Part shown: positions 1 to 64,000 of the stretch, piece by piece
Numbering within the stretch: position 1 is the stretch's first letter
How the letters are laid out: each line of letters starts with the position of its first letter
Assembly: GCA_046290465.1 (NCBI GenBank)
Contig: JBKAGP010000001.1
Location: 3,552,001-3,616,000 of the forward strand
Reading direction: 5' to 3'
Length of the DNA: 64,000 nt
DNA from: Planctomycetota bacterium
Lineage (GTDB): Bacteria > Planctomycetota > UBA1135 > UBA2386
The notes under the pieces: model-generated
Seen by the model: the letters and a program-made list of their open reading frames with translations, nothing else
Database searches by the model: none
Told to the model about the DNA's origin: nothing
Program-made: the position numbers and the translations under genes

Positions 1-1727
1 ACCGTGCCGGCGGGCTGCTCCAGGATGCGGACCTCCTGCATGCCCGCGATGATGGCTCGACTGATCTTCGGGGACGTCGACAGCACCAGGTGGCCGTCGA
101 CGACGAACCCGTGCAGGTCGACGTCGAGCGTGGCGCTGCCCGGCGGCATCGGGATCGGCAGACTCACCGTCGGCACGCCGAGCCCGAGCGCGCGACCGCG
201 CTCCTCGACGTCGGTCTGCCCGTCCAAGCCCAGGACCGAGACCAGTTCGGCCGCGATCCGGCGCAGGTAGGCCCGCCCGTCGGCGCCGGCGCGCAGCCGG
301 CCCGCCATCACCAGACCGGGCGCGCGCCACTGGATGCCGTCCCGAGCGCGGGGCTGGTCGACCAGCGCCAGCGTCGGCGCACGCAGCACCTTGGCCCCCT
401 CGGTGCGCAGCAGCTCGCGCAACGCACGCGCACGTTCGTAGTAGGCCTCGGTCTGCTCGACGAGTTGCTCGGCGTTGTCGGCACCGCGCTCCCACGCCTC
501 GCCGCTGCGACGCTCGAACGTCTCGTCGACCCGCAGCATCAGGTCGTAGGCCGACTCGGCCAGCGTCGTCGTGCCGTCGACGTGGTAGAACGCCGCCGTC
601 TCCGGGACGAACCGCCACAGCGAGCTGTCGACGACGTCCTCGACGGTGCCGGCGGCCGGCTGCTCGAGCGCGAAGTAGACGCCCCCTTCGTCCCAGCCGA
701 TCGCACCGCTCATGCGCTGACGCTGCCGCATCTCCCGTTCGAACAGCGCCAGGTCGTCCTGCACGCCGCTGCCGTCCCAGCCGACCACGATCTTGCCGAG
801 TTCCTTGTTGCGGTACTCCTGCCAGAACGCGTCGGCGCTCGCGAGCGTGTCGGCGGCACTGCCGAGGTCGATCTGCCAGCTGGCGAGCGCGTCCCCGCGC
901 ACCGAAGGAACGGGCAGCATCGGCGTCGCCGCGGCCGCGGCCCCGCCGCGATCGGCACAGACCTGGATCACGATCGTGCGACCGTCGAGCACCGCCTCAA
1001 GTTCTCGCACGACGCCTTCGAGGACCTGCCAGGCGGCCTCGCGCGCCTCGTCCTCGTCGATGACGTAGTCGGCGAACACCGGATCGAACACCTCCAGCGG
1101 CAGCAGGTCGTGCAGCGGCATGCGCACGCGCACCCGGCTGTCGCTCGTCTCGAGCTGTTCCTCCTCGTCGGGCAGGAACTCGAGTTCGTCGGCCACCGAC
1201 TCGAACCACTCGTCGGCGACCCGCTCCGTCCGGCACTGCAACGAGACCGAGAACGCGATGCCGGCGACGCCGCGCACGGCATCGACGAGCGTCGCGCGTG
1301 CGTGCTCGCGGGCGGCCTGCAGTCGCTGCTCCGGCGTGCGCTCGGCGCCGTAGGTCGCAGCCAGCACGTCGCGCGCGACCGAAGCGCGGAGCACCTGCAT
1401 GACACCGCCCGACGTCGACGGCGGAAAGGCCAGCGTCACCCGCTCGGGCACGAGGTCCTCGAACAGCTGGACCTGCCGCCACAGGTTGGCCGGCACGACG
1501 TCCCGGGCCAGCTCGGTGACGGCCAGCACATCGCCCAGCGGACCGCTGCGAACGGCCTGCGCGACGACCTCACTGGTCAGCGCGGCGCGGATCCACGGCA
1601 GCGGATCGTCGACCGTGATGCGGCACGTATGACCTTCCGGCAAAAGGCCTTGAGACAATCCGACCTGCTCCTGGGCCGGGGCGAACGTCGCGGCCATCGC
1701 AGCGACGGCCAGCACTCCACTTCTCAT
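1..1727 (-). CDS. Secreted hypothetical protein (3' end runs off the window; absent from the ORF track)
   Basis: Manual translation from ATG 1727 gives MRSGVLAVAAMAATFAPA|QEQVGLSQGLLPEGHTCRITVDDPLPW..., open to position 1 (about 575 codons). Signal-peptide-like N-terminus, GC-rich third codon positions, CATAGT 7 nt upstream of the ATG. Confidence 0.75.
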   Translation of the reverse strand, partial: MRSGVLAVAAMAATFAPAQEQVGLSQGLLPEGHTCRITVDDPLPWIRAALTSEVVAQAVRSGPLGDVLAVTELARDVVPANLWRQVQLFEDLVPERVTLAFPPSTSGGVMQVLRASVARDVLAATYGAERTPEQRLQAAREHARATLVDAVRGVAGIAFSVSLQCRTERVADEWFESVADELEFLPDEEEQLETSDSRVRVRMPLHDLLPLEVFDPVFADYVIDEDEAREAAWQVLEGVVRELEAVLDGRTIVIQVCADRGGAAAAATPMLPVPSVRGDALASWQIDLGSAADTLASADAFWQEYRNKELGKIVVGWDGSGVQDDLALFEREMRQRQRMSGAIGWDEGGVYFALEQPAAGTVEDVVDSSLWRFVPETAAFYHVDGTTTLAESAYDLMLRVDETFERRSGEAWERGADNAEQLVEQTEAYYERARALRELLRTEGAKVLRAPTLALVDQPRARDGIQWRAPGLVMAGRLRAGADGRAYLRRIAAELVSVLGLDGQTDVEERGRALGLGVPTVSLPIPMPPGSATLDVDLHGFVVDGHLVLSTSPKISRAIIAGMQEVRILEQPAGT

Positions 1728-1807
1728 GCCGTGGACTATGCCACGACCGGAGTCGGATCGCGACCTCGCCGACGCGGGCATCCCGCGTCGGCGAGGTCCG
1801 GCGCGCC

Positions 1808-3097
1808 TCAGCGCCCCTTCGGCATCCGCATCTTGACCCCGCCGGAGCGCGCGCCGCCGACCACGCCGGTCGGCCGCGGCCGCGGAGCGCCACCGGTAAC
1901 GCCCCCGCCGCCGCCCATGCCGCCGCCGCCCATCGCGCCCCCGGCGCCGCCACCGCCGCCCGCGCCGACCGGCGCCGGCCGCTGCCGCGTGCCCGCCCCC
2001 ATCGTGTCGAGGCTGCTGCTCGGCTGCGCCTTGGGCTTGACCGTCTCCATGCGGCGACGCACGTCGTCCGGCCGGTTGGCCTTGGCGATGCAGTCGTCGG
2101 CGGAGATCAGGCCCTCGACGTAGGCGTTGAGCAGTTCGTCCTCGAGCGTGGTCATGCCGAACTGCTTGCCGGTCTGCATCAGGTTGAGGATCTGCGCCGA
2201 CTTGCCCTCGCGGACCAGCGACTTGACCGCATCAGTGCCGACCAGGATCTCGCGCGCCGCGACCCGGCCGCCGCCGATCTTGGGCACCAGCGTCTGCGAG
2301 ATCACGCCCTGCAGCGTGGACGCCATCTGCACCCGCACCTGCTGCTGCGCGTCCGTCGGGAACACGTCGATGATGCGGTCGACGGTCGAGATCGCGCTGG
2401 TCGTGTGCAGCGTGCCGAACACCAGGTGGCCGGTCTCGGCCGCCGAGATCGCCATCGAGATGGTCTCGAGGTCGCGCATCTCACCGATCAGGATCACGTC
2501 CGGGTCCTGGCGCAGCGCGCGGCGCAGGCCTTCGCGGAACGTGTTGCAGTCCTGCCCGATCTGGCGCTGCGTGACGAAGCACTTCTTGTCCTGGTGCACG
2601 AACTCCAGCGGGTCCTCCATCGTCAGGATGTGGCCCGACTCGGTCTGGTTGATGTAGTCGATCATCGCCGCGAGCGTGGTCGACTTGCCCGAGCCCGTCG
2701 GCCCCGTGACCAGCACCAGACCACGCGGCTTGGCGGCGAGGTCGAGCGTGATCTGCGGCAGCCCGAGCGTCTTGTAGTCCGGGATCGTGTCCGGGATCTG
2801 GCGCACGACGATGCCGACGGCGTTGCGCTGGTGCAGCGCGTTGACGCGGAAGCGCGCGCAGTCGGTCACGGCGTGCGAGAAGTCGATGTCCTTGTCGTCG
2901 AGGAACCGCTCCCACTGCTCCGGCGACATCAGCTGGCGCGCCAGCTCCGAGGTCATCTCCGGCGTCAGCCGCCCGAACTCCTCCTGCGGCTGGACCTCGC
3001 CGTCGATCCGGAAACCAGGCGGGCTCCCCGCCTTGACGTGAAGGTCGGACGCGCCCCTCTGGACCATCGCTCGCAACAGTTCGTCGATCTGCAACAC
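1808..3097 (-). CDS. pilT: Type IV pilus retraction ATPase PilT with Gly-rich C-terminal extension
   Basis: ASDLH, Walker A GPTGSGKSTT, EDPLE, LRQDPDVILIGEMRD, AETGHLVFGTLHT, AIRNLIRE-like AVKSLVRE. Start placed at GTG 3097 after GGAGAG. Confidence 0.93.
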   Translation of the reverse strand: MLQIDELLRAMVQRGASDLHVKAGSPPGFRIDGEVQPQEEFGRLTPEMTSELARQLMSPEQWERFLDDKDIDFSHAVTDCARFRVNALHQRNAVGIVVRQIPDTIPDYKTLGLPQITLDLAAKPRGLVLVTGPTGSGKSTTLAAMIDYINQTESGHILTMEDPLEFVHQDKKCFVTQRQIGQDCNTFREGLRRALRQDPDVILIGEMRDLETISMAISAAETGHLVFGTLHTTSAISTVDRIIDVFPTDAQQQVRVQMASTLQGVISQTLVPKIGGGRVAAREILVGTDAVKSLVREGKSAQILNLMQTGKQFGMTTLEDELLNAYVEGLISADDCIAKANRPDDVRRRMETVKPKAQPSSSLDTMGAGTRQRPAPVGAGGGGGAGGAMGGGGMGGGGGVTGGAPRPRPTGVVGGARSGGVKMRMPKGR

Positions 3098-3417
3098 CGG
3101 CAACTCTCCCTCTCCCAAGTGAACCGACTTCCTTTCCCGGCACCGGAATCGGTAAGCGCCGGGCGGCGCTTGACGCGGCCTGTCAGGGGTTGCCCCATCC
3201 CGAGACGGCCCGGCCGGGCGGTCGCCGCGGGACGGCTCCGATCGGGCCGTAGCGCGGCACATCCCCGCTTCCCCCCGCTCGCCCACACCGGTATCCTGCT
3301 CGCCCCACGATTCGAGGAGAGCAGGCGCCCCGTTCGCCTGCGCAGGACCTGGAAAACCCGTGGGGAATCGTTGGCTGCGCCCAGACAGGCGCGGTGGAAT
3401 ACCGATACCAGCACCAG

Positions 3418-5667
3418 ATGACCGATCTTCCCGAACTCCCCCCACAGCGCCACCGCACCGACAGCCTGGGCCGCCTGCACCGGCTGCCCGAGGTCCAGGG
3501 GGGAGGGGGAGCCGAGGAGATCCGGCCGGTTGCCAAGGACGCGCCGCTCACGTCGATCGACAAGAAGACGCTGTTCGTCAACCGGGAGCTGTCGTGGCTG
3601 GCGTTCAACCGGCGCGTGCTCGAGGAGGCGCAGGATCCCAACAACCCGCTGCTGGAGCGGGTCAAGTTCCTGGCGATCGCGAGCACCAACCTCGACGAGT
3701 TCTTCGAGATCCGCGTCGCTGGCGTGATGGAGATGGTCGACGCCGAGATCCAGGCCGAGAGCCACGACGGCCTGAAGCCGCCGGAGGAGCTCGAGAAGGT
3801 GCGCGCCGACTGCCACGCGTTCACCACCGCGATGCACCGCACGTGGAGCGAACGGCTGCTGCCCGAACTGGTCAAGGCGGGCATCCAGTTCCCGTCGATC
3901 CGGGAGCTGACCGGCGAGCAGAAGCGCTTCGTCGACTCGTACTTCCTGCGCGAGGTCTACCCGATCCTGACGCCGCTGGCGGTCGACCCGGCGCACCCGT
4001 TCCCGGTGCTGCTCAACAAGTCGCTCAACATCGTCGTGCTGCTGCAGGACCCGCAGAAGAAGGAGCGCCGCGCGCACCGGATGGCGGTCGTGCAGGTGCC
4101 GCGCTCGCTGCCGCGCATCCTGCGCCTGCCCGAGCAGGACGGCCACCGCGCCTACGTGTTCACCGCGGACGTCGTGCAGGCCAACCTGCAGGAGCTGTTC
4201 CCCGGGCTCGAGGTCGTGCAGACCAGCACGTTCCGCGTCACGCGTGACGGCAACCTCGAGGTCGACGAGATGCAGGTCACCGACCTGATGAGTTCGATCG
4301 AGAAGGAGCTGATCAAGCGCCGCCGTGGCGAGCCGGTCCGCCTCGAGATCGACAGCGACGCGCACCCCGAGATGCTCGAGCGCTTCCTGAAGGCGTTCCA
4401 GCTCGAGAACGACGACATCTACTTCTGCGACGGCCCGGTCAACCTCGGCCGGATCATGGAGCTCTACTCCCTGATCGAGAAGCCGGGCATGAAGGAGGCG
4501 CCGGCCAAGCCGCGCCGGCAGTGGCGGTGGAGCTCGCCGGACGACATGTTCGCCGACCTGCGCGAAGGCGACATCCTGCTGCACCACCCGTACGACTCGT
4601 TCTCCAACGTCGAGGACTTCATCCGGCTGGCCGCGCGCGACCCCAACGTGCTCGCGATCAAGCAGACGATCTACCGCGCCGGCAGCAAGAACGTGATGGT
4701 CGAGGCGCTGATCGAAGCGGCGCAGCAGCGCAAGCAGGTCACGGCGATCGTCGAGCTGAAGGCGCGCTTCGACGAAGAGGCCAACATCCAGTGGGCCCGG
4801 CGCATGGAGCAGGCCGGCGTGCACGTCGTCTACGGCATCGTCGGCATGAAGACGCACGCCAAGTGCACGCTGATCGTTCGCCGCGAGGACGACGGCAGCC
4901 TGCGCCGCTACTGCCACATCGGCACCGGCAACTACAACCCGGCGACGGCGCGCCTCTACACCGACATCGGCGTGATGACGGCGCGCCACGAGATCGGCGA
5001 GGAGGTCTCCGAGACCTTCAACATGATCACCGGCTACACGCGCGTGCCGCACATGGAGCACCTGCTGGTGTCGCCGTTCACGATGCAGAAGCAGGTGATC
5101 GCCAACATCCGGCGCGAGATCGACAACCACCGCGCCGGCCGGCCGTCGGGCGTCAAGGCCAAGCTCAACAACCTGGCCGACCCCAAGGTCATCCTGGCGC
5201 TCTACGAGGCGTCGCGCGCCGGCGTCAAGATCGAGCTCAGCGTGCGCAGCGTCTGCTGCCTGCGCCCCGGCGTGCCCGGGCTCAGCGAGAACATCACCGT
5301 CAAGGCGATCGTCGACCGCTTCCTCGAGCACAGCCGCGTCTACTACTTCGAGAACGCCGGCGACCCGCAGGTCTACCTGTCGTCCGCCGACTGGATGATC
5401 CGCAACCTCGAACGCCGCGTCGAGGTCGCCGCCCCGATCCTCGACCCAGAGCTGAAGCAGCGCGTCATCGAGGAGGTGCTCGGCATGGCGCTGAAGGACA
5501 ACGTCAAGGCGCGCCGCATCCGCCCCGACGGCCAGAGCGAGCGCATCGCGCGCCCGGTCGGCGAACTGCCGCTGCGCAGCCAGATGGCGCTGCTCGAGAT
5601 GACGATGCGCAAGGTCGACGACGCCGGCGCGACCGCGGTGCGCCGCGGCAAGAAGAAGTCGCGGTAG
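3418..5667 (+). CDS. ppk1: Polyphosphate kinase 1
   Basis: NRELSWLAFNRRVL, LLERVKFLAI..NLDEFFEIRV, HPFP, LLHHPYDSF, ELKARFDEEAN, KTHAK, GTGNYN, RFLEHSR, SADWMxRNL. Confidence 0.97.
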   Translation: MTDLPELPPQRHRTDSLGRLHRLPEVQGGGGAEEIRPVAKDAPLTSIDKKTLFVNRELSWLAFNRRVLEEAQDPNNPLLERVKFLAIASTNLDEFFEIRVAGVMEMVDAEIQAESHDGLKPPEELEKVRADCHAFTTAMHRTWSERLLPELVKAGIQFPSIRELTGEQKRFVDSYFLREVYPILTPLAVDPAHPFPVLLNKSLNIVVLLQDPQKKERRAHRMAVVQVPRSLPRILRLPEQDGHRAYVFTADVVQANLQELFPGLEVVQTSTFRVTRDGNLEVDEMQVTDLMSSIEKELIKRRRGEPVRLEIDSDAHPEMLERFLKAFQLENDDIYFCDGPVNLGRIMELYSLIEKPGMKEAPAKPRRQWRWSSPDDMFADLREGDILLHHPYDSFSNVEDFIRLAARDPNVLAIKQTIYRAGSKNVMVEALIEAAQQRKQVTAIVELKARFDEEANIQWARRMEQAGVHVVYGIVGMKTHAKCTLIVRREDDGSLRRYCHIGTGNYNPATARLYTDIGVMTARHEIGEEVSETFNMITGYTRVPHMEHLLVSPFTMQKQVIANIRREIDNHRAGRPSGVKAKLNNLADPKVILALYEASRAGVKIELSVRSVCCLRPGVPGLSENITVKAIVDRFLEHSRVYYFENAGDPQVYLSSADWMIRNLERRVEVAAPILDPELKQRVIEEVLGMALKDNVKARRIRPDGQSERIARPVGELPLRSQMALLEMTMRKVDDAGATAVRRGKKKSR

Positions 5668-5769
5668 CCCCCGCCGAGCCCACCACGGGCACCGCTGGGT
5701 CGCGTCGATGGCCCCACCTGGGGAAATCCCTAAGGAACGAGACTCAGGCTTCTACGCATTCTGGCCGAT

Positions 5770-5885
5770 GTCAGGAGTGCCTGGGGGCGCGAGCCCCGAC
5801 GCGAACCTGCCCGGCCAACCTCTCAGTCGCCGGGCGGGTCCTGGCGGCCGCAGCACCTGGGAGCTGCGGCCGCCGCGTTTTCTCT
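5770..5885 (+). promoter_or_regulatory. Candidate cis-regulatory RNA (three-way junction plus overlapping terminator-like hairpin)
   Basis: P1 5770-5776/5839-5845; GGGGC-GCGA-GCCCC GNRA hairpin; second stem about 5806-5815/5829-5838; perfect 12-bp hairpin 5843-5854/5863-5874 followed by GCGTTTTCTCT. Confidence 0.4.
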
Positions 5886-5888
5886 CAT

Positions 5889-5909
5889 CCGACCACCGAC
5901 CACCGACCA
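5889..5909 (+). repeat. CCGACCA x3 tandem repeat
   Basis: Read directly; ends 3 nt before ATG 5913. Confidence 0.8.
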
Positions 5910-5912
5910 CCC

Positions 5913-6305
5913 ATGCAGCCATCCGACGATGCAGCCGCGACGGCCGTCATAGCCATCGTGATGGCGGAGATGGGCCACCTCGCCAGCGAGGTCGTGGTCG
6001 GAGCCGACCAGATGCAGCACCGCTGCCTCGGCTGCATGGCCGGCTCGTCGGGCCGCCTGCCAGCGCGAGACCTGCGCATCCTCGACACCGCGCGCCAGGT
6101 GTTCGCGATGCACCTGAAGAGCTACCGCCACACCCGCCGGATCCCGCCACACGCTCCCGCAGCCAACCTGATGGACGGCTCCACCACCGCCATCGACGCG
6201 ACCGTGCGGCGCCGCTTCGCCGCCGTGATGGAGCTGGCCGAACGACTCGAGGAGAGCGACTGGCTGCCGGGCTCGGAGGTCGGTCGGGTGCTGGCCGGCG
6301 AGTAG
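5913..6305 (+). CDS. Hypothetical protein (130 aa)
   Basis: MQPSDDAAATAVIAIVMAEMGHL...; plausible composition; fills the gap between ppk1 and the tRNA terminator. Confidence 0.55.
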   Translation: MQPSDDAAATAVIAIVMAEMGHLASEVVVGADQMQHRCLGCMAGSSGRLPARDLRILDTARQVFAMHLKSYRHTRRIPPHAPAANLMDGSTTAIDATVRRRFAAVMELAERLEESDWLPGSEVGRVLAGE

Positions 6306-6315
6306 CAGCGGCCGG

Positions 6316-6359
6316 GAAAAGAGAAACCCCTCGGAGCGCGAGTGGCACTCCGAGGGGTT
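6316..6359 (-). terminator. Intrinsic terminator downstream of tRNA-Asp
   Basis: Stem AACCCCTCGGAG (6325-6336)/CTCCGAGGGGTT (6348-6359), followed on the minus strand by a U-rich tail. Confidence 0.75.
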
Positions 6360-6364
6360 CCTGC

Positions 6365-6441
6365 TGGCGAGGACGAAGGGACTCGAACCCTCAACCACCG
6401 GATCGACAGTCCGGGACTCTAACCAATTGAGCTACGTCCCC
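6365..6441 (-). tRNA. tRNA-Asp (GTC)
   Basis: GGGGACGTAGCTCAATTGGTTAGAG...CCGGA-CTGTCGA-TCCGG...GGTTCGAGTCCC...CGTCCTC-G-CCA; 77-nt cloverleaf with encoded CCA. Confidence 0.97.
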
Positions 6442-6459
6442 ACGCGTTGGGGGCCGAGG

Positions 6460-6487
6460 AATCTACCGACCGCCCGGCGCTTTGCAA
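6460..6487 (-). promoter_or_regulatory. Sigma70-type promoter of tRNA-Asp
   Basis: TTGCAA-16 nt-TAGATT on the minus strand, ending 18 nt upstream of the tRNA. Confidence 0.55.
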
Positions 6488-6545
6488 GCGTCTTCTATCG
6501 GACAATTCGCGGTCCCGGCGATGGTGACGGGCGACCGGTGGGGGT

Positions 6546-6582
6546 AAAAAATCGGCCGGCGGGCTCACACCCCGCCGGCCGA
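6546..6582 (-). terminator. Intrinsic terminator with no obvious cognate gene
   Basis: Perfect 12-bp stem 6552-6563/6571-6582 followed by T6 on the minus strand (A6 at 6546-6551). Confidence 0.6.
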
Positions 6583-6714
6583 AGCCACTCTTCGCTCTCT
6601 CGTGTCGAAGCGGCCGCCTTGTCCCTGGTGCCTGGCGGCGCCAGGGGCCGGACGACCGGCTCGCTACTACGGTGGTTAGGACGGGTGGTTCCTGGGCCCA
6701 AGATCAAGCAGACG

Positions 6715-7761
6715 ATGTTCTTCTCGGGTTCGGCAGAAGGTCCGACGGCAAGGCTCGAACTGGGCTACGCAGGCGGCGCGGGTGTACCAGATCCGCACCT
6801 GTCGGTGGACGGCATGACGCCTGCCGGGCCCAACCTGTCGCACTGGCCGGGGAACCGCACGCCGCCGCAGTGGAAGGCCGACCTCAGCACCGGCATCGCG
6901 CTGCGGTTCGCGCGCGCGCCGGCCGCGGAGCAGCAGGCGTTCCTGGGCGACGCGCTGCACGTCGTCAACGACCACTACGACACCGACGGGTTCGGCTCGC
7001 TGCTGGCGGTGCTGCGGCCGGACCTCGCGTTCCGCTGCGAGGACCGGTTGATCTCGGCGGCGACGGTCGGCGACTTCGGGCTGTGGCACACCTGGCGCGG
7101 CTTCGCGATCGACCGCATCGTCAAGAACCTGATGCGATCCGATTCCCCGGTGCGCGGTGCGTTCCACGGCGTCGAGGGCGACGACCAATTGGCATTGGCG
7201 CGCTACCGCTGGCTGCTCGACAACGCCGAGTCGGTCGTCGAGCACACCGGTGGCTACCGCGTGCTGTACGAGGAGGAGATGGCGCAGGTGCAGCAGGAGA
7301 TCGACCGCGGCCTGCGCGGGGCGCTCGACGTTCGCCTCGATCGAGAACGCGGATTCAGCACCGTCACGACCGCCGGCCCGCGGCACCGGATGACGCTCAA
7401 CACGCTGGCCGGCGCGTGGCGCGTGCTGCACGTGATCGAAGGCGATGACGGCCCGCGCTACCGCTACCACGACCGCACCGAGAGCTGGTTCGAACTGGTC
7501 ACGTTCCACGCCCCGCCGCGGCGCGACCTGCGACCGCTGTGCCAACGGCTGCGCGCACTCGAGCCCGAGCGCGACGGCGCGTCGTGGAACGCCGATCCGC
7601 CCGACACGCCGATCCCGGAGCTCTACTTCGGCGTGCCGTCGGCGCAGGAATACGGCGAGATCACGCGCGAGCTGCGGCCGAGCCGACTGACCCCGGAGCA
7701 GGTCCGCGGCGCGTTCGTCGGCTTCTTCGACGAACCGGCCCGTGGCGGCCGCGCGCCCTAG
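6715..7761 (+). CDS. DUF6687-like / DHH-phosphoesterase-like protein
   Basis: SVDG, LSHWPGNRTP, KADLST, NDHYDTDG and GDFG motifs; family assignment from recall. Confidence 0.6.
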   Translation: MFFSGSAEGPTARLELGYAGGAGVPDPHLSVDGMTPAGPNLSHWPGNRTPPQWKADLSTGIALRFARAPAAEQQAFLGDALHVVNDHYDTDGFGSLLAVLRPDLAFRCEDRLISAATVGDFGLWHTWRGFAIDRIVKNLMRSDSPVRGAFHGVEGDDQLALARYRWLLDNAESVVEHTGGYRVLYEEEMAQVQQEIDRGLRGALDVRLDRERGFSTVTTAGPRHRMTLNTLAGAWRVLHVIEGDDGPRYRYHDRTESWFELVTFHAPPRRDLRPLCQRLRALEPERDGASWNADPPDTPIPELYFGVPSAQEYGEITRELRPSRLTPEQVRGAFVGFFDEPARGGRAP

Positions 7762-7792
7762 AAACGCTGCGGCGCGCCGTCATGATCGATGC

Positions 7793-8758
7793 ATGGCCTG
7801 GTCGCTGCGCACGTTCCTGATCGCCCTCGGCACGCTGGCCGCGTGCGGGCCGCAACCGGTGACCACCGACGACGCGGGCCGCATGCACGTCGCGGCGGTG
7901 TGTGCGCCCGAGGCCCTGACGGCGACCCTGCAGCAGCACGACGAAGCGACGCTGGTGGTCGCGCTCGACGTTGGGGGCGCCGACGTGCTGGCCTCGGTCC
8001 GTGCCGCCGGCCGCGCGCAGCAGCCGTTCGTGGTGGCGGTCGGCCCGTATCGCGAGGGCATGCCGCTGCCGGACGCGCTGGTCGCCGAGGCGACCGGCGC
8101 CGACGTCGCGATCGACCTCGCGCTGCTGGCGTGCACCGGCATCCCGACCAAGAACACCCGCTACGAGGTCGGCACGCGCACCTGGACCGAGGCCAACCGC
8201 CGGGCCGGCGGCACCGCGACGCTGGCGCCGGCCGACCCGATCCTGGCGATGCTGCGCGCGCAGCACGCCCAGCGGCTGACCACCAGTCCCGCTACCGACG
8301 AAGTGCACCGCATCGCGTTCGTGCTGCCGGGGGACGCTGCGCCGTGGCAGCGCGCCGCGCTCGCCGAGGCCGAAGCGGCCGCCGCGCGCTACCCGCAGCT
8401 GGACCTGGCCGTCGCCAGCGATGCCGAGACCGCCGTCCAGGGCCAGCCGCGCCTGCTGATCCTGGCGACGCACGATGCCGCCGAGACCGCGGCTGTGCGG
8501 CAGGCCGCCGGGAGCCTGCCCGACGGGCCGCGCCCGGTGATCGTGCTCGACCCGCTGCTCGACGATCGACACGACACCTGCCGCATCGGCTGCTCGCCGC
8601 GCACGCTCGCACAGGCCGCGGCCGTGCAGGTGCGCGCGCTGCTGCCCGACGGCGGCAACCTGGTCGTGTGCGTGCGCAAGGGCGGCACCGCGACGACCTC
8701 GATGCGGCTCGACGCGTTCGCCGAAGCGATGGGCTTCGACCCGGCGGCCCTGCGTTGA
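7793..8758 (+). CDS. Lipoprotein with periplasmic-binding-protein-like alpha/beta region
   Basis: Lipobox LAAC; C-terminal half (RIAFVLPG..., PVIVLD, RIGCSPRTLAQAAA) resembles sugar-binding/LacI-type lobes. Confidence 0.6.
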   Translation: MAWSLRTFLIALGTLAACGPQPVTTDDAGRMHVAAVCAPEALTATLQQHDEATLVVALDVGGADVLASVRAAGRAQQPFVVAVGPYREGMPLPDALVAEATGADVAIDLALLACTGIPTKNTRYEVGTRTWTEANRRAGGTATLAPADPILAMLRAQHAQRLTTSPATDEVHRIAFVLPGDAAPWQRAALAEAEAAAARYPQLDLAVASDAETAVQGQPRLLILATHDAAETAAVRQAAGSLPDGPRPVIVLDPLLDDRHDTCRIGCSPRTLAQAAAVQVRALLPDGGNLVVCVRKGGTATTSMRLDAFAEAMGFDPAALR

Positions 8759-9639
8759 GCCGGCCCGACCGGCACGTGCCGGCGACCGGCGGCGGCCTGC
8801 ACTACATGGTGCAGGCGGCGTTCTGGTTCGCGGTGATGGCGATGCTCGTCAAGCTGGCGGGCGGCCGCGGCCTGCCGACGATGCAGATCGTGCTGGCGCG
8901 CGCCGTCGTGACGCTGGCGCTGAGCGCGATCGGGCTGGTGCGCGCGCGGCAGCGGCCGTGGGGCACCAACAACGGCCTGCTGGTGCTGCGCGGCGTGTTC
9001 GGCTCCGGCGGCTTCATCTGCTTCTACGCGGCGGTCAACCACCTGCCGCTCGCCGAGGCGACCGTGATCCACCACATCTCGCCGATCCTGACCGCCGTGG
9101 TCGCCGCGCTGTGGATCGGCGAACGGCTCGAAGGGCGCGTGCTGCTCGGCATGGGGCTCGCGTTCGTCGGGGTGCTGCTGATCGCGCAGCCGGGCTCGCT
9201 GTTCGGCGCCGACGACGCGCCGACCGACGTCCCGTGGCCGTTCGTGCTGGTCGGCGTGCTCGGCGCGCTGCTGGCGTCGTTCGCCTACGTGTCGGTGCGC
9301 CAGCTGGGCAGGACCGAGCCGCCGATCCTGGTGGTGTTCTACTTCCCGGCCGTATCGGTGCCGGTCAGCCTGCCGTTCGCGCTCGCCGACTGGGTCTGGC
9401 CGGACGCGTGGGGATGGCTGCTGCTGCTCGGCGTCGGCACGTCGACGCAGATCGCGCAGCTGGCGCTGACCAAGGGCCTCGCGCGCGAACGCGCCGGCCG
9501 CGCGACGTCCGTCGGCTACCTGCAGATCGCGTTCGCGGCGGTGTTCGGGCTGGTGCTGTTCGGGGACGTGCCGGGACCGTGGAGCTGGGCTGGCATGGCG
9601 CTGATCGTCGGCAGCCTGTTCGTCGCGCGACGACGGTAG
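8755..9639 (+). CDS. EamA/DMT family transporter
   Basis: About 10 hydrophobic helices in two repeats (LPLAEATVI...SP, LWIGERL, YLQIAFA). TTG start overlaps the upstream TGA; exact start uncertain. Confidence 0.9.
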   Translation: MSRPDRHVPATGGGLHYMVQAAFWFAVMAMLVKLAGGRGLPTMQIVLARAVVTLALSAIGLVRARQRPWGTNNGLLVLRGVFGSGGFICFYAAVNHLPLAEATVIHHISPILTAVVAALWIGERLEGRVLLGMGLAFVGVLLIAQPGSLFGADDAPTDVPWPFVLVGVLGALLASFAYVSVRQLGRTEPPILVVFYFPAVSVPVSLPFALADWVWPDAWGWLLLLGVGTSTQIAQLALTKGLARERAGRATSVGYLQIAFAAVFGLVLFGDVPGPWSWAGMALIVGSLFVARRR

Positions 9640-9693
9640 GGCCGGCACCCGACGCGCGGCAGGTTGCCGCGCGGTTCGGCTACGTTGGCTGCC

Positions 9694-12600
9694 ATGGCCC
9701 GCCTCGGCACCCTCGTCGCGCTGGCGCTGCTGCTGCTCGCAGCCGCGTTCTGGCTGTTCGACCGGCAACCGGACGCCCCGATCGGCGGCCCCGACGCCCC
9801 GCCAGGATCCGGCTCCCCGCGAGCCGATCTCGCCGCCGCCGACGCCGACCTGCAGACCGGCAACGAACTCGATACGCTGCGCACCGACGCCGAGGTCGTT
9901 CGCGACGCGCCGGACTACGTCGTGCGCGGCACCGTGGTCGCCGACGAGCGGGCGCCGGACCTCTCGCAGGTGCGGGTGCTCGCCTACGAAGGGCAGCCAC
10001 AGGACGCGTCGGGGATCGTCACCGGCGCGATGGCGACGATGCAGCGCGGTGCGCGCGCGCCGGGATTCGTGCTGAAGGGCGACCCGATCGCCGAGGGCCG
10101 GGTCGCCGCCGACGGCGCGTTCGAACTGCGGACGCGCACGCCGCACCTGCGCGTCACGATCGACCACGACTTCTACCTGCAGCCGGTGCCCGAGGTCGTG
10201 CACGTCAACGCCGACACCCGCCGGCACCACCTCGTGCTGTCGCCGCTGCTCGGCGCCAAGGTCCGCGGCCGCCTGCTCGGCCCGCGCAGCGGCGACGTCG
10301 ACGCCGTCAAGCTGACGCTCGAGCCCGACCCGATGGCGATCCTGCGGGACGCGCGGCTGATGATGGCCGCGATGCTCGCCGCGACGCGGCCCGAGGCGCG
10401 GCCGCGCGACGACGGCACGTTCTCGTTCCGCGCCGTCGCACCCGGCGCGCAGCTCGCGTTCGCGGTCGACGGCAGCGGCGTGTCGGGCCGCACCCAGGAA
10501 CCGGCGCTGCAGGCCGGCGAGGTGCGCGACGTGGTGCTGCCGGTGCAGGACGCGGCGATCCTGATCGTCGAGGTCGTCGACGAACGGGGCGGTCCGCTGG
10601 CCGGGGTGCGCGTGCACGTTCGCCCCGCCGGCGGCGCCGGCATGACCGCGATGCTGCAGGCCCACGCCGAACGTACCGACGAGCGCGGCCACTGCAGGTT
10701 CGATCGCCTGGCGGCCGGCGCCTTCCAGGTCGAGGCCAACGCGCGCGGCCGCACCACCGCCCGCCGCGACCTCGACCTCGAACGGCGCGACGAGCCGCAC
10801 CGGCTGCAGCTGACGCTCGGCGTGGGCGGCGTCGTGACCGGCATCGTGCGCACGCCCGACGGCCGACCGCTGGCCGGCGCGCGGGTCGCGCACCACCCCG
10901 CGGCCGACATCCCGCTGCTCGGCGACCTGACCGACCAGCTCGGCCCCGAATACCTGCGCCAGATCGCGCAGGAGGGCGCCGAGACCGACGAGTCGGGTCA
11001 CTTCCGACTGACCGGCATCTCGGACCAGGATCCGTTCCTGGTGGTCGGCGCGCACGAGGACTTCGGCGCCGGTGTGGCGCGCGAGGTTGCGATCGGCGAC
11101 GAAGACGTGGTGGTCGAGCTGCAGCGGCTGAGCGGCGTGCTCGGCACCGTCACGCGCGCCGACGACCACCAGCCGGTGCCGCGGTTCTCGGTGTCGATCG
11201 TGCGCACGGCGTTCCTGGTCATGAAGATGCCGGTCGCCTCGGACACGTTCGTCACCGCCGACGGCACGTTCTCGCTGCGCGGCATCAGCCCCGGCAGCTA
11301 CACCGTCGAGGTCGAGGCGGACGGCTTCGGGACGTTCGAGAAGGGCATCAAGGTCGTCGAAGGGCAGGACGTCGTCGTCACCGGCATCGAACTGCAGCGC
11401 GCCGCCAGCATCCGCGGGGTGGTGCGCGACGAGCACGGCAACCCGATCGCCAACGCGATGGTGCAGAAGCGCAAGGGCGCGATGGCCGACAACCCGATGC
11501 TGACGATGCTGATGGGCTCGGGTTCGCGCACGTTCAGCGACGCCACCGGTCGGTTCGTGCTCGAACCGGTCAGCCCCGGCAAGCTGCAGCTGCTCGCCAC
11601 CGCGAACGGCTTTGCCAGCGGCCGCAGCGAACGCGTCGCGGTCGCGCCGGGACAGCAGCTCGAAGGCGTCGTGATCGAGCTGGGCCACGGTGGTTCGATC
11701 GACGGCGTGCTGCGCTGGAACGCCCAGCAGAACCCCGAAGACTTCCTGCTGCTGGCACAGCACCAGGTCACGCAGAACACCGCCACCGCCGAGCTGCGGC
11801 CTGACGGCACCTTCCGGATCGACAACCTGGACCCCGGCTCCTACCAGGTGCAGGCGATGCCGGCCGCGCTGATGAGCGGCTTCCAGGGACACGACTGGCG
11901 CCCGGGCGAAGGCCTCGACATCGGCGAGATGATGAAGCAGGTCACCGACAACGTCGTCTCGCAGCGCTGCCGGGTGCGCGCCGACGAGACCGCCAAGGTC
12001 GAACTCGACGTCCGTGACCTGGCGATCGGCGCGCAGTGGATCGTGCACGTCGACGTCGCCGGCGAGCCGCAGGCCGCCGGCATGGTCGAGGCGACGTCGC
12101 TCGAGACCGGCGCGCTGCGCGTCGCGATGATCGAGCACGGCACCGCGATCTTCGGTCGTGTGCACCCGGGCCGCCACCGCATGCAGGTGCGCTCCGGCCT
12201 GACGATGACGCCGGTCGGTGCGCCGCAGGACCTCGAGTTCCCCGCGGGCGCCGACGAGCACACATCGACGTTGTCGCTGCCCGGCGGCGAGCTGCGCGGC
12301 CGCGTCGTCGACGACCGCACCGGCGAGCCGCTGGCGCGCGCGATCGTGCGGCTGCACCACGACGGCCACGGCGAACGCGACGACCCGATCGGCATGTGCC
12401 TGACCGATGCCGACGGCGGCTTCCGGTTCACGGGGCTGACCGACGGCAGCTACAGCCTGGTGGCCGCCGAGCCGCTGCTGGGTGCCGGCCAGAACACCGC
12501 GTCGCGCCGTTCGGGCATCGAGGTCCGCACCGGCACCAGCCGCGATCCGGTCGAACTGCGTTCGCGGCCCGCGGCGGGCGCGACGGTGCAGGTCACGACC

Positions 12601-13098
12601 GCGGACGGCCGGCCGATCCGCGGCGCGACCGTGCTGTGCGTCGACGACGAAGGCCGTCCGCTCGGCAACCTCGGCGTCGCCGCGACCGGCCCCGACGGCA
12701 CCGCGTCGTTCGGCGGCATGGCCGACGGTCCGGCCCGCGTCGTCGGCAGAGCGCCCGGCTACGCGCCCGGGGCGACCCTGGTGCAGACGCTGTCGGCTGA
12801 GGCCAACACGCGCTTCGAACTGCGGCTCGGCGACGGTGCTCCGACCCGCATCTCGGTCGTCGACGGACTCGGCAAGCGGCTGCGCGGCGCGACCGTCACG
12901 GCGCGCGTCGGCGACCACCCGTGGCTGCCGCCGATGCTGCTGGTGCAGGCGATCGGGCCCGACGGCACCATCGACGTCGGCGAGCTCGGCCCGGGCCGCT
13001 GGAGCTTCCGCGTCCACCATCCGTCGGTCGGCACGATCACCCGCGAACGCACGATTTCGGGGACGGCGCCGGTGACCATCGTCGTCAGCAAGCCCTGA
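9694..13098 (+). CDS. Large membrane-anchored protein with repeated carboxypeptidase-regulatory-like beta-sandwich domains
   Basis: N-terminal hydrophobic anchor; repeated GxVxDxxGxPxxGAxV...TDxxGxF...LxPGxY units. Confidence 0.85.
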   Translation: MARLGTLVALALLLLAAAFWLFDRQPDAPIGGPDAPPGSGSPRADLAAADADLQTGNELDTLRTDAEVVRDAPDYVVRGTVVADERAPDLSQVRVLAYEGQPQDASGIVTGAMATMQRGARAPGFVLKGDPIAEGRVAADGAFELRTRTPHLRVTIDHDFYLQPVPEVVHVNADTRRHHLVLSPLLGAKVRGRLLGPRSGDVDAVKLTLEPDPMAILRDARLMMAAMLAATRPEARPRDDGTFSFRAVAPGAQLAFAVDGSGVSGRTQEPALQAGEVRDVVLPVQDAAILIVEVVDERGGPLAGVRVHVRPAGGAGMTAMLQAHAERTDERGHCRFDRLAAGAFQVEANARGRTTARRDLDLERRDEPHRLQLTLGVGGVVTGIVRTPDGRPLAGARVAHHPAADIPLLGDLTDQLGPEYLRQIAQEGAETDESGHFRLTGISDQDPFLVVGAHEDFGAGVAREVAIGDEDVVVELQRLSGVLGTVTRADDHQPVPRFSVSIVRTAFLVMKMPVASDTFVTADGTFSLRGISPGSYTVEVEADGFGTFEKGIKVVEGQDVVVTGIELQRAASIRGVVRDEHGNPIANAMVQKRKGAMADNPMLTMLMGSGSRTFSDATGRFVLEPVSPGKLQLLATANGFASGRSERVAVAPGQQLEGVVIELGHGGSIDGVLRWNAQQNPEDFLLLAQHQVTQNTATAELRPDGTFRIDNLDPGSYQVQAMPAALMSGFQGHDWRPGEGLDIGEMMKQVTDNVVSQRCRVRADETAKVELDVRDLAIGAQWIVHVDVAGEPQAAGMVEATSLETGALRVAMIEHGTAIFGRVHPGRHRMQVRSGLTMTPVGAPQDLEFPAGADEHTSTLSLPGGELRGRVVDDRTGEPLARAIVRLHHDGHGERDDPIGMCLTDADGGFRFTGLTDGSYSLVAAEPLLGAGQNTASRRSGIEVRTGTSRDPVELRSRPAAGATVQVTTADGRPIRGATVLCVDDEGRPLGNLGVAATGPDGTASFGGMADGPARVVGRAPGYAPGATLVQTLSAEANTRFELRLGDGAPTRISVVDGLGKRLRGATVTARVGDHPWLPPMLLVQAIGPDGTIDVGELGPGRWSFRVHHPSVGTITRERTISGTAPVTIVVSKP

Positions 13099-13147
13099 CG
13101 GGATCGCGTTGCCGGCCGGGTTCGCGTACCGTTCCTGCCCGCAGTTC

Positions 13148-14041
13148 ATGGCTGATCGTTCGTCGTTGCAGTTCTGGGTCGGCCGCTTCCTGCTCGGCGT
13201 CGGCATCCTGGTCGCCGCCGGCCTCGGCTTCGTGCCGCGCGTGCTGCACCTCAAGGACCCGCTCGGCCTCGCCACCGTCGCGCTCGGCTTCGTCGGCTTC
13301 TACATCGCGCTGGCCGCGGTCGCGCCGATGGCGCGCATCCGCAGCTACCGTTCGCGCACCCGCAAGGCCTGGAACGACGCCGCCCGCACCGCCTGGGACC
13401 GCGCCTCGCTGCCGCGCCGCATCTACTACCTGCTGTTCGCGGTCGCGCAGGCCGACGGCCCGATCACGCAGAGCGAACGCGACATCGTACGCACGTTCCT
13501 GCTGCCGCGGTTTCCGATCGAGGACCACGAGATCCGCACCTGGGAGCGGCAGCCGCTGCAGGTCAACGACCGCGTCGGCCTCGCCGCGCGCATCGCGGTC
13601 GGCCTCGACGAGGCCGAGCTCGACACGCTGTTCTGCTGGTGCGCGATGGTCGCGTTCGCCGACGGCCGCTTCCGACCGGACGAGCACGAGGCGCTGCACG
13701 AGATCGCGCGCGGCCTCGACATCCCGCCGCCGCGCGCGCGCATGCTGTTCCACCTGGCGCGGGCGCAGTTCCTGGCCGGATCGCATCGCGACGACGGCCG
13801 GGGTCGGCAGCGCAGCCAGCCGCAGGACGCCTCGCCGCCCAACGCGCGCATCGACGCACTCGCCGTGCTCGGCCTGCCGGTGCACGCGTCCGAGGACCAG
13901 ATCCGCAAGCGCCACCGCGAATTGGTGCGCAAGTTCCACCCGGACGCGCAGCCCAACCTCGGCGAGGCCGCGCAACAGGAGGCGACCGAGCGCTTCACGG
14001 CCATCCAGCGCGCCTACGAAGTGCTGACCAAGCCGGCCTGA
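13148..14041 (+). CDS. DjlA-like co-chaperone (TM helices, TerB-like domain, C-terminal J domain)
   Basis: AQADG and AFADG TerB motifs; J domain IRKRHRELVRKFHPD...IQRAYEVL. Confidence 0.85.
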   Translation: MADRSSLQFWVGRFLLGVGILVAAGLGFVPRVLHLKDPLGLATVALGFVGFYIALAAVAPMARIRSYRSRTRKAWNDAARTAWDRASLPRRIYYLLFAVAQADGPITQSERDIVRTFLLPRFPIEDHEIRTWERQPLQVNDRVGLAARIAVGLDEAELDTLFCWCAMVAFADGRFRPDEHEALHEIARGLDIPPPRARMLFHLARAQFLAGSHRDDGRGRQRSQPQDASPPNARIDALAVLGLPVHASEDQIRKRHRELVRKFHPDAQPNLGEAAQQEATERFTAIQRAYEVLTKPA

Positions 14042-14059
14042 CCCGGCTACGCTGCGGCC

Positions 14060-14467
14060 ATGGTCACGATCCAAGCCACCTACGAGGGCGACCTCTGCTG
14101 CACCGCCGTGCACGGTCCGTCCGAGCACACCATCCAGACCGACGCGCCCAAGGACAACATGGGCCTCGGCCGCTACTTCTCCCCCACCGACCTGGTGGCG
14201 ACCGCGCTTGCGACCTGCATCCTGACCACGCTCGGCATCGTCGCGAAGCGGCGCGAGATCGACCTGAAGGGTGCCAGGGCCACGGTCGAAAAGCACATGA
14301 ACGCCGACCCGCGGCGGATCGGCCGGCTGCCCGTCGAACTGACGATCGAGGGCAGCTACAGCGACGAACAGAAGACCGTGCTCGAACGCGCCGCCAACAC
14401 CTGCCCGGTGCACAAGAGTCTGCACCCGGACATCGACGCGACGATCACGTTCTGCTGGCTGGGCTGA
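14060..14467 (+). CDS. OsmC/Ohr family protein
   Basis: TDAPKDNMG, FSPTDLVATALATC and CPVHKSL with two conserved Cys. Confidence 0.92.
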   Translation: MVTIQATYEGDLCCTAVHGPSEHTIQTDAPKDNMGLGRYFSPTDLVATALATCILTTLGIVAKRREIDLKGARATVEKHMNADPRRIGRLPVELTIEGSYSDEQKTVLERAANTCPVHKSLHPDIDATITFCWLG

Positions 14468-14479
14468 GCGGAACGTCGC

Positions 14480-15046
14480 TCACTCGCTGGCGGCCTTCAC
14501 GCTGGCGGCCTGCACGCTGGCGGCCTGCACGCTGGCGGCCCGCACCGTCGCCGGGGCGTCGGTGACGTAGTAGACGTCGGGCCAGCTCAGCAGCCCCCAC
14601 AGCAGGCTCGCCTCGGTCTCGACGCGCCAGCCCGAAGGCACCTTGACGTCGTTGCGCTTGCGCTGCCACAAGCCCCACGCGGCGTGGGTCTGCTGCTCGC
14701 GTTCGTAGAGTTCCTTGCCCTGGCCGTAGTGGAACTTCTCGACGTCGCCGGCGAAGAACAGCGGCCCGTAGGCGTCGAAGTCGGTATAGGAGGTGCCGGC
14801 AGCAAGGTGCGGCTTCGATGGCCCGTAGATCTCGCCCTGCAGGTTGAGCAGCGGGATCCAGGTGAAGGCGCCGACCGAGTCGTCCTGGTCGGGATCGTCG
14901 GCGCGCGCCTTCTCGAGCGCGGCCAGGTCGGGCAGGCCGTCGCGCTGCGGCCAGGCGTCGTCGTAGGTGGAACAGGCGGACAGGAACAGCGCGGCGATCC
15001 CGCCCGCGCACGGCAGCAGACTAGCTCTCATCTGGGTGTCTCTCAT
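14480..15046 (-). CDS. Hypothetical lipoprotein
   Basis: Lipobox LSAC; aromatic-rich beta-like body; C-terminal AASV(Q/K) repeats. Confidence 0.7.
   Translation of the reverse strand: MRDTQMRASLLPCAGGIAALFLSACSTYDDAWPQRDGLPDLAALEKARADDPDQDDSVGAFTWIPLLNLQGEIYGPSKPHLAAGTSYTDFDAYGPLFFAGDVEKFHYGQGKELYEREQQTHAAWGLWQRKRNDVKVPSGWRVETEASLLWGLLSWPDVYYVTDAPATVRAASVQAASVQAASVKAASE
14485..14544. repeat. 15-bp tandem repeat x4 (coding)
   Basis: Units CGCTGGCGGCC(T/C)(G/T)CA at 14485, 14500, 14515 and 14530. Confidence 0.85.
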
Positions 15047-15095
15047 CGGACGGCGCCGCCGAGCGCACGTCGCCGGACCGTGTTGCCGGCAGCGA

Positions 15096-15416
15096 CTAGA
15101 AAGACGACTCGCTGGTGTTGGTCGCGAACGGGTCGTGCAGGTTTCGATACGGCTCGTCGACCTCGCGCGTCAGACAGTTGATGTCGCTGATGATGCCGGT
15201 CACCAGCCCGCCGACCGCACCGACCGCCGAGATCACGACGAGGCCGCACAGCGCGCCGCGCGCGTCGCAGCCGCAGGTGGTGCTGTTGCCGAGCACGTAG
15301 ATCGGCGCGGTGACGGCGCAGACCACCGGCTTGGCCAGCGTGCACGAGGACGACGAGAACGCCACGCCACCGACCAGCACGGCCGGGAGCAGGCGACGGA
15401 GCAGTCGAGGTGGCAT
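15096..15416 (-). CDS. Small Cys-rich putative lipoprotein with hydrophobic Gly-rich helix
   Basis: Signal-like N-terminus ending SSSC; six Cys; VVISAVGAVGGLVTGII. Confidence 0.6.
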   Translation of the reverse strand: MPPRLLRRLLPAVLVGGVAFSSSSCTLAKPVVCAVTAPIYVLGNSTTCGCDARGALCGLVVISAVGAVGGLVTGIISDINCLTREVDEPYRNLHDPFATNTSESSF

Positions 15417-15452
15417 GGCGGCGCAGAGCGCACCGCGACCCGGGCCGTGGCG

Positions 15453-15866
15453 TCAGCGGCGGAATCTGACCCGGATCGGACCGCGGGCGGTGCTCGGGTC
15501 GACCATCCGGCCGCGCTGCGTGATCTCGACGGCACCGGCGTCCACGAGCCGCCGGGCCGCCATCCGGGCGCGCTCCATCAGCGGTCGCCAGTCCTCGGCG
15601 ACCGCCCGCGCCGCCTCGGACGGGCAGATGGTCGCGCCGGCCGCGCGCTGCTCGAGCAGTTCGACGATCTTGCGTTCGAGCGCGGCATCGACGCCGTCCG
15701 GCCGGCTGCGGCGGCAGCGCTCTCCGCAGTAACGGACCTGCTCCCAGCAGCCCGCCCACTTCTTGCGCCAGGCGAACGTCCGGCCGCAGCGGGCGCAGAT
15801 CTTCTCTCGCCGTTCGGGCACGCCGTGCGGTTCGGCCGCGGCCCCCGCCGGGATGCCCGCGCCCAA
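15453..15866 (-). CDS. DUF2256 + DUF3253 domain protein
   Basis: [27 protein letters not shown] (DUF2256); [24 protein letters not shown] (DUF3253). Start may be GTG 15821. Confidence 0.85.
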
Positions 15867-15928
15867 GAAAAACCGGACCGCCCAAAACCCCGTTCGCCGG
15901 CCGTCGTCTTCACCGGCACGATCGATTC

Positions 15929-16480
15929 ATGAGCACTGCCGAACCGATCCTCGCAGAGCTGTTTCAGGCCCATCGGAGGGGCCTGGCGGGGGCGGTGCGC
16001 AGTGTGCTGGGTCCTTCGGAGGACGTGACCGAAGTGCTGCAGGACGCCTTCCTCAAGTGTTGGCGCGCGTGGCAACATGGCACCCGACCGAACGACCCGG
16101 TGGCATGGATCTTCGTCATCGTCTGGAACGCCGCAACCGACGCGAGGAGACGTCGGCAGCGACGACCCAACCACGAACCACTCGACGAGGAACGAACCGT
16201 GTCCGTCACCGCCAGAACCACCCCTTCGCCGTCACACGCGCTCGAGCAGCGCGAGGCGGTTGCAGAGGCCCAGGCCGCCGTCGCCCGGCTCAACGAGGAC
16301 GACCAGCAGGTGTTCCTGCTGCGCGTCGCCGGCGAGCTCAGCTACGAGGCCGTCGCCGCATCGCTGAGCATCCCCGTCGGCACCGCCAAGACCCGCATGC
16401 GCCGCGCGCTGATGCAGCTGCGCAGCATGCTCGGCGCCAAGGCCACGACCACCAACTTCACCAAGGAGAGCCTGCAATGA
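15929..16480 (+). CDS. ECF RNA polymerase sigma factor
   Basis: Region 2 EVLQDAFLKCW...AWIFVIVWNAATD; region 4 LSYEAVAASLSIPVGTAKTRMRRA. Confidence 0.9.
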   Translation: MSTAEPILAELFQAHRRGLAGAVRSVLGPSEDVTEVLQDAFLKCWRAWQHGTRPNDPVAWIFVIVWNAATDARRRRQRRPNHEPLDEERTVSVTARTTPSPSHALEQREAVAEAQAAVARLNEDDQQVFLLRVAGELSYEAVAASLSIPVGTAKTRMRRALMQLRSMLGAKATTTNFTKESLQ

Positions 16481-19400
16481 GCGCGCCCGGCAACTGGAGC
16501 CCCGAAGAACGCGAGCAGCTGGTGCAAGAGCTGCTCGAACTGCACTTCGGCTGTCACGAAGCCCCTGACCAACTCGAGGCGCGCCTCGCCCAGGACCCGG
16601 CGCTGCGCGCGCTGCAGGCAGAGGTGGCGGGCCAGGCCGGCGTCATCGAGGAGGCCGTCAAGCCCGAGCAGGCGCGCCTCGAACTGCCCGCCGACGACGT
16701 GCACGCAAGCGCCGCTCGCCGCCCGCGCTGGTACCACACGCCGATCGGCCGCGTGACGATGGCCTTTGCCGCCGCCGCGCTCGTGGTCCTCGGCCTGCTC
16801 GGCCTCGAGCGCGTACACGACTGGCAGCTCGACGGCTACCGCGAGGACCACCTGCACCTGACCGTCAGCGCACCGCGCGCGGTCCCCGCCGGTGCCCCGT
16901 GGAGCTTCACCGTCGAGACCAAGGACCTGTCCGGCGGCCCCGCCGAATGCCGCGTGCGCTGGACCGCCTTCGGGGAGAAGGGCGAGGCGCTCGCCAGCGG
17001 CGAGGCGCCGACCGAGGCCGGCAGCGCAGTCATCGCGATGGGCAGCGACCTGGCCGTGCCGACGCGCGTCGAGGTCGTTGCGAGCCACCACGCCGACGAG
17101 GCGAAGCAGATCTTCGCGCTGTCGACGGCCTACGCCAGCCCGCTCGTGCACGTCAGCACCGATCGCCCGGTCTACCGTCCGGGCGAGCCGGTGTTCGTGC
17201 GCGTCACCGTGCTCGACCGCGTCTCGCGGCTGCCGCTGAAGCGGCCGTCGCCGATGTATGCCGAGCTGATCGACGCCAAGGGCGCATCGATCGCCAACGA
17301 CTTCGACGGTGTCGTGCCGAACGGCGTCGGCACGTTCCGCATGCAGGTCCCGGCCGACAGCGCCGGCGGCGTGCACCAGGTCCGCGTGCGCTCGCAGATG
17401 CAGCTGTTCCCGGAGGAGACCGCCGAGCTCGTCGTGCGCTCGTTCCGCAACCCGCAGCTCGATCAGGAGATCGTGCTCGATCGCAAGAGCTACGCGCCCG
17501 GCGCGCGCGGCGCGGCGACGGTGACCGCGACGCGGCTCGGCGACGGCCAGCCGTGCTCGCTCGCCAAGGTGCGCGGCGCGGTGATCGTCGACGGCAACGA
17601 GGTCTGGAGTGAGGAGAGCGGCCTCGGAGCTCAGGGCGAGATCACGTTCCGCTTCCAGATCCCGAAGGAGATCGAACGGGGAGCGGCGCGCTTCGTCGCG
17701 CAGGTGACGGACGGCGGCGTCGTCGAGTCGGCGATCGAGCCGTTCGTCGTGCCGACGGGGAAGGTCGCGGTGGCGGCCTTCCCCGAGGGTGGCGAGCTGG
17801 TCGCCGGCATCGAGAACGGCCTCTACCTCGAGTGCACCGACGCGCTCGACCGCCCGATCGACACCACCGGCGAGCTGATCGACGCCGACGGCCGCCGCGT
17901 CGCGTCGTTCCGCACGCAGCACCAGGGCCGCGTGCGGATGACGTTCGTGCCCGAGAAGGGCGCCACCTACCGCGTCCGCGTCGCCGGCAAGGCCGAGACC
18001 TTCGAGCTGCCGGCGGTGCGCGAGTCCGGCGTCGCGATGCGGCTGCTCGGCGACGACGTCGGCGCCGGCCAGCCGCTGCGCATGGCGCTCGGCGGCCGCG
18101 GCAACGGCCCGTGGGTGCTCGGCGTGTTCTGCCGCGGCGTGATGGTCGCGCAGACGACGCTGCGGCCGAACGACAACGGCGAACTGCACGCGCGCCCCGA
18201 GATCGCGCTGCCCGACACCGCGATCGGCGTGCTGCGCGCGACCGTCTTCGACCGCGAGCTCAAGCCGGTCGCCGAGCGCCTGCTGCGCCGCCGCAGCACG
18301 CACACGCTCGACGTGCGCCTGGCCACCGAGCACGACGTGCTGGCTCCCGGCGACCGCCAGCAGGTCAAGGTCACCGCGATCGACGAGACCGGTGAGCCAA
18401 CCCGCGCCGTGCTCGGCGTGCGCTGCACCGACGTCGCCGCGACGTCGATGGGCGACGAGCCGCGCATCTCGCTGGTCGACCAGGCGATGCTGTTCGGCGA
18501 CGTGCACGAGATGGAGGACCTCGGCGACTTCTTCCTGTCCAACGAGGCGGGTGGACGCAACGCCGACCTCTTGCTCGGCACGCGCGGCTGGCGCCGCTTC
18601 GTCTGGCGCAACGACGCCGCCGCCAAGCAGGCGATCGTCGACGCCGGCGACGCCGGCAAGGGCATCCTGGCGCGCGAGGGCTTCTCGCAGACGCCGCAGG
18701 TGCGCAGCAACCTGAAGGCCGCGATGGCGCCGTTCGCGGAGGCGCAGGAGCGCGTGCGCGACTCGCGGCAGCTGCTCGCGGGCATGGCCACGCTCGGCAT
18801 CATGCTGCTGCTGTTGCTGATCGTCGCCGAACTGGTCGCGTGGGGCCTGCGCAGCTGGCGCAGCGTGTCCGCGTCGACACAGGTGTTCGCCGGCATCGTG
18901 GTCGCGGTCCTGCTGTTCGGCTCCTTCTCGGTGCTACAGCTGTTCGGCTCGCAGCTGCTGGAGCCGGCGGACGGCGCCGCGATGGCCCCGGCGCGGAGCG
19001 GCGAAGCCGTCGACTTCGAAGGACCGTCGATGTTCGCCACGCACGCCCAGCCACTCGCTGCACCGGCGTGGCGCGGCCTGCAAGCCGGCAGGTACTTCAA
19101 CGACGGCATTGCCGGCGACATCTCGTTCGACTACTTCGGCATCGGCGCCACCGCCGGCGGTGGCCAGATCGACCTGCCCGTCGTGCACCGGTTCTCGTCT
19201 CGCTTCGACGACGTGCAACCGTCGCTCTTCCTGCCGCCGCAGATCCGCGAGATCCCGAGTGAGGAGGCCGAAGAACTCCTCGGCGAAGCCGCCCCGCGTT
19301 CGGATGCCTACTTCGCGCCCGCGTTCCGCTACGACCCCAGGACGATTCTGCAGAACTACAAGCAGCACTGGATCCAGCGCCAGTACGCCCACCGCCACGT

Positions 19401-21513
19401 CGCCTCCGAGCAACGCCGCGACTTCACCCCGACGATCTACTGGGACACGCTGCTGCTGACCGACGAGCGCGGCGAGGCGACGATCGCGTTCGACACCACC
19501 GACGCCGTCACCACCTGGCAGGTCGAAGCTGACGCGCACGTCGCGATCGGCGACACCGGCCGCCTCGGCCAGGCGTCGACGACGTTCACGACGCAGCTGC
19601 CGCTGCAGATCGAGCCGAAGCTGCCCGACGAGGTCTCGTGCGGCGACCGCCTGCAGCTGCCGGTCGCGGCAATCCTCAAGCAGGCCCGCGCCGGCGAGGT
19701 CGCGCTGACCGTCAAGCTCGGCCCCGGCCTGCGCCTCGGCAAGGACGCGCCCAGCGCGATCGCGCTCGAGGGCCAGAGCGGCGGCACCGGCCGCGGCCGG
19801 GCCCTGCTGCCCGTCGAGGTCACCGACTTCGTCGGCACCACCACGATCGAGCTGGAGGCTCGCGCCGGCGGCTTCGTCGACCGTGTGCGCCACACGCTGC
19901 AGGTCGCGCCGCGCGGCTTCCCCCACCGCCGCTCGGCCGGCGGCCAGGCGATCGCCGGCACCGATGGCCGCTGGTCGGTGACGATCCCGGACGACGCGGT
20001 GCCGGGCTCCGGCCAGGCGACGCTGGTCGTCTACCCGTCGCCGATCGCCGCGCTGACCGAAGGCCTCGAGGGCATCCTGCGCGAACCGCACGGCTGCTTC
20101 GAGCAGACCAGCTCGTCGAACTACCCCAACACGCTGGTGCTCCGCCTGATCGAGGCCAGCGGCGACGACCTGCCGCGGATCGCGGCGCGCGCCCGCGACC
20201 TGCTGCCGCGCGGCTACCGCCGCATCGTCGGCTACGAGTGCCCCGAGAAGGGCTACGAGTGGTGGGGCAAGGACCCCGGTCACGAGACGCTGACGGCCTA
20301 CGGCCTGCTGCAGTTCCACGACATGTCGAAGGTCTACGACGTCGACGTGGAGATGGTCGATCGCACCCGCAGGTGGCTGCTCGGACGGCGTGACGGCGAA
20401 GGCAACTTCGTGCGACCGACCGGCAACAGCCACAGCTTCGGTGGCCGTGACCCGAAGGTCACCAACGCCTACGTCACCTACGCGCTGCTGCAGACCGGCA
20501 CGCCGGAGGCGGAGCTGAAGGTCGAGATCGACGCGCTGGTCGCGCGCATCGAGCAGGCCGACGCCTACGAGCTGGCGCTGATCGCGTGCGCGCTCGCCCT
20601 CACCGAGCGCGTCGAGGCCGCCGAGGCGCGCGACCGCCTCGCGTCGCTGCAGCAGGACGACGGCTCGGTGCCGGGCGCCAGGACGACGATCACGATGAGC
20701 GGCGGCCGCGACCGGATCGTCGAGACCACCGGCTTCGCCGTGCTGGCGTGGCTGCGAGACCCGGCCAAGGCGGGCCACGTGCGCAAGGCCGTCGCCTACC
20801 TGCATGCGGCGCGCGGCGGCCACGGCACGTTCGGCGCCACGCAGGCGACCATCGTGGCGCTGCGAGCGCTGACCGAATACGCGACCGTCAGCCGCACGAT
20901 GCGGGAGGCCGGTGCGATCCAGGTCTTCGACGGCGAGCGCCTGCTGGCTCGCCAACCGTTCGCGGCGCACGACGTCGGGCCGATCAAGTTCGAACTCTGG
21001 AACGAACTCACGCCAGGCGCACACTCGCTGCGCATCGAGCTCACCGGCGGCGGCAAGTCGCCGATGCCCTGGTCCGGCGAGATCGCCTACCACGCCGAAC
21101 TTCCGGCCACCGACCCGCTGACGCAGACGGCGGTGACGACCCGGCTGCGCGAGGCGAGCGTCGAAGAAGGTCGCACCGTGGCCCTTGACGTCACCATCGA
21201 GAACGTCACCGACGACGAGCTGCCGACCCCGATGGCGATCGTCGGCCTGCCGGCCGGCCTCGACATCTCGACCGAGGTGCTCGAGGACATGAAGAAGGCC
21301 CAGCGGTTCGACTACTGGGAACTGCAGGGCCGCGAGCTGGTGCTCTACTGGCGCAAGCTCGATGCCACCGAGCGGCGCGAGCTGACGTTCGACCTGACGG
21401 CGCGCATCCCGGGCACGTCGCGCGGGCCAGCGTCGCGGTCCTACCTCTACTACACGCCGCAGCAGAAGCAGTGGGCGCAGCCGCTGGAGATCGAGGTGCG
21501 CCCAGCGGGATGA
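16477..21513 (+). CDS. Alpha-2-macroglobulin-family thioester protein with N-terminal anti-sigma-like domain and TM helices
   Basis: MG2 motif STDRPVYRPGE, LLGTRGWRRF, RRDFTPTIYW, thioester PHGCFEQ (20092-20106), LTAYGL, C-terminal YLYYTP. ATGA overlap with the sigma gene, preceded by AAGGAG. Confidence 0.88.
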   Translation: MSAPGNWSPEEREQLVQELLELHFGCHEAPDQLEARLAQDPALRALQAEVAGQAGVIEEAVKPEQARLELPADDVHASAARRPRWYHTPIGRVTMAFAAAALVVLGLLGLERVHDWQLDGYREDHLHLTVSAPRAVPAGAPWSFTVETKDLSGGPAECRVRWTAFGEKGEALASGEAPTEAGSAVIAMGSDLAVPTRVEVVASHHADEAKQIFALSTAYASPLVHVSTDRPVYRPGEPVFVRVTVLDRVSRLPLKRPSPMYAELIDAKGASIANDFDGVVPNGVGTFRMQVPADSAGGVHQVRVRSQMQLFPEETAELVVRSFRNPQLDQEIVLDRKSYAPGARGAATVTATRLGDGQPCSLAKVRGAVIVDGNEVWSEESGLGAQGEITFRFQIPKEIERGAARFVAQVTDGGVVESAIEPFVVPTGKVAVAAFPEGGELVAGIENGLYLECTDALDRPIDTTGELIDADGRRVASFRTQHQGRVRMTFVPEKGATYRVRVAGKAETFELPAVRESGVAMRLLGDDVGAGQPLRMALGGRGNGPWVLGVFCRGVMVAQTTLRPNDNGELHARPEIALPDTAIGVLRATVFDRELKPVAERLLRRRSTHTLDVRLATEHDVLAPGDRQQVKVTAIDETGEPTRAVLGVRCTDVAATSMGDEPRISLVDQAMLFGDVHEMEDLGDFFLSNEAGGRNADLLLGTRGWRRFVWRNDAAAKQAIVDAGDAGKGILAREGFSQTPQVRSNLKAAMAPFAEAQERVRDSRQLLAGMATLGIMLLLLLIVAELVAWGLRSWRSVSASTQVFAGIVVAVLLFGSFSVLQLFGSQLLEPADGAAMAPARSGEAVDFEGPSMFATHAQPLAAPAWRGLQAGRYFNDGIAGDISFDYFGIGATAGGGQIDLPVVHRFSSRFDDVQPSLFLPPQIREIPSEEAEELLGEAAPRSDAYFAPAFRYDPRTILQNYKQHWIQRQYAHRHVASEQRRDFTPTIYWDTLLLTDERGEATIAFDTTDAVTTWQVEADAHVAIGDTGRLGQASTTFTTQLPLQIEPKLPDEVSCGDRLQLPVAAILKQARAGEVALTVKLGPGLRLGKDAPSAIALEGQSGGTGRGRALLPVEVTDFVGTTTIELEARAGGFVDRVRHTLQVAPRGFPHRRSAGGQAIAGTDGRWSVTIPDDAVPGSGQATLVVYPSPIAALTEGLEGILREPHGCFEQTSSSNYPNTLVLRLIEASGDDLPRIAARARDLLPRGYRRIVGYECPEKGYEWWGKDPGHETLTAYGLLQFHDMSKVYDVDVEMVDRTRRWLLGRRDGEGNFVRPTGNSHSFGGRDPKVTNAYVTYALLQTGTPEAELKVEIDALVARIEQADAYELALIACALALTERVEAAEARDRLASLQQDDGSVPGARTTITMSGGRDRIVETTGFAVLAWLRDPAKAGHVRKAVAYLHAARGGHGTFGATQATIVALRALTEYATVSRTMREAGAIQVFDGERLLARQPFAAHDVGPIKFELWNELTPGAHSLRIELTGGGKSPMPWSGEIAYHAELPATDPLTQTAVTTRLREASVEEGRTVALDVTIENVTDDELPTPMAIVGLPAGLDISTEVLEDMKKAQRFDYWELQGRELVLYWRKLDATERRELTFDLTARIPGTSRGPASRSYLYYTPQQKQWAQPLEIEVRPAG

Positions 21514-21574
21514 CTGTCGCGATGACTGTCGCGATGACTGTCGCGATGACTGTCGCGATGACTGTCGCGATGAC
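21509..21574 (+). repeat. 12-bp tandem repeat GATGACTGTCGC x5.5
   Basis: Five perfect units plus GATGAC; the first unit contains the A2M stop codon. Confidence 0.95.
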
Positions 21575-21599
21575 GCGGGCAGGCTATGCTGCCCGCGTC

Positions 21600-22955
21600 A
21601 TGCGCCTCGCCGCCGCCATCCTCCTCGCGCTGACCGCGACCGCCGCCGGTCAGGCCCCCGCGAACTACTACAACACGGTCGTCACCGCGAACGCCGCGCA
21701 GCTGCGCGCGACCCTGCACGCGGTGATCGACGACCACCAGCGGTTCCCCTACACGTCGGGCGGCACCGACACGTGGGACATCCTCGAGGACGCCGACCAG
21801 GATCCGGGCAACGCATCGCGCATCCTCGACGTCTACCGCAACGCGTCGTACGCGAAGGTCGGCGGCGGCAACTCCAACTACAACCGCGAGCACGTCTGGC
21901 CCAACAGCTACGGCTTCCCGAACGACGGCGGCGGCAACTACCCCTACACGGACTGCCACAACCTGTTCCTCTGCAACATCGGCTACAACGGCCAGCGCGA
22001 CCGCAAGCCGTTCGACAACGGCAGCGCCAGCTGGGTCGAGCTGACGACCGTCGGCGGCGGCAGCGGCAGTTACCCGGGCAACTCCAACTGGCGCACGACG
22101 AGCAACTCGCCGGGCGGCTTCGAGGTCTGGCAGGACCGCCGCGGCGACATCGCGCGCGCGCTGTTCTACATGGACGTTCGCTACGAGGGCGGCACGCACC
22201 AGAACGGCAGCGCCGAGCCGGACCTGATCCTGACCGACACGGTGTCGTTGATCACCAGCAGCGCGACCGGCAACAACGAGTCGGTGGCCTACATGGGCAA
22301 GCTCAGCGTGCTGCTGCAGTGGCACGCGCAGGACCCGGTCGACGGCAAGGAGATGGCACGCAACGACGCGGTGTTCGGCTACCAGGGCAACCGCAACCCG
22401 TTCGTCGACCACCCGGAGTGGGTCGACTGCATCTTCGCCAACCAGTGCAGCACCTCGACGTCGCAGCGCGAGCCCGAGGTCTGGATCAACGAGCTGCACT
22501 ACGACAACGCCGGCGCCGACCTCAACGAGTTCGTCGAACTGGCCGGCCGCGCCGGCGAACGCATCGACGGCTGGATGCTGGTCGCCTACGACGGTGCCAC
22601 CGGCCAGGCCTACGACCGCGTCGCGCTGCGCGGCACGTTCGCCGACCAGCAGAACGGGTTCGGCACGTTGTCCTTCGCGTTCCCCGGCCTACAGAACGGT
22701 CTCGACGGGGTCGCCGTGGTGACCTCGACCGGAGTCGTGATGCAGTTCCTCAGCTACGGCGGCACGTTCGTCGCCAGCAACGGCGCCTGCAAGGGCCGCA
22801 GCTCGGTCGACATCGGCGTCACCGAAGGCGCCTCGACGCCGGTCGGGTTCTCGCTGCGGCTCTCCGGGACCGGCAGCGGCTACGCGCAGTTCGCCTGGCA
22901 GCCGCCGTTCGTGCAGACCCCCGGCACCCCGAACGTCAGCCAGACCTTCCAGTAA
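21600..22955 (+). CDS. Secreted endonuclease I family nuclease (Bsn/EndA-like) with C-terminal lamin-tail-like domain
   Basis: Signal peptide; NREHVWP, DCHNLF, RGDIARALFYMDVRY, QGNRNPFVDHPEW; WINELHYDNAG..EFVEL. Confidence 0.9.
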   Translation: MRLAAAILLALTATAAGQAPANYYNTVVTANAAQLRATLHAVIDDHQRFPYTSGGTDTWDILEDADQDPGNASRILDVYRNASYAKVGGGNSNYNREHVWPNSYGFPNDGGGNYPYTDCHNLFLCNIGYNGQRDRKPFDNGSASWVELTTVGGGSGSYPGNSNWRTTSNSPGGFEVWQDRRGDIARALFYMDVRYEGGTHQNGSAEPDLILTDTVSLITSSATGNNESVAYMGKLSVLLQWHAQDPVDGKEMARNDAVFGYQGNRNPFVDHPEWVDCIFANQCSTSTSQREPEVWINELHYDNAGADLNEFVELAGRAGERIDGWMLVAYDGATGQAYDRVALRGTFADQQNGFGTLSFAFPGLQNGLDGVAVVTSTGVVMQFLSYGGTFVASNGACKGRSSVDIGVTEGASTPVGFSLRLSGTGSGYAQFAWQPPFVQTPGTPNVSQTFQ

Positions 22956-22970
22956 GCCATGCTCTGAGCC

Positions 22971-23147
22971 CTGAACACCCCGAAGAGGATCGCGGTCGCG
23001 GCCCTCGTCACCGCCGCCGGATGGGCACTTCAGCACTACGCCGGCGTGCCGCACGCGCTGGTGCTCGGGCTGTTCGTGGGGCTGTTCGCGGCGCGGCTGG
23101 TTCCGGCGGGCGCGTGCGCGGTGCCGCGCGCCGAAGCGCGGGACTAG
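22971..23147 (+). CDS. Possible small two-helix membrane protein (58 aa; non-canonical start or 5' nonsense mutation)
   Basis: Manual translation LNTPKRIAVAALVTAAGWALQHYAGVPHALVLGLFVGLFAARLVPAGACAVPRAEARD*; the in-frame ATG 22959 is followed by TGA at codon 3. Confidence 0.45.
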   Translation: MNTPKRIAVAALVTAAGWALQHYAGVPHALVLGLFVGLFAARLVPAGACAVPRAEARD

Positions 23148-23239
23148 GGGCGTTCGGCGACGGAGGTGACAACGGTGTCACGAACCCACGTTCGGCGGGA
23201 CGTCGGCGCCGCGCGCTCATTCGCTAGGATATGCGCGCC

Positions 23240-26200
23240 ATGCCTCGTCCGACCCGCCGACTCCTCGGGGGCGTTGCCCTCGTACTGACCACGACCGCCG
23301 CCGCCCAGCACGACGGGGTCGTGCCCGAGCCAGCCGCCGCCGCCAGCGTCGACTACCTGCGCGACGTGCGGCCGATCCTGGCCGAGCACTGCTACAGCTG
23401 CCACGGCCCCGACCAGAAGGAACGCAAGGGCGACCTGCGCCTCGACCTGAAGAAGGACGCGTTCGCCGACCGCGGCGACTACGCAGTCGTCAAGCCCAAC
23501 GATCCGGACGACTCCGAACTGCTGCTGCGCATCACCAGCGACGACCCCGACGAGGTGATGCCGCCGCCGGACTGCGACGACGCGCTGAAGCCTGCCGAGG
23601 TCGAGGTGCTGCGCAAGTGGATCGCGGAAGGCGCTGGCTGGCAGGAGCACTGGGCGTTCGTGCCGCCCAAGCGGCCGGCGACGCCACCGGTTCAGGACGG
23701 CGACTGGACCCGCAACGACATCGACGCGTTCGTGCTCGCACGACTCGAACAGCAGGGGCTGCGTCCCAGCGGTGAGGCGACCCGCGAACAGTGGCTGCGG
23801 CGCGTCACGTTCGACTTGATCGGCCTGCCGCCGACTCCGAAGGAGATCGACGCCTTCTTGCGCGACACCTCGGCCGACGCCTACGCCAAGGTCGTCGACC
23901 GCCTGCTCGCCGACGAACGCTACGGCGAGCGCATGGCGACCGACTGGCTCGACGCCGCCCGCTACGCCGATTCGAGCGGCTACCAGCGCGACAGCTCGCG
24001 CGAGGCGTGGAAGTGGCGCGACTGGGTCATCGACGCGCTCAACCAGAACATGCCGTTCGACCGGTTCGCGATCGAACAGCTGGCCGGCGACCTGCTGCCG
24101 GAGCCGACGCTGGACCAGCGCATCGCGACCGGCTTCAACCGAAACCACCCGGTCAACACCGAGGCGGGCGAGGAGCTCGACGAGTACCGTTCGGCCTACG
24201 TCATCGACCGCGTGCACACGACGGCGACGACCTTCCTCGGCCTGACGGTCGCGTGCGCGCAGTGCCACGACCACAAGTACGACCCGATCTCGCAGAAGGA
24301 GTTCTACTCGTTCTACGGGTTCTTCAACTCGATCAAGGAGCGCGACAACGGCAGCGGCCGCAACCCGAAGCCGGCGATCGCAGCCCCCGACGAGGACCAG
24401 CTCGCCAGGCTGCGCGACCTCGAGGCGCGCATCGAGATGCTCAAGAAGCGGCTCGAACAGGACGACCCGATCACCGACCAGTTCCAGACGCGCTGGGAGA
24501 ACGCGACGCGCAAACGGCTCGGCGGGCCGATCGCGTGGACGCCGCTGAAGCCGACCGAGTTCATGGCGCGCTACGGCTCGCGGCTGGTGCTGCAGGACGA
24601 CCACTCGGTGCTCGCGACCGGTCCGACGCCGTCGCGCGACACCTACGACCTCGTGTTTGCGCCCGGCAAGCGCAAGATCCAGGCGATCCGCATCGAGGTG
24701 CTGCCGGACCCGTCGATGCCGCACGGCGCTTCGGGCCGCGCCGACGACGGCCGCTTCATCCTGTCGCGCCTGACGTCGCGCATGACCAGCGTCTCGGACA
24801 GCAGCGACCCGCCGCTGATCGCCTACGCGCTGGCCGAAGCCGACATCAACCAGAAGCGCGACCGCGACGAGCACTACCTGACCGCGATCAACCCCGGCTC
24901 GTTCGGTGCGTCCGTCGCGGTCGAGGACGACTCGGGCAGCGGCGGCTTCCGCCGTTCGTTCGGCGGCTGGAGCATCGCCGGCGACGAGCGCAAGCAGGCA
25001 CGCGAGGCGGTGCTGATCCCGATCGAACCGCTCGACTCCAACGCGATGTCGCTGCTGCGGCTGACGCTCGAACACAACTCGCGCAACAAGTTCCGCAGCC
25101 TGATCGGCCGCTTCCGCGTGTCGTTCACCGAGGACCCGCGCGTCCGCGAGCAACTGGTGCCGCTGGCCGAGACGCACTGGCGCAGCATCGGGCCGTTCCC
25201 GGCCCCGTCCGTCGCAGCCGCGCACGCGCTGCCGTTCGGCCCGGAGAAGGACCTCAAGGAGCCCAACTGGAAGAAGAAGCACAACCAGCCGATCCTGCCG
25301 AAGAAGGAGGAGGCAAGCAGCAAGAAGCCGGCGGGCGGCGGCAAGCCCGGCGAGAAGGCGCCGGCGGCCAATGCCGCGGTCGCCAAGGGCAAGCCGCGGC
25401 CAGCCGGCCCGAAGACGGCCGAGGCCGGCAAGGGCAGGGCGGACACGCCGAAGCCCGCGGCGACGACGGGCGCGGCGAAGGGCAAGCCGACCGGCAAGGC
25501 CGACCCGAAGCCGGTCGCCGCGGCGCCGGCGAAGAAGCCCGCCCCCCAGCAGCAGGACGACGAGAAGGACGACGAGCAGGCCAGGCCGAAGCGCAAGCCG
25601 AAGCCCAAGCGCCTCGCGTGGACCGAGCAGACGAAGTGGCGTGACGGCAGCCGCGCGACCGTGCCCGTCACCGGACCGGCGTCGGCGACCTACCTGTCGC
25701 GCACGCTGACGACCAGGCAGCCGCGCACCGCGCGCATCGAGTTGTCCGGCGGCGAAGGTGCCAAGGTCTGGCTCAACGGCAAGGTCGTCGGCGACTTCGC
25801 GCCGAGCCCGACCCCGGCGACGCCGCCGAAGCCGCAGACCGGCAGCCCGATGGCGTTCGACCCGGCCGACTTCGATCCGGAGACCTTCGACTTCGCCAAC
25901 TTCGATCCGGCGATGTTCGAGAACTTCGACCCGTCGCAGCTGCGCCGCAGCCGCTCGACGAGCAAGCCGCGCGAGCTGCGCATCGGCCTGCGCAAGGGCG
26001 AGAACCACCTCGTCGTCAAGCTGACCGGCAAGGGCAGTTCGCCGTCGTCGTCCCGCCGCGGTGGCGGTTCGTCGACGAGCCCGTCGCCGATGTCGCGACG
26101 CAGCCGCAGCAGCGGCACGTCGTTCACGTTCGAGATCGTGCCCGAGGGCGACGACGTGCTGAACTACGAGACGATGCTCGCCGTGCGCGGCCGCGCCGGC

Positions 26201-27559
26201 GACGCGCCGAGCAAGGCCGCCGAAGCCAGCGTGAGCAAGCCGGACGGCGACAAGGCCGACAAGAAGAGCAAGCAGCTGACCCCGGTCGAACGCCGCGCCA
26301 AGGTCGCTCGCGAATGGTACCGGACCCGCATCGACGTGGCCGGCCGCGTGCTGGCCGACGAGCTGCGCAAGCTCGAGCGCGAGAAGGGCGAACTCGAACG
26401 CACGCTGCCGTCGGCGCTGGTCATGGAGGAGCTCGACGAGCCGCGCAAGACGCGCGTGTTCGTGCGTGGCGACTACCGCAACCCCGGCGAGGAGGTCGAG
26501 GTCGGCACGCCGTCGATGCTGCCCCCGATGCCGAAGGACCTGCCGAAGAACCGCCTCGGCCTGGCCAGGTGGCTGATGTCGGGCGATCACCCGCTGACCG
26601 CGCGGGTCACCGTCAACCGGGCGTGGCAGCAGTTCTTCGGCCGCGGCATCGTCAGCACGGCGGAGGACTTCGGCATCCGCGGTGCGCAGCCGAGCCACCC
26701 GCAGCTGCTCGACTGGCTGGCGACCGAGTTCGTGCAGAGCGGCTGGAACCTCAAGAAGCTGCACCGCTCGATCGTGCTGTCGGCGACCTACCGCCAGAAC
26801 GCGCACATGTCGAAGCAGGCCCTGGCCAGCGACCCCGACAACGTGCGGCTGGCGCGCGGCCCGCACCAACGCCTGACGGCCGAGATGGTGCGCGACCAGG
26901 CGCTGCACGTCGCCGGCCTGCTCAAGCAGAAGGTCGGCGGCAAGAGCGTCAAGCCGTTCCAGCCCGAGGGCCTGTGGCGCGCGACGCTCGGCTCGGGCCG
27001 CTGGTCGCAGGACAAGGATGACGAACGCTACCGCCGCGGCCTCTACGTCTACTGGAAGCGCGGCGTGCCGTACCCGTCGTTCATGGCGTTCGACGCGAGC
27101 AAGCGCGAGACCTGCACGGTGACGCGCACGCGCACGACCACGCCGCTGCAGGCGCTCGTCATGCTCAACGACCCGGTCTACGCCGAGGCCGGCCGCCACC
27201 TGGGCCAGCGCCTGCAGAAGGACGGCGGCGACGACGATCGCGCCCGCATCGCGTTCGGCTTCAAGCTGGTCGCCTCGCGCGCGCCCGAGCCCAAGGAGGT
27301 CGAGCTGCTGACCCGGCTGCTCGGCCAGCTCCGCAAGCACTACGAGGCCAACGACAAGGACGCCAAGGCGGTGCTCGGCCTGGAGGAGAAGAAGCCGAAC
27401 TCACGAGGGCGCTCGCGCGGCACCCCGACACCGAAACCCAAACCCGTCGCGCGGTCGTCGAAGCAGCGCAAGGACGACGTGCCGCCGGCCGAGGCCGCGG
27501 CCTGGGCGCAGCTCGGCTGCACGCTGCTGAACCTCGAAGCCGCGATCCGGAGGGGCTGA
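23240..27559 (+). CDS. Planctomycete cytochrome c / DUF1549 / DUF1553 protein with large insertion
   Basis: CYSCH and CAQCHDHK heme motifs; [60 protein letters not shown]. Confidence 0.92.
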
Positions 27560-27561
27560 TC

Positions 27562-28998
27562 ATGAACATGTCCGAACACCTTTCGCGCCGTTCCTTCGTC
27601 GGCGGCAGCGCCATGGGCCTCGGCTCGCTGGCGTTCTCGATGCTGTCGCAGCGCGGCCTCGCCCAGACTGCAGCGCCGACGCTGCAGGGACCGCAGGACC
27701 CCGAATGGAAGCTCGACAAGGCGCAGGCCAAGCGCGTCGTCGTGATCTTCCTGTCGGGTGGCCTGTCGCAGCAGGACCTGTTCGACGAGAAGCCGCTGCT
27801 CAACGAACGCCGCGGCGAGCAGCTGCCGCCGTCGGTGCGCCAGGGCGGCCGCGTCTCGGGCCTGACCGAGCGCCAGGGGCAGCTGCCCGTGGTCGGCAGC
27901 AAGTTCGAGTTCGAGGACTACGGCAAGTCCGGCCTGCGCATGTCCGAACTGGTGCCGCACCTCGGCGAGGTCGCCGACGACCTGTGCCTGATCCGTTCGC
28001 TGCAGAGCGACCACGTGCTGCACGAAGCCGCCAACACGATCTTCTTCACCGGCACGCAGCTGCTCGGCAGACCGTCGTGGGGCGCCTGGTCGTCGTACGC
28101 GCTCGGCGACGGCAAGAGCAACCTGCCGGAGTTCGTCGTGCTGCTGTCCAACCCCAACCCGTCGACGCCGCTGCACCCGCGGCTGTGGCACAACGGCTTC
28201 CTCGAGGGCCGCCACCAGGGCGTTCCGTTCCGCAGCGGCAAGGACCCGGTGCTGTTCGTGAAGAGCCCGAAGGGCGTCGACGAGAAGGTGCGCAAGTACC
28301 AGCTCGACGCGTTGAAGGAGCTCAACCAGATGGAGGCCGGCCGCAGCGGCGACCCGGACGCGGTCGCGCGGCTGGCGGCCTACGAGACCGCCGCGCGCAT
28401 GCAGACGAGCGTGCCCGAACTCGCCGACCTGTCGGACGAACCGGACGAACTGCTCGAGGACTACGGCGCCGAGCCGGGCGAGAGCAGCTTTGCCAACAAC
28501 TGCCTGCTGGCGCGCCGCCTGCTCGAGCGCGGGGTCAAGTTCGTGCAGCTGTGCGACGCCGGTTGGGACCACCACTTCAACATCCCGCGCGTGCTGCCGC
28601 GCAAGTGCGAACAGGTCGACAAGCCGACCGCCGCGCTGATCCGCGACCTCAAGAACCGCGGCATGCTCGACGACACGATCGTGGTGTTCGCCGGCGAGTT
28701 CGGCCGCACGCCCTACTGTGAGGGCCCGCTGGCGTTCGACACCTACGGCCGCGACCACAACAATCTGGCGTGCTCGGCGATCGTCGCCGGCGGCGGCTTC
28801 AAGGGCGGCTACGCGCACGGCAAGACCGACGACTGGGGCTGGTCCGCCGCCGAGGACATCGTGCACGTGCACGACCTGCACGCGACGATCCTGCACCAGC
28901 TGGGCATCAACCACGAGAAGCTGACCGTTCGCAGCCAGGGCCGCGACTTCCGCCTCACCGACGTCGCCGGCCGCATCGAACCCCGACTCCTCACCTGA
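27562..28998 (+). CDS. DUF1501 family protein (Tat signal)
   Basis: SRRSFV Tat motif; GGLSQQDLFD, CLLARRLLERGVKFVQ, WDHH, GEFGRTP, GRDH, HDLHATILH. Confidence 0.92.
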   Translation: MNMSEHLSRRSFVGGSAMGLGSLAFSMLSQRGLAQTAAPTLQGPQDPEWKLDKAQAKRVVVIFLSGGLSQQDLFDEKPLLNERRGEQLPPSVRQGGRVSGLTERQGQLPVVGSKFEFEDYGKSGLRMSELVPHLGEVADDLCLIRSLQSDHVLHEAANTIFFTGTQLLGRPSWGAWSSYALGDGKSNLPEFVVLLSNPNPSTPLHPRLWHNGFLEGRHQGVPFRSGKDPVLFVKSPKGVDEKVRKYQLDALKELNQMEAGRSGDPDAVARLAAYETAARMQTSVPELADLSDEPDELLEDYGAEPGESSFANNCLLARRLLERGVKFVQLCDAGWDHHFNIPRVLPRKCEQVDKPTAALIRDLKNRGMLDDTIVVFAGEFGRTPYCEGPLAFDTYGRDHNNLACSAIVAGGGFKGGYAHGKTDDWGWSAAEDIVHVHDLHATILHQLGINHEKLTVRSQGRDFRLTDVAGRIEPRLLT

Positions 28999-29090
28999 GT
29001 TGCGGTACGGTACGCGGTTCATCCTCCAACGTTCGCGAACGCAAGCACTCGCGAACGTTGGACGATGCATCGCGCGCCCGCTCGGGCAAC
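28998..29090. repeat. Imperfect intergenic palindrome (REP-like), copy A
   Basis: 14-bp perfect inner stem 29025-29038/29049-29062; 28998-29036 matches the reverse complement of 47872-47910 at 37/39. Confidence 0.8.
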
Positions 29091-29104
29091 GTTCGCCGGT
29101 CCAT

Positions 29105-29443
29105 TCACTTCTTTGCCGTGCGGCGGGTCGCCGTCGCGACGGCGAACTGCCAGGCGGACTGCACGGCGTCCTCGACGACCTGACGCGGCACGCGGTCGAG
29201 CGACACCAGCGTGCAGCCGGCGCGGCCCCACGCACCGCTCGCCGGTCGGAACGCGTCGCCCGAGGCGAGCAGTTGCTGCTGCGTGCCCGGCGGCACCTTG
29301 ACCATCGCGGTCACCCCGTCGGCGTGCAGCGTCGCGAACACGCGGCCGCCGTGGCGGAAGTCGGCGTTGCCGTGGTGCGAACCCTCGACGCAGTCGGGAC
29401 AGGCGAGCGCAAACCTGCGGAACTGATCGGGCGTGACGGGCAC
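29105..29443 (-). CDS. MmcQ/YjbR family protein
   Basis: FRRFALACP..VEGSHHGNADFRHGGRVFATL...GAWGRAG...AW; GTG start 7 nt after TAGCAT. Confidence 0.85.
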   Translation of the reverse strand: MPVTPDQFRRFALACPDCVEGSHHGNADFRHGGRVFATLHADGVTAMVKVPPGTQQQLLASGDAFRPASGAWGRAGCTLVSLDRVPRQVVEDAVQSAWQFAVATATRRTAKK

Positions 29444-29592
29444 CCGCGAGATGCTAACCGCCTCCGCACGAGCGGCTCCAGGTCGACGACCGACCCGTCC
29501 ACCCCCGCGCGCGACGGCGCCACCCCTCTGCCCACAACCTTCCGCATCCGGCAGTAGGCCGCGGCTATGATCGGCGCGCCGTTCGGCCATCG

Positions 29593-32500
29593 ATGGAAGA
29601 TCTCCGCACAGACCCGCTGCTCGCCAAGACCACCGAGGTCAAGGGCTTCAAGGTGCTGCCGCCGTGCGTGCTCTACGCCCGCATCGGCGCCGGCGGCATG
29701 GGAGCGGTCTACCGCGGCCACCACCTCAACCTCGACATCGAGGTGGCGGTCAAGTGCCTGAAGCCCGGCCTCGTCGTCGACGACCCGACGTTTGTCGACC
29801 GCTTCAAGCGCGAGGGCCGCTCCGCGGCGCGCATCAACCACCAGAACGTGATCCGCGTGTTCGACGTCGCGGAGAACCTCGGCCTGCACTACCTGATCCT
29901 CGAATACGTGCAGGGCGAGACCGCGCGGCAGCGGGTCGAACGCAAGGGCCCGCTCGCGGTCCCCGAAGCGCTGCAGATCGTCTACGAGGCGTCGCTCGGC
30001 CTCGGCGAGGCGCACCGCATGGGGATCATCCACCGCGACATCAAGCCCGACAACCTGCTGATCTCGGTGCGCGGCCAGGTCAAGGTCGCCGACCTCGGCC
30101 TGGCCAAGCCTTCGATCGGCGGCGGCCAGTCGGTCGTGTCGATGGCGGGTCAGGTGATGGGCACGCCGCCCTACATGCCGCCCGAGCAGTGGGGCGAAGG
30201 AACGGTCACCAACGCGTCCGACGTCTGGGCGATGGGCGCGGTGCTCTACTACCTGCTGACGGCGCGCGAGGCGATCCAGGGCGACTCGCTCGCCAACATC
30301 ATGAGCCGCATCGTGCTGCAGGACTTCCCGGACGTGCGCGAACTGCGTCCGGACGTTCCGCACAGCGTCGCGGCGCTGATGGCCAAGGCCACGGCCAAGG
30401 ACGCGGGACAACGGTTCTTCGACGCCACCGAGCTGGCGCACGCGGTCGCCGAGTTGCCCGAACACCGCATCTCGCTGATCGACACCGACGCCGGTACGAC
30501 CGAGCTGCGCACGATGCTGTCCCCGCCGCCGATGCCGCAGCTCGACGAGATCAAGCAGCTGCTGCGCGAGGGCAAGGTCACGACGCGCAACCAGGCGGGG
30601 CCCAACGGCCCGGCCACGGACCGGACCGGCACGGACGGTACCGGCGGGAACGGCACCGACGAGCAAACGGCCGAACGGACCGGTGCGAGGTTTCGCTGGG
30701 CGATCGTGCTGCTGGTGCTCGTGCTCGGCGGCGGCGGGGCCACCGCATGGATCAACCGGGACGCGCTGTTCGGAACCTCGCGACCGTCGGACCCCGTCCC
30801 CAACCCGGCGCGACCGAGCGTCGACCCGCTCGCGCAAGCGCGCGAACTGCAGCAGCAGCAGCGCTTCGTCGCGGCGCTGGTCGCGGCGCGCACCGCCTTC
30901 GACGATGGCGACGTTGCCGAGGACCAGGTGCTGCTGTCGCAGCTGCGCGAGGGCAGCCGCGCGCAGCTCGCCACCGCGCTGCAGCAGCTCGCGCCGAAGG
31001 CGCCGGTGCCGCGCGACCAGCCGGTGCGCTTCGAAGGCCGCTACGACGGCCCGAAGATCGACGCGCTGCTGCTCGACGACGAGCCGGTCGAGCTGGTCGC
31101 CGGCAGCTTCGCCGCGACGCGCACGCCGCCGCCGAACGGCGCCATCGAACTGGCCGCGCGCATCACGCCGACGGACACCGTGCCGATCGCGACGTGGCAG
31201 GTGACGTTTGCACCGGCCGGCCGCGACGAGCCCGCCGCGGCACCGGTGCAGTTCGTCGGCGCGGTGACCACCGACCCCGCGCTCGGGCCGCGCAACACGA
31301 TCGGCCGGTTCCCGATCACGCTCGTGGGCCGCGCCAGCGAGCCGGATCTCGAACTGCTGCTCGGCGACCAGGTGCTGACCGCCGTGCAGTGGCAGCCCGA
31401 CGGCGCGTTCACGACCGGCATCCTGCTTGCCAGGGAAGGCCGCAACGACCTGCAGCTGACCGTGCGGCGCCCCGGCGAGTTCGACGGCGCCACGACCTCG
31501 CTCGAAGTCGTGCGCCTGATCGAGCCGCCGAACGCGCGGATCGTGAGCCCGGCTGCCGCGTCGATGTCGACCAACCGGACCCGGATCGACATCGAGGTCG
31601 AGGCAGACGAGTGGACCGACCAGGTGGTGGCCGTGCTGCGCGAGCAGCGCACGGCGCTGCAGCGCATCGACGGCGGCGAACGCTGGCAGACGCCCGCACC
31701 GATCGAGCTCGACGACGGCAACAACGCGTTGGTCGTCGAAGTTCGCAACCTGACCGGCAAGGTGCGTTCGCTGCCGCTCGACGTCACCTGCACGGCGCCG
31801 ACGCCGAAGATCACAGGCGTCGCGATCGAGGTCGGCGGCGAGCGTCGCACGGTGCAGCCCGGCGAACGCGTCTGCGTGAAGCAACGACCGGGACTCGAGG
31901 TCGCGATCGACGACCCGACCGCAAAGCTCGAGGTCGACGGAAACGCACGCGAGCGCCGGTTCCTGCTGTCCTCGGGCCAACCGGGCAAGGCCCGCTCGCT
32001 GCAACTCGTCGCGGTCCAGGGCAAGCGCCGTTCGAAGCCGTTCGGCCTGACGATCGTCGTCGACACCGAGAAGCCGACGCTGCGCGCCGACGCCGTGCCG
32101 CCGGCCGCGGCCGGCACCGAGGTCGTCGTGCGCGGCACCTGGTCCGACAACGTCGGGGTGCGTTCGATCGGCGCGATCGGTGGCGACGCTCCGAAGGCGA
32201 AGGTCACCCGCGACACGCCGCGCAGCGGCAGCTTCGAACTGCGCCTGACCGTCGGCGGGCAGAGCCGCAAGGTGCCGCTGCTGATCGAGGACGAGGCCGG
32301 CAACACGACGCAGACGCTGGTGACGATCGCGACCGCCACCGCGAGCCCGGTCGTGGTCGAGCCCGACCGGCCGACGCTCGCGCGCACGATCGACGCCGGC
32401 CAGTTCGAGGCGATCGGCGCGCTCAACCGCGCCGGCTACCCGAAGGCGCTCCGGCACAAGGCCACGCGCATCGAGCTGCTGGCGGTCGACCTGCCGGACG

Positions 32501-32850
32501 ACGGCGCGCCAACGCTCTACGTCGGTCGCGAGGTCGTCAGCGACGTGCAGTGGAACGGCGACGGCGACGGCAGCAACCAGGGCAGCCTGACCTGGCTGGA
32601 CGTCAACTCGAGGCTGCGCGAAGCGCGCTTCGCCGGCCTGCGCCTGCCCACCAAGCAGGAGTGGCAGCGCATCCGTTCTGCCAACGTCTCAGGCATCAAG
32701 ATCGGCGGCGCCCGCGAGTGGCTCGCCCAGTCGCCCGACGAGAGCGTCGACATGCGCCCCCTGTGGGACGGCAGGCAGGTGACCGCCGCCAAGCTACGCT
32801 TCTCCGACAGCTACACCGGCTTCCGCGTCGTCTTCGCCCCCACCCGCTGA
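29593..32850 (+). CDS. Membrane Ser/Thr protein kinase with extracellular Ig-like repeats and degenerate FGE-sulfatase-like C-terminus
   Basis: GAGGMG, VAVK, HRDIKPDN, DLG, GTPPYMPPEQ; TM WAIVLLVLVLGGG; C-terminal RLPTKQEW..REW..GFRV. Confidence 0.9.
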   Translation: MEDLRTDPLLAKTTEVKGFKVLPPCVLYARIGAGGMGAVYRGHHLNLDIEVAVKCLKPGLVVDDPTFVDRFKREGRSAARINHQNVIRVFDVAENLGLHYLILEYVQGETARQRVERKGPLAVPEALQIVYEASLGLGEAHRMGIIHRDIKPDNLLISVRGQVKVADLGLAKPSIGGGQSVVSMAGQVMGTPPYMPPEQWGEGTVTNASDVWAMGAVLYYLLTAREAIQGDSLANIMSRIVLQDFPDVRELRPDVPHSVAALMAKATAKDAGQRFFDATELAHAVAELPEHRISLIDTDAGTTELRTMLSPPPMPQLDEIKQLLREGKVTTRNQAGPNGPATDRTGTDGTGGNGTDEQTAERTGARFRWAIVLLVLVLGGGGATAWINRDALFGTSRPSDPVPNPARPSVDPLAQARELQQQQRFVAALVAARTAFDDGDVAEDQVLLSQLREGSRAQLATALQQLAPKAPVPRDQPVRFEGRYDGPKIDALLLDDEPVELVAGSFAATRTPPPNGAIELAARITPTDTVPIATWQVTFAPAGRDEPAAAPVQFVGAVTTDPALGPRNTIGRFPITLVGRASEPDLELLLGDQVLTAVQWQPDGAFTTGILLAREGRNDLQLTVRRPGEFDGATTSLEVVRLIEPPNARIVSPAAASMSTNRTRIDIEVEADEWTDQVVAVLREQRTALQRIDGGERWQTPAPIELDDGNNALVVEVRNLTGKVRSLPLDVTCTAPTPKITGVAIEVGGERRTVQPGERVCVKQRPGLEVAIDDPTAKLEVDGNARERRFLLSSGQPGKARSLQLVAVQGKRRSKPFGLTIVVDTEKPTLRADAVPPAAAGTEVVVRGTWSDNVGVRSIGAIGGDAPKAKVTRDTPRSGSFELRLTVGGQSRKVPLLIEDEAGNTTQTLVTIATATASPVVVEPDRPTLARTIDAGQFEAIGALNRAGYPKALRHKATRIELLAVDLPDDGAPTLYVGREVVSDVQWNGDGDGSNQGSLTWLDVNSRLREARFAGLRLPTKQEWQRIRSANVSGIKIGGAREWLAQSPDESVDMRPLWDGRQVTAAKLRFSDSYTGFRVVFAPTR

Positions 32851-32875
32851 AGGCCACCGAACGACCAGCCACCAA

Positions 32876-32975
32876 CCACCGCATACCGAACCGGGTTCAT
32901 CCTGCGCCACTTGCCGCGCCTTGCGCGCAAGGCGCGGCAAGTGGCGCAGGATGAACCCGGTTCGGTATGCGGTGG
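32876..32975. repeat. Perfect 100-bp palindrome with no spacer
   Basis: Checked base by base: 32876-32925 is the exact reverse complement of 32926-32975. Confidence 0.95.
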
Positions 32976-32977
32976 GG

Positions 32978-33880
32978 TCAGAAGCGCACGCCGGCGGTCA
33001 GCATGACGCCGTTCCAGTCGTCGTCGACGCCGAAGAAGACCGCGTTGTTGTAGGTCTCGGTCGTGCCGACGTGGTACTTGCTGCCGACGTAGCTGAGGCT
33101 CGTCAGCAGGCCGAACGCGAAGCGGTAGCGGACGCCGAACTCGTAGTCGAGCGTGAAGGAGTAGCCCTCTTCGCTGTCGACGTTGTCCTCGACGTCGGTC
33201 GCGCCGGCACCGGCGGCGATCTCGGCGAACACCGACAGCTCGCTGATCTTGCCGTCGTGGTTGTTCTGCATCAGGATGACCTCGGGCTCCGCGGACAGCC
33301 GCACGCCCACCGTCGTGCGCTCGATCGCGCCATCGGTGAACCCGGCGTTGTCCTGCTCCGTCATCCGCATGAACGGTCCGAAGCGCACCGGCAGGCGGAA
33401 GTCGTCGTCCATCGTCGCGCGGAACGTCGCCGCGAGGAACAGACCCGAGCTGTCGTACGACGAGTCCGTCGCCCCCAGGTCCTCGTCGATGTCGTCCGCC
33501 AGCCCGAGGAAGCCCTCCGCGAAGATGCCGAAGCCCGACTGGAAGAAGTGCTCACCGCGCAGACGGAATCGCTGCGACGACGCGCTGCGCGCGGTCACCG
33601 GCGGGGTGCCGAGCGGATTGCCGGTGTTGACCTCGAGGGTCTGGTCGCCGATGCCGAGCCCGAACGTCACCATCGTGCGCGGGTGGATCTGGTCGATGTC
33701 GGGCAGCGCGTCCTGCGGCGGCGCTGCGACGTTGGCCAGCGGCGTCGGGCTCGCGGCGAACGAGGCCGGCTCGGTCGCCCAGCCCGCGGCGCGATGGCCG
33801 GGTGCTGCGCAGCTCGCCATCAGGGCGGCGAGGGCGAGGAGAGACGTAGGGAGAAGACGGTTCGATGCGGTTGGGTGCAT
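32978..33880 (-). CDS. Outer-membrane beta-barrel-like protein with lipoprotein-type signal
   Basis: MASC lipobox-like motif; alternating amphipathic strands; terminal LTAGVRF beta-signal. Confidence 0.75.
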   Translation of the reverse strand: MHPTASNRLLPTSLLALAALMASCAAPGHRAAGWATEPASFAASPTPLANVAAPPQDALPDIDQIHPRTMVTFGLGIGDQTLEVNTGNPLGTPPVTARSASSQRFRLRGEHFFQSGFGIFAEGFLGLADDIDEDLGATDSSYDSSGLFLAATFRATMDDDFRLPVRFGPFMRMTEQDNAGFTDGAIERTTVGVRLSAEPEVILMQNNHDGKISELSVFAEIAAGAGATDVEDNVDSEEGYSFTLDYEFGVRYRFAFGLLTSLSYVGSKYHVGTTETYNNAVFFGVDDDWNGVMLTAGVRF

Positions 33881-33944
33881 GTCTCGGATCCGGATGCGAA
33901 GGCGTGGCGCGCACGAGTCTAGGCACCCGCCCGCCGGTTCTCCG

Positions 33945-34919
33945 TCACCCGTGATGGTTTTCGCGCAGGCAACGGCGCCCGGATCGTCGCGTTGCAGCGA
34001 GACATGCAACCGCGATGTAACCCGTCGCGACCGACGCACCGAGCGCCCACGACCAATCCTCGTCGGGCCACCAGATCGTGAGCGGCCAGAACACCAGCAC
34101 CAGGTGCGCGAGGTAGTGCTGCAGCGACCAGCGACCGACCACCGCGAGGATCCGAGACCGCAGCCGCAGCAGGTAGAGCGACGCGATCGACGCACAGGCA
34201 GCGCCACCCCACAGCAGCACGAACGGCAGCGAGGTCGGCTGCCAGGTGACGTCGAGGTGCGCCGCGACACCACCCGCCTCGGCATCGCCCCAGCGATCGC
34301 ACACCAGCGCGGCGAGCATCGCCACGAGCCCCACCACCAGCCAGGCGCACAGCGCGCGCCGCGACCAACGCGCGCGACCGAGCCGCAGACCGAGCAGCGG
34401 AAACGCCAGCCAGGGCAACAACGGGTAGGCGCCGTGCAGCACGAAGTAGCGCAGCGTGTGCATGCCCAGCGAGTGGTTCGCCTCGTGCGTGCCGTCGGCG
34501 CGGATCTCGGTCCACGCAAAGCCACCCCACGACGCGGTCGCCCACGGCACCGCACCCAGCAGCGCCGACAACACCAACCACGTCACCTGCGGCCGCCCGC
34601 GCAGCAGGGCGACGACCGGCAGCATGCAGGCGATCGGGATCAGGATGTCGTTGGGCCAGACCCACACCCAGAACGGCAGCCCGAGCAGCACCAAAGACGC
34701 GGCGCGCCGCACCACCGCGCGCAAGTTCCGTTCGCCGCCGGCCGCGGCGCTGACCCCGACCAGCATCGTGAACATCGCGGCCGGCAGCGCGTCGAATGCC
34801 CACACCGAAGTCCACGGTCCGTCGTCGGGCACGAAGTGCACCCAGACCATCAGCAGCACCGCCAGCCCGCGCGCGGCGTCGAGGGTCTCGTCACGGCGCG
34901 ATGCGGGCGCGGCGTCCAT
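33945..34919 (-). CDS. DUF418/DUF1624 (HGSNAT-like) multi-TM acyltransferase-like protein
   Basis: LDAARGLAVLLMVWVH, YPLLPW and GRWSLQHYLAH motifs; many TM helices. Confidence 0.75.
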   Translation of the reverse strand: MDAAPASRRDETLDAARGLAVLLMVWVHFVPDDGPWTSVWAFDALPAAMFTMLVGVSAAAGGERNLRAVVRRAASLVLLGLPFWVWVWPNDILIPIACMLPVVALLRGRPQVTWLVLSALLGAVPWATASWGGFAWTEIRADGTHEANHSLGMHTLRYFVLHGAYPLLPWLAFPLLGLRLGRARWSRRALCAWLVVGLVAMLAALVCDRWGDAEAGGVAAHLDVTWQPTSLPFVLLWGGAACASIASLYLLRLRSRILAVVGRWSLQHYLAHLVLVFWPLTIWWPDEDWSWALGASVATGYIAVACLAATRRSGRRCLRENHHG

Positions 34920-34929
34920 CGCGGCAAGG

Positions 34930-37900
34930 CTACGTGATCTCGTCGGTCGGCGCGCCGGCGTAGCGGCGGGCCGGCAACAGGCGTTCGCGCTTCATGACGA
35001 CGCTGTGCGGCATCACGTGCGCGTCGTCGCCGACGTCCGCGCCGTAGAGCACGACGGCGCCGCGACCGACCGTGCAGCGCGCGCCGAGGCGGACGCGATC
35101 GATCTTGAGCACGCGATCCTCGAAGCTGTGCGCCTGGAACAGCGCGTGCACCGTGGCGCCGTCCTCGATCGTGATCATGTCCGGATCGACGACCTGCGCG
35201 AAGCCGTCGCCGAGCACGCAGCGACGGCCGATGCGCATGCCCATCGCGCGCAGGTACCACGGCAGCAGCAGCGTGCCTTCGAGCGGCGTCAGCAGCGCGC
35301 GCCCATAGCGTTGCCACATCACGTAGTGGAAGTCCCAGCGGCTCGCCCAGCACGACCACAGCCCGTGCTGCCCCGGCCGGACACGACCGAGCAGCAGCCA
35401 CTTGGTCCCCAGCACCACCGCGGCCAGCGCCGCCGCGGCGGTAGCCGTCGCCGCGAGCACGCCGCCGAAGCCCCACGCGGCAAACGCGTCGAACCACCAC
35501 AGCGCCAGCGCCGTCGGCAACGCCGGCAGCGCGAACCGCAGCGCCTCCCAGAACAGCCGGTTGACGACCCGCAGCGGCCCCGGTTCGTAGGTCAGGCGAC
35601 GGTCGACGGCGACGACCTCGCGCTGCGGCAGCGAAAACGCAGGGTGGCCGAACCACGACGATCCGGCGCGCATCGTCGCGTCGTCCGCGACCGTGCTGAT
35701 GCCGAGCAACAGGTCGTCCGGCAGGCGTTGGCCCTGTTCGACGACCACGTGGTTGCCGACGAACGTCCGCGCACCGAGCGACGTCGAGCCGACCGTCACC
35801 AGCCCCTGGTGGATGCGCGGCACGCCGAGGTAGACGCCGTCGGCCAAGAACGAATGGCCGCCCAGCGACGTGCGTTCGGGCAGCACGTCGTGGATCGAAC
35901 TGACCTCGACGTCGTGCGCCACCCGCATGCCCGCCAGCCGCAGCCAGCGCGGCCAGAACAACGTGCCCGACAGCCACTCGCCGGCGTCCTCGAGCCACCG
36001 CATGCGCACCGTCATCCACCAGTGCCGCAGCGACCAGCGCGAGAACGTTCCTTCGGCCACGCCCGGCAGCAGACGCAGCAGCAGCGCGATCTGCAGCACG
36101 CCGAGCGGCACCGCCAGCAGCGACGCCGCCACCAACCAACCGAACAGCGCCGGCGTCGACGACGGCCCGTCGACGAGCAACCACTGGCGCACCGCGGCGC
36201 CGTCGACGGCGAACGTGTCGGCCAGCAGCCAGGCAACCAGCGCCCACGGCAGCCAGACCAGCGCCGAGCCGAACAGTCGCAGCGCCAGCACCGCGATCGA
36301 ATAGCGCCACGCGCGGCCCGCGCCGGCTCGCGGCGCCCGCGGCGCCTGCCCGACCGTCTCGGCGGGCACCCCGTCGACGACGTGGCCCGCCGCGACGCGC
36401 ATCCCCGACGGAACGAACGTCAGCGGCCGCACGATCGCACCGGCGCCGACCTCGGCGTCCGGGCCGATGCCCGAACGCGCCTCCAGCGTCGCGCCGGCAC
36501 CGATCCGCACCGCCCCGACCACCAACTCGCCGTCGTCGAGTTCGCAGGTGCCGAGCTCGACGTCGCGGCCGAGCGTCACGTCGTCACCGAGGTCGAGCAA
36601 GTCCCAGCCGCCGTCGTGCAGCGCGACGCCGCGGTGCACGTGCACGCGCCGGCCGACGCGCGCGCCGAGCAGGCGCAGCACGACCGACTGCAGTTCGGTG
36701 CCCTCGAGCCAACCCCACGGCACCAGCTGCGCCAGCCGCGCCACGATCCAGTGGCGCAACCGCATTGCGCTCCACGCGGACACGCGGCCCGGCCGGTAGC
36801 GGCCGATCAGCGTCCACTTCGCCACCACCGCGGCGACGACCCCGAGAGCGCCGAACGCGACCCGCGTCACCGGCACGAGCCAGGGCAACGCGAACAGCAC
36901 CACCACCAGCGGCAGCGACAGCAGCCACGGCAGCAGCCAGGCGGCAAGGCCCCACATCGCTCCCGACGCCGCCAGCAGCAGCCCGGACAGAAACAGCACC
37001 TGCACCAGCGAGAACGCCGCGAGGCTGCCCTGCGCCGAACCGTGCGTCGAAGCATCCACCGAGCGGTCGACGCCACTGCCTGCGCGCGTGCCGACGGCCG
37101 CGAGCAGCCCGGCGACGGTCGGCGTCCGGTAGACGTCGCGCACCGCGACGGCCTGCAGCGCCCGGTGATCGCGCAGCCGCGACACCAGCATCGCCGCGCG
37201 CAGCGAGTTGCCGCCGCACGCGAAGAAGTCGTCGTCGTCCGCGAGCCGCTCGGCGGGCAGACCGAGCACTTCGCCAAAGCCGCGACGCAGCGCGGCGTGG
37301 GCCGTGCCGTCGTCGACGAACGTGTCGGCGACCGCCGTGACCTCGATCGGCGGCAGCTGCTTGCGCGAGACCTTGCCGCCGACGGTGCGCGGCAGGCTGC
37401 GCAGCCAGGCGAAGTGCGCCGGCACCATGTAGGCCGGCAGCTCGCTCGCGACGGCCTGCGTCAGCGCTGCGACCTCGGGGCGCGCGGCGTCGTCGGCCGG
37501 CACCACGTGCGCGACCAGGAAGCGCTCGGGTTCGTTGCCCTGCACGGCCAGCGCGACCTCGCGCACGCCGGGGCAGCGCGCCAGCACCGTTTCGATCGCC
37601 TCGAGCTCGATGCGATAGCCGCGCACCTTGACCTGCGCGTCGATCCGGCCGTGGTAGTGCAGCCGGCCCCGTTGGTCGACCGTGACCAGGTCCCCGGTGC
37701 GGTAGACGCGGCCGATGCCGGGCAGCGTCGGGAAGCGCTGCTCGGTCAGTTCGTCGAGCCCGAGATAGCCGCGCGCCAGCCCCGGCCCGGCGATGCACAG
37801 CTCCCCGGGCCACCCGGGTGGGACCGGCTGCAGCTGCTCGTCGAGCACGTGCGCGACGTGCGGCGGAACCGGCGCGCCGATCGTGACCGGCTCGCCGGGT

Positions 37901-38838
37901 AGTACCTGCCCGCGCACGACCGTGACCGTGCACTCGGTCGGCCCGTAGCCGTTCTCGAGTCGCAGCGCGCCGCCCCAGACCTCGGCCAGGTCGTCGGACA
38001 GCGACTCGCCGCCGACGTAGCACATGCGCAGCTCGGGCAGTTCGTCACGCGGCGAACGGCAGGCCATCGTGCGCAGCAGCGTCGGCGGTGGGCACAGGAT
38101 CGTGACGCGTTCGCGCCGTAGCCACGCGACCAGGTCCGGGCCGGACCGCACCGTCACGTCGTCCATCACGACGAGCGCCGCACCCGCGGCCAACGCCAGC
38201 CAGATCTCCTCGACCGACGAGTCGTAGGCCGGCGAACTGTTCTGCGACATCCGGTCGGTCGGCGACATCGCGAACCGCTGCAGGCCCTGCTCGATCAGGT
38301 TGACGACGCCGCGGTGCTCGACCAACACGCCCTTCGGCTTGCCGGTCGTGCCCGACGTGTAGATCGCATAGGCGAGGCTGCGTTCGGTGGACCACGCCGG
38401 CAGCGGCGCCGGCGCCCCCTGCAGCGGAGCGACCTCGTCGCAGGCCTCCGGCACGACGAACACCGGCACGCCGAAGCCGTCGAACCGCGCCCGCGAGGCT
38501 GCGTCGGTGATCACGCACACCGCGGCCGTGTCGCGCACAACGTGCGCGACGTGCGCATCCGGAAAGCCGCCGTCGAGACAGACGTGCGCCGCGCCGGCCC
38601 ACAGCACGCCGAGCTGCGCCGCGTAGAGCCACGGCGTCTCCCGCGGCAGCAGCACCACGACCATCGCCTCGCGGTCGACGTGCCCGAGCAGTTCGCGCCG
38701 CACGCGGTCGGCCATCGCGCACAGCTGCGCGTAGCGGACCTGTCGCCGTTCTGGCCGGTCCACGCCCGGCGGCACCTCGACCGCCAGCCGCTCGCCGTGC
38801 CGCGCGACACTTCGCAGGAACAGATCCGTCAGCAGCAT
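34930..38838 (-). CDS. Pls/PosA-like single-module membrane NRPS (A-T-TM plus three hexapeptide-repeat domains)
   Basis: A-domain cores YTSGTTGKPKG, NGYGPTE, YRTGD, GRIDAQVKVRGYRIEL, GGKV; T-domain FFACGGNSL; three TM-flanked units with LRLLGARVG, LRLAGMRVA and LRAMGMRIG; about 1300 aa, like Streptomyces Pls. Confidence 0.9.
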   Translation of the reverse strand: MLLTDLFLRSVARHGERLAVEVPPGVDRPERRQVRYAQLCAMADRVRRELLGHVDREAMVVVLLPRETPWLYAAQLGVLWAGAAHVCLDGGFPDAHVAHVVRDTAAVCVITDAASRARFDGFGVPVFVVPEACDEVAPLQGAPAPLPAWSTERSLAYAIYTSGTTGKPKGVLVEHRGVVNLIEQGLQRFAMSPTDRMSQNSSPAYDSSVEEIWLALAAGAALVVMDDVTVRSGPDLVAWLRRERVTILCPPPTLLRTMACRSPRDELPELRMCYVGGESLSDDLAEVWGGALRLENGYGPTECTVTVVRGQVLPGEPVTIGAPVPPHVAHVLDEQLQPVPPGWPGELCIAGPGLARGYLGLDELTEQRFPTLPGIGRVYRTGDLVTVDQRGRLHYHGRIDAQVKVRGYRIELEAIETVLARCPGVREVALAVQGNEPERFLVAHVVPADDAARPEVAALTQAVASELPAYMVPAHFAWLRSLPRTVGGKVSRKQLPPIEVTAVADTFVDDGTAHAALRRGFGEVLGLPAERLADDDDFFACGGNSLRAAMLVSRLRDHRALQAVAVRDVYRTPTVAGLLAAVGTRAGSGVDRSVDASTHGSAQGSLAAFSLVQVLFLSGLLLAASGAMWGLAAWLLPWLLSLPLVVVLFALPWLVPVTRVAFGALGVVAAVVAKWTLIGRYRPGRVSAWSAMRLRHWIVARLAQLVPWGWLEGTELQSVVLRLLGARVGRRVHVHRGVALHDGGWDLLDLGDDVTLGRDVELGTCELDDGELVVGAVRIGAGATLEARSGIGPDAEVGAGAIVRPLTFVPSGMRVAAGHVVDGVPAETVGQAPRAPRAGAGRAWRYSIAVLALRLFGSALVWLPWALVAWLLADTFAVDGAAVRQWLLVDGPSSTPALFGWLVAASLLAVPLGVLQIALLLRLLPGVAEGTFSRWSLRHWWMTVRMRWLEDAGEWLSGTLFWPRWLRLAGMRVAHDVEVSSIHDVLPERTSLGGHSFLADGVYLGVPRIHQGLVTVGSTSLGARTFVGNHVVVEQGQRLPDDLLLGISTVADDATMRAGSSWFGHPAFSLPQREVVAVDRRLTYEPGPLRVVNRLFWEALRFALPALPTALALWWFDAFAAWGFGGVLAATATAAAALAAVVLGTKWLLLGRVRPGQHGLWSCWASRWDFHYVMWQRYGRALLTPLEGTLLLPWYLRAMGMRIGRRCVLGDGFAQVVDPDMITIEDGATVHALFQAHSFEDRVLKIDRVRLGARCTVGRGAVVLYGADVGDDAHVMPHSVVMKRERLLPARRYAGAPTDEIT

Positions 38839-38884
38839 GGGCAACCGCGCGCATCATGGACCGCGACGACGTCCGCCGCCACGA

Positions 38885-39388
38885 TCACGCCTGCTGCAGC
38901 ATCGCCAGCACGTGCGACGACGCCAGCGGCAACACCCGACGCCGGACTTCGTCGTCGAGATGACGGAACCCGCGGATGAAGCCACGGCAGTCCACGGCGC
39001 CACAACCACACGCGAACGGTTCGGCCATGTCCCACTCGTTGGACTCGTAGTCGAACGTCACCTGTTCGCCCGCCCGGATCGCGCGGTTGGCGACCAGCGT
39101 GCGCTCGTGCAGCACCGCGTTGGGAGAGCACGCGTGGTTGAGGAAGCGCCACACGTAGCGATTGGCCCGCCCCTTCGGATCGACGTCGTGCGGCGCGTCG
39201 ACGTGACGACCGACCCCGACCTGCACCGAGTAACGCGTCGGCCGACGATAGATCTCGCCGTCGAGATAGAGGATCGCGCCACCGGCCGCGACGTCGACCG
39301 CGGCGACCAATGCCAACTCGCCATCGCGCTCGGTGACGCGCACGCGGCAGGCTGGATCGGCCGTCCGGGGATGCTCGAGGGGTTCCAT
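38885..39388 (-). CDS. SET-domain N-methyltransferase with post-SET Zn motif
   Basis: RFLNHACSPN, IRAGEQVTFDY, post-SET FACGCGAVDCRG. Confidence 0.9.
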   Translation of the reverse strand: MEPLEHPRTADPACRVRVTERDGELALVAAVDVAAGGAILYLDGEIYRRPTRYSVQVGVGRHVDAPHDVDPKGRANRYVWRFLNHACSPNAVLHERTLVANRAIRAGEQVTFDYESNEWDMAEPFACGCGAVDCRGFIRGFRHLDDEVRRRVLPLASSHVLAMLQQA

Positions 39389-39540
39389 GGCCAACGGTTG
39401 CCTGCCCGGCCCCGCGAGGGGACGCAAGAAACCGGCGATACGAACATCGACCCCCTACGAGAACCCGGCCCGACGCACACCAGCGTCGCGATGGCAACGG
39501 GCGCACGGCTACAATCCGCGCCAACTCGCCTCGCTCATCC

Positions 39541-41970
39541 ATGCGCACCGACCCCCTGCAATCGGACGCCGTGGAGCTGCTCCGCCAATCGCTGGAACAT
39601 ACCTCGCCTCCAGCCCTGGTCGTCGACAGCTCTACCTGCACCATCGTCATCGCCAACGCCCTCGCCCGCGACGCCGGCTTCACCGCCGGCGACGACGCCG
39701 AGACCGGCCTGCTCGACCGGCTGACGCCGCCCGAGGCCGAACGAGAACCGCTCGCCAGCGCCCTGCGCAACCGGAAGGCGACCGTGGCTCGCTGGACCGG
39801 GCCGCACGGTCCGCTGACGCTGCGCCTGCAGCCGCTCGACACCGGCAACGACCCGCCCCTGGTGCAAGCGACCTGGTCGCTGCAGCCCGACACGCGCGGG
39901 GTCCCCGCCGACGCGTTCGTGCAGGCACAGCGCGAACTGCACGACTGGCTGGCGCGCACGCCGGTGACGCGCAGCAACCTCGACGGCGTCATCCGCGACC
40001 TGTGCGAACGGATCTGCGAGCTCTACGACCTCGAGCGTGCCGCGGTGTGGCTGTTCACCGACGACCAGCAGGAGCTGCGTTGCCGCGACCTGTTCCTCCG
40101 CTCGAAGCGCGAGCACCAGTGCTCTCAGCACCTGCACGCCAGCGAGTGCAGCGCCGAGTTCGAGACGCTGCGCCGTTCGCTCTACGTCGACGTGCACGAT
40201 GTCGCGACCGACCCCCGCGCCGCTGGCTACCGCGACAGCTACCTCGGGCCGAACGGCATCACGTCGATGCTGGACGCGGTGATCCGCTTCGGCGGTCGCT
40301 GCTACGGCACCCTGTGCCTCGAGCACGTCGGCAAGCAGCACGTCTGGCAGCAGCACGAGATCGACTTCGCCTGCAAGATCGCGAGCTACCTCGCAACGGC
40401 CCTCGAGTCGCTGGCGCGCTCCGAGGCCGAGGCGAAGGTGCGCGAACGCGAGCAGTTCCTGCGCACGCTGATCGACGGCAGCCCGGTCGGCATCCAGGTG
40501 TTCGCACCGGACGGCACGTCGCGACGGATGAACACCGCGATGCAGCGCATCATCGGGCTGCCGTCGACGACTTACGACATCGGCAGCTACAACCTGCTCA
40601 ACGACCCGCAGGCGCAGAGCAGCGGCCTCGACGTGGTGTTCCGCCAGGCGCTCGCCGGACGCCCCAGCCAGATCGCGCGGCACGAAGTGCACCTCGGCGC
40701 CGACGGCTTCGAAGGCGGCGAACGTCGCCAGGATCCGTTCTGGCTCGAGTCGGTGTTCTTCCCGGTGCTCGACCAGGCCGACGAGGTCGAGGCGGTGGTC
40801 GTGTTCGCGTGGGAGGTGACCGACCGGGTCGACGCCGAACGCAAGCAGCAACAGCTACAGGAACAGCTGCGCCAGTCGCAGAAGCTCGAGGCCGTCGGCA
40901 AGCTCGCCGGCGGCGTCGCGCACGACTTCAACAACATCCTGACCGCGGTGCGCGGCTTCACCGACGTACTCGACATGGAGCTCGAACGTGGCGACGGCCG
41001 CCGCGAACTGGTCGAACAGATCCGCAAGGGGGCCGACCGCGGCGCCGCGCTGACGCAGCAACTGCTCGCGTTCGGCCAGCGGCAGATGACCCGCCTGGAG
41101 ACGATCGACGCCGGCAACGCCATCGTCGAGATGATGCCGATGTTGCGCCGCCTGCTGGAGGCCAACATCCACGTCGACGTGCTCGCATCGGCGTCCGCGA
41201 CGATCCACGCCGACCGCCACCAGCTGCAGCAGGTCCTGCTCAACCTGTTCGTCAACGCGCGCGACGCGATGGTCGACGGCGGCACCATCGAGGTCCGCAT
41301 CGGCCGCGTCGACGACGCCGACGGTGACGCCGGTGGCCAGATGAAGCTGACCGTGCGCGACGACGGCGAAGGCATGGACGAGGCGACGCTGCGCCAGGTG
41401 TTCGAGCCGTTCTTCACCACCAAGCCGGACGGCGTCGGCACCGGCCTCGGACTGTCGACCGTCTACGGCATCGTGCACGAGGCGGGCGGCACCATCACCG
41501 CGCACAGCGAACCGGGCGAGGGCACGTCCATCGAGATCCTGTGGCCGCTCGCGACCGAGACGGCGAGCCCGCAAACGCCGCACGCCACCCAACTGCACGC
41601 GCAGAACGGCGAGCGGGTGCTGGTCGTCGAGGACGACGACGCCAACCGCCAGCTCGCGACCCGCGTGCTGACGCGCTACGGCTACGACGTGTTGTCGGCG
41701 CCGGACGGGGAGACCGCGCTCGAACTCGTGACGAGCGAGGATCGCATCGACGTGATGCTGACCGACGTCGTCATGCCGGGCATCGGCGGGCGCCTGCTCG
41801 CGCAGGAGGCAGCCGCCGTTCGCCCGGACCTACGCATCGTCTTCACAAGTGGTTACACGAGCGACGACGTGCTCCGGCACGGCGTGCGCGAGCACCTGGT
41901 CGCCTTCTTGCCGAAGCCCTACTCGGCCCGACAACTCGCCGCGATCGTCGCCGAATCGCTACAACGGTGA
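39541..41970 (+). CDS. Hybrid sensor histidine kinase (GAF-PAS-HisKA-HATPase-REC)
   Basis: AGGVAHDFNNIL, NLFVNARDAM, DDGEGM, FEPFFTTK, GTGLGL, REC LTDVVMP..KP. Confidence 0.93.
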   Translation: MRTDPLQSDAVELLRQSLEHTSPPALVVDSSTCTIVIANALARDAGFTAGDDAETGLLDRLTPPEAEREPLASALRNRKATVARWTGPHGPLTLRLQPLDTGNDPPLVQATWSLQPDTRGVPADAFVQAQRELHDWLARTPVTRSNLDGVIRDLCERICELYDLERAAVWLFTDDQQELRCRDLFLRSKREHQCSQHLHASECSAEFETLRRSLYVDVHDVATDPRAAGYRDSYLGPNGITSMLDAVIRFGGRCYGTLCLEHVGKQHVWQQHEIDFACKIASYLATALESLARSEAEAKVREREQFLRTLIDGSPVGIQVFAPDGTSRRMNTAMQRIIGLPSTTYDIGSYNLLNDPQAQSSGLDVVFRQALAGRPSQIARHEVHLGADGFEGGERRQDPFWLESVFFPVLDQADEVEAVVVFAWEVTDRVDAERKQQQLQEQLRQSQKLEAVGKLAGGVAHDFNNILTAVRGFTDVLDMELERGDGRRELVEQIRKGADRGAALTQQLLAFGQRQMTRLETIDAGNAIVEMMPMLRRLLEANIHVDVLASASATIHADRHQLQQVLLNLFVNARDAMVDGGTIEVRIGRVDDADGDAGGQMKLTVRDDGEGMDEATLRQVFEPFFTTKPDGVGTGLGLSTVYGIVHEAGGTITAHSEPGEGTSIEILWPLATETASPQTPHATQLHAQNGERVLVVEDDDANRQLATRVLTRYGYDVLSAPDGETALELVTSEDRIDVMLTDVVMPGIGGRLLAQEAAAVRPDLRIVFTSGYTSDDVLRHGVREHLVAFLPKPYSARQLAAIVAESLQR

Positions 41971-41974
41971 TCAC

Positions 41975-44518
41975 GTGCAAACGTCCGGCAAACGAGGGTC
42001 ACGGCTGCCGCGCCTGCGCGCCGCCTGCGTCGCGGCCCTGCTGATCGCGGCTGCGCCGCTGACGGCGCAGCAGCTGGTGCGCGACGCCGAGGCCGCGCGG
42101 GAAGCCGCGCTCCCCGGCAGCAGCGAACGCCTGCAGGCATCCCTGCACGAGGTGACGACGCTGCTGCGGTTCGACCTCCGCCTGGCGCTGCAGCGCGCGG
42201 CCGAGTGCATCCGGCTCGCCGAGCAGCGCGGCGATCACGCCGCGCTCGCGGTCGCCCACTCGCTACGCGCGCGCGCAGCCGTGCAGACGCTCGGGCCCCA
42301 GGCGGCCCGCGATGCGCTCGCGACCGCGCGCGACGCGCTGCGAGCCGACGCGCCGGCCGCCGCGCGGGCGCAGGTGCACCTGGCGGCGGCGATCGTGCAC
42401 TTCGCGCTCGACGAACCCCCGGAGTGTGTCGCGGAGCTGCGACGCGCGTTCGACCTCGCCGACGAGTCCGGCGACGGCGAGGCGCGCATCCGCGCGCACA
42501 TGCTCGCGCTCACGGTGATCGGCGACCCCGAGGAGGCCGTCGAGGAGACCCGCAAGCTGCACGAACTCGCGCTGGGCGAGGGGCATGCCGGACTGATCTT
42601 CAGCACCAGCCTGTTCCAGACGATGGCGGCCGAGCAGACCGGCGGCCTGACCGACGCCGACGAAAAGTACGCCAGGCTGCTCGACGAGGCGACCCGGCTC
42701 GGCGACCGCGCGACCGAGGCGTTCCTCGCGCTGCGCCGTGCGATCCACCACGCGCCGTCGGACGGCGAACTCGCGATGCAGCTGGTCGACCGCGCGATCG
42801 CGGCCGGCGAAGCGCTCGGCGACCGCGAACAGGCGGCCGTGTCGCACGAGTTCCACGCCCGCATGCTGATGTCCATCGATCGCGCCGACGAGTCGCGCGC
42901 CGCGATCGGCAAGGCCCTCGAGCTGCTCGACGGCTCTGGCATGTTGTTGCGGCAGCAGAGCGCGCTGACGACGGCGGCCTACCTGGCATCGCTGCGAGGA
43001 GACGGCGACGAAGCGCGCCGCCACGGCGATCAGGTGGCCGAGCTCGACGCGGAGATCCGCAAGCGCTCGACGTCCGAGCAGCGCGCGCGGATGTGGCAGG
43101 AGATGGGCAAGCTCGAGACCGACCTGCGCAAGGAGCTCGAGCTGCATCGCCAGAGCGCGGCCGAATACGAGGCGAAGTTCGACCGCGCGATGATCATCGG
43201 CAGCGTCGCGCTGCTCGCCGTGCTCGGCATCGCCGGCGCGCTGCTGTGGCGCAACCAGCGGCGCCTGCGCCGCACCAACGCCGAACTGCAGCAGGCGATG
43301 GCGGCATCCCAGGAGCTGCAACAAGAGCGCGAGGCGCTGGCCAACAACCTGCAGCAGATCGAACGGCTGGAGAGCATCGGCCTGCTCGCCGGCGGCTTCG
43401 CGCACGACTTCAACAACATCCTGGTCGCCGTGCGCGGCAACTCGCAGCTGCTGCTCGGCGACGAGACCGGCGCCGAACGCCGCCAGATGCTCGAGGAGAT
43501 CCTGCAGGCGAGCGACCGCGCCGCCGGGCTGTGCAAGGACATCCTCAGCTACGCCCACGCGACCCCGACGCCGAAGCAGCCCACCGATCTGCGCGAGGTG
43601 CTGCGCGGGATCGTTCCGCTGGCGAAGGCCGGCTTCGGCTCGGGCATCGAGGTCACGCTGGACCTCGGCGAGGCGTCGCAGTTCTCATGCGTCGACCGCG
43701 TGCAGATCGAGCAGGTGCTGCTCAACGTGCTCGTCAACGCCGGCGATGCGGTCGGCGATCGCGGCCACATCCACGTGTCGATCGACCGCCAGCGACTGGA
43801 CGGACGACCGCCCACCGGACACTGGTTCGGCGAGTTCACCGGCGAGCCGCGCGACTGCGTCGCCGTCGCCGTGCTCGACAACGGCCAGGGCATGGACGCC
43901 GAGACCATCCGCCGCATCTTCGACCCGTTCTTCTCGACCCGCTTCGCCGGACGGGGCCTCGGCCTCGCCGCGGCGTTCGGCATCCTGCGCCGCCACGACG
44001 GCATCGTCGAGGTGCAGAGCGAGGTCGGTCGCGGCACGCAGTTCACGATCTACTTGCCGGCGCACGACCAGCAGACGGCCGATGCAGCCGCCGAGCCAGC
44101 GCCGGACGCCGTGCTGCAGCCGCAGCCGCCGCGCCGACAGCCGGACACGCAGAGCCAGGAGACGATCCTGGTCGTCGACGACGAACGTGACGTGTGCACG
44201 ATCGCGACCCGCCTGTTCGAGGGCCAGGGCCACGCGGTGTTGTCGGCGCACGGCGGCCTCGAGGCGCTGGAGCTGGTCGAGTGCTACAACGACCGGATCT
44301 CGCTGGCGCTGCTCGACGTGACGATGCCCGACATGGACGGCCAGACGCTGGCCCGGCACCTGCGCAGCAAGCTGCCCGGCCTGCCGATCGTGCTGATGAC
44401 CGGCCACGCCGAGTCGGCGGTTCGCGGCGACGACCTCGACGTGCCGCTGGTGCTCAAGCCGTTCGACCTGACGCGGCTGACCGCAGTCGTCCGGGACGAA
44501 CTGGCGACACGCGCGTAG
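41975..44518 (+). CDS. Hybrid histidine kinase with signal peptide, helical-repeat sensor and TM helix
   Basis: Signal ...AAAPLTA|Q; Ala-rich helical repeats; TM; AHDFNN, DNGQGM, FDPFFST, GRGLGL, LDVTMP. Start approximate. Confidence 0.9.
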   Translation: MQTSGKRGSRLPRLRAACVAALLIAAAPLTAQQLVRDAEAAREAALPGSSERLQASLHEVTTLLRFDLRLALQRAAECIRLAEQRGDHAALAVAHSLRARAAVQTLGPQAARDALATARDALRADAPAAARAQVHLAAAIVHFALDEPPECVAELRRAFDLADESGDGEARIRAHMLALTVIGDPEEAVEETRKLHELALGEGHAGLIFSTSLFQTMAAEQTGGLTDADEKYARLLDEATRLGDRATEAFLALRRAIHHAPSDGELAMQLVDRAIAAGEALGDREQAAVSHEFHARMLMSIDRADESRAAIGKALELLDGSGMLLRQQSALTTAAYLASLRGDGDEARRHGDQVAELDAEIRKRSTSEQRARMWQEMGKLETDLRKELELHRQSAAEYEAKFDRAMIIGSVALLAVLGIAGALLWRNQRRLRRTNAELQQAMAASQELQQEREALANNLQQIERLESIGLLAGGFAHDFNNILVAVRGNSQLLLGDETGAERRQMLEEILQASDRAAGLCKDILSYAHATPTPKQPTDLREVLRGIVPLAKAGFGSGIEVTLDLGEASQFSCVDRVQIEQVLLNVLVNAGDAVGDRGHIHVSIDRQRLDGRPPTGHWFGEFTGEPRDCVAVAVLDNGQGMDAETIRRIFDPFFSTRFAGRGLGLAAAFGILRRHDGIVEVQSEVGRGTQFTIYLPAHDQQTADAAAEPAPDAVLQPQPPRRQPDTQSQETILVVDDERDVCTIATRLFEGQGHAVLSAHGGLEALELVECYNDRISLALLDVTMPDMDGQTLARHLRSKLPGLPIVLMTGHAESAVRGDDLDVPLVLKPFDLTRLTAVVRDELATRA

Positions 44519-44567
44519 CGAACTCGCGCAAGCGGCCGGATCGGTCGGCACGTATGGTGCCCGACCC

Positions 44568-47500
44568 ATGGCTGCACGCTGCGTTCCGTCGCCTTCCGTC
44601 GCCCGCGCCCGGGCGCTCGCACTCACGATCCTCCCTGCGCTGGCGACCGCCTCGCTCGCGACGCCGGCGCGGACCCAGGAGCCGACCCCCGCGATCGACA
44701 TGTCGCTGCTTGGCGACATCGAGGCCCGCGCGATCGGCCCGGCCGTCGTCGGTGGCCGCATCGGCGCCGTCGCCGGCGTGCCGGGCGACCCGACGATCGT
44801 CTGGGCCGGAGCATCGGCGGGCGGCGTCTGGAAGTCGACCGACGGCGGCGTGACGTTCGAACCGGTCTTCGACGACCAGGACGTCGCGTCGATCGGCGCG
44901 ATCGCGGTGCACCCGACGGCGACCGACATCGTCTGGGTCGGCTCGGGTGAGGGCAATCCGCGCAACTCGGCCAGCGTCGGCCGCGGCATCTACCGCACCA
45001 CCGACGGCGGCCGCTCGTGGACCAAGCTCGGCCTCGACAAGACCGAACGCATCCACCGCATCGTGCTGCATCCCGACGACGCCGACGTTGCCTGGGTGTC
45101 GGCGTTCGGCACCAGCTGGGGCGAGAACGAGCAGCGCGGCGTCTTCAAGACGACCGACGGCGGCGCGACCTGGACCAAGGTGCTCTACGTCGACGAACGC
45201 ACCGGCTGCAGCGACCTGATCCTCGATCCGCGCAACCCGGACAAGCTGTTCGCCAGCATGTGGCAGCACCGGCGCTGGCCGTGGGCGTTCGAGAGCGGCG
45301 GCCCGGGCTCGGGGCTGTATCGCACGCTGGACGGCGGCGAGACGTGGACGCGGCTCGGCAGCGACGACGGCCTGCCCAAGGGCGAACTCGGCCGCATCGG
45401 GCTGGCGATCGCAGCGAGCGATCCGGACGTCGTCTACGCACTGACCGAGGCCAAGAAGAGCGTGCTGCTGCGCAGCGACGACGGCGGCTTCCGCTTCCGC
45501 ACGGTCAACGGCAGCGACGGCATCGCGCCGCGGCCGTTCTACTTCTGCGACATCCGCGTCGACCCGCGCGACCCCAACCGGGTCTACAACATGCACACGG
45601 TCATCGACGTGTCGACGGACGGCGGCCGCAGCTTCGAGACGCTGGTCGGCTGGAACGCCGCGCACCCCGACCACCACTCGATGTGGATCGACCCGCGGGA
45701 TCCCCAGCGCATCCTGATCGGCAACGACGGCGGCGTCTACACCAGTCGCGATCGCGGCGCGCACTGGCGATTCTGCGCCAACCTGCCGCTGGCGCAGTTC
45801 TACCACGTCGCGGTCGACGACGACGTGCCCTACCACGTCTACGGCGGCCTGCAGGACAACGGCAGTTGGCGCGGCCCGGCCAACGTCTGGGAGAACGGCG
45901 GCATCCGCAACCTGCACTGGCAGGAGGTCTGCTTCGGCGACGGCTTCGCGACCATCCCCGACCCGAGCGACAGCCGCCAGGGTTACGCGATGAGCCAGGG
46001 CGGCTCACTGGTGCGGTGGGATCTGCGCGACGGTTCGCGCAAGTCGATCCGGCCGCCGGCGCCCGAGGACGTCGAGCTGCGCTGGCACTGGAACGCGGCG
46101 ATCGCGCTCAATCCGTTCGCCGACGGCACCGTCTACTACGGCAGCCAGTTCGTGCACAAGAGCACCGATCGCGGCGACGGCTGGCAGGTGATCTCGCCGG
46201 ACTTGACCACCGACAATCCGGAGTGGCAGAAGCAGGAGGAGAGCGGCGGGCTCACCATCGACGTCACCGCCGCCGAGAACCACTGCACGATCCTGACGAT
46301 CGCGCCGAGCGCCGTGCAGCAGGGCGTGATCTGGGCCGGCACCGACGACGGCCGCGTGCACGTGACGCGCGACGGCGGCGAGAGCTGGACCAGCGTCGAG
46401 GCCAACGTGCCCGGCCGCCCGCGCAACACCTGGTGCCCGCACATCGAGGCCAGCAAGTTCGACGCGGCGACGGCGTTCGCGGTGTTCGACGGCCACCGCA
46501 ACAGCGACTGGACCAGCTACGTCTACGTCACGCGCGACTTCGGTGCGACGTGGGTGTCGATCGCGACCGAGGCGATCGACGGCTACTGCCACGTCATCGA
46601 ACAGGATCCGGTGCAGAAGGACCTGCTGTGGGTCGGCACCGAGTTCGGGCTGTTCGTCACGTTCGACGGGGGCAAGCAGTGGCACGCCTGGCGACACGGC
46701 GTGCCGACCTGCGCGGCGCGTGCGATCACGACGCAGGAACGCGACGGGGATCTGGTGGTGGCGACGCACGGCCGTTCGATCTTCGTGATCGACGACCTCG
46801 CGGCGCTGCGCGCGATGTCGCCCGAGCTGCTGCAGAAGAAGCTGCACGTGTTCGCGCCGCGCACGGCGATCATGCACGGCGTCTCGCAGACGCCGAGCAC
46901 GCGCTTTCCCGGTCAGGGCGAGTTCCGCGGCGAGACCGCGCGCCGCGGCCTGCTGCTGCAGTTCGTCGCCAACGCGCCCGAGCTGAAGCACCCCGACCCG
47001 AAGGTCGAGAAGACCCGTGAGAAACCGAAGGCATCGAAGCCGGGTGGCAGTGACGAGGGCGACGCGAGCGAGGTCGACGACGACGCCCCCAAGGACAAGG
47101 TGACGATCGAGGTCCGCGACGCCGCGGGCGCGCTGGTGCGCACGTTCCGCGCGGATGCCCACCTCGGCCTCAACCGCGTCTACTGGCGGTTCGAGCGCGA
47201 CGGCGTGCAGGGCCCCAGCCGCAACGTCACCAAGCCGCCGAAGCTGCCGCGCGCCGGCCGCCCGGTGCTGCCCGGCAACTACCGCATCACCGTTCGCTTC
47301 CAGGGGACCGAGCAGGTCGTCGAGGCCGTGGTGCAGCCGGACCCGCGGGTCGAGATCGCGATGGACGATCGCCGCGCCAAGGACGCCCTGCGCGCCGAGC
47401 GCGAACAGCTGATGTCGCGCCTGCACGTCGCCAGCCAGCGCATCGCGCCGATCGGCAAGCAGGTCGACGTCGTGCGCCAACGCCTGGCGCTGGAGGACGA

Positions 47501-47834
47501 GCCCGAAGAGGGGGACGATCCACTGCAGCCGCTGCGCGACGCGCTCGCGGCGGTCGAGAAGGCCCACCAGGACGCGCTCGACCGCGTGTGGGGCAAGGAG
47601 AAGAAGGTGCAGGGCATCAGCCGCGGCAACGACGGCCTGCTGAGCGAGGCCCAACGCCACATGCGGATCTCGTCGACCGACGACGCGCCGAACAAGACCG
47701 AGCGCGACGGCATGGTGCGCGCGACGCGCGTCGTCGCCGAGATCGAGGCCGTGATCGCGACGTTCGTCGAGCAGGACCTGCCGACGTTCCGCAAGGCCGT
47801 CGCCGACAGTGGCATCGGGCTGCTGCCGAAGTAG
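44568..47834 (+). CDS. Secreted BNR/Asp-box (VPS10/sortilin-like) beta-propeller protein
   Basis: IGPAVVGGRI; repeated (S/T)xDGGxxW Asp-boxes; HPDHH; GGLQDNG. Confidence 0.88.
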   Translation: MAARCVPSPSVARARALALTILPALATASLATPARTQEPTPAIDMSLLGDIEARAIGPAVVGGRIGAVAGVPGDPTIVWAGASAGGVWKSTDGGVTFEPVFDDQDVASIGAIAVHPTATDIVWVGSGEGNPRNSASVGRGIYRTTDGGRSWTKLGLDKTERIHRIVLHPDDADVAWVSAFGTSWGENEQRGVFKTTDGGATWTKVLYVDERTGCSDLILDPRNPDKLFASMWQHRRWPWAFESGGPGSGLYRTLDGGETWTRLGSDDGLPKGELGRIGLAIAASDPDVVYALTEAKKSVLLRSDDGGFRFRTVNGSDGIAPRPFYFCDIRVDPRDPNRVYNMHTVIDVSTDGGRSFETLVGWNAAHPDHHSMWIDPRDPQRILIGNDGGVYTSRDRGAHWRFCANLPLAQFYHVAVDDDVPYHVYGGLQDNGSWRGPANVWENGGIRNLHWQEVCFGDGFATIPDPSDSRQGYAMSQGGSLVRWDLRDGSRKSIRPPAPEDVELRWHWNAAIALNPFADGTVYYGSQFVHKSTDRGDGWQVISPDLTTDNPEWQKQEESGGLTIDVTAAENHCTILTIAPSAVQQGVIWAGTDDGRVHVTRDGGESWTSVEANVPGRPRNTWCPHIEASKFDAATAFAVFDGHRNSDWTSYVYVTRDFGATWVSIATEAIDGYCHVIEQDPVQKDLLWVGTEFGLFVTFDGGKQWHAWRHGVPTCAARAITTQERDGDLVVATHGRSIFVIDDLAALRAMSPELLQKKLHVFAPRTAIMHGVSQTPSTRFPGQGEFRGETARRGLLLQFVANAPELKHPDPKVEKTREKPKASKPGGSDEGDASEVDDDAPKDKVTIEVRDAAGALVRTFRADAHLGLNRVYWRFERDGVQGPSRNVTKPPKLPRAGRPVLPGNYRITVRFQGTEQVVEAVVQPDPRVEIAMDDRRAKDALRAEREQLMSRLHVASQRIAPIGKQVDVVRQRLALEDEPEEGDDPLQPLRDALAAVEKAHQDALDRVWGKEKKVQGISRGNDGLLSEAQRHMRISSTDDAPNKTERDGMVRATRVVAEIEAVIATFVEQDLPTFRKAVADSGIGLLPK

Positions 47835-47910
47835 CCGGACGTTCGCGCGGTTCGTCGCCGGCGTTCGGGCGGCGAAAGTTGGAGGATGAACCGCGTACCG
47901 TACGGCAACT
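47835..47910. repeat. Degenerate intergenic palindrome (REP-like), copy B
   Basis: 47872-47910 is a 37/39 reverse-complement match to 28998-29036; CGCGGTTCGTC pairs with GATGAACCGCG. Confidence 0.75.
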
Positions 47911-48513
47911 TCAGCGGGTGGATTCTTCTTGGCGGAGTTTGCCCAGGCGGAGGGCGAGGCGGGAGAGGCCGCGGTGGACGAGGTTGCGGACGGCGGGCAC
48001 GCTGCGATCCATGCGCTCGGAGATCTCCTCGTATTCGAGGCCGCACAGGCGGCGCATGCTGATCGCGTCCTGGTAGTCGGGCGAGAGTTCGCCGAACGCG
48101 CGCTCGATGCGCTCGATCTCCTCGGCGCTCTGCACCTCGCCGCTCGGCGACAGCAGTTCTCCGATCAGGGAGTGCTCACCCGAACGGGCATCGATCGCCT
48201 TCTCGCGATCGGGCGTGCGCTTGTCGGCATCGACGTAGCGCGCCTTGTCGACCAGCTTGCGCTGCGCCTTGACGTAGAGCCAGTGACGGAACGCGGCCTC
48301 GCCGCGCCACTCGAACCCGCTCAGGTCCCCGAGCGCCTCGCGACAGACCGACTGCACCAGGTCGTCGGGCGTCTCCTTCGAGCGGAGCTTGGCGCCCATG
48401 CGCAACTGCAGCCACGAACGCAACCCGGGGAGGTGGCGGACGAGGAGAACTTCGACCGCCTCGCGGTTTTGCGCCTTTGCACGTGTGACGAGTGGCAGGC
48501 TCGATTCGCTCAT
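47911..48513 (-). CDS. ECF sigma factor, kinase-associated planctomycete type
   Basis: LRSKETPDDLVQ, FRHWL, LEYEEISERMDRSVPAVRNLVHRG; divergent from two Ser/Thr kinases. Confidence 0.88.
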   Translation of the reverse strand: MSESSLPLVTRAKAQNREAVEVLLVRHLPGLRSWLQLRMGAKLRSKETPDDLVQSVCREALGDLSGFEWRGEAAFRHWLYVKAQRKLVDKARYVDADKRTPDREKAIDARSGEHSLIGELLSPSGEVQSAEEIERIERAFGELSPDYQDAISMRRLCGLEYEEISERMDRSVPAVRNLVHRGLSRLALRLGKLRQEESTR

Positions 48514-48589
48514 ACCGTTGCGGAAGTCTACCCTGAGCTTCCCACCCTCGTCCCATTGCTCCCCGCGCGGCGATTCGCCCGCCCGCAAT

Positions 48590-51337
<2,748 letters not shown>

Positions 51338-51344
51338 CGAACGG

Positions 51345-54011
51345 ATGACCGCCGACCAAGAACGCCTCGAAGACCTGCTCGCCGAAGCGCTCTCGATCCT
51401 CGAGAGCGACGGCCCGGACGACCTGCGCACGTTCCTCGATCGGCACCCGGCGGAGGCGAGCCAGCTGCGCATGGCCCTCAGTGACCTGCAGCGCTTCGAC
51501 ATGCTCGAGCAACCCGAGTCGGACATGCCTGAGCGCTTCGACGACTTCGTGGTGCGAAGCCAGCTCGGCGTCGGCGGCATGGGCGTCGTCTACCTTGCCG
51601 AGCAACAGTCGCTCGGCCGCGAGGTCGCGATCAAGGTCATCCGCCCCGAACTGCTGCTGTTCGACGGCTCGCGCGAACGCTTCCGCCGCGAGATCGACGC
51701 GGTCGCGCGGCTCGACCACCCGTCGGTCGTGCCGATCCTGGCAACCGGTGCGACCCGCGGGGTGCCGTACTACGTCATGCCGAGGCTGCGCGGCATCAGC
51801 GGCGAGGCGGTGCTGCAGTCGCTGTGCGACCGCGACCCGCGCGAGCTGCGCGCCCGGGACCTGCACGAACTGCTCGGGGGCGTGCCCGGTGCAGCCGACC
51901 ACAGCGCCCACGAGATGTTCGTCGGCAGCTACTGGCAGGCGATCGTGCGCCTGATCCGCAAGGCGGCGCTCGGCATCCAGCACGCCCACAACCGCGGCGT
52001 GCTGCACCGAGACCTCAAGCCATCCAACATCATGCTGTCGCCGGACGGCGACGCGGTCGTGCTCGACTTCGGCCTCGCGCACGCGCGCGGCGACGCGCAG
52101 ATGACGCGCTCCGGGGCGGCAGCCGGCTCGCCCGCCTACATGGCGCCGGAGCAGCTGCGCGGCGACGACGCCGACGAGCGCTCCGACGTCTACGCGCTCG
52201 CGGCCACGCTGCACTGCCTGCTCGCGCTGCAGCCGCCGTTCCCGACCGACAGCAGCGAGGTCCTGCGCAGCAGCATCCTGACCGGCGACCGCCGTTCGCT
52301 GCGCAACCGCACCAACGCACCGCCCGAACTGCTGATGGTGCTCGACTGCGCGCTCGACCTCGACCGCACCCACCGCTACCAGAGCGCGCAGGCGTTCGCC
52401 GACGACCTCGGCGCGGTGCTCGCCGGCGAACCGATCCAGGTCCGTCGCCTGCCGCTGCGGGTGCGCGGGCGCCGCTTCGTCGAACACCATTCGACGCTGA
52501 CCGCGACCCTTGCGGTCGCGATCGGCTTCCTGCTGCTGCTGCCGATCCTGCTGCTGTGGCAGCAGCGCGAGGCCAGCGTGGCGCTCGGTGCGCAGGTGAC
52601 CAAGACCCGCAAGGCCAACGAGGACCTCGCGCGCACCAACGACGAACTCGAGCAGACCAACGGACGGCTCGCCGAACAGGTACACGTCGCCAACCACAGC
52701 CGCCAACTGACGCTCGACGCGATCGAGCGGCTGCTGACCGGCCTGCAGACGCAGAAGCTGCGCAACCAGGCGGGCGCCCAGCGCATCGCGGCCGAGATGC
52801 TGCGCGACGCGCTCGGACTGTTCGACGAACTCGGCGTGCACGAGCCGGACTGGGAGCGCATGGCGGCGCTGCACCTGAGCACGCTCGACCAGCTGATCGG
52901 GATCGAGCGCGACATGGGCCGGCTCGACGACGCCGAACGCCACATCGATGCCGGCCTCGCCCTGATCGAACGGCACGCGCCGACCGCGACGATCCGTCTG
53001 CACCACGCCCGCTTCCAGTTGCGCAAGGCGGCCGCGTGCGCCAACCGCGGCGTGATGGCTGGCGTCCCGGAGCTGATCACCGCGGCGCGCGGCACGCTCG
53101 AGCAGCTGGTCGCCGAGGGCGTCGACGACACCACCACCTTCGTGCGGCTGGCCGATGCGCTGGTCATGCACGCGCGCGTGCACGAGAACCGCGGCGAGCC
53201 GCAGCAGGCCGAGCAGCTGTTCCGCGACGCCATCGATGCGTCCGACCACACCCGCCGCGACGACACCAACCCGACCAGCTGGATGCGCGCGCGGTTCGCG
53301 ATGGTGCAGTTCTTGCGCCGACAGCGCCGGCTCGAAGAAGCCCGGCACGCGGTCGACGAGCTGATCGCGCAGGTCGAGCGGATCCCGCCGAAGCCGCGCA
53401 TGCCGTGGCCGGTGCCCAAGCTCGTGCTCGCCCAGTCGCACGGCGAACGCTTCTCGATCGCCAAGGCGCTGGGTGAGCACGACACCGCGCTCGCCGAGAT
53501 CCGCCGCTCGGTCGAGCTCTACGACGAGCTGGTGCCGGTCTACCGCGACATGACGACGCTGCTGAAGGAACGCGGCGGCGCGCGCTGCAACGTCGCGGTC
53601 CTGCTCTGCAACCGCGGCCAGCACGCCGAAGCGATCCCGCTGGTGCGCCAGGCGATCGCCGACCAGGAGGAGGCGCTGCGCCGCGCGCCGAAGCTGCGCG
53701 GCGCGCACGGCTTCCTGCAGAAGCATCGCATGCTGCTGACGATCTGCCTGCGCGAGACCGGGCAGTGGGACGAGCTCGAGCACGCGGCGATCGCGTTCGC
53801 GAAGCTCGGCCTGCCGGCCAACTGGCTCGAGAACGCGGCGTGGGACCTGCTGCGATGCGCGCAGCGTGCCGAGGCCAGCCACCGCGAACGGCTGCTCGAC
53901 CTCGCCTTCACGTGGCTGCGTTCGTGCCAGAAGGCCGACTACCGCCTGCGACTCGAGAGCCGCGACTACGACGTGATCCGCGGCGACGCGCGGTTCGCGG
54001 AGCTACGGTAG
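51345..54011 (+). CDS. Ser/Thr protein kinase with TM helix, coiled coil and TPR-like C-terminus (paralog 2)
   Basis: Same motifs as paralog 1, with near-identical blocks such as KVIRPELLLFxGSRERFRREIDAVARLDHP. Confidence 0.92.
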   Translation: MTADQERLEDLLAEALSILESDGPDDLRTFLDRHPAEASQLRMALSDLQRFDMLEQPESDMPERFDDFVVRSQLGVGGMGVVYLAEQQSLGREVAIKVIRPELLLFDGSRERFRREIDAVARLDHPSVVPILATGATRGVPYYVMPRLRGISGEAVLQSLCDRDPRELRARDLHELLGGVPGAADHSAHEMFVGSYWQAIVRLIRKAALGIQHAHNRGVLHRDLKPSNIMLSPDGDAVVLDFGLAHARGDAQMTRSGAAAGSPAYMAPEQLRGDDADERSDVYALAATLHCLLALQPPFPTDSSEVLRSSILTGDRRSLRNRTNAPPELLMVLDCALDLDRTHRYQSAQAFADDLGAVLAGEPIQVRRLPLRVRGRRFVEHHSTLTATLAVAIGFLLLLPILLLWQQREASVALGAQVTKTRKANEDLARTNDELEQTNGRLAEQVHVANHSRQLTLDAIERLLTGLQTQKLRNQAGAQRIAAEMLRDALGLFDELGVHEPDWERMAALHLSTLDQLIGIERDMGRLDDAERHIDAGLALIERHAPTATIRLHHARFQLRKAAACANRGVMAGVPELITAARGTLEQLVAEGVDDTTTFVRLADALVMHARVHENRGEPQQAEQLFRDAIDASDHTRRDDTNPTSWMRARFAMVQFLRRQRRLEEARHAVDELIAQVERIPPKPRMPWPVPKLVLAQSHGERFSIAKALGEHDTALAEIRRSVELYDELVPVYRDMTTLLKERGGARCNVAVLLCNRGQHAEAIPLVRQAIADQEEALRRAPKLRGAHGFLQKHRMLLTICLRETGQWDELEHAAIAFAKLGLPANWLENAAWDLLRCAQRAEASHRERLLDLAFTWLRSCQKADYRLRLESRDYDVIRGDARFAELR

Positions 54012-54440
54012 CAGGCAGAAGCGCAGACCGACCGACAGCTCGATGCAGCCCGACGGGTTGAAGCACGCGCCCTGCGCGGCGAAGCACTGGCCGACCAGCG
54101 TCGGGTTGTTGGGGATCGCCAGCTGCAGCACCGCGGTCTGCCCCGGCGCCGCCGACACCGAGCCGGCCACCTGCAGCGCCACTGCGCACGGACTGCCGCC
54201 GCACGTCAGCGACGTCGGCAGGTTGGTCGGGGTGATCTCGACCCCGGTCAACAGCTGCGGGAACTCGAGCGCGCTCTGGCACGAGTAGCCGAGGAACAGC
54301 GTCTGGCCGACCTGCACGGACCCGCCGGTGGCGACGAACCCAGACCCGGGACAGCCGCTGCCGGCGATGTTGGACAGCTGCGCCGCCGCCGGCGAAGCGA
54401 GCGCCAGCACAGCGAGCCACGAGGCGAGACGAGGGGGCAT
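54003..54440 (-). CDS. Small secreted Cys-rich beta protein
   Basis: Signal peptide ...SPAAA|Q; GSGCPGSG; IPNNPTLVGQCFAAQG. Confidence 0.7.
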   Translation of the reverse strand: MPPRLASWLAVLALASPAAAQLSNIAGSGCPGSGFVATGGSVQVGQTLFLGYSCQSALEFPQLLTGVEITPTNLPTSLTCGGSPCAVALQVAGSVSAAPGQTAVLQLAIPNNPTLVGQCFAAQGACFNPSGCIELSVGLRFCLLP

Positions 54441-54488
54441 GTGGAAATGCTCCGAGGCGGCCAGCGGTCCGTCAACCCGAGCTATGTA

Positions 54489-55754
54489 CTACCCGAGTCC
54501 CACGACCAGTTCGCGCATCACGGCGCCGATCCGGCGCGCCTCGTCGTCGCTCGTACACGCCGGTGGCAGCGCGTAGAGCACGTTGCCGAGCGGGCGCAGC
54601 AGCACGCCCCGCTCGATGGCGTCGCGCCGCAATTGCGGGGTGCGCGTCGAGAGGTAGCCGGCGTCCGCATCGGGAACGACCAGGTCGAGGGCGGCCATGC
54701 CGCCGAGGTGGCGCACGTTGCGCACGCGCGGATCCCCGACCAGCGGCTGCAGCTGCTCGTGCACGAGTGCCCCGATGCGCTCGAGGCGGGCGGGCACGTC
54801 CCGCTCTCGCGTCAACCGCAGCGACGCGACCGCGACCGCGCACGCGATCGGGTTGGCGGTGAACGTGTGGCCGTGCGGAAAGAAGCGGGACCGTTCGTGG
54901 TGCAGGAAGCACGCGAACAACTCCTCGGTCGCGATCGTCGCAGCGAGCGGCAGCATGCCGCCGGTGATGCCCTTGGCCAGGCACATCAGGTCCGGCGTGA
55001 CCCCGGCGCGTTCGCAGGCGAACAGGCGACCGGTGCGGCCGAAGCCGGTCATCACCTCGTCGGCGACGAACGGCACGCCGCGATCGGTGCACAGCGCGCG
55101 CGCCTGCTGCACGAATGCCGCGCTGATGATGCGCATGCCCGCCGCCCCCTGCAGCAGCGGCTCCAGCAGGAAGCCGGCGACGCGGCCACCGAGTTCGTCG
55201 AATGCCCGCGTCAGCTGATCGGCATCGGGCGCGATCCGGCGAACCTCGAACAGCAGCGGCGCGAACGCCACGAAGAACGGGTCCGGGTCGCCCGCCGCCA
55301 TCGCGCCGAACGTATCGCCGTGGTAGGCGCCCTCGAGGGCGACGAACACGCGCCGTTCGGGCTCGCCGCGGTGCACCCACGACTGCAGCACCATCTTCAT
55401 CGCGGCCTCGACCGCGGTCGAACCGTCGTCCGAGTAGAACACCCGCGACAGACCGTCCGGCACCACCTCGAGCAGGCCCTCGGCGAGCTGCACGGCCGGC
55501 TCGTGGGTCGCGCCGGCGAACAGCACGTGGTCGAGCTGCCGCGCCTGGGCGTGCATCGCGTCGACCAGAGCCGGCTCCGAGTGGCCGTGCAGCGTCGCCC
55601 ACCACGACGAGATCGCATCGAGGATGCGGCGGCCGTCGGCCAGTTCGAGCCACGCGCCATCGCCGCGCACGACCGGCAGCGGCGCCGCCTCGATGCCGTG
55701 CTGGGTGTAGGGGTGCCAGGTGACGCGCTGGTCGCGCTGCGGCAGGTCAGTCAT
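54489..55754 (-). CDS. bioA: Adenosylmethionine-8-amino-7-oxononanoate aminotransferase
   Basis: WHPYTQ, DAISSWW, DDGSTAVE, YHGDTFG, ADEVMTGFGRTG, AKGITGG, HGHTF, LRPLGN. Confidence 0.95.
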   Translation of the reverse strand: MTDLPQRDQRVTWHPYTQHGIEAAPLPVVRGDGAWLELADGRRILDAISSWWATLHGHSEPALVDAMHAQARQLDHVLFAGATHEPAVQLAEGLLEVVPDGLSRVFYSDDGSTAVEAAMKMVLQSWVHRGEPERRVFVALEGAYHGDTFGAMAAGDPDPFFVAFAPLLFEVRRIAPDADQLTRAFDELGGRVAGFLLEPLLQGAAGMRIISAAFVQQARALCTDRGVPFVADEVMTGFGRTGRLFACERAGVTPDLMCLAKGITGGMLPLAATIATEELFACFLHHERSRFFPHGHTFTANPIACAVAVASLRLTRERDVPARLERIGALVHEQLQPLVGDPRVRNVRHLGGMAALDLVVPDADAGYLSTRTPQLRRDAIERGVLLRPLGNVLYALPPACTSDDEARRIGAVMRELVVGLG

Positions 55755-57555
55755 CGAACAACTCCGCGAGGTCGTGCTGCGCGAGCCAGTCGTCGAGCGC
55801 CGCAGGGACCAGCCGCGCGAACGCAGGCACTTCGTAGCACCGCTCGACGCCGGCGAGCTGGCGCAGCGTCGCGAGGTTGCTCGGGTGCGGCTCGCCGACC
55901 AGGAACAGCGCCCGCGGCGTCAGGCCGCGGCCGCGCAGCGCTTCGACCGACAGCAGCGTGTGGTTGAGCGTGCCGAGCCCTGAGCGCGCCACCAGCACGA
56001 CATCGGCCTGCATGCGCGCCAGCCAGTCGAGCTGCAGCACCGGCGGTTGCAGGTCGATCGGCACCGACAGCCCGCCGGCGAACTCGACCAGCAGCCGGCC
56101 CTCGGTCGCGCTGCGGTGCCGTTCGTAGTCGCGGTGCAGCGCCGCCGGGTCGACGCGCTGGCCCGCCGCCGCGGCCGCCTCGTGCGGTGAGGCCGGCAGC
56201 GGGAAGTGCGCGTGGTTGGGCAGCAGCCGGTCGTCCGCGGCCTCGCCCAGTTCGCGCACCACCGCGGTGTCGTCGTCGTCGCCGGTCTGCAGCGGCTTCC
56301 AGTAGCTGGCCGGACCGAGGCGACCGGCCGCGCGCAGCAACAGCGCGCTGATCACGGTCTTGCCGACGCCGGTGTCGGTGCCGGCGATGCAGGTCACGCT
56401 GCTGCGCGGCAGCACCTCGGGCGCGACCCGTTCGGGCCGGTCGCGCAAGCGCGCCGCCAGCCGCTCGATCTGCTCGGCCGACTGGTCGGCGTGGCACACC
56501 ACCCGCAGGCCGGCATCCGCCGGAGCGACCGTCGGCGGTCGCACGGCCGGAGCGTAGAAGCCGTCGTCGCGCAGCCGCGTCGCCAGCGCCGCGGCGGCCG
56601 CGCTGTCCCCGACCGGCACCGGCACGATCGCCGCCGCAGGCTCGGGCAGGTCGAGCCGCGCGGCCAGCGCCCGGGCGTTGGCGAGCGTCGCTGCGCGCAG
56701 ATCGTCGGCCTCGCGACAGCGCTCGATGGCGGCCAGCAGCGCCCCCGCGACCGGCGGCGGCGGCGCCGTCGTGAACAGGAACGAACGCGCCGCGTGCACC
56801 AGGTGCGAGCGCAGCGCGTCGCTGCCGACGACGAACGCGCCGGCGACCCCGAGCGACTTGCCGCCGGTCACGAGCCGCGCGCACAGCCGGTGTGGCCCCG
56901 ACACGTCGGCCTCCGCCCACGCGCCGGCGCCAGCCGGACCGAGCAGGCCAACCGAGTGCGCCTCGTCGACGACCAGCCAGGCGTCGTAGCGACGACACAG
57001 CGCGTCGATCGCCGCGAGCGGCGCGCGGTCCCCTGCCATGCTGAAGACCGCCTCGGTCAGCACCAGGCGTCGCCGGGCGCCGGCGGCGCGCTGCAGAGCC
57101 CGTTCGAGGTCGTCGAGGTCGCAGTGCTCGTGCACCAGCACGCGCGCCCGCGACAGGCGCGCGCCGTCGATCAGCGACGCGTGGTTGTCGCGATCGGAGA
57201 CGACCGCGTCGCCGCGCCCGACCAGCGCGCCGACCAGCCCGACGTTGGCCTGGTAGCCCGACGGGAACAGCAGCGCCGCCTCGGCGCCGAGCCACGCCGC
57301 CATCGCGGCCTCCGCGCGTTCGTGCAGCGGCGAGCCGCCGGCGAGCAGGCGCGCCGACCGGCCGCCGACGCCGTGCGCGACGGCCGCCACCATCGCAGCC
57401 GCGATCGCCGGATCGCGGGACAGCCCGAGGTAGTCGTTGCTGCCGAAGTCGAGACCCGGCACCGATCCGTCGAGGAAGGTCGCGCGGCGCAGGCCGCGGC
57501 GTTCGCGTTCGTCGAGCGCGGCCTGCAGCTCCCGGTCGAGTTGCTGGTCGTGCAC
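55747..57555 (-). CDS. bioF-bioD: Fused 8-amino-7-oxononanoate synthase / dethiobiotin synthetase
   Basis: BioF motifs SNDYLGL, SGYQAN, NHASLIDG, VDEAH, TGGKSLG, RPPTV, then in frame BioD motifs GTDTGVGKT, WKPLQTG, SPH, VEFAGGL, LGTLNHTLL. Confidence 0.92.
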   Translation of the reverse strand: MHDQQLDRELQAALDERERRGLRRATFLDGSVPGLDFGSNDYLGLSRDPAIAAAMVAAVAHGVGGRSARLLAGGSPLHERAEAAMAAWLGAEAALLFPSGYQANVGLVGALVGRGDAVVSDRDNHASLIDGARLSRARVLVHEHCDLDDLERALQRAAGARRRLVLTEAVFSMAGDRAPLAAIDALCRRYDAWLVVDEAHSVGLLGPAGAGAWAEADVSGPHRLCARLVTGGKSLGVAGAFVVGSDALRSHLVHAARSFLFTTAPPPPVAGALLAAIERCREADDLRAATLANARALAARLDLPEPAAAIVPVPVGDSAAAAALATRLRDDGFYAPAVRPPTVAPADAGLRVVCHADQSAEQIERLAARLRDRPERVAPEVLPRSSVTCIAGTDTGVGKTVISALLLRAAGRLGPASYWKPLQTGDDDDTAVVRELGEAADDRLLPNHAHFPLPASPHEAAAAAGQRVDPAALHRDYERHRSATEGRLLVEFAGGLSVPIDLQPPVLQLDWLARMQADVVLVARSGLGTLNHTLLSVEALRGRGLTPRALFLVGEPHPSNLATLRQLAGVERCYEVPAFARLVPAALDDWLAQHDLAELFDD

Positions 57556-57557
57556 GC

Positions 57558-58559
57558 CTAGCCTTCCGTCGCCGCGCCCGGATCCGCCACCGCGTTGATC
57601 AGAAGCTTCTGCAGCAGCGCCGCGTCGGTCGCAGGCGCCGGGTTCGGGGTGGTCAGCAGTTCGTCACCGACGAACATCGAGTTGGCGCCGGCGAGGAAGC
57701 ACATCGCCTGGGTCGCCTCGTCGAGATCGGTGCGCCCCGCCGACAGCCGCACGGCCGTGCGCGGCATCAGCACCCGCGCGGCGGCGACCATGCGCACCAG
57801 CTCGGTCCAGTCGAGCTGCTCCGAGCCTGCCATCGGCGTGCCCTCGACCTGCACCAGCGTGTTGATCGGCACCGACTCCGGCTGCGGGTCGAGGTTGGCC
57901 AGCTCGTGCAGCAGCTCGGCGCGCCCCTGACGCTGCTCGCCGAGGCCGAGGATGCCGCCGCAGCAGACCTTGACGCCGGCCTTGCGAACGTTCGCGAGCG
58001 TGTCGAGACGGTCGTCGTAGGTCCGCGTGGTGATGACCTTCTCGTAGTGCGTGCGACCGGTGTCGAGGTTGTGGTTGTAGTAGTCGAGCCCCGCCTGCTG
58101 CAGCTGCGTGGCCTGCTCCTCGTCGAGCATGCCGAGCGTCACGCAGGCCTCCATGCCGAGTTGCTTGACGCCCCGCACCATCTCGAGCACGCGGTCGAAC
58201 GGCTCGCCCTTCTTGACCGAACGCCACGCCGCTCCCATGCAGAAGCGCTCGGCACCGTTCATGCGCGCGGCCTTGGCCGCAGCCAGGACCTGGTCGACCT
58301 CCATCAGCGGCTCGCGCTCGACCGGCGTCTCGTGGTGCGCGCTCTGCGAGCAGTAGCCGCAATCCTCGGGACAGCCACCGGTCTTGATCGACAGCAGCTG
58401 CGAGCACTGCACGCGCTGCGGATCGTGGTGCTGGCGATGCACCGTCGCAGCCTCGAAGACGAGCTCGAGCAGCGGCTTCTGCAGCAGCGCTTCGACGTGG
58501 GCGAGCGAGACGGAGCCGGGGGCTCCGGACGGGTCGGCGACCGGGGTGTGCGAGTCCAT
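57558..58559 (-). CDS. bioB: Biotin synthase
   Basis: [15 protein letters not shown] radical-SAM motif, [30 protein letters not shown]. Confidence 0.96.
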
Positions 58560-58640
58560 TTCGGACGGAGGATGCTAGGTCCCCCGCCCCGCGGATTCAC
58601 GTCACGTGCACTTCACGCGAACGGCCGCTGCGCCACCCGA

Positions 58641-58666
58641 TCAGGCCTGTGCGTCAGGCCTTCGCG

Positions 58667-58679
<13 letters not shown>
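58641..58679. repeat. 13-bp tandem repeat x3 containing the peptidase stop codon
   Basis: TCAGGCCTGTGCG / TCAGGCCTTCGCG / TCAGGCCTTCGCG. Confidence 0.85.
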
Positions 58680-60208
<1,529 letters not shown>

Positions 60209-60283
60209 GGCGATGCGCCGCCAATCTGACGGCACGCATCGCGTCGGCTCAAGCGCGTTCGGCCATCGGCGGCCGCAATCCGC

Positions 60284-60883
60284 TCACCTGCCGCCGAACG
60301 CCGCGCGCACCAGGTCGTCAGCGGTCCAGTCCTCGGGGCGATGCTGCAGCGGGGTCGTGCCGGGCACGCGCACCAGCAGGTAGCGCGAACGCGTGAACAT
60401 CGGCTCGACGTCGTTCGGCGCCTGCAGGCTGTTGAAGGCCTCGACCGCGATCGTGTTGGCGTCGACCGCGCCGCCGGCGAGCGCCGTCTCGATGCGCGTG
60501 CCGGCCGACGGGCGTCGATCGACCACGAGACCGTAGAACACGCGCGACGCGTCGATCTGGTTGACGTAGCTGATCAGCGGCGCGCCGATGATCGCAGCCA
60601 GGTCGTCGGGGTCGACGCTCAGGCCGCCGATCGTCGCGATGCGCGTCGGCTCGAACTGGAACATCGTGCCGTCGACCGGCGGGTCCGGGACGGTCGCGTT
60701 GGTCTCGACGACCGTCGCGTTCTGGATGACCCAGGTGCCCGCCATGTCGATCTGGACGCCGCCGGCGCCCTCGGGCACGGCGGCCGGGATGTCGGGACCC
60801 GAGGGGCCACCGCCGCCACCACCACTGCTGCAGGCGGCGACGAGGGCGAGAAGGAAGACGCTGACCGGACGATTCCTCTTCAT
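60284..60883 (-). CDS. Hypothetical lipoprotein
   Basis: MKRNRPVSVFLLALVAA|CSSGGGGGG lipobox followed by a Gly linker. Confidence 0.75.
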   Translation of the reverse strand: MKRNRPVSVFLLALVAACSSGGGGGGPSGPDIPAAVPEGAGGVQIDMAGTWVIQNATVVETNATVPDPPVDGTMFQFEPTRIATIGGLSVDPDDLAAIIGAPLISYVNQIDASRVFYGLVVDRRPSAGTRIETALAGGAVDANTIAVEAFNSLQAPNDVEPMFTRSRYLLVRVPGTTPLQHRPEDWTADDLVRAAFGGR

Positions 60884-61008
60884 GGGCAGATTGGGGTTCA
60901 AGCGCGCAGATTCGCACGCCGCCCTCTCCGCCGTCAACGAAGATCCGGTGGCAGCGGAGAATGCCGCCGGACCGGCCCCGGCGACCTCCGCGCGGGAGCC
61001 CAGCTCCC

Positions 61009-63054
61009 CTACCCGGTCGACGACACGCCGCGCGTGCGCGCTTCGGCGATCGCGGCGGCGACATCGGACGGCGTGAACGGCTTGCACAAGAACGCGTCGA
61101 CGGTGCCGTGGGCGCACGCGGCCCGCGCCTCCATCTCCCCGAGACCGCTGGTCAGCACGATCGGCGCGTCGACGCCCAGCGCGCGCACGCGCCGCGCCAA
61201 TTCGGCGCCGTCGAGCCCCGGCATCGTGAAGTCGAAGATCAGCAGATCGAACCCGTTCGGCTCGGCCTCGATGCGGCGCAGGCCGGACTCACCGTCGGCG
61301 GCGACCTCGGCGCCGAGTCCCTGCCGGGCGAGGATGCGCTTCATCACGCTGCCGATGACCTCCTCGTCCTCGACGACGAGCACGCGGCCGTCCGCCGCCG
61401 ACGGGCAACCCTGGCGCGGTGCCGGCGGGAGCACCGCACCGGCCGGCGTCGCCGGCAGCGAGATCCAGAACGTCGTGCCCTCCCCGGGTCGGGAACGCAC
61501 GTCGAGGCAACCGCCGTGGCCGCTGATGATGCCGAGCACCGCCGCGAGCCCGAGGCCGCGCCCGGAGTCCTTGGTCGTGAAGAACGGCTCGAAGATGCGC
61601 GCCTGGGTGTCGCGGTCCATGCCGCTGCCCTCGTCCTCGACGGTGATCTCGAGCCAGTCCTGCTGCGAAGCCTCCAAGGTCGCCAGCCGCGACGTCGGCC
61701 GCCAGCCGCGACGCAGCCGCGCGCGCACGCGCACGACGCCATCGCTGCCCTCGTACGCATCCGCGGCGTTGAGGATCAGGTTCATCAGCACCTGACGGAT
61801 CTGCACCGGGTCGGCCGCGATCACCGGCAGGTCTGGCTCGAGGTCGATCACCAGCCGCGAGCGCTGGCAGACCGTGCCGGGCAGCAGCGTCGGGATCTCA
61901 CCGAGCAGTTCGGCGAGGTCGAGCGCTTGCCTGGCCGGCTGGCGCTTGCCGGCGTACTGCATCAGCTGCGAGGTCAACTCGGCGGCGCGCTGCGATGCGA
62001 TCCGGATGTCGGTCGCGCTCTTGCGCAGCTCGTCGGGCACCTCGTGCGATTCCTCGATCAGCGCGGCGTTCGCCATCATGCCGACGAGCAGGTTGTTGAA
62101 GTCGTGCGCGACGCCGCCGGCGAGCACGCCGAGGCTCTCGAGCTTCTGGGCCTGCTGCATCGCGCGTTCGACCCGGCGGCGCTCGGTCAGGTCGCGAGCG
62201 ATGCCGACGATGCCGACGACCGAGCCGTCGTCGTCGCGCAGCGGGTCCTTGCGGATCAGGTATTCGCGCTGCTCACCGTCGACCTTCGAAGTCACCTCGA
62301 GTTCGTGCACGATCGACTCGTTGGTCGCGACGACGCGACGGTCGTACTCGATCGACTCGCGCATCTGCTCGAGCCCGTAGAGGTCTTCGTCGCTGCGGCC
62401 GACCATCTGTTCGCACGACAGGCCGCGGTGGCGCGCCTCGGCCTCGTTGACGAGCCGGTAGCGGCCGTCGATGCCCTTGACGAAGATCGGGTCCTCGGCG
62501 CAGTCGATCACCGCGCGCAGCAGGTTGCTCTGCTCGGCCGCGCGGCCCTCGGTGCGCTCGATCCGGATCGCGACCCCGGCCAGGTAGGCGGCCAGCTCGA
62601 GCAGCTTGCGCTGCTCGTCGGACGGCGAGCCCGCGACCGTGCGCGAGATCGCGAACGTCCCGGCGATGGTCTGTTCGTCGAGGAAGATCGGCACCGACCA
62701 GCACGCCTTGATGCCGTAGGTCGCAGCGACCTCGCGCAGGTTCTGCCAGCGGGGATCGGTCGACGTATCGAACACCGCGACCATCTGCCGCTCGAACACC
62801 GACGAGCCGCACGAGCCCGCGAACGGCCCTGGCGTCAGCACCCCGAACGCCTCGAGCACCTCCGCCGGCGCGCTCGGAGCGTTGCAGAACGTCAGCGAGT
62901 TCTGCACCGCGTCGTAGCGCATCACCGTCGCCAGGCCGTGCGGCACGGCCTGCTGGATCAGCTCGCAGAGGCGATCGAGGATCTCGCTGGTCGGACGCCG
63001 GGCGGCGACCTGCTCCAGCACCGATCGCTGAAGGGCATGGATGGCGTCGTTCAT
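61009..63054 (-). CDS. Hybrid histidine kinase (GAF-PAS-HisKA-HATPase-REC)
   Basis: GPFAGSCG and ACWSVPI GAF motifs; PAS; AHDFNN, FEPFFTTK, GRGLGL, DFTMP. Confidence 0.93.
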   Translation of the reverse strand: MNDAIHALQRSVLEQVAARRPTSEILDRLCELIQQAVPHGLATVMRYDAVQNSLTFCNAPSAPAEVLEAFGVLTPGPFAGSCGSSVFERQMVAVFDTSTDPRWQNLREVAATYGIKACWSVPIFLDEQTIAGTFAISRTVAGSPSDEQRKLLELAAYLAGVAIRIERTEGRAAEQSNLLRAVIDCAEDPIFVKGIDGRYRLVNEAEARHRGLSCEQMVGRSDEDLYGLEQMRESIEYDRRVVATNESIVHELEVTSKVDGEQREYLIRKDPLRDDDGSVVGIVGIARDLTERRRVERAMQQAQKLESLGVLAGGVAHDFNNLLVGMMANAALIEESHEVPDELRKSATDIRIASQRAAELTSQLMQYAGKRQPARQALDLAELLGEIPTLLPGTVCQRSRLVIDLEPDLPVIAADPVQIRQVLMNLILNAADAYEGSDGVVRVRARLRRGWRPTSRLATLEASQQDWLEITVEDEGSGMDRDTQARIFEPFFTTKDSGRGLGLAAVLGIISGHGGCLDVRSRPGEGTTFWISLPATPAGAVLPPAPRQGCPSAADGRVLVVEDEEVIGSVMKRILARQGLGAEVAADGESGLRRIEAEPNGFDLLIFDFTMPGLDGAELARRVRALGVDAPIVLTSGLGEMEARAACAHGTVDAFLCKPFTPSDVAAAIAEARTRGVSSTG

Positions 63055-63187
63055 CGGGGCCGACTCCGTAGGTGATGGGTGTCGACCGCTTCATCGGCAC
63101 CCGAGGACCCGCACCTTGGCGCGAACCTTCGATGCTACCGCCGGTCCAGCCGCCCCGGGCTCGGCCAGTGTGCGTATCCAGGGCGTG

Positions 63188-64000
63188 CTAACGGTCGGCC
63201 AGCGCGGCAGCTGCATACGCCAGCACGGCCGCGCCCAAAGCCAGCTCGCGCTCGTTGACGGCTGGCAGGTCGTCGACCGAAGTGTGGTGGTAGTCGAAGT
63301 AGCGGTGGCCGTCGACCCACATGCCGAAGCACGGCACGCCGCGCGCATGCAGCACGCTGATGTCGGCGCCGCCGGCACCGGCCCCCGGCAAGAACAGGCC
63401 CGCACCGAGTTCGTCGAGCGGTGCGAACCGCTGCTCGACCGCGACCGCCTCGTCACCGCGCAACGAGCACGAGAAGCCCTTGGGCGTGAAGCCGCCCGAA
63501 TCGGTCTCGATCGCCGCGACGTGCCGCGCGATCTCGTGCTCGTGCGCCGCCGCGTAGGCTTGCGCGCCGCGCAGACCGTTCTCCTCGTTGGCGAACAGCA
63601 CCACCCGGATGGTGCGCTTCGGCCGCCAGCCGATCGCACGCAGCAGCCGCACCGCTTCGAGGCAGTGCACGCAACCCGCACCGTCGTCGTGCGCACCGGT
63701 GCCGAGGTCCCACGCGTCGAGGTGGCCGCCGATCAACACCAGTTCGTCGGGGCGTTCGCTGCCGCGCAGCTCACCGATCACGTTGTGGCCCTCGACGTCC
63801 TCGAGCGTGCGGCAACCGAGTTCGAGGCTGACGCGCACCGGTCCGTTCTCGAGCATCGCGGCCAGCGCCTCGGCGTCCTCGGTCGCGATCGCCGCGGCCG
63901 GCACCTTGGCGACGTCGTCGTCGTAGCGCATCGCGCCGGTGTGCGGAAAGCCGTCGACGGCGGTCGTCATCGAACGCACCAACGCGGCCACCGCGCCGAC
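63188..64000 (-). CDS. M28 family peptidase (carboxypeptidase Q-like), 5' end outside the window
   Basis: GGHLDAWD, GAHDDGAG, NEENG, ETDSG, YHHT..D. Confidence 0.88.
   Translation of the reverse strand, partial: VGAVAALVRSMTTAVDGFPHTGAMRYDDDVAKVPAAAIATEDAEALAAMLENGPVRVSLELGCRTLEDVEGHNVIGELRGSERPDELVLIGGHLDAWDLGTGAHDDGAGCVHCLEAVRLLRAIGWRPKRTIRVVLFANEENGLRGAQAYAAAHEHEIARHVAAIETDSGGFTPKGFSCSLRGDEAVAVEQRFAPLDELGAGLFLPGAGAGGADISVLHARGVPCFGMWVDGHRYFDYHHTSVDDLPAVNERELALGAAVLAYAAAALADR

Follow-up and report, generated by a model that had tools for sequence, protein, structure and literature searches.

Sections of the published account of DdvA/DdvS of Myxococcus xanthus (PMC11506125) describe an anti-sigma factor whose class I domain of about 70 residues sits on sigma2 and sigma4, whose very large periplasmic domain is related to an immune-type enzyme fold, which involves an RseP step and whose output is defence. 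It has also been reported, in the part of PMC4183432 that covers RsiV/sigmaV of Bacillus subtilis, that an anti-sigma factor can be the receptor for the attacking enzyme, a conformational change then licensing its destruction. The type I alpha-2-macroglobulins (A2Ms) of Escherichia coli (YfhM/ECAM) and Salmonella are protease-trapping envelope proteins with CxEQ and a bait, anchored as lipoproteins and co-expressed with PBP1c, according to portions of PMC5764988. It is a matter of debate whether bacteria took thioester-protein genes from animals, a hypothesis summarised in part of PMC13069473.

The window of our study, a stretch of 64,000 nucleotides from a Planctomycetota bacterium, encodes an ECF sigma factor followed by a fusion protein of 1678 amino acids (Table 1). 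The fusion resembles DdvA in the traits given above; DdvA, however, is described in the same sections of PMC11506125 as a single-pass protein with a TPR-CHAT protease-like domain that controls a CBASS-CRISPR island, whereas the fusion has a thioester protease trap, three predicted transmembrane (TM) helices, no zinc motif and a predicted output of more trap. It resembles RsiV as a receptor, although RsiV is small, binds lysozyme non-covalently, is cut by signal peptidase and is not homologous (PMC4183432, in the same part). The fusion shares the envelope location, motif, bait and predicted trapping of the type I A2Ms and differs from them in its anchor and in lacking a PBP1c partner. With CD109, TEP1, A2M, A2ML1 and C3/C4 it has in common the MG ring, the bait position, the thioester domain (TED), GCxEQ and a His at the catalytic position, and CD109 is also bound to the cell surface. 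We know of no metazoan thioester protein that has an anti-sigma domain in the cytoplasm, a TM helix at its N-terminus or a hairpin entering the membrane ahead of the bait. Our preferred reading, to which we give somewhat better than an even chance, is that the protein is an animal-type thioester membrane receptor that frees its sigma factor when a protease cuts its bait.

Table 1. Features of the sigma-fusion locus, in window coordinates.
Feature	Position	Strand	Basis
Predicted autoregulatory ECF promoter: -35 AAACC (15885-15889), 15-nt spacer, -10 CGTC (15905-15908)	15885..15908	+	
ECF sigma factor, 183 aa (P0002)	15929..16480	+	Pfam Sigma70_r2, r4_2; TIGR02937
Anti-sigma/thioester-protein fusion, 1678 aa (P0001)	16477..21513	+	ATGA overlap with sigma stop
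Predicted zinc-free class I anti-sigma domain, aa 1-73	16477..16695	+	AF2 model, complex score, zf-HC2 in relatives
Predicted TM1, aa ~90-111, Ala-rich, basic residues before	16744..16809	+	Hydropathy
MG1-MG6a beta ring and linker, aa 126-745	16852..18711	+	AF2 pLDDT mostly >90
Predicted TM hairpin, TM2 (766-790) and TM3 (802-822), basic short loop, directly before bait	18772..18942	+	Hydropathy, AF2
Bait-like region, aa 825-951	18949..19329	+	Disordered, least conserved, variable length
Thioester domain, aa 1193-1468	20053..20880	+	Pfam TED E 1.6e-27
GCFEQ, aa 1206-1210	20092-20106	+	Within thioester domain
His1319	20431-20433	+	Aligned with His of CD109 (RVIHSE), TEP1
Five copies of a 12-bp unit, between fusion stop and nuclease	21510..21569	+	
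Secreted endonuclease I-family nuclease, accessory neighbour	21600..22955	+	Pfam Endonuclease_1

The original prediction had taken the E. coli-type A2M as comparator, and this choice did not hold: metazoan thioester proteins are the best sequence matches (E 1e-60; CD109 first for the TED) and C3, CD109 and C5 the best Foldseek matches of the MG ring, whereas YfhM matches the family at E 1.6e-19 only and ranks 48 in the fold search, so that the protein is far closer to CD109/TEP1/A2M. An E. coli-type A2M was thus ruled out by sequence and by the absence of pbpC; as had been noted, none lies beside the fusion, and TIGR02073 matches nothing in this 94%-complete single-contig genome. A type II A2M (MagD/YfaS; no CxEQ, six-gene operon) was rejected as well, since CFEQ is present and the neighbours are a sigma factor and a nuclease.

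The sigma factor has the two domains of an ECF (Pfam Sigma70_r2, E 2e-13; r4_2, E 1e-12) and exceeds the TIGR02937 cut-off; its stop TGA (16478-16480) overlaps the fusion ATG at 16477, which confirms the ATGA junction first described. The original prediction had made conservation of the sigma-A2M pair the point on which it would stand or fall, and the pair is kept across many planctomycete families: the sigma gene lies directly upstream with a 4-nt overlap in 17 of 17 close relatives, upstream of all 10 long forms that are intact in a set of 80 GTDB loci, and directly upstream at each of the 29 best-ranked phylum-wide loci. One carrier, Rhodopirellula baltica BR-MGV (L095), is cultured. In 54 of 55 cases the short relatives of the secreted clade lack both the N-terminal domain and an upstream sigma gene, and the single one with a zinc-finger N-terminus (L058) has a sigma gene upstream too. 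The N-terminal profile also gives weaker matches to proteins whose ectodomains differ, and 18 of 20 of these are encoded right behind an ECF gene. Two relatives (L184 and L185) keep the cognate sigma, anti-sigma domain, hairpin and bait and end after MG6b with no thioester domain, and GCxEQ is missing in 24 representatives of at least 950 aa; these cases show that sigma pairing does not require the thioester. The fused form was absent from 251 Myxococcota genomes searched, where the two matches covered the anti-sigma part only; a plasmid search returned weak partial matches only, in 11 records, and an ESM Atlas search nothing beyond generic A2M clusters. L039 and L040 were excluded as a different family (30% identity, C-terminal half only, no sigma).

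The N-terminus had been described as hydrophilic and followed by a TM helix in place of a lipoprotein signal, and this stands: the hydrophilic part extends over 73 residues, the lipobox position holds no Cys, and Cys26 is the sole Cys before residue 158. This part contains QELLELHFG at 17-25 and LEARLAQDPALRAL at 33-46, and AF2 predicts helices at 9-23, 30-39 and 41-61 with a pLDDT of about 94. It shows the traits of a class I anti-sigma domain (ASDI), namely a conserved +1 position behind an ECF sigma gene, an N-terminal helical bundle and then a TM helix. A complex model of the sigma factor with the N-terminus scored 0.82 against 0.01 for the best control, with contacts agreeing to at least 94% between runs and a partner pLDDT of at least 87; the mark set for this score is attained by 116 of 157 solved pairs and by 2 of 215 mismatched ones. 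In the predicted complex, similar ones having been solved, helix 1 lies against sigma4, and sigma2 is contacted by the distal helix, the arrangement reported for class I anti-sigmas (PMC7406223). It is important to note that the model may pass through likeness to solved sigma/anti-sigma pairs. The binding of the N-terminus to the sigma factor, on which the original prediction also depended, is nevertheless what the model predicts, and together with the conserved pairing it upholds the proposed anti-sigma/A2M fusion; a class I anti-sigma role for this part of the protein is well supported by the pairing, by the zf-HC2 matches of relatives and by the model.

Pfam and NCBIfam give no anti-sigma match in the window protein's own N-terminus. 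Among 23 aligned members, zf-HC2 matches three (best E 3.7e-8), and L186 and P0084 carry zf-HC2 and TED in one chain (32.2 and 24.6 bits; Pfam zf-HC2 cut-off, 22.2 bits). The two best PDB matches of the N-terminal profile are the anti-sigmas RsiW and 3hug_B, the latter presumably RslA, and both are weak (E 0.07 and 0.32). The HxxxCxxC (ZAS) motif, absent from the window copy, occurs in 5 of 75 aligned members, and 25 of 129 representatives retain the zinc motif. The missing Pfam match and zinc motif would suit a vestigial N-terminus, the protein being no more than a protease inhibitor anchored in the membrane and its co-transcribed sigma factor being under some other control. We find this hardly probable, given that residues 1-40 are conserved to the same degree as the MG ring (0.60), that the N-terminal domain and the upstream sigma gene are present or absent together, and that the complex model scores as it does.

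TM1 is present in 72 of 75 members, and the stretch before it averages 3.7 K/R and 0.2 D/E; the N-terminus is predicted to lie inside the cell. Helices TM2 and TM3, strongly hydrophobic, had been overlooked in the first reading. All 75 aligned members have a predicted hairpin before the bait (two helices in 74, three in one), its loop is net positive in 74 of 74, and AF2 places helices at 746-792 and 799-824. Such helices are absent from six of six secreted relatives, and L058 and P0217 lack the hairpin. The fusion is thus predicted to cross the membrane three times, and therefore a cut in the bait would not be a simple shedding of the ectodomain.

MG2, A2M and TED all exceed their Pfam cut-offs in the fusion, which has the MG domains, the bait/linker position, the TED and the C-terminal MG8 of a thioester protein. 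Conservation is highest in the thioester segment and lowest in the bait, where pLDDT falls below 50, the top-residue frequency at residues 881-960 is 0.13 and the length ranges from 75 to 191 aa among members; the alignment with human A2M resumes after the bait at human residue 722. The thioester motif, originally read as intact, is so, and GCxEQ is found in 75 of 75 aligned members. His-type thioesters, such as those of C3/C4B, prefer hydroxyls. The alignment of His1319 with the CD109/TEP1 His would accordingly suit a covalent contact sensor or adhesin, in which the thioester bonds carbohydrate hydroxyls, whether of a surface, of a predator or of peptidoglycan, and the sigma factor is triggered by tethering instead of proteolysis. 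This is distinctly improbable: of 81 aligned proteins, 42 have Asp and 34 have His at the catalytic position, which means that hydroxyl chemistry is not a conserved trait; the bait is retained; and planctomycetes are diderm cells, in which an inner-membrane protein has no access to outside surfaces.

A sister clade reads G-TGA-FEQ, with an in-frame UGA aligned with the conserved thioester Cys in eight genome loci and in metagenome loci. The z score of the downstream hairpin averages -1.9 at TGA loci (19 of 28 below -1) against -0.3 at Cys codons (6 of 34), and selA is present in 8 of 8 sister-clade genomes; to judge from these sequences, the clade likely uses selenocysteine in its thioester. 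Selection on reactivity, to which this points, and the retention of the zinc motif in some representatives could speak for a chemical sensor, whose thioester is broken directly by small nucleophiles or oxidants (tick-over) and signals by conformational change. We regard it as very improbable, because sensors without a thioester occur and the window copy has lost the zinc ligands.

The promoter in Table 1, which the first reading had passed over, is the best matrix site of the whole genome. The pattern AAWCS-N15/16-CGTC precedes the sigma gene at 23 of the 25 loci used for discovery, at 9 of 20 held-out loci and at 1 of 23 other ECF loci; it was picked by eye, its spacer having been widened from 16 to 15-16 nt after only 9 of 25 matched, and the held-out set leaves aside L131, L134 and L135 (duplicates) and L150 (too short). 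The same motif stands before secreted thioester genes in three of five genomes with the sensor pair and in none of 51 without it, the three sites all being from Pirellulaceae and not independent. A matrix scan of the genome gave no convincing target besides the own promoter, and a pattern search of 26 family genomes gave 26 matches against 19 for the reversed control, seven of them the sigma's own site. The sigma factor would transcribe the operon that encodes it and, in some of the Pirellulaceae, also the gene of a secreted thioester protein, and therefore the output would be more trap, a positive feedback.

Standard ECF logic, as set out in part of PMC8103513, also accommodates an envelope-stress sensor: a true anti-sigma factor in which the cell's own envelope proteases (DegS-like or damage-released) would use the bait as their site-1 target; the trap would be the output and would not serve to detect a foreign enzyme. 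The genome encodes RseP (profile above cut-off), and the pairing kept in thioester-less relatives fits as well. We consider it unlikely, since a bait so variable in sequence and length suits a promiscuous bait better than a dedicated site, and the regulon as predicted consists of the trap itself, envelope-repair targets not exceeding background.

Under the preferred reading of a protease-triggered receptor, cytoplasmic residues 1-73 are predicted to clamp sigma regions 2 and 4, TM1 to place the MG ring on the outer side of the inner membrane, and the TM2/TM3 hairpin to hold the beginning of the bait at the membrane. A protease entering the compartment would cut the long disordered bait; the C-terminal half would be released from the hairpin, and the thioester domain would swing out and bond covalently to the attacker. 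Loosened TM1 would then be removed by regulated proteolysis and the sigma factor released, so that the fusion would detect foreign proteases. The route from bait cut to membrane is the weak step of this explanation: canonical site-1 cleavage strips the ectodomain ahead of RseP action (part of PMC11506125), and here about 630 residues of the MG ring would stay attached to TM1 after the cut, so a further step would be needed.

The nuclease gene that had been placed directly after the fusion is there (Endonuclease_1, E 6e-35; signal-like N-terminus) and is probably co-transcribed with it at the window locus; a nuclease lies within 3.5 kb downstream of the fusion in only 10 of 36 loci (4 of 40 left out, their flanks being too short), which marks it as lineage-limited and rules it out as a core part of the system. 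The first ATG in the 12-bp repeat array overlaps the fusion stop and is in the nuclease frame.

The nearest relatives are short secreted thioester proteins found in myxobacteria, planctomycetes and other groups. With GCFEQ intact and 35-45% identity in the C-terminal half, they differ from the fusion in being about 1400 aa long, in having a signal peptide, in starting at MG2 and in lacking the hairpin. They nest among the sensors in two trees, and an AU test does not reject sensor monophyly (p 0.17). Our literature search found no thioester protein acting as a transcriptional sensor and no sigma/thioester-protein fusion, and the ECF groups of Casas-Pastor 2021 mention no macroglobulin in the text or in the part of the supplement covered. 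Bacterial macroglobulins are, to our knowledge, known as passive traps only. We put at slightly under an even chance the wider picture of a complement-like circuit, in which a three-pass thioester protein of planctomycetes traps a protease covalently and reports the cut to an ECF sigma factor that amplifies both membrane-bound and secreted traps; in this picture the secreted bacterial forms may be younger than the sensor form, and the sister clade uses a selenoester. A thioester family of animal type that is old and diverse in Planctomycetota bears on the debate about animal-to-bacteria gene transfer, and the selenocysteine version, if true, would add a selenoprotein family that is not yet listed and that has selenoester chemistry. 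If the proposed mechanism is true, the sigma-thioester family would be a general receptor for protease attack and a bacterial sense-and-respond echo of complement.

By every feature testable in our study, the 1678-residue protein encoded in the window is a fusion of a class I anti-sigma factor with a thioester protein, and every sequence observation behind the original prediction is present in the DNA. The stop of the sigma gene and the start of the thioester-protein gene share four bases (16477-16480), the protein contains MG2, A2M and TED (thioester) domains with the motif GCFEQ intact at residues 1206-1210, and the genome holds a single copy of it. Judging by their names, its homologues indicate Planctomycetota. 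The reported lack of an adjacent pbpC extends to the whole genome, where no pbpC match was found. An endonuclease I-family gene comes next, as had been described, but across 36 loci a nuclease lies 3' of the fusion in only 10, which are all closely related. Directly after the fusion stop, in the nuclease reading frame, ATGACTGTCGCG occurs five times (21510-21569), a repeat not present in relatives, and a paralogous nuclease with 53% identity lies elsewhere in the same genome (G000:C1:3998993-4000231). Further genes at 23231-28998 and 29593-32850 encode a planctomycete cytochrome protein (DUF1549/DUF1553) carrying a long Lys/Pro/Ala insert, a DUF1501 protein, and a Ser/Thr kinase whose Ig-like ectodomain is large.

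Features of the sensor pair in the window
Feature	Coordinates	Remark
ECF sigma gene	15929-16480	
Thioester-protein gene, 1678 aa	16477-21513	Four-base overlap with sigma stop

The survey of such gene pairs that had been proposed as a check found the pairing to be conserved. In every one of the 17 related loci that include upstream DNA, the sigma gene lies directly 5' and overlaps by the same four bases; a sigma gene is also upstream of all ten intact long forms among 80 GTDB loci, including BR-MGV of Rhodopirellula baltica. A profile built from residues 1-230 has matches in 68 of 401 genomes of the phylum; its best 25 non-self matches are spread over 12 families, and all 29 of its best phylum loci have a same-strand ECF gene upstream (at 290-590 nt in three). 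At a permissive threshold without negative control, it also scores in 129 of the best 150 representatives (50% identity). The distribution is patchy in the organism's own family (strong match in 14 of 36 genomes), and no fused form was found among the 251 Myxococcota genomes searched. The nearest relatives, of about 1400 residues, have a signal peptide and start at MG2. Among 55 secreted relatives with intact 5' ends (three having less than 1 kb of upstream flank), 54 carry neither the N-terminal domain nor a sigma gene within 1.5 kb upstream; the exception, locus L058, has an HxxxCxxC N-terminus, a transmembrane helix and an upstream sigma. In these sequences, the N-terminal domain and the upstream sigma are gained or lost as a unit, and the placement of L058 within the secreted clade suggests a second recruitment. 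The L058 protein (6500-11089) has no MG1 and no hairpin, and the representative P0217 looks similar. At L075:11384-12010, L077:8826-9653 and L112:10825-11712, a secreted thioester gene has directly behind it a gene for an ECF sigma and another, separate one for an anti-sigma-like protein; L081 has tandem thioester genes, a long and a secreted form (2-4678 and 6860-11053); and L039 and L040, from one genome, are a near-identical pair of 1818 aa from a different thioester family, with no sigma and no transmembrane helices.

The N-terminus is probably an anti-sigma domain of class I. The window copy has no Pfam match and no zinc motif; zf-HC2 matches in 3 of 23 aligned relatives and exceeds its curated cut-off in two relative chains that also bear TED. 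The top two PDB matches of the N-terminal profile, both weak, are 3hug_B (E 0.07), which we take to be RslA, and RsiW (E 0.32). Of 20 weaker phylum matches that were inspected, most have other ectodomains; an ECF gene immediately precedes 18 of them, and one of the remaining two is at a contig edge. Three helices are predicted with confidence by AlphaFold, and the suggested complex prediction of sigma with the N-terminus scored 0.82 against 0.01 for the best control, with runs sharing at least 94% of contacts and partner pLDDT of at least 87. The score mark is passed by 116 of 157 solved pairs and 2 of 215 mismatched pairs, and the pass of this complex may reflect resemblance to solved ones. 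In the model, residues 13-28 contact sigma4 and 53-72 contact sigma2, matching the dual sigma4/sigma2 interface of class I anti-sigmas (PMC7406223). Together, the sigma pairing, zf-HC2 in relatives, the helices and the modelled complex argue for the anti-sigma fusion originally proposed.

The ectodomain is of animal type. Matches of the family profile to human A2M, TEP1 and CD109 have E values of 1e-57 to 1e-60, far stronger than that to E. coli YfhM (1.6e-19), and C3, CD109 and C5 lead the fold search, whereas ECAM ranks 48th. His1319 lines up with the His of CD109 and TEP1; at this column, 42 of 81 aligned proteins have Asp and 34 have His. Conservation is highest in the thioester segment and lowest at residues 881-960; the bait is disordered and spans 75-191 residues across aligned members. 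The window protein is of neither type I nor type II of the bacterial A2Ms.

Two hydrophobic helices that the original prediction overlooked (766-790 and 802-822) lie between linker and bait. Of 75 aligned members, 74 have two helices in this slot and one has three; the hairpin loop carries a net positive charge in 74 of 74, and six secreted relatives have no such helices. Sister forms have four or six; the number was even in each one inspected, which is what a location of the two flanks on the outer side would predict; 4, 6 or about 8 helices were seen in L162, L186, L183, L218 and L179-L181. The predicted topology is N-terminus in, TM1, MG ring out, hairpin, bait out and C-terminal half out. 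In C3 this slot is the anaphylatoxin position, and on activation the thioester domain swings down onto MG1, which in the window protein adjoins TM1. Three proteins (L184:1593-4709, L185:3729-7691 and L183:3302-6328) end after MG6b, without CUB, TED or MG8, and still have the upstream ECF, anti-sigma domain and hydrophobic helices. GCxEQ is lacking in 24 representatives, some perhaps truncated.

A sister clade includes eight genome loci (L179-L182, L187-L190) where an in-frame TGA stands at the position of the thioester Cys codon, just before FEQ (PYG-TGA-FEQ, e.g. L180:5031-5033); gene callers cut these genes into two. Seven of the eight have the anti-sigma N-terminus and upstream ECF; selA is present in all eight genomes, and also in the window's genome, where the thioester residue is Cys. 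A scan of metagenomes for TGA forms gave 26 loci (L214-L239), one of them a chance match; L219 and L224 each hold two forms 4.8 kb apart. In 19 of 28 sequences the hairpin 3' of TGA exceeds its synonymous shuffles in stability (mean z -1.9), versus 6 of 34 for Cys codons. These are likely, from their sequences, selenocysteine thioester proteins; "Macroglobulin" does not occur in the main texts of three selenoproteome papers (PMC13188914, PMC13326102, PMC12013277). With this clade as outgroup, the secreted forms group as a single clade within the sensors, but sensor monophyly survives the AU test (p 0.17), and either direction of change is compatible with the trees.

A motif, AAWCS-N15/16-CGTC, stands 5' of sigma at 23 of the 25 loci used for discovery and at 9 of the 20 held out, compared with 1 of 23 other ECF loci, the lone case (L153) being itself a thioester fusion; it was chosen by eye, and its spacer was widened once an initial pattern had hit 9 of 25. 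The expected count is 0.002 per scanned segment, and no site in the rest of the genome scores better than the one in the window. Secreted thioester genes of L096, L116 and L126, which are kin and whose genomes hold the sensor pair, have the motif in front of them as well; it is absent before secreted genes in two further genomes that have both forms and in the 51 that lack the core pair, and coding-region controls gave 7 of 376. A genome site scan and a pattern search of family genomes found no wider regulon above control.

In the best reading, a protease, which may be foreign or the cell's own, would cut the bait, the thioester would then capture it, a conformational change would loosen TM1, RseP and cytoplasmic proteases would release sigma, and freed sigma would cause more trap to be made. 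RseP is encoded in the genome, and 67 of 75 aligned members have an [AV]AA run in TM1, similar to the cryptic degrons of RseA and RsiW. The weak step is the coupling of bait cut to TM1, because the MG ring would remain on TM1, whereas RseP normally acts once bulk is removed (PMC11506125). Thioester-less sensors (L184, L185 and the GCxEQ-less representatives) imply that signalling does not need the thioester; nor does it need the hairpin, which is absent from L058 and P0217.

The literature searched yielded no description of a sigma/thioester-protein fusion. In its proposed mode of action, the protein would work like DdvA (PMC11506125) or RsiV (PMC4183432), as a receptor anti-sigma for attack.

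Follow-up and report, generated by a model that had tools for sequence, protein, structure and literature searches.

Pls of Streptomyces albulus (epsilon-poly-L-lysine) and PosA of Acinetobacter baumannii (delta-poly-L-ornithine) are synthetases with a single module of adenylation (A) and carrier (T) domains and neither a condensation nor a thioesterase domain. According to the available text of PMC10522769, the adenylation pocket of every cationic homo-poly(amino acid) synthetase has Asp as its first residue and Glu as its third, and in PosA Thr304 and Ser313 bind the amine. The same text describes a CHPA-synthetase homologue from a 'Bdellovibrionales bacterium', known there from an A-domain assay, whose pocket reads DSECYGGVTK: the A domain activated L-Arg, the four diamino acids Lys, Orn, Dab and Dap gave no higher activity, and a larger analogue was proposed by the authors. 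BurB of Burkholderia thailandensis, which methylates free Met (PMC12542666), and MSMT of Streptomyces mobaraensis are SET-domain methionine S-methyltransferases linked to thiotemplate pathways. Here, we describe a four-gene unit in a stretch of 64,000 nucleotides from a Planctomycetota genome (the window), in which a SET-domain protein is paired with a synthetase of the Pls/PosA type.

Organization of the locus

The four open reading frames are co-oriented on the minus strand, beside two divergent hybrid histidine kinases, as the first-pass annotation had described. They encode a SET-domain SAM-dependent methyltransferase (38885..39388, 167 aa), a single-module membrane synthetase (34930..38838, 1302 aa), an AT3/HGSNAT-like integral-membrane acyltransferase (33945..34919, 324 aa) and a predicted outer-membrane beta-barrel (32978..33880, 300 aa). 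With ATG starts, the successive gaps are the 46, 10 and 64 nt already given in that annotation; an alternative TTG start of the synthetase gene at 38844 would reduce the first to 40 nt. The -10-like boxes that had been attributed to the last two genes were not recovered by a consensus scan for sigma-70-like promoters, which returned no site in 32500-39800. A perfect palindrome of 100 bp (32876..32975; 50-nt arms, 100% complementary, no spacer) delimits the unit on its 3′ side, 2 nt past the stop codon of the barrel gene. This repeat is dispersed over about 55 places in the genome (110 matches when both strands are counted).

A distinct clade of Pls/PosA-type synthetases

The second gene had been read as a Pls-like A-T-membrane synthetase with hexapeptide repeats, which is borne out by Pfam and, at a score below the curated cut-off, by the NCBIfam model TIGR02353 ('Pls/PosA family'). 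The adenylation domain (37366..38808, residues 11-491; AMP-binding and AMP-binding_C) is followed by the carrier domain (37087..37287, residues 518-584; PP-binding, E 1.7e-11, with a GGNS serine motif in the translation) and by a predicted terminal polymerizing domain (34942..36879, residues 654-1299), membrane-embedded, in which three hexapeptide-repeat modules alternate with hydrophobic blocks according to TIGR02353, Hexapep and hydropathy. The blocks lie at residues 604-679, 848-878, 894-928 and 1123-1151 in a crude hydropathy scan. AMP-binding, AMP-binding_C and PP-binding are the only NRPS domains, Pfam detecting no Condensation or Thioesterase domain, as in Pls and PosA.

The C-terminal membrane domain matches TIGR02353 over nearly the whole model (E 1.1e-104, model positions 37-694 of 695), but its 351 bits fall below the curated cut-off of 423. 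Members of the window's clade score 335-390 bits against this model, whereas canonical members score 600-810, and identity between the clade and other Pls types in Pseudonocardiaceae is 34-37%. The genome holds no other Pls-type gene at E < 1e-5, save one weak partial match. The clade is mostly a stand-alone gene, as reported for PosA in the available text of PMC10522769, but many of its members have a dedicated SET partner and some an AT3 fusion, in which they differ from Pls and PosA.

Read from motif anchors in the A domain, the pocket of the window's synthetase is DSETYGGVTK. The same method applied to canonical relatives gives DMESNGTVSK, one residue off the published DMEHNGTVSK of PosA. 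DSETYGGVTK recurs in 60 of 66 SET-linked loci. Among 59 metagenome synthetase loci, 44 have it, 8 are partial and 7 differ by 1-4 residues. Canonical Pls relatives in the window's phylum carry DMESNGTVSK or DAETIGTVVK and occur without SET. The synthetase belongs to a distinct Pls/PosA-type clade whose adenylation pocket hardly varies. This pocket retains the Asp and Glu described as common to cationic homo-poly(amino acid) synthetases (available text of PMC10522769), but it differs from that of PosA and from the Ala-containing lysine type; Gly and Thr stand in place of Thr304 and Ser313 of PosA, and Tyr occupies position 5. The synthetase is not a Pls of the lysine or ornithine type: its pocket is one position off that of the 'Bdellovibrionales bacterium' homologue, which activates L-Arg without preferring any of the four diamino acids named in the available text of PMC10522769. 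L-Arginine is the sole amino acid reported in that text to be activated by the near-identical pocket.

Acyltransferase and barrel genes

AT3-family and HGSNAT-type proteins are membrane acyltransferases. The third gene product matches HGSNAT_cat (40.7 bits, cut-off 22) and Acyl_transf_3 (33.4 bits, cut-off 31) in Pfam and has four hydrophobic segments in a crude hydropathy scan. Its earlier description as DUF418/HGSNAT-like stands for the HGSNAT part; the DUF418 model has no match in the window's protein and matches in fused relatives. What distinguishes it from AT3/HGSNAT-type proteins is its position, fused to or behind a Pls-type synthetase. The two are fused in frame in three loci (L009, L089 and L102, confirmed by Pfam), long fused open frames also occur in six others (L011, L012, L020, L021, L032 and L034), and in L047, L078 and L080 the acyltransferase has a gene of its own, downstream of the synthetase. 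Because of the in-frame fusion in relatives, the acyltransferase can be assigned to the synthetase system, in support of the membership first suggested for it; literature searches returned no published description of such a fusion.

The product of the fourth gene has a lipoprotein-type signal peptide ending in LMASC and a C-terminal Phe, and belongs to no Pfam or NCBIfam family. In the ESM Atlas its neighbours are barrels of the OMP_b-brl/OpcA type (feature score 0.95, TM 0.65-0.73), a lead rather than proof for the predicted barrel. Homologues lie downstream of a Pls-AT3 gene in L089 (52% identity) and in L101, L102, L104 and L105; this recurrence within a close subclade agrees with the earlier inclusion of the gene in the unit. 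None was found in 80 SET-family loci.

The SET methyltransferase

The SET/post-SET identity of the first gene is confirmed by a Pfam SET match (PF00856) of 37.8 bits, above the cut-off of 22.4, and by its hallmark motifs. An alignment of 37 family members shows no variation in NHxC, in FDY or in the CxCx4C of the post-SET zinc cluster, nor at N84, H85, C87, Y114, C127, C129 and C134. It is the sole SET gene detected in the genome and encodes no signal peptide; the product is predicted to be a cytoplasmic enzyme with N-methyltransferase hallmarks (NHxC, Tyr114). Its residue aligned with the Phe/Tyr switch, as placed by MLL1 numbering, is Phe; under the Phe/Tyr-switch rule for SET enzymes, Phe would permit multiple methylation.

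A PDB comparison with the AF2 model (mean pLDDT 90.1) gives 289 matches with E no higher than 0.001. Among the best 46 of these, BurB comes first (E 1.5e-10), as the nearest solved relative by fold, followed by SET-domain histone methyltransferases. BurB also leads a profile comparison (2.1e-18 versus 2.2e-14 for MLL1), ahead by only about 13 bits, and the two proteins share 24-26% identity. Like BurB and MSMT, the window's SET protein is bacterial and small (about 170 aa), has a cysteine cluster after the SET domain and a helix at the C-terminus, and is linked to a thiotemplate pathway. It differs from BurB in motif, the SET family having FLNHSC for LLLHSC and TFDY for TMDY, and in partnership, since BurB is associated with DMSP-pathway enzymes whereas the partner of the window's SET family is a Pls-type synthetase. 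The gene context of BurB and MSMT, with downstream DMSP-pathway enzymes, is not seen in the SET-linked loci, where only the synthetase is conserved.

Two properties bear on the likely substrate. The net charge of about -2 gives no sign of a surface adapted to holding a long polycation and, as the enzyme has no signal peptide and the product is presumably exported, a free amino acid would fit better than the finished polymer.

Conservation of the SET-synthetase pair

Adjacency unique to this genome had been named beforehand as a refuting result for the pair, and the survey found the opposite. The Pls-like synthetase lies directly downstream of SET, on the same strand, in 66 of 80 SET-family loci, at a median match distance of 75 nt; of the 14 others, 2 end less than 200 nt past SET. 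The loci span six phyla according to their record titles, namely Planctomycetota, Actinomycetota, Verrucomicrobiota, Acidobacteriota, Gemmatimonadota and Armatimonadota. In 201 Pseudonocardiaceae genomes, SET orthologues occur at 13 places in 12 genomes, orthologues of the clade synthetase at 13 places (at least 61% identity), and these are the same 13 adjacent pairs (13/13). Canonical Pls-type genes, found in 137 of the 201 genomes (a count that includes G608, flagged as unpublished), are without SET. Distances among SET proteins and among their synthetases co-vary over the 66 loci (r 0.858, reached by 0 of 999 permutations), although the shared species tree alone would produce part of this correlation for any two genes. 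Besides the synthetase, no neighbour is conserved in SET-linked loci. Conservation marks SET and the Pls-like gene as a functional pair, and literature searches, in line with the first-pass annotation, found no described SET-Pls pathway.

Viewed from the synthetase, the picture is different. Among 46 metagenome loci that hold the start of the A domain, SET adjoins in 6 and is missing from 40, 34 of which include 1400 nt or more upstream and keep the DSETYGGVTK-type pocket; the SET-labelled and SET-less sets came from different searches, and such proportions are not comparable as population estimates. An orthologue of SET is absent from 7 of 33 genomes with a clade synthetase (four of the seven are drafts that are 87-95% complete, and three have no stated completeness), and the pocket is unchanged. 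In the sample from the window's phylum, 12 of 16 genomes with a clade synthetase have a SET orthologue, adjacent in 10 and on another contig in 2; so do all 12 such genomes in Pseudonocardiaceae, and 2 of 5 in a sample of Acidobacteriota. The four SET-less genomes of the window's phylum show no SET orthologue at E 0.01, with a single partial match of 19.7 bits, and retain the same pocket. Some genomes carry SET away from the synthetase, and absence from a contig is not absence from the genome: L104 and L106 match genomes with SET on another contig. In the synthetase tree, SET-linked and SET-less members interleave, with at least 14 state changes; no alignment column of the synthetase shows SET-specific conservation, and SET apart, no neighbour is conserved around the clade synthetases. 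The dependence is one-sided: SET is tied to the synthetase, and the synthetase clade is mostly without SET.

Possible roles of the SET enzyme

The reading to which we lean, tentatively and with a little less than even confidence, is that SET is an optional SAM-dependent N-methylating accessory to a cationic amino-acid polymer likely made by the paired synthetase, not an obligatory monomer supplier. Three points were counted against this reading: the missing signal peptide, the net charge of about -2 and the BurB precedent, which is that of a monomer-making enzyme.

Rather unlikely, in our estimation, is that SET makes the obligatory monomer by methylating free lysine to N-epsilon-di- or trimethyl-lysine. 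This cation, about as large as arginine, is what the enlarged pocket would choose and the synthetase then polymerize. The substrate of BurB is a free amino acid bound for a thiotemplate line (PMC12542666 and the available text of PMC7496086), SET is cytoplasmic and encoded by the first gene of the unit, and the pairing is complete in Pseudonocardiaceae. The pocket, with its replacements of Thr304 and Ser313 and its Tyr, would also suit a larger substrate such as the authors suggested for the arginine-activating enzyme with the near-identical pocket (available text of PMC10522769). Against a monomer defined by SET, most clade members lack SET yet have the same pocket, including those in the 7 SET-less genomes and the 34 metagenome loci, and no synthetase residue co-varies with SET; moreover, once di- or trimethylated, the side chain offers no nucleophile for forming the isopeptide bonds by which the family is defined.

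We consider it improbable that SET is a regulatory protein-lysine methyltransferase, acting on the synthetase or another protein and leaving the product untouched. All protein-lysine SET hallmarks are present, relatives bear the database name 'protein-lysine N-methyltransferase', and dispensability would suit a regulator; however, no lysine or other synthetase column is specific to SET-linked members, the nearest solved relative among the best 46 of 289 PDB matches acts on a free amino acid, and a general protein modifier would not usually be tied exclusively to one synthetase clade over six phyla. Still more doubtful is a BurB-like conversion of methionine to S-methylmethionine, a sulfonium amino acid then loaded by the synthetase. 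BurB is the top structural and profile match, and a sulfonium cation without hydrogen-bonding capacity would suit a pocket devoid of polar helpers, but identity to BurB is low, the Asn of NHxC that is retained in the family is replaced by Leu in BurB, no BurI-, BurD- or BurE-like or other conserved neighbour was found in the surveyed loci, and SET-less synthetases weigh as they do against monomer supply. That the adjacency reflects chance or hitch-hiking without shared function is highly improbable and disfavoured: many clade members lack SET and some genomes have it elsewhere, but order, strand and short gap are kept in 66 of 80 SET loci across six phyla, and the 13 pairs in Pseudonocardiaceae stand against SET-less canonical Pls genes in 137 genomes.

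With SET as an optional accessory, a pathway can be proposed whose chemical steps are all predictions. The A domain would activate a bulky cationic amino acid and pass it to the T domain. Joining of the units and outward movement of the product would fall to the membrane-embedded domain with its three hexapeptide-repeat modules. The AT3/HGSNAT-like protein would acylate the product at the outer face of the membrane, and the barrel lipoprotein may pass or hold it at the outer membrane. The target of SET would be a lysine-type amine, carried by a free amino acid entering the pathway, as methionine is for BurB, or by the growing chain at its free side-chain end, and its Phe at the switch position would let it do so more than once. 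As SET is absent from many members of a clade whose pocket is unchanged, it is more likely to be an optional tailoring enzyme of this synthetase family than an obligatory supplier of its monomer.

Organization of the locus

The host genome, 6.59 Mb on a single contig, has one gene of the SET type and one of the Pls type; the two adjoin each other within the window, whose G+C content is approximately 71%. The first-pass annotation described four minus-strand genes at 32978–39388 and two divergent hybrid histidine kinases, and the ORF coordinates and spacing as well as the nature of both kinases agree with that description. The first gene (38885–39388) encodes a 167-aa protein with a Pfam SET match, hereafter SET. 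The second (34930–38838) encodes a 1302-aa synthetase with AMP-binding, PP-binding and hexapeptide-repeat domains, which matches the NCBIfam model TIGR02353 ‘Pls/PosA family’ (E 1.1e-104) at 351 bits, below the curated cut-off of 423. The third product (33945–34919), the acyltransferase, matches HGSNAT_cat and Acyl_transf_3, and the fourth (32978–33880), a candidate barrel and hereafter the barrel, carries a predicted lipoprotein-type signal peptide, has OMP_b-brl/OpcA barrels as ESM Atlas neighbours and was assigned to no family in Pfam or NCBIfam.

The unit ends at a perfect 100-bp palindrome (32876–32975; 50-nt arms, no spacer), located where the barrel gene and a Ser/Thr-kinase gene converge. 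It has 110 matches in the genome on both strands, corresponding to about 55 places, many at 85–100% identity, and resembles dispersed palindromic elements of the REP or MITE kind. Around the locus lie three large genes for Ser/Thr protein kinases and one for an ECF sigma factor (29593–32850 and 48350–54011), none of them conserved with the SET–synthetase pair. Elsewhere in the window are a gene for a PSCyt1/PSCyt2/PSD1 protein followed by a DUF1501 gene (23300–28998), a pair typical of Planctomycetota-type genomes, and a large bacterial alpha-2-macroglobulin-like gene (MG2, A2M and TED domains) followed by an Endonuclease_1 gene (15799–21513). Genes of the PSCyt/PSD/DUF1501 type, along with how the nearest loci are labelled, point to a planctomycetotal host.

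The acyltransferase and the barrel

Membership of the last two genes had been considered less certain. The acyltransferase can be tied to the synthetase because in relatives the two are fused in frame: three loci (L009, L089, L102) contain one uninterrupted frame with AMP-binding, PP-binding, Hexapep and HGSNAT_cat/Acyl_transf_3/DUF418 matches, six further loci contain similar long frames, and in verrucomicrobial and armatimonadetal loci the acyltransferase is a separate gene after the synthetase. Homologues of the barrel lie downstream of the fused gene in five loci (L089, L101, L102, L104, L105), of which L102 holds all four parts, and none occurs in the 80 loci collected around SET, so that by its distribution the barrel is a feature of a subclade.

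Pairing of SET with one synthetase clade

An alignment of 37 SET homologues was used to search species-representative genomes and retrieved 80 loci, with six phyla represented in the record titles. The pairing proposed from this one genome recurs widely: a synthetase homologue lies downstream of SET on the same strand in 66 of the 80 loci, the matches lying 75 nt apart in the median. Of the 14 others, two stop less than 200 nt from SET, leaving 12 that are informative. Across the 66 loci, the pairwise distances among SET proteins correlate with those among the synthetases (r 0.858, reached in 0 of 999 permutations), a relationship to which shared species history contributes.

An order-level genome sample around Lentzea was too diluted, and only its centre genome matched. 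Among 201 Pseudonocardiaceae genomes, SET orthologues occupy 13 places in 12 genomes, and synthetase orthologues, taken as those at least 61% identical to the Lentzea copy, are found in these 12 genomes as well, again at 13 places and every one directly downstream of SET. All remaining Pls-type genes in this sample reach at most 37% identity, and canonical Pls-type genes are present in 137 of the 201 genomes (a count that includes one genome, G608, flagged as unpublished). Since SET pairs with this clade while canonical genes are common, its tie, as judged from gene neighbourhoods, is to one clade of the synthetase family and not to Pls enzymes generally. One Pseudonocardiaceae genome (G601) has two complete SET–synthetase pairs on different contigs and, 10 kb away from one of these pairs, a third Pls-type gene that is of a different kind. 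In a Lentzea genome (G301), a gene of the SET-linked type (366 bits) occurs alongside a canonical Pls-type gene (730 bits); as the two types coexist there, they presumably make different products.

The synthetase pocket

Ten A-domain specificity positions were read from motif anchors. The pocket is DSETYGGVTK in the window synthetase and in 60 of the 66 SET-linked loci; among the other six, two are truncated, two are incomplete yet agree as far as they go, and two deviate by one or two residues. Read in the same way, canonical relatives from the phylum of the window give DMESNGTVSK and DAETIGTVVK. The former is only one residue off the DMEHNGTVSK given for PosA in PMC10522769, which validates the reading. 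The same source gives DSECYGGVTK for a homologue from a ‘Bdellovibrionales bacterium’, whose A domain activated L-Arg without preference for Lys, Orn, Dab or Dap, and by analogy this suggests arginine as the one experimental lead to the monomer.

Synthetases without SET

In the reverse direction, metagenome contigs were scanned with an alignment of terminal domains from the clade, yielding 80 loci. The A-domain start is present in 46 of these; SET is adjacent in six and not in 40, 34 of which have at least 1400 nt of upstream sequence available. The pocket of the 59 metagenome loci with an A-domain match is DSETYGGVTK in 44, differs by one to four residues in seven and is partial in eight. In the window's phylum, 16 of 301 genomes carry the clade (15 by terminal-domain matches of 335–390 bits, one, G257, by the A domain), and 12 of them have a SET orthologue, adjacent in ten and on another contig in two. 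The remaining four genomes, 87–95% complete, gave no SET orthologue at E 0.01 (a single partial match of 19.7 bits was seen) and retain the same synthetase pocket. In Acidobacteriota, the clade occurs in five of 251 genomes and SET in two of these five, once adjacent and once on another contig. Conversely, no Pls-type gene was found in one draft genome that carries SET. SET-linked and SET-less members are interleaved on a tree of 109 synthetases, with at least 14 state changes; the 2865 nt upstream of the window synthetase's nearest neighbour (L097) contain no SET, and no column of the synthetase alignment is conserved specifically with SET.

In these samples, SET is almost never found apart from the clade synthetase, and the synthetase is often found without SET and is then unchanged. 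SET tied to the synthetase, yet dispensable to it, fits an optional accessory role, and an optional tailoring enzyme for the synthetase product is our leading reading, to which we give somewhat less than an even chance. That SET is instead the obligatory supplier of a methylated monomer is unlikely. That the synthetase occurs unchanged without SET also points to an ordinary metabolite as the monomer.

The type of SET enzyme

The aligned SET homologues retain NHxC, the tyrosine of FDY and the CxCx4C of the post-SET region, and the structure model of SET is confident (pLDDT 90.1). The nearly invariant Phe112 aligns to the first Tyr of the TYDY motif of MLL1, which we take to be the Phe/Tyr switch, where Phe would permit multiple methylation. 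The best solved match is BurB, by fold (E 1.5e-10) and by profile (2.1e-18, versus 2.2e-14 for MLL1); BurB is described in PMC12542666 and PMC7496086 as a 172-aa SET enzyme that supplies a thiotemplate pathway of Burkholderia with S-methylmethionine made from free methionine. We consider it quite improbable that SET methylates proteins. A BurB-like sulfonium route is more doubtful still, as identity to BurB is only 24–26% and BurB lacks the Asn of NHxC. The predicted cytoplasmic location together with the BurB precedent would favour a free amino acid as substrate, although a deep channel in the SET domain might also admit the one free side-chain terminus of an elongating chain. The net charge of SET, examined for a polycation-binding surface, is near zero and uninformative.

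Other contexts of SET

The 12 informative SET loci without a synthetase have heterogeneous housekeeping genes as contexts. In four planctomycete-type loci (L024, L037, L038 and L090, the last from genome G208), SET is not beside a synthetase, and in several of them it has a UDP-GlcNAc 2-epimerase gene on one side and, on the other, genes for a response regulator or hybrid kinase and for a PaaK-like AMP-binding protein, which appears to be a second recurring context. A histidine kinase as a conserved part was rejected: the divergent kinase of the window is only 28% identical to that beside the unlinked SET of L090, and kinase-like matches at E 1e-40 occur in two of 173 loci. All-against-all clustering of flanking ORFs returned no further conserved neighbours; besides SET and the synthetase, it recovered just shadow ORFs within the latter and lineage-limited synteny. 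SET–synthetase fusion, raised by the first-pass annotation, did not appear among the best 150 of 359 strong SET representatives, and a search for longer SET proteins at E 1e-15, which is weak evidence, found none. The strongest representatives (P0095, P0096, P0097) are proteins of 1415–1479 aa with five to nine tandem SET copies, and an ATP-grasp (Dala_Dala_lig_C) stretch is additionally present in P0097 and P0213; the tandem-SET proteins could be assembly or gene-calling artefacts. The absence of any functional link between SET and synthetase, with which these mixed contexts would agree, has only a very slight probability given recurrence of the pair across phyla.

Possible product and significance

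The food preservative epsilon-polylysine is a product of Pls-type enzymes, as are a few related polycations with antimicrobial activity. To our knowledge, all known enzymes of this type use a plain diamino acid substrate and act alone or with a monomer-supply gene. It is possible, though doubtful, that the clade makes a new polycation of an arginine-sized cationic amino acid, and that SET exhaustively methylates a lysine-type amine, either free and then incorporated or at the chain's free end, giving a permanently charged quaternary-ammonium polymer or a chain-length-setting cap. The monomers may be alpha-amide-joined, since arginine-sized side chains have no usable nucleophile, and such a polymer would differ from every known Pls product.

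No paper joining SET with Pls-type enzymes was found in the literature searched; the reverse test, the almost invariant pocket, the relationship to BurB and the acyltransferase fusion are added by this analysis. The clade that this locus defines is large, widely distributed and uncharacterised, has an almost invariant non-canonical pocket and is present in culturable soil actinomycetes (Lentzea, Kutzneria, Amycolatopsis, Actinoplanes), and strains with and without SET provide a natural contrast that makes its role directly testable. The clade would have recruited two tailoring activities new to Pls-type enzymes, methylation by a SET-domain protein and acylation by a membrane enzyme that can be part of the synthetase chain, and would offer a direct route to new modified polycations. 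After BurB, SET would be the second case in bacteria of such an enzyme serving secondary metabolism rather than acting on chromatin-like proteins and, if the proposed polymer chemistry is true, the first acting on a non-ribosomal polymer.
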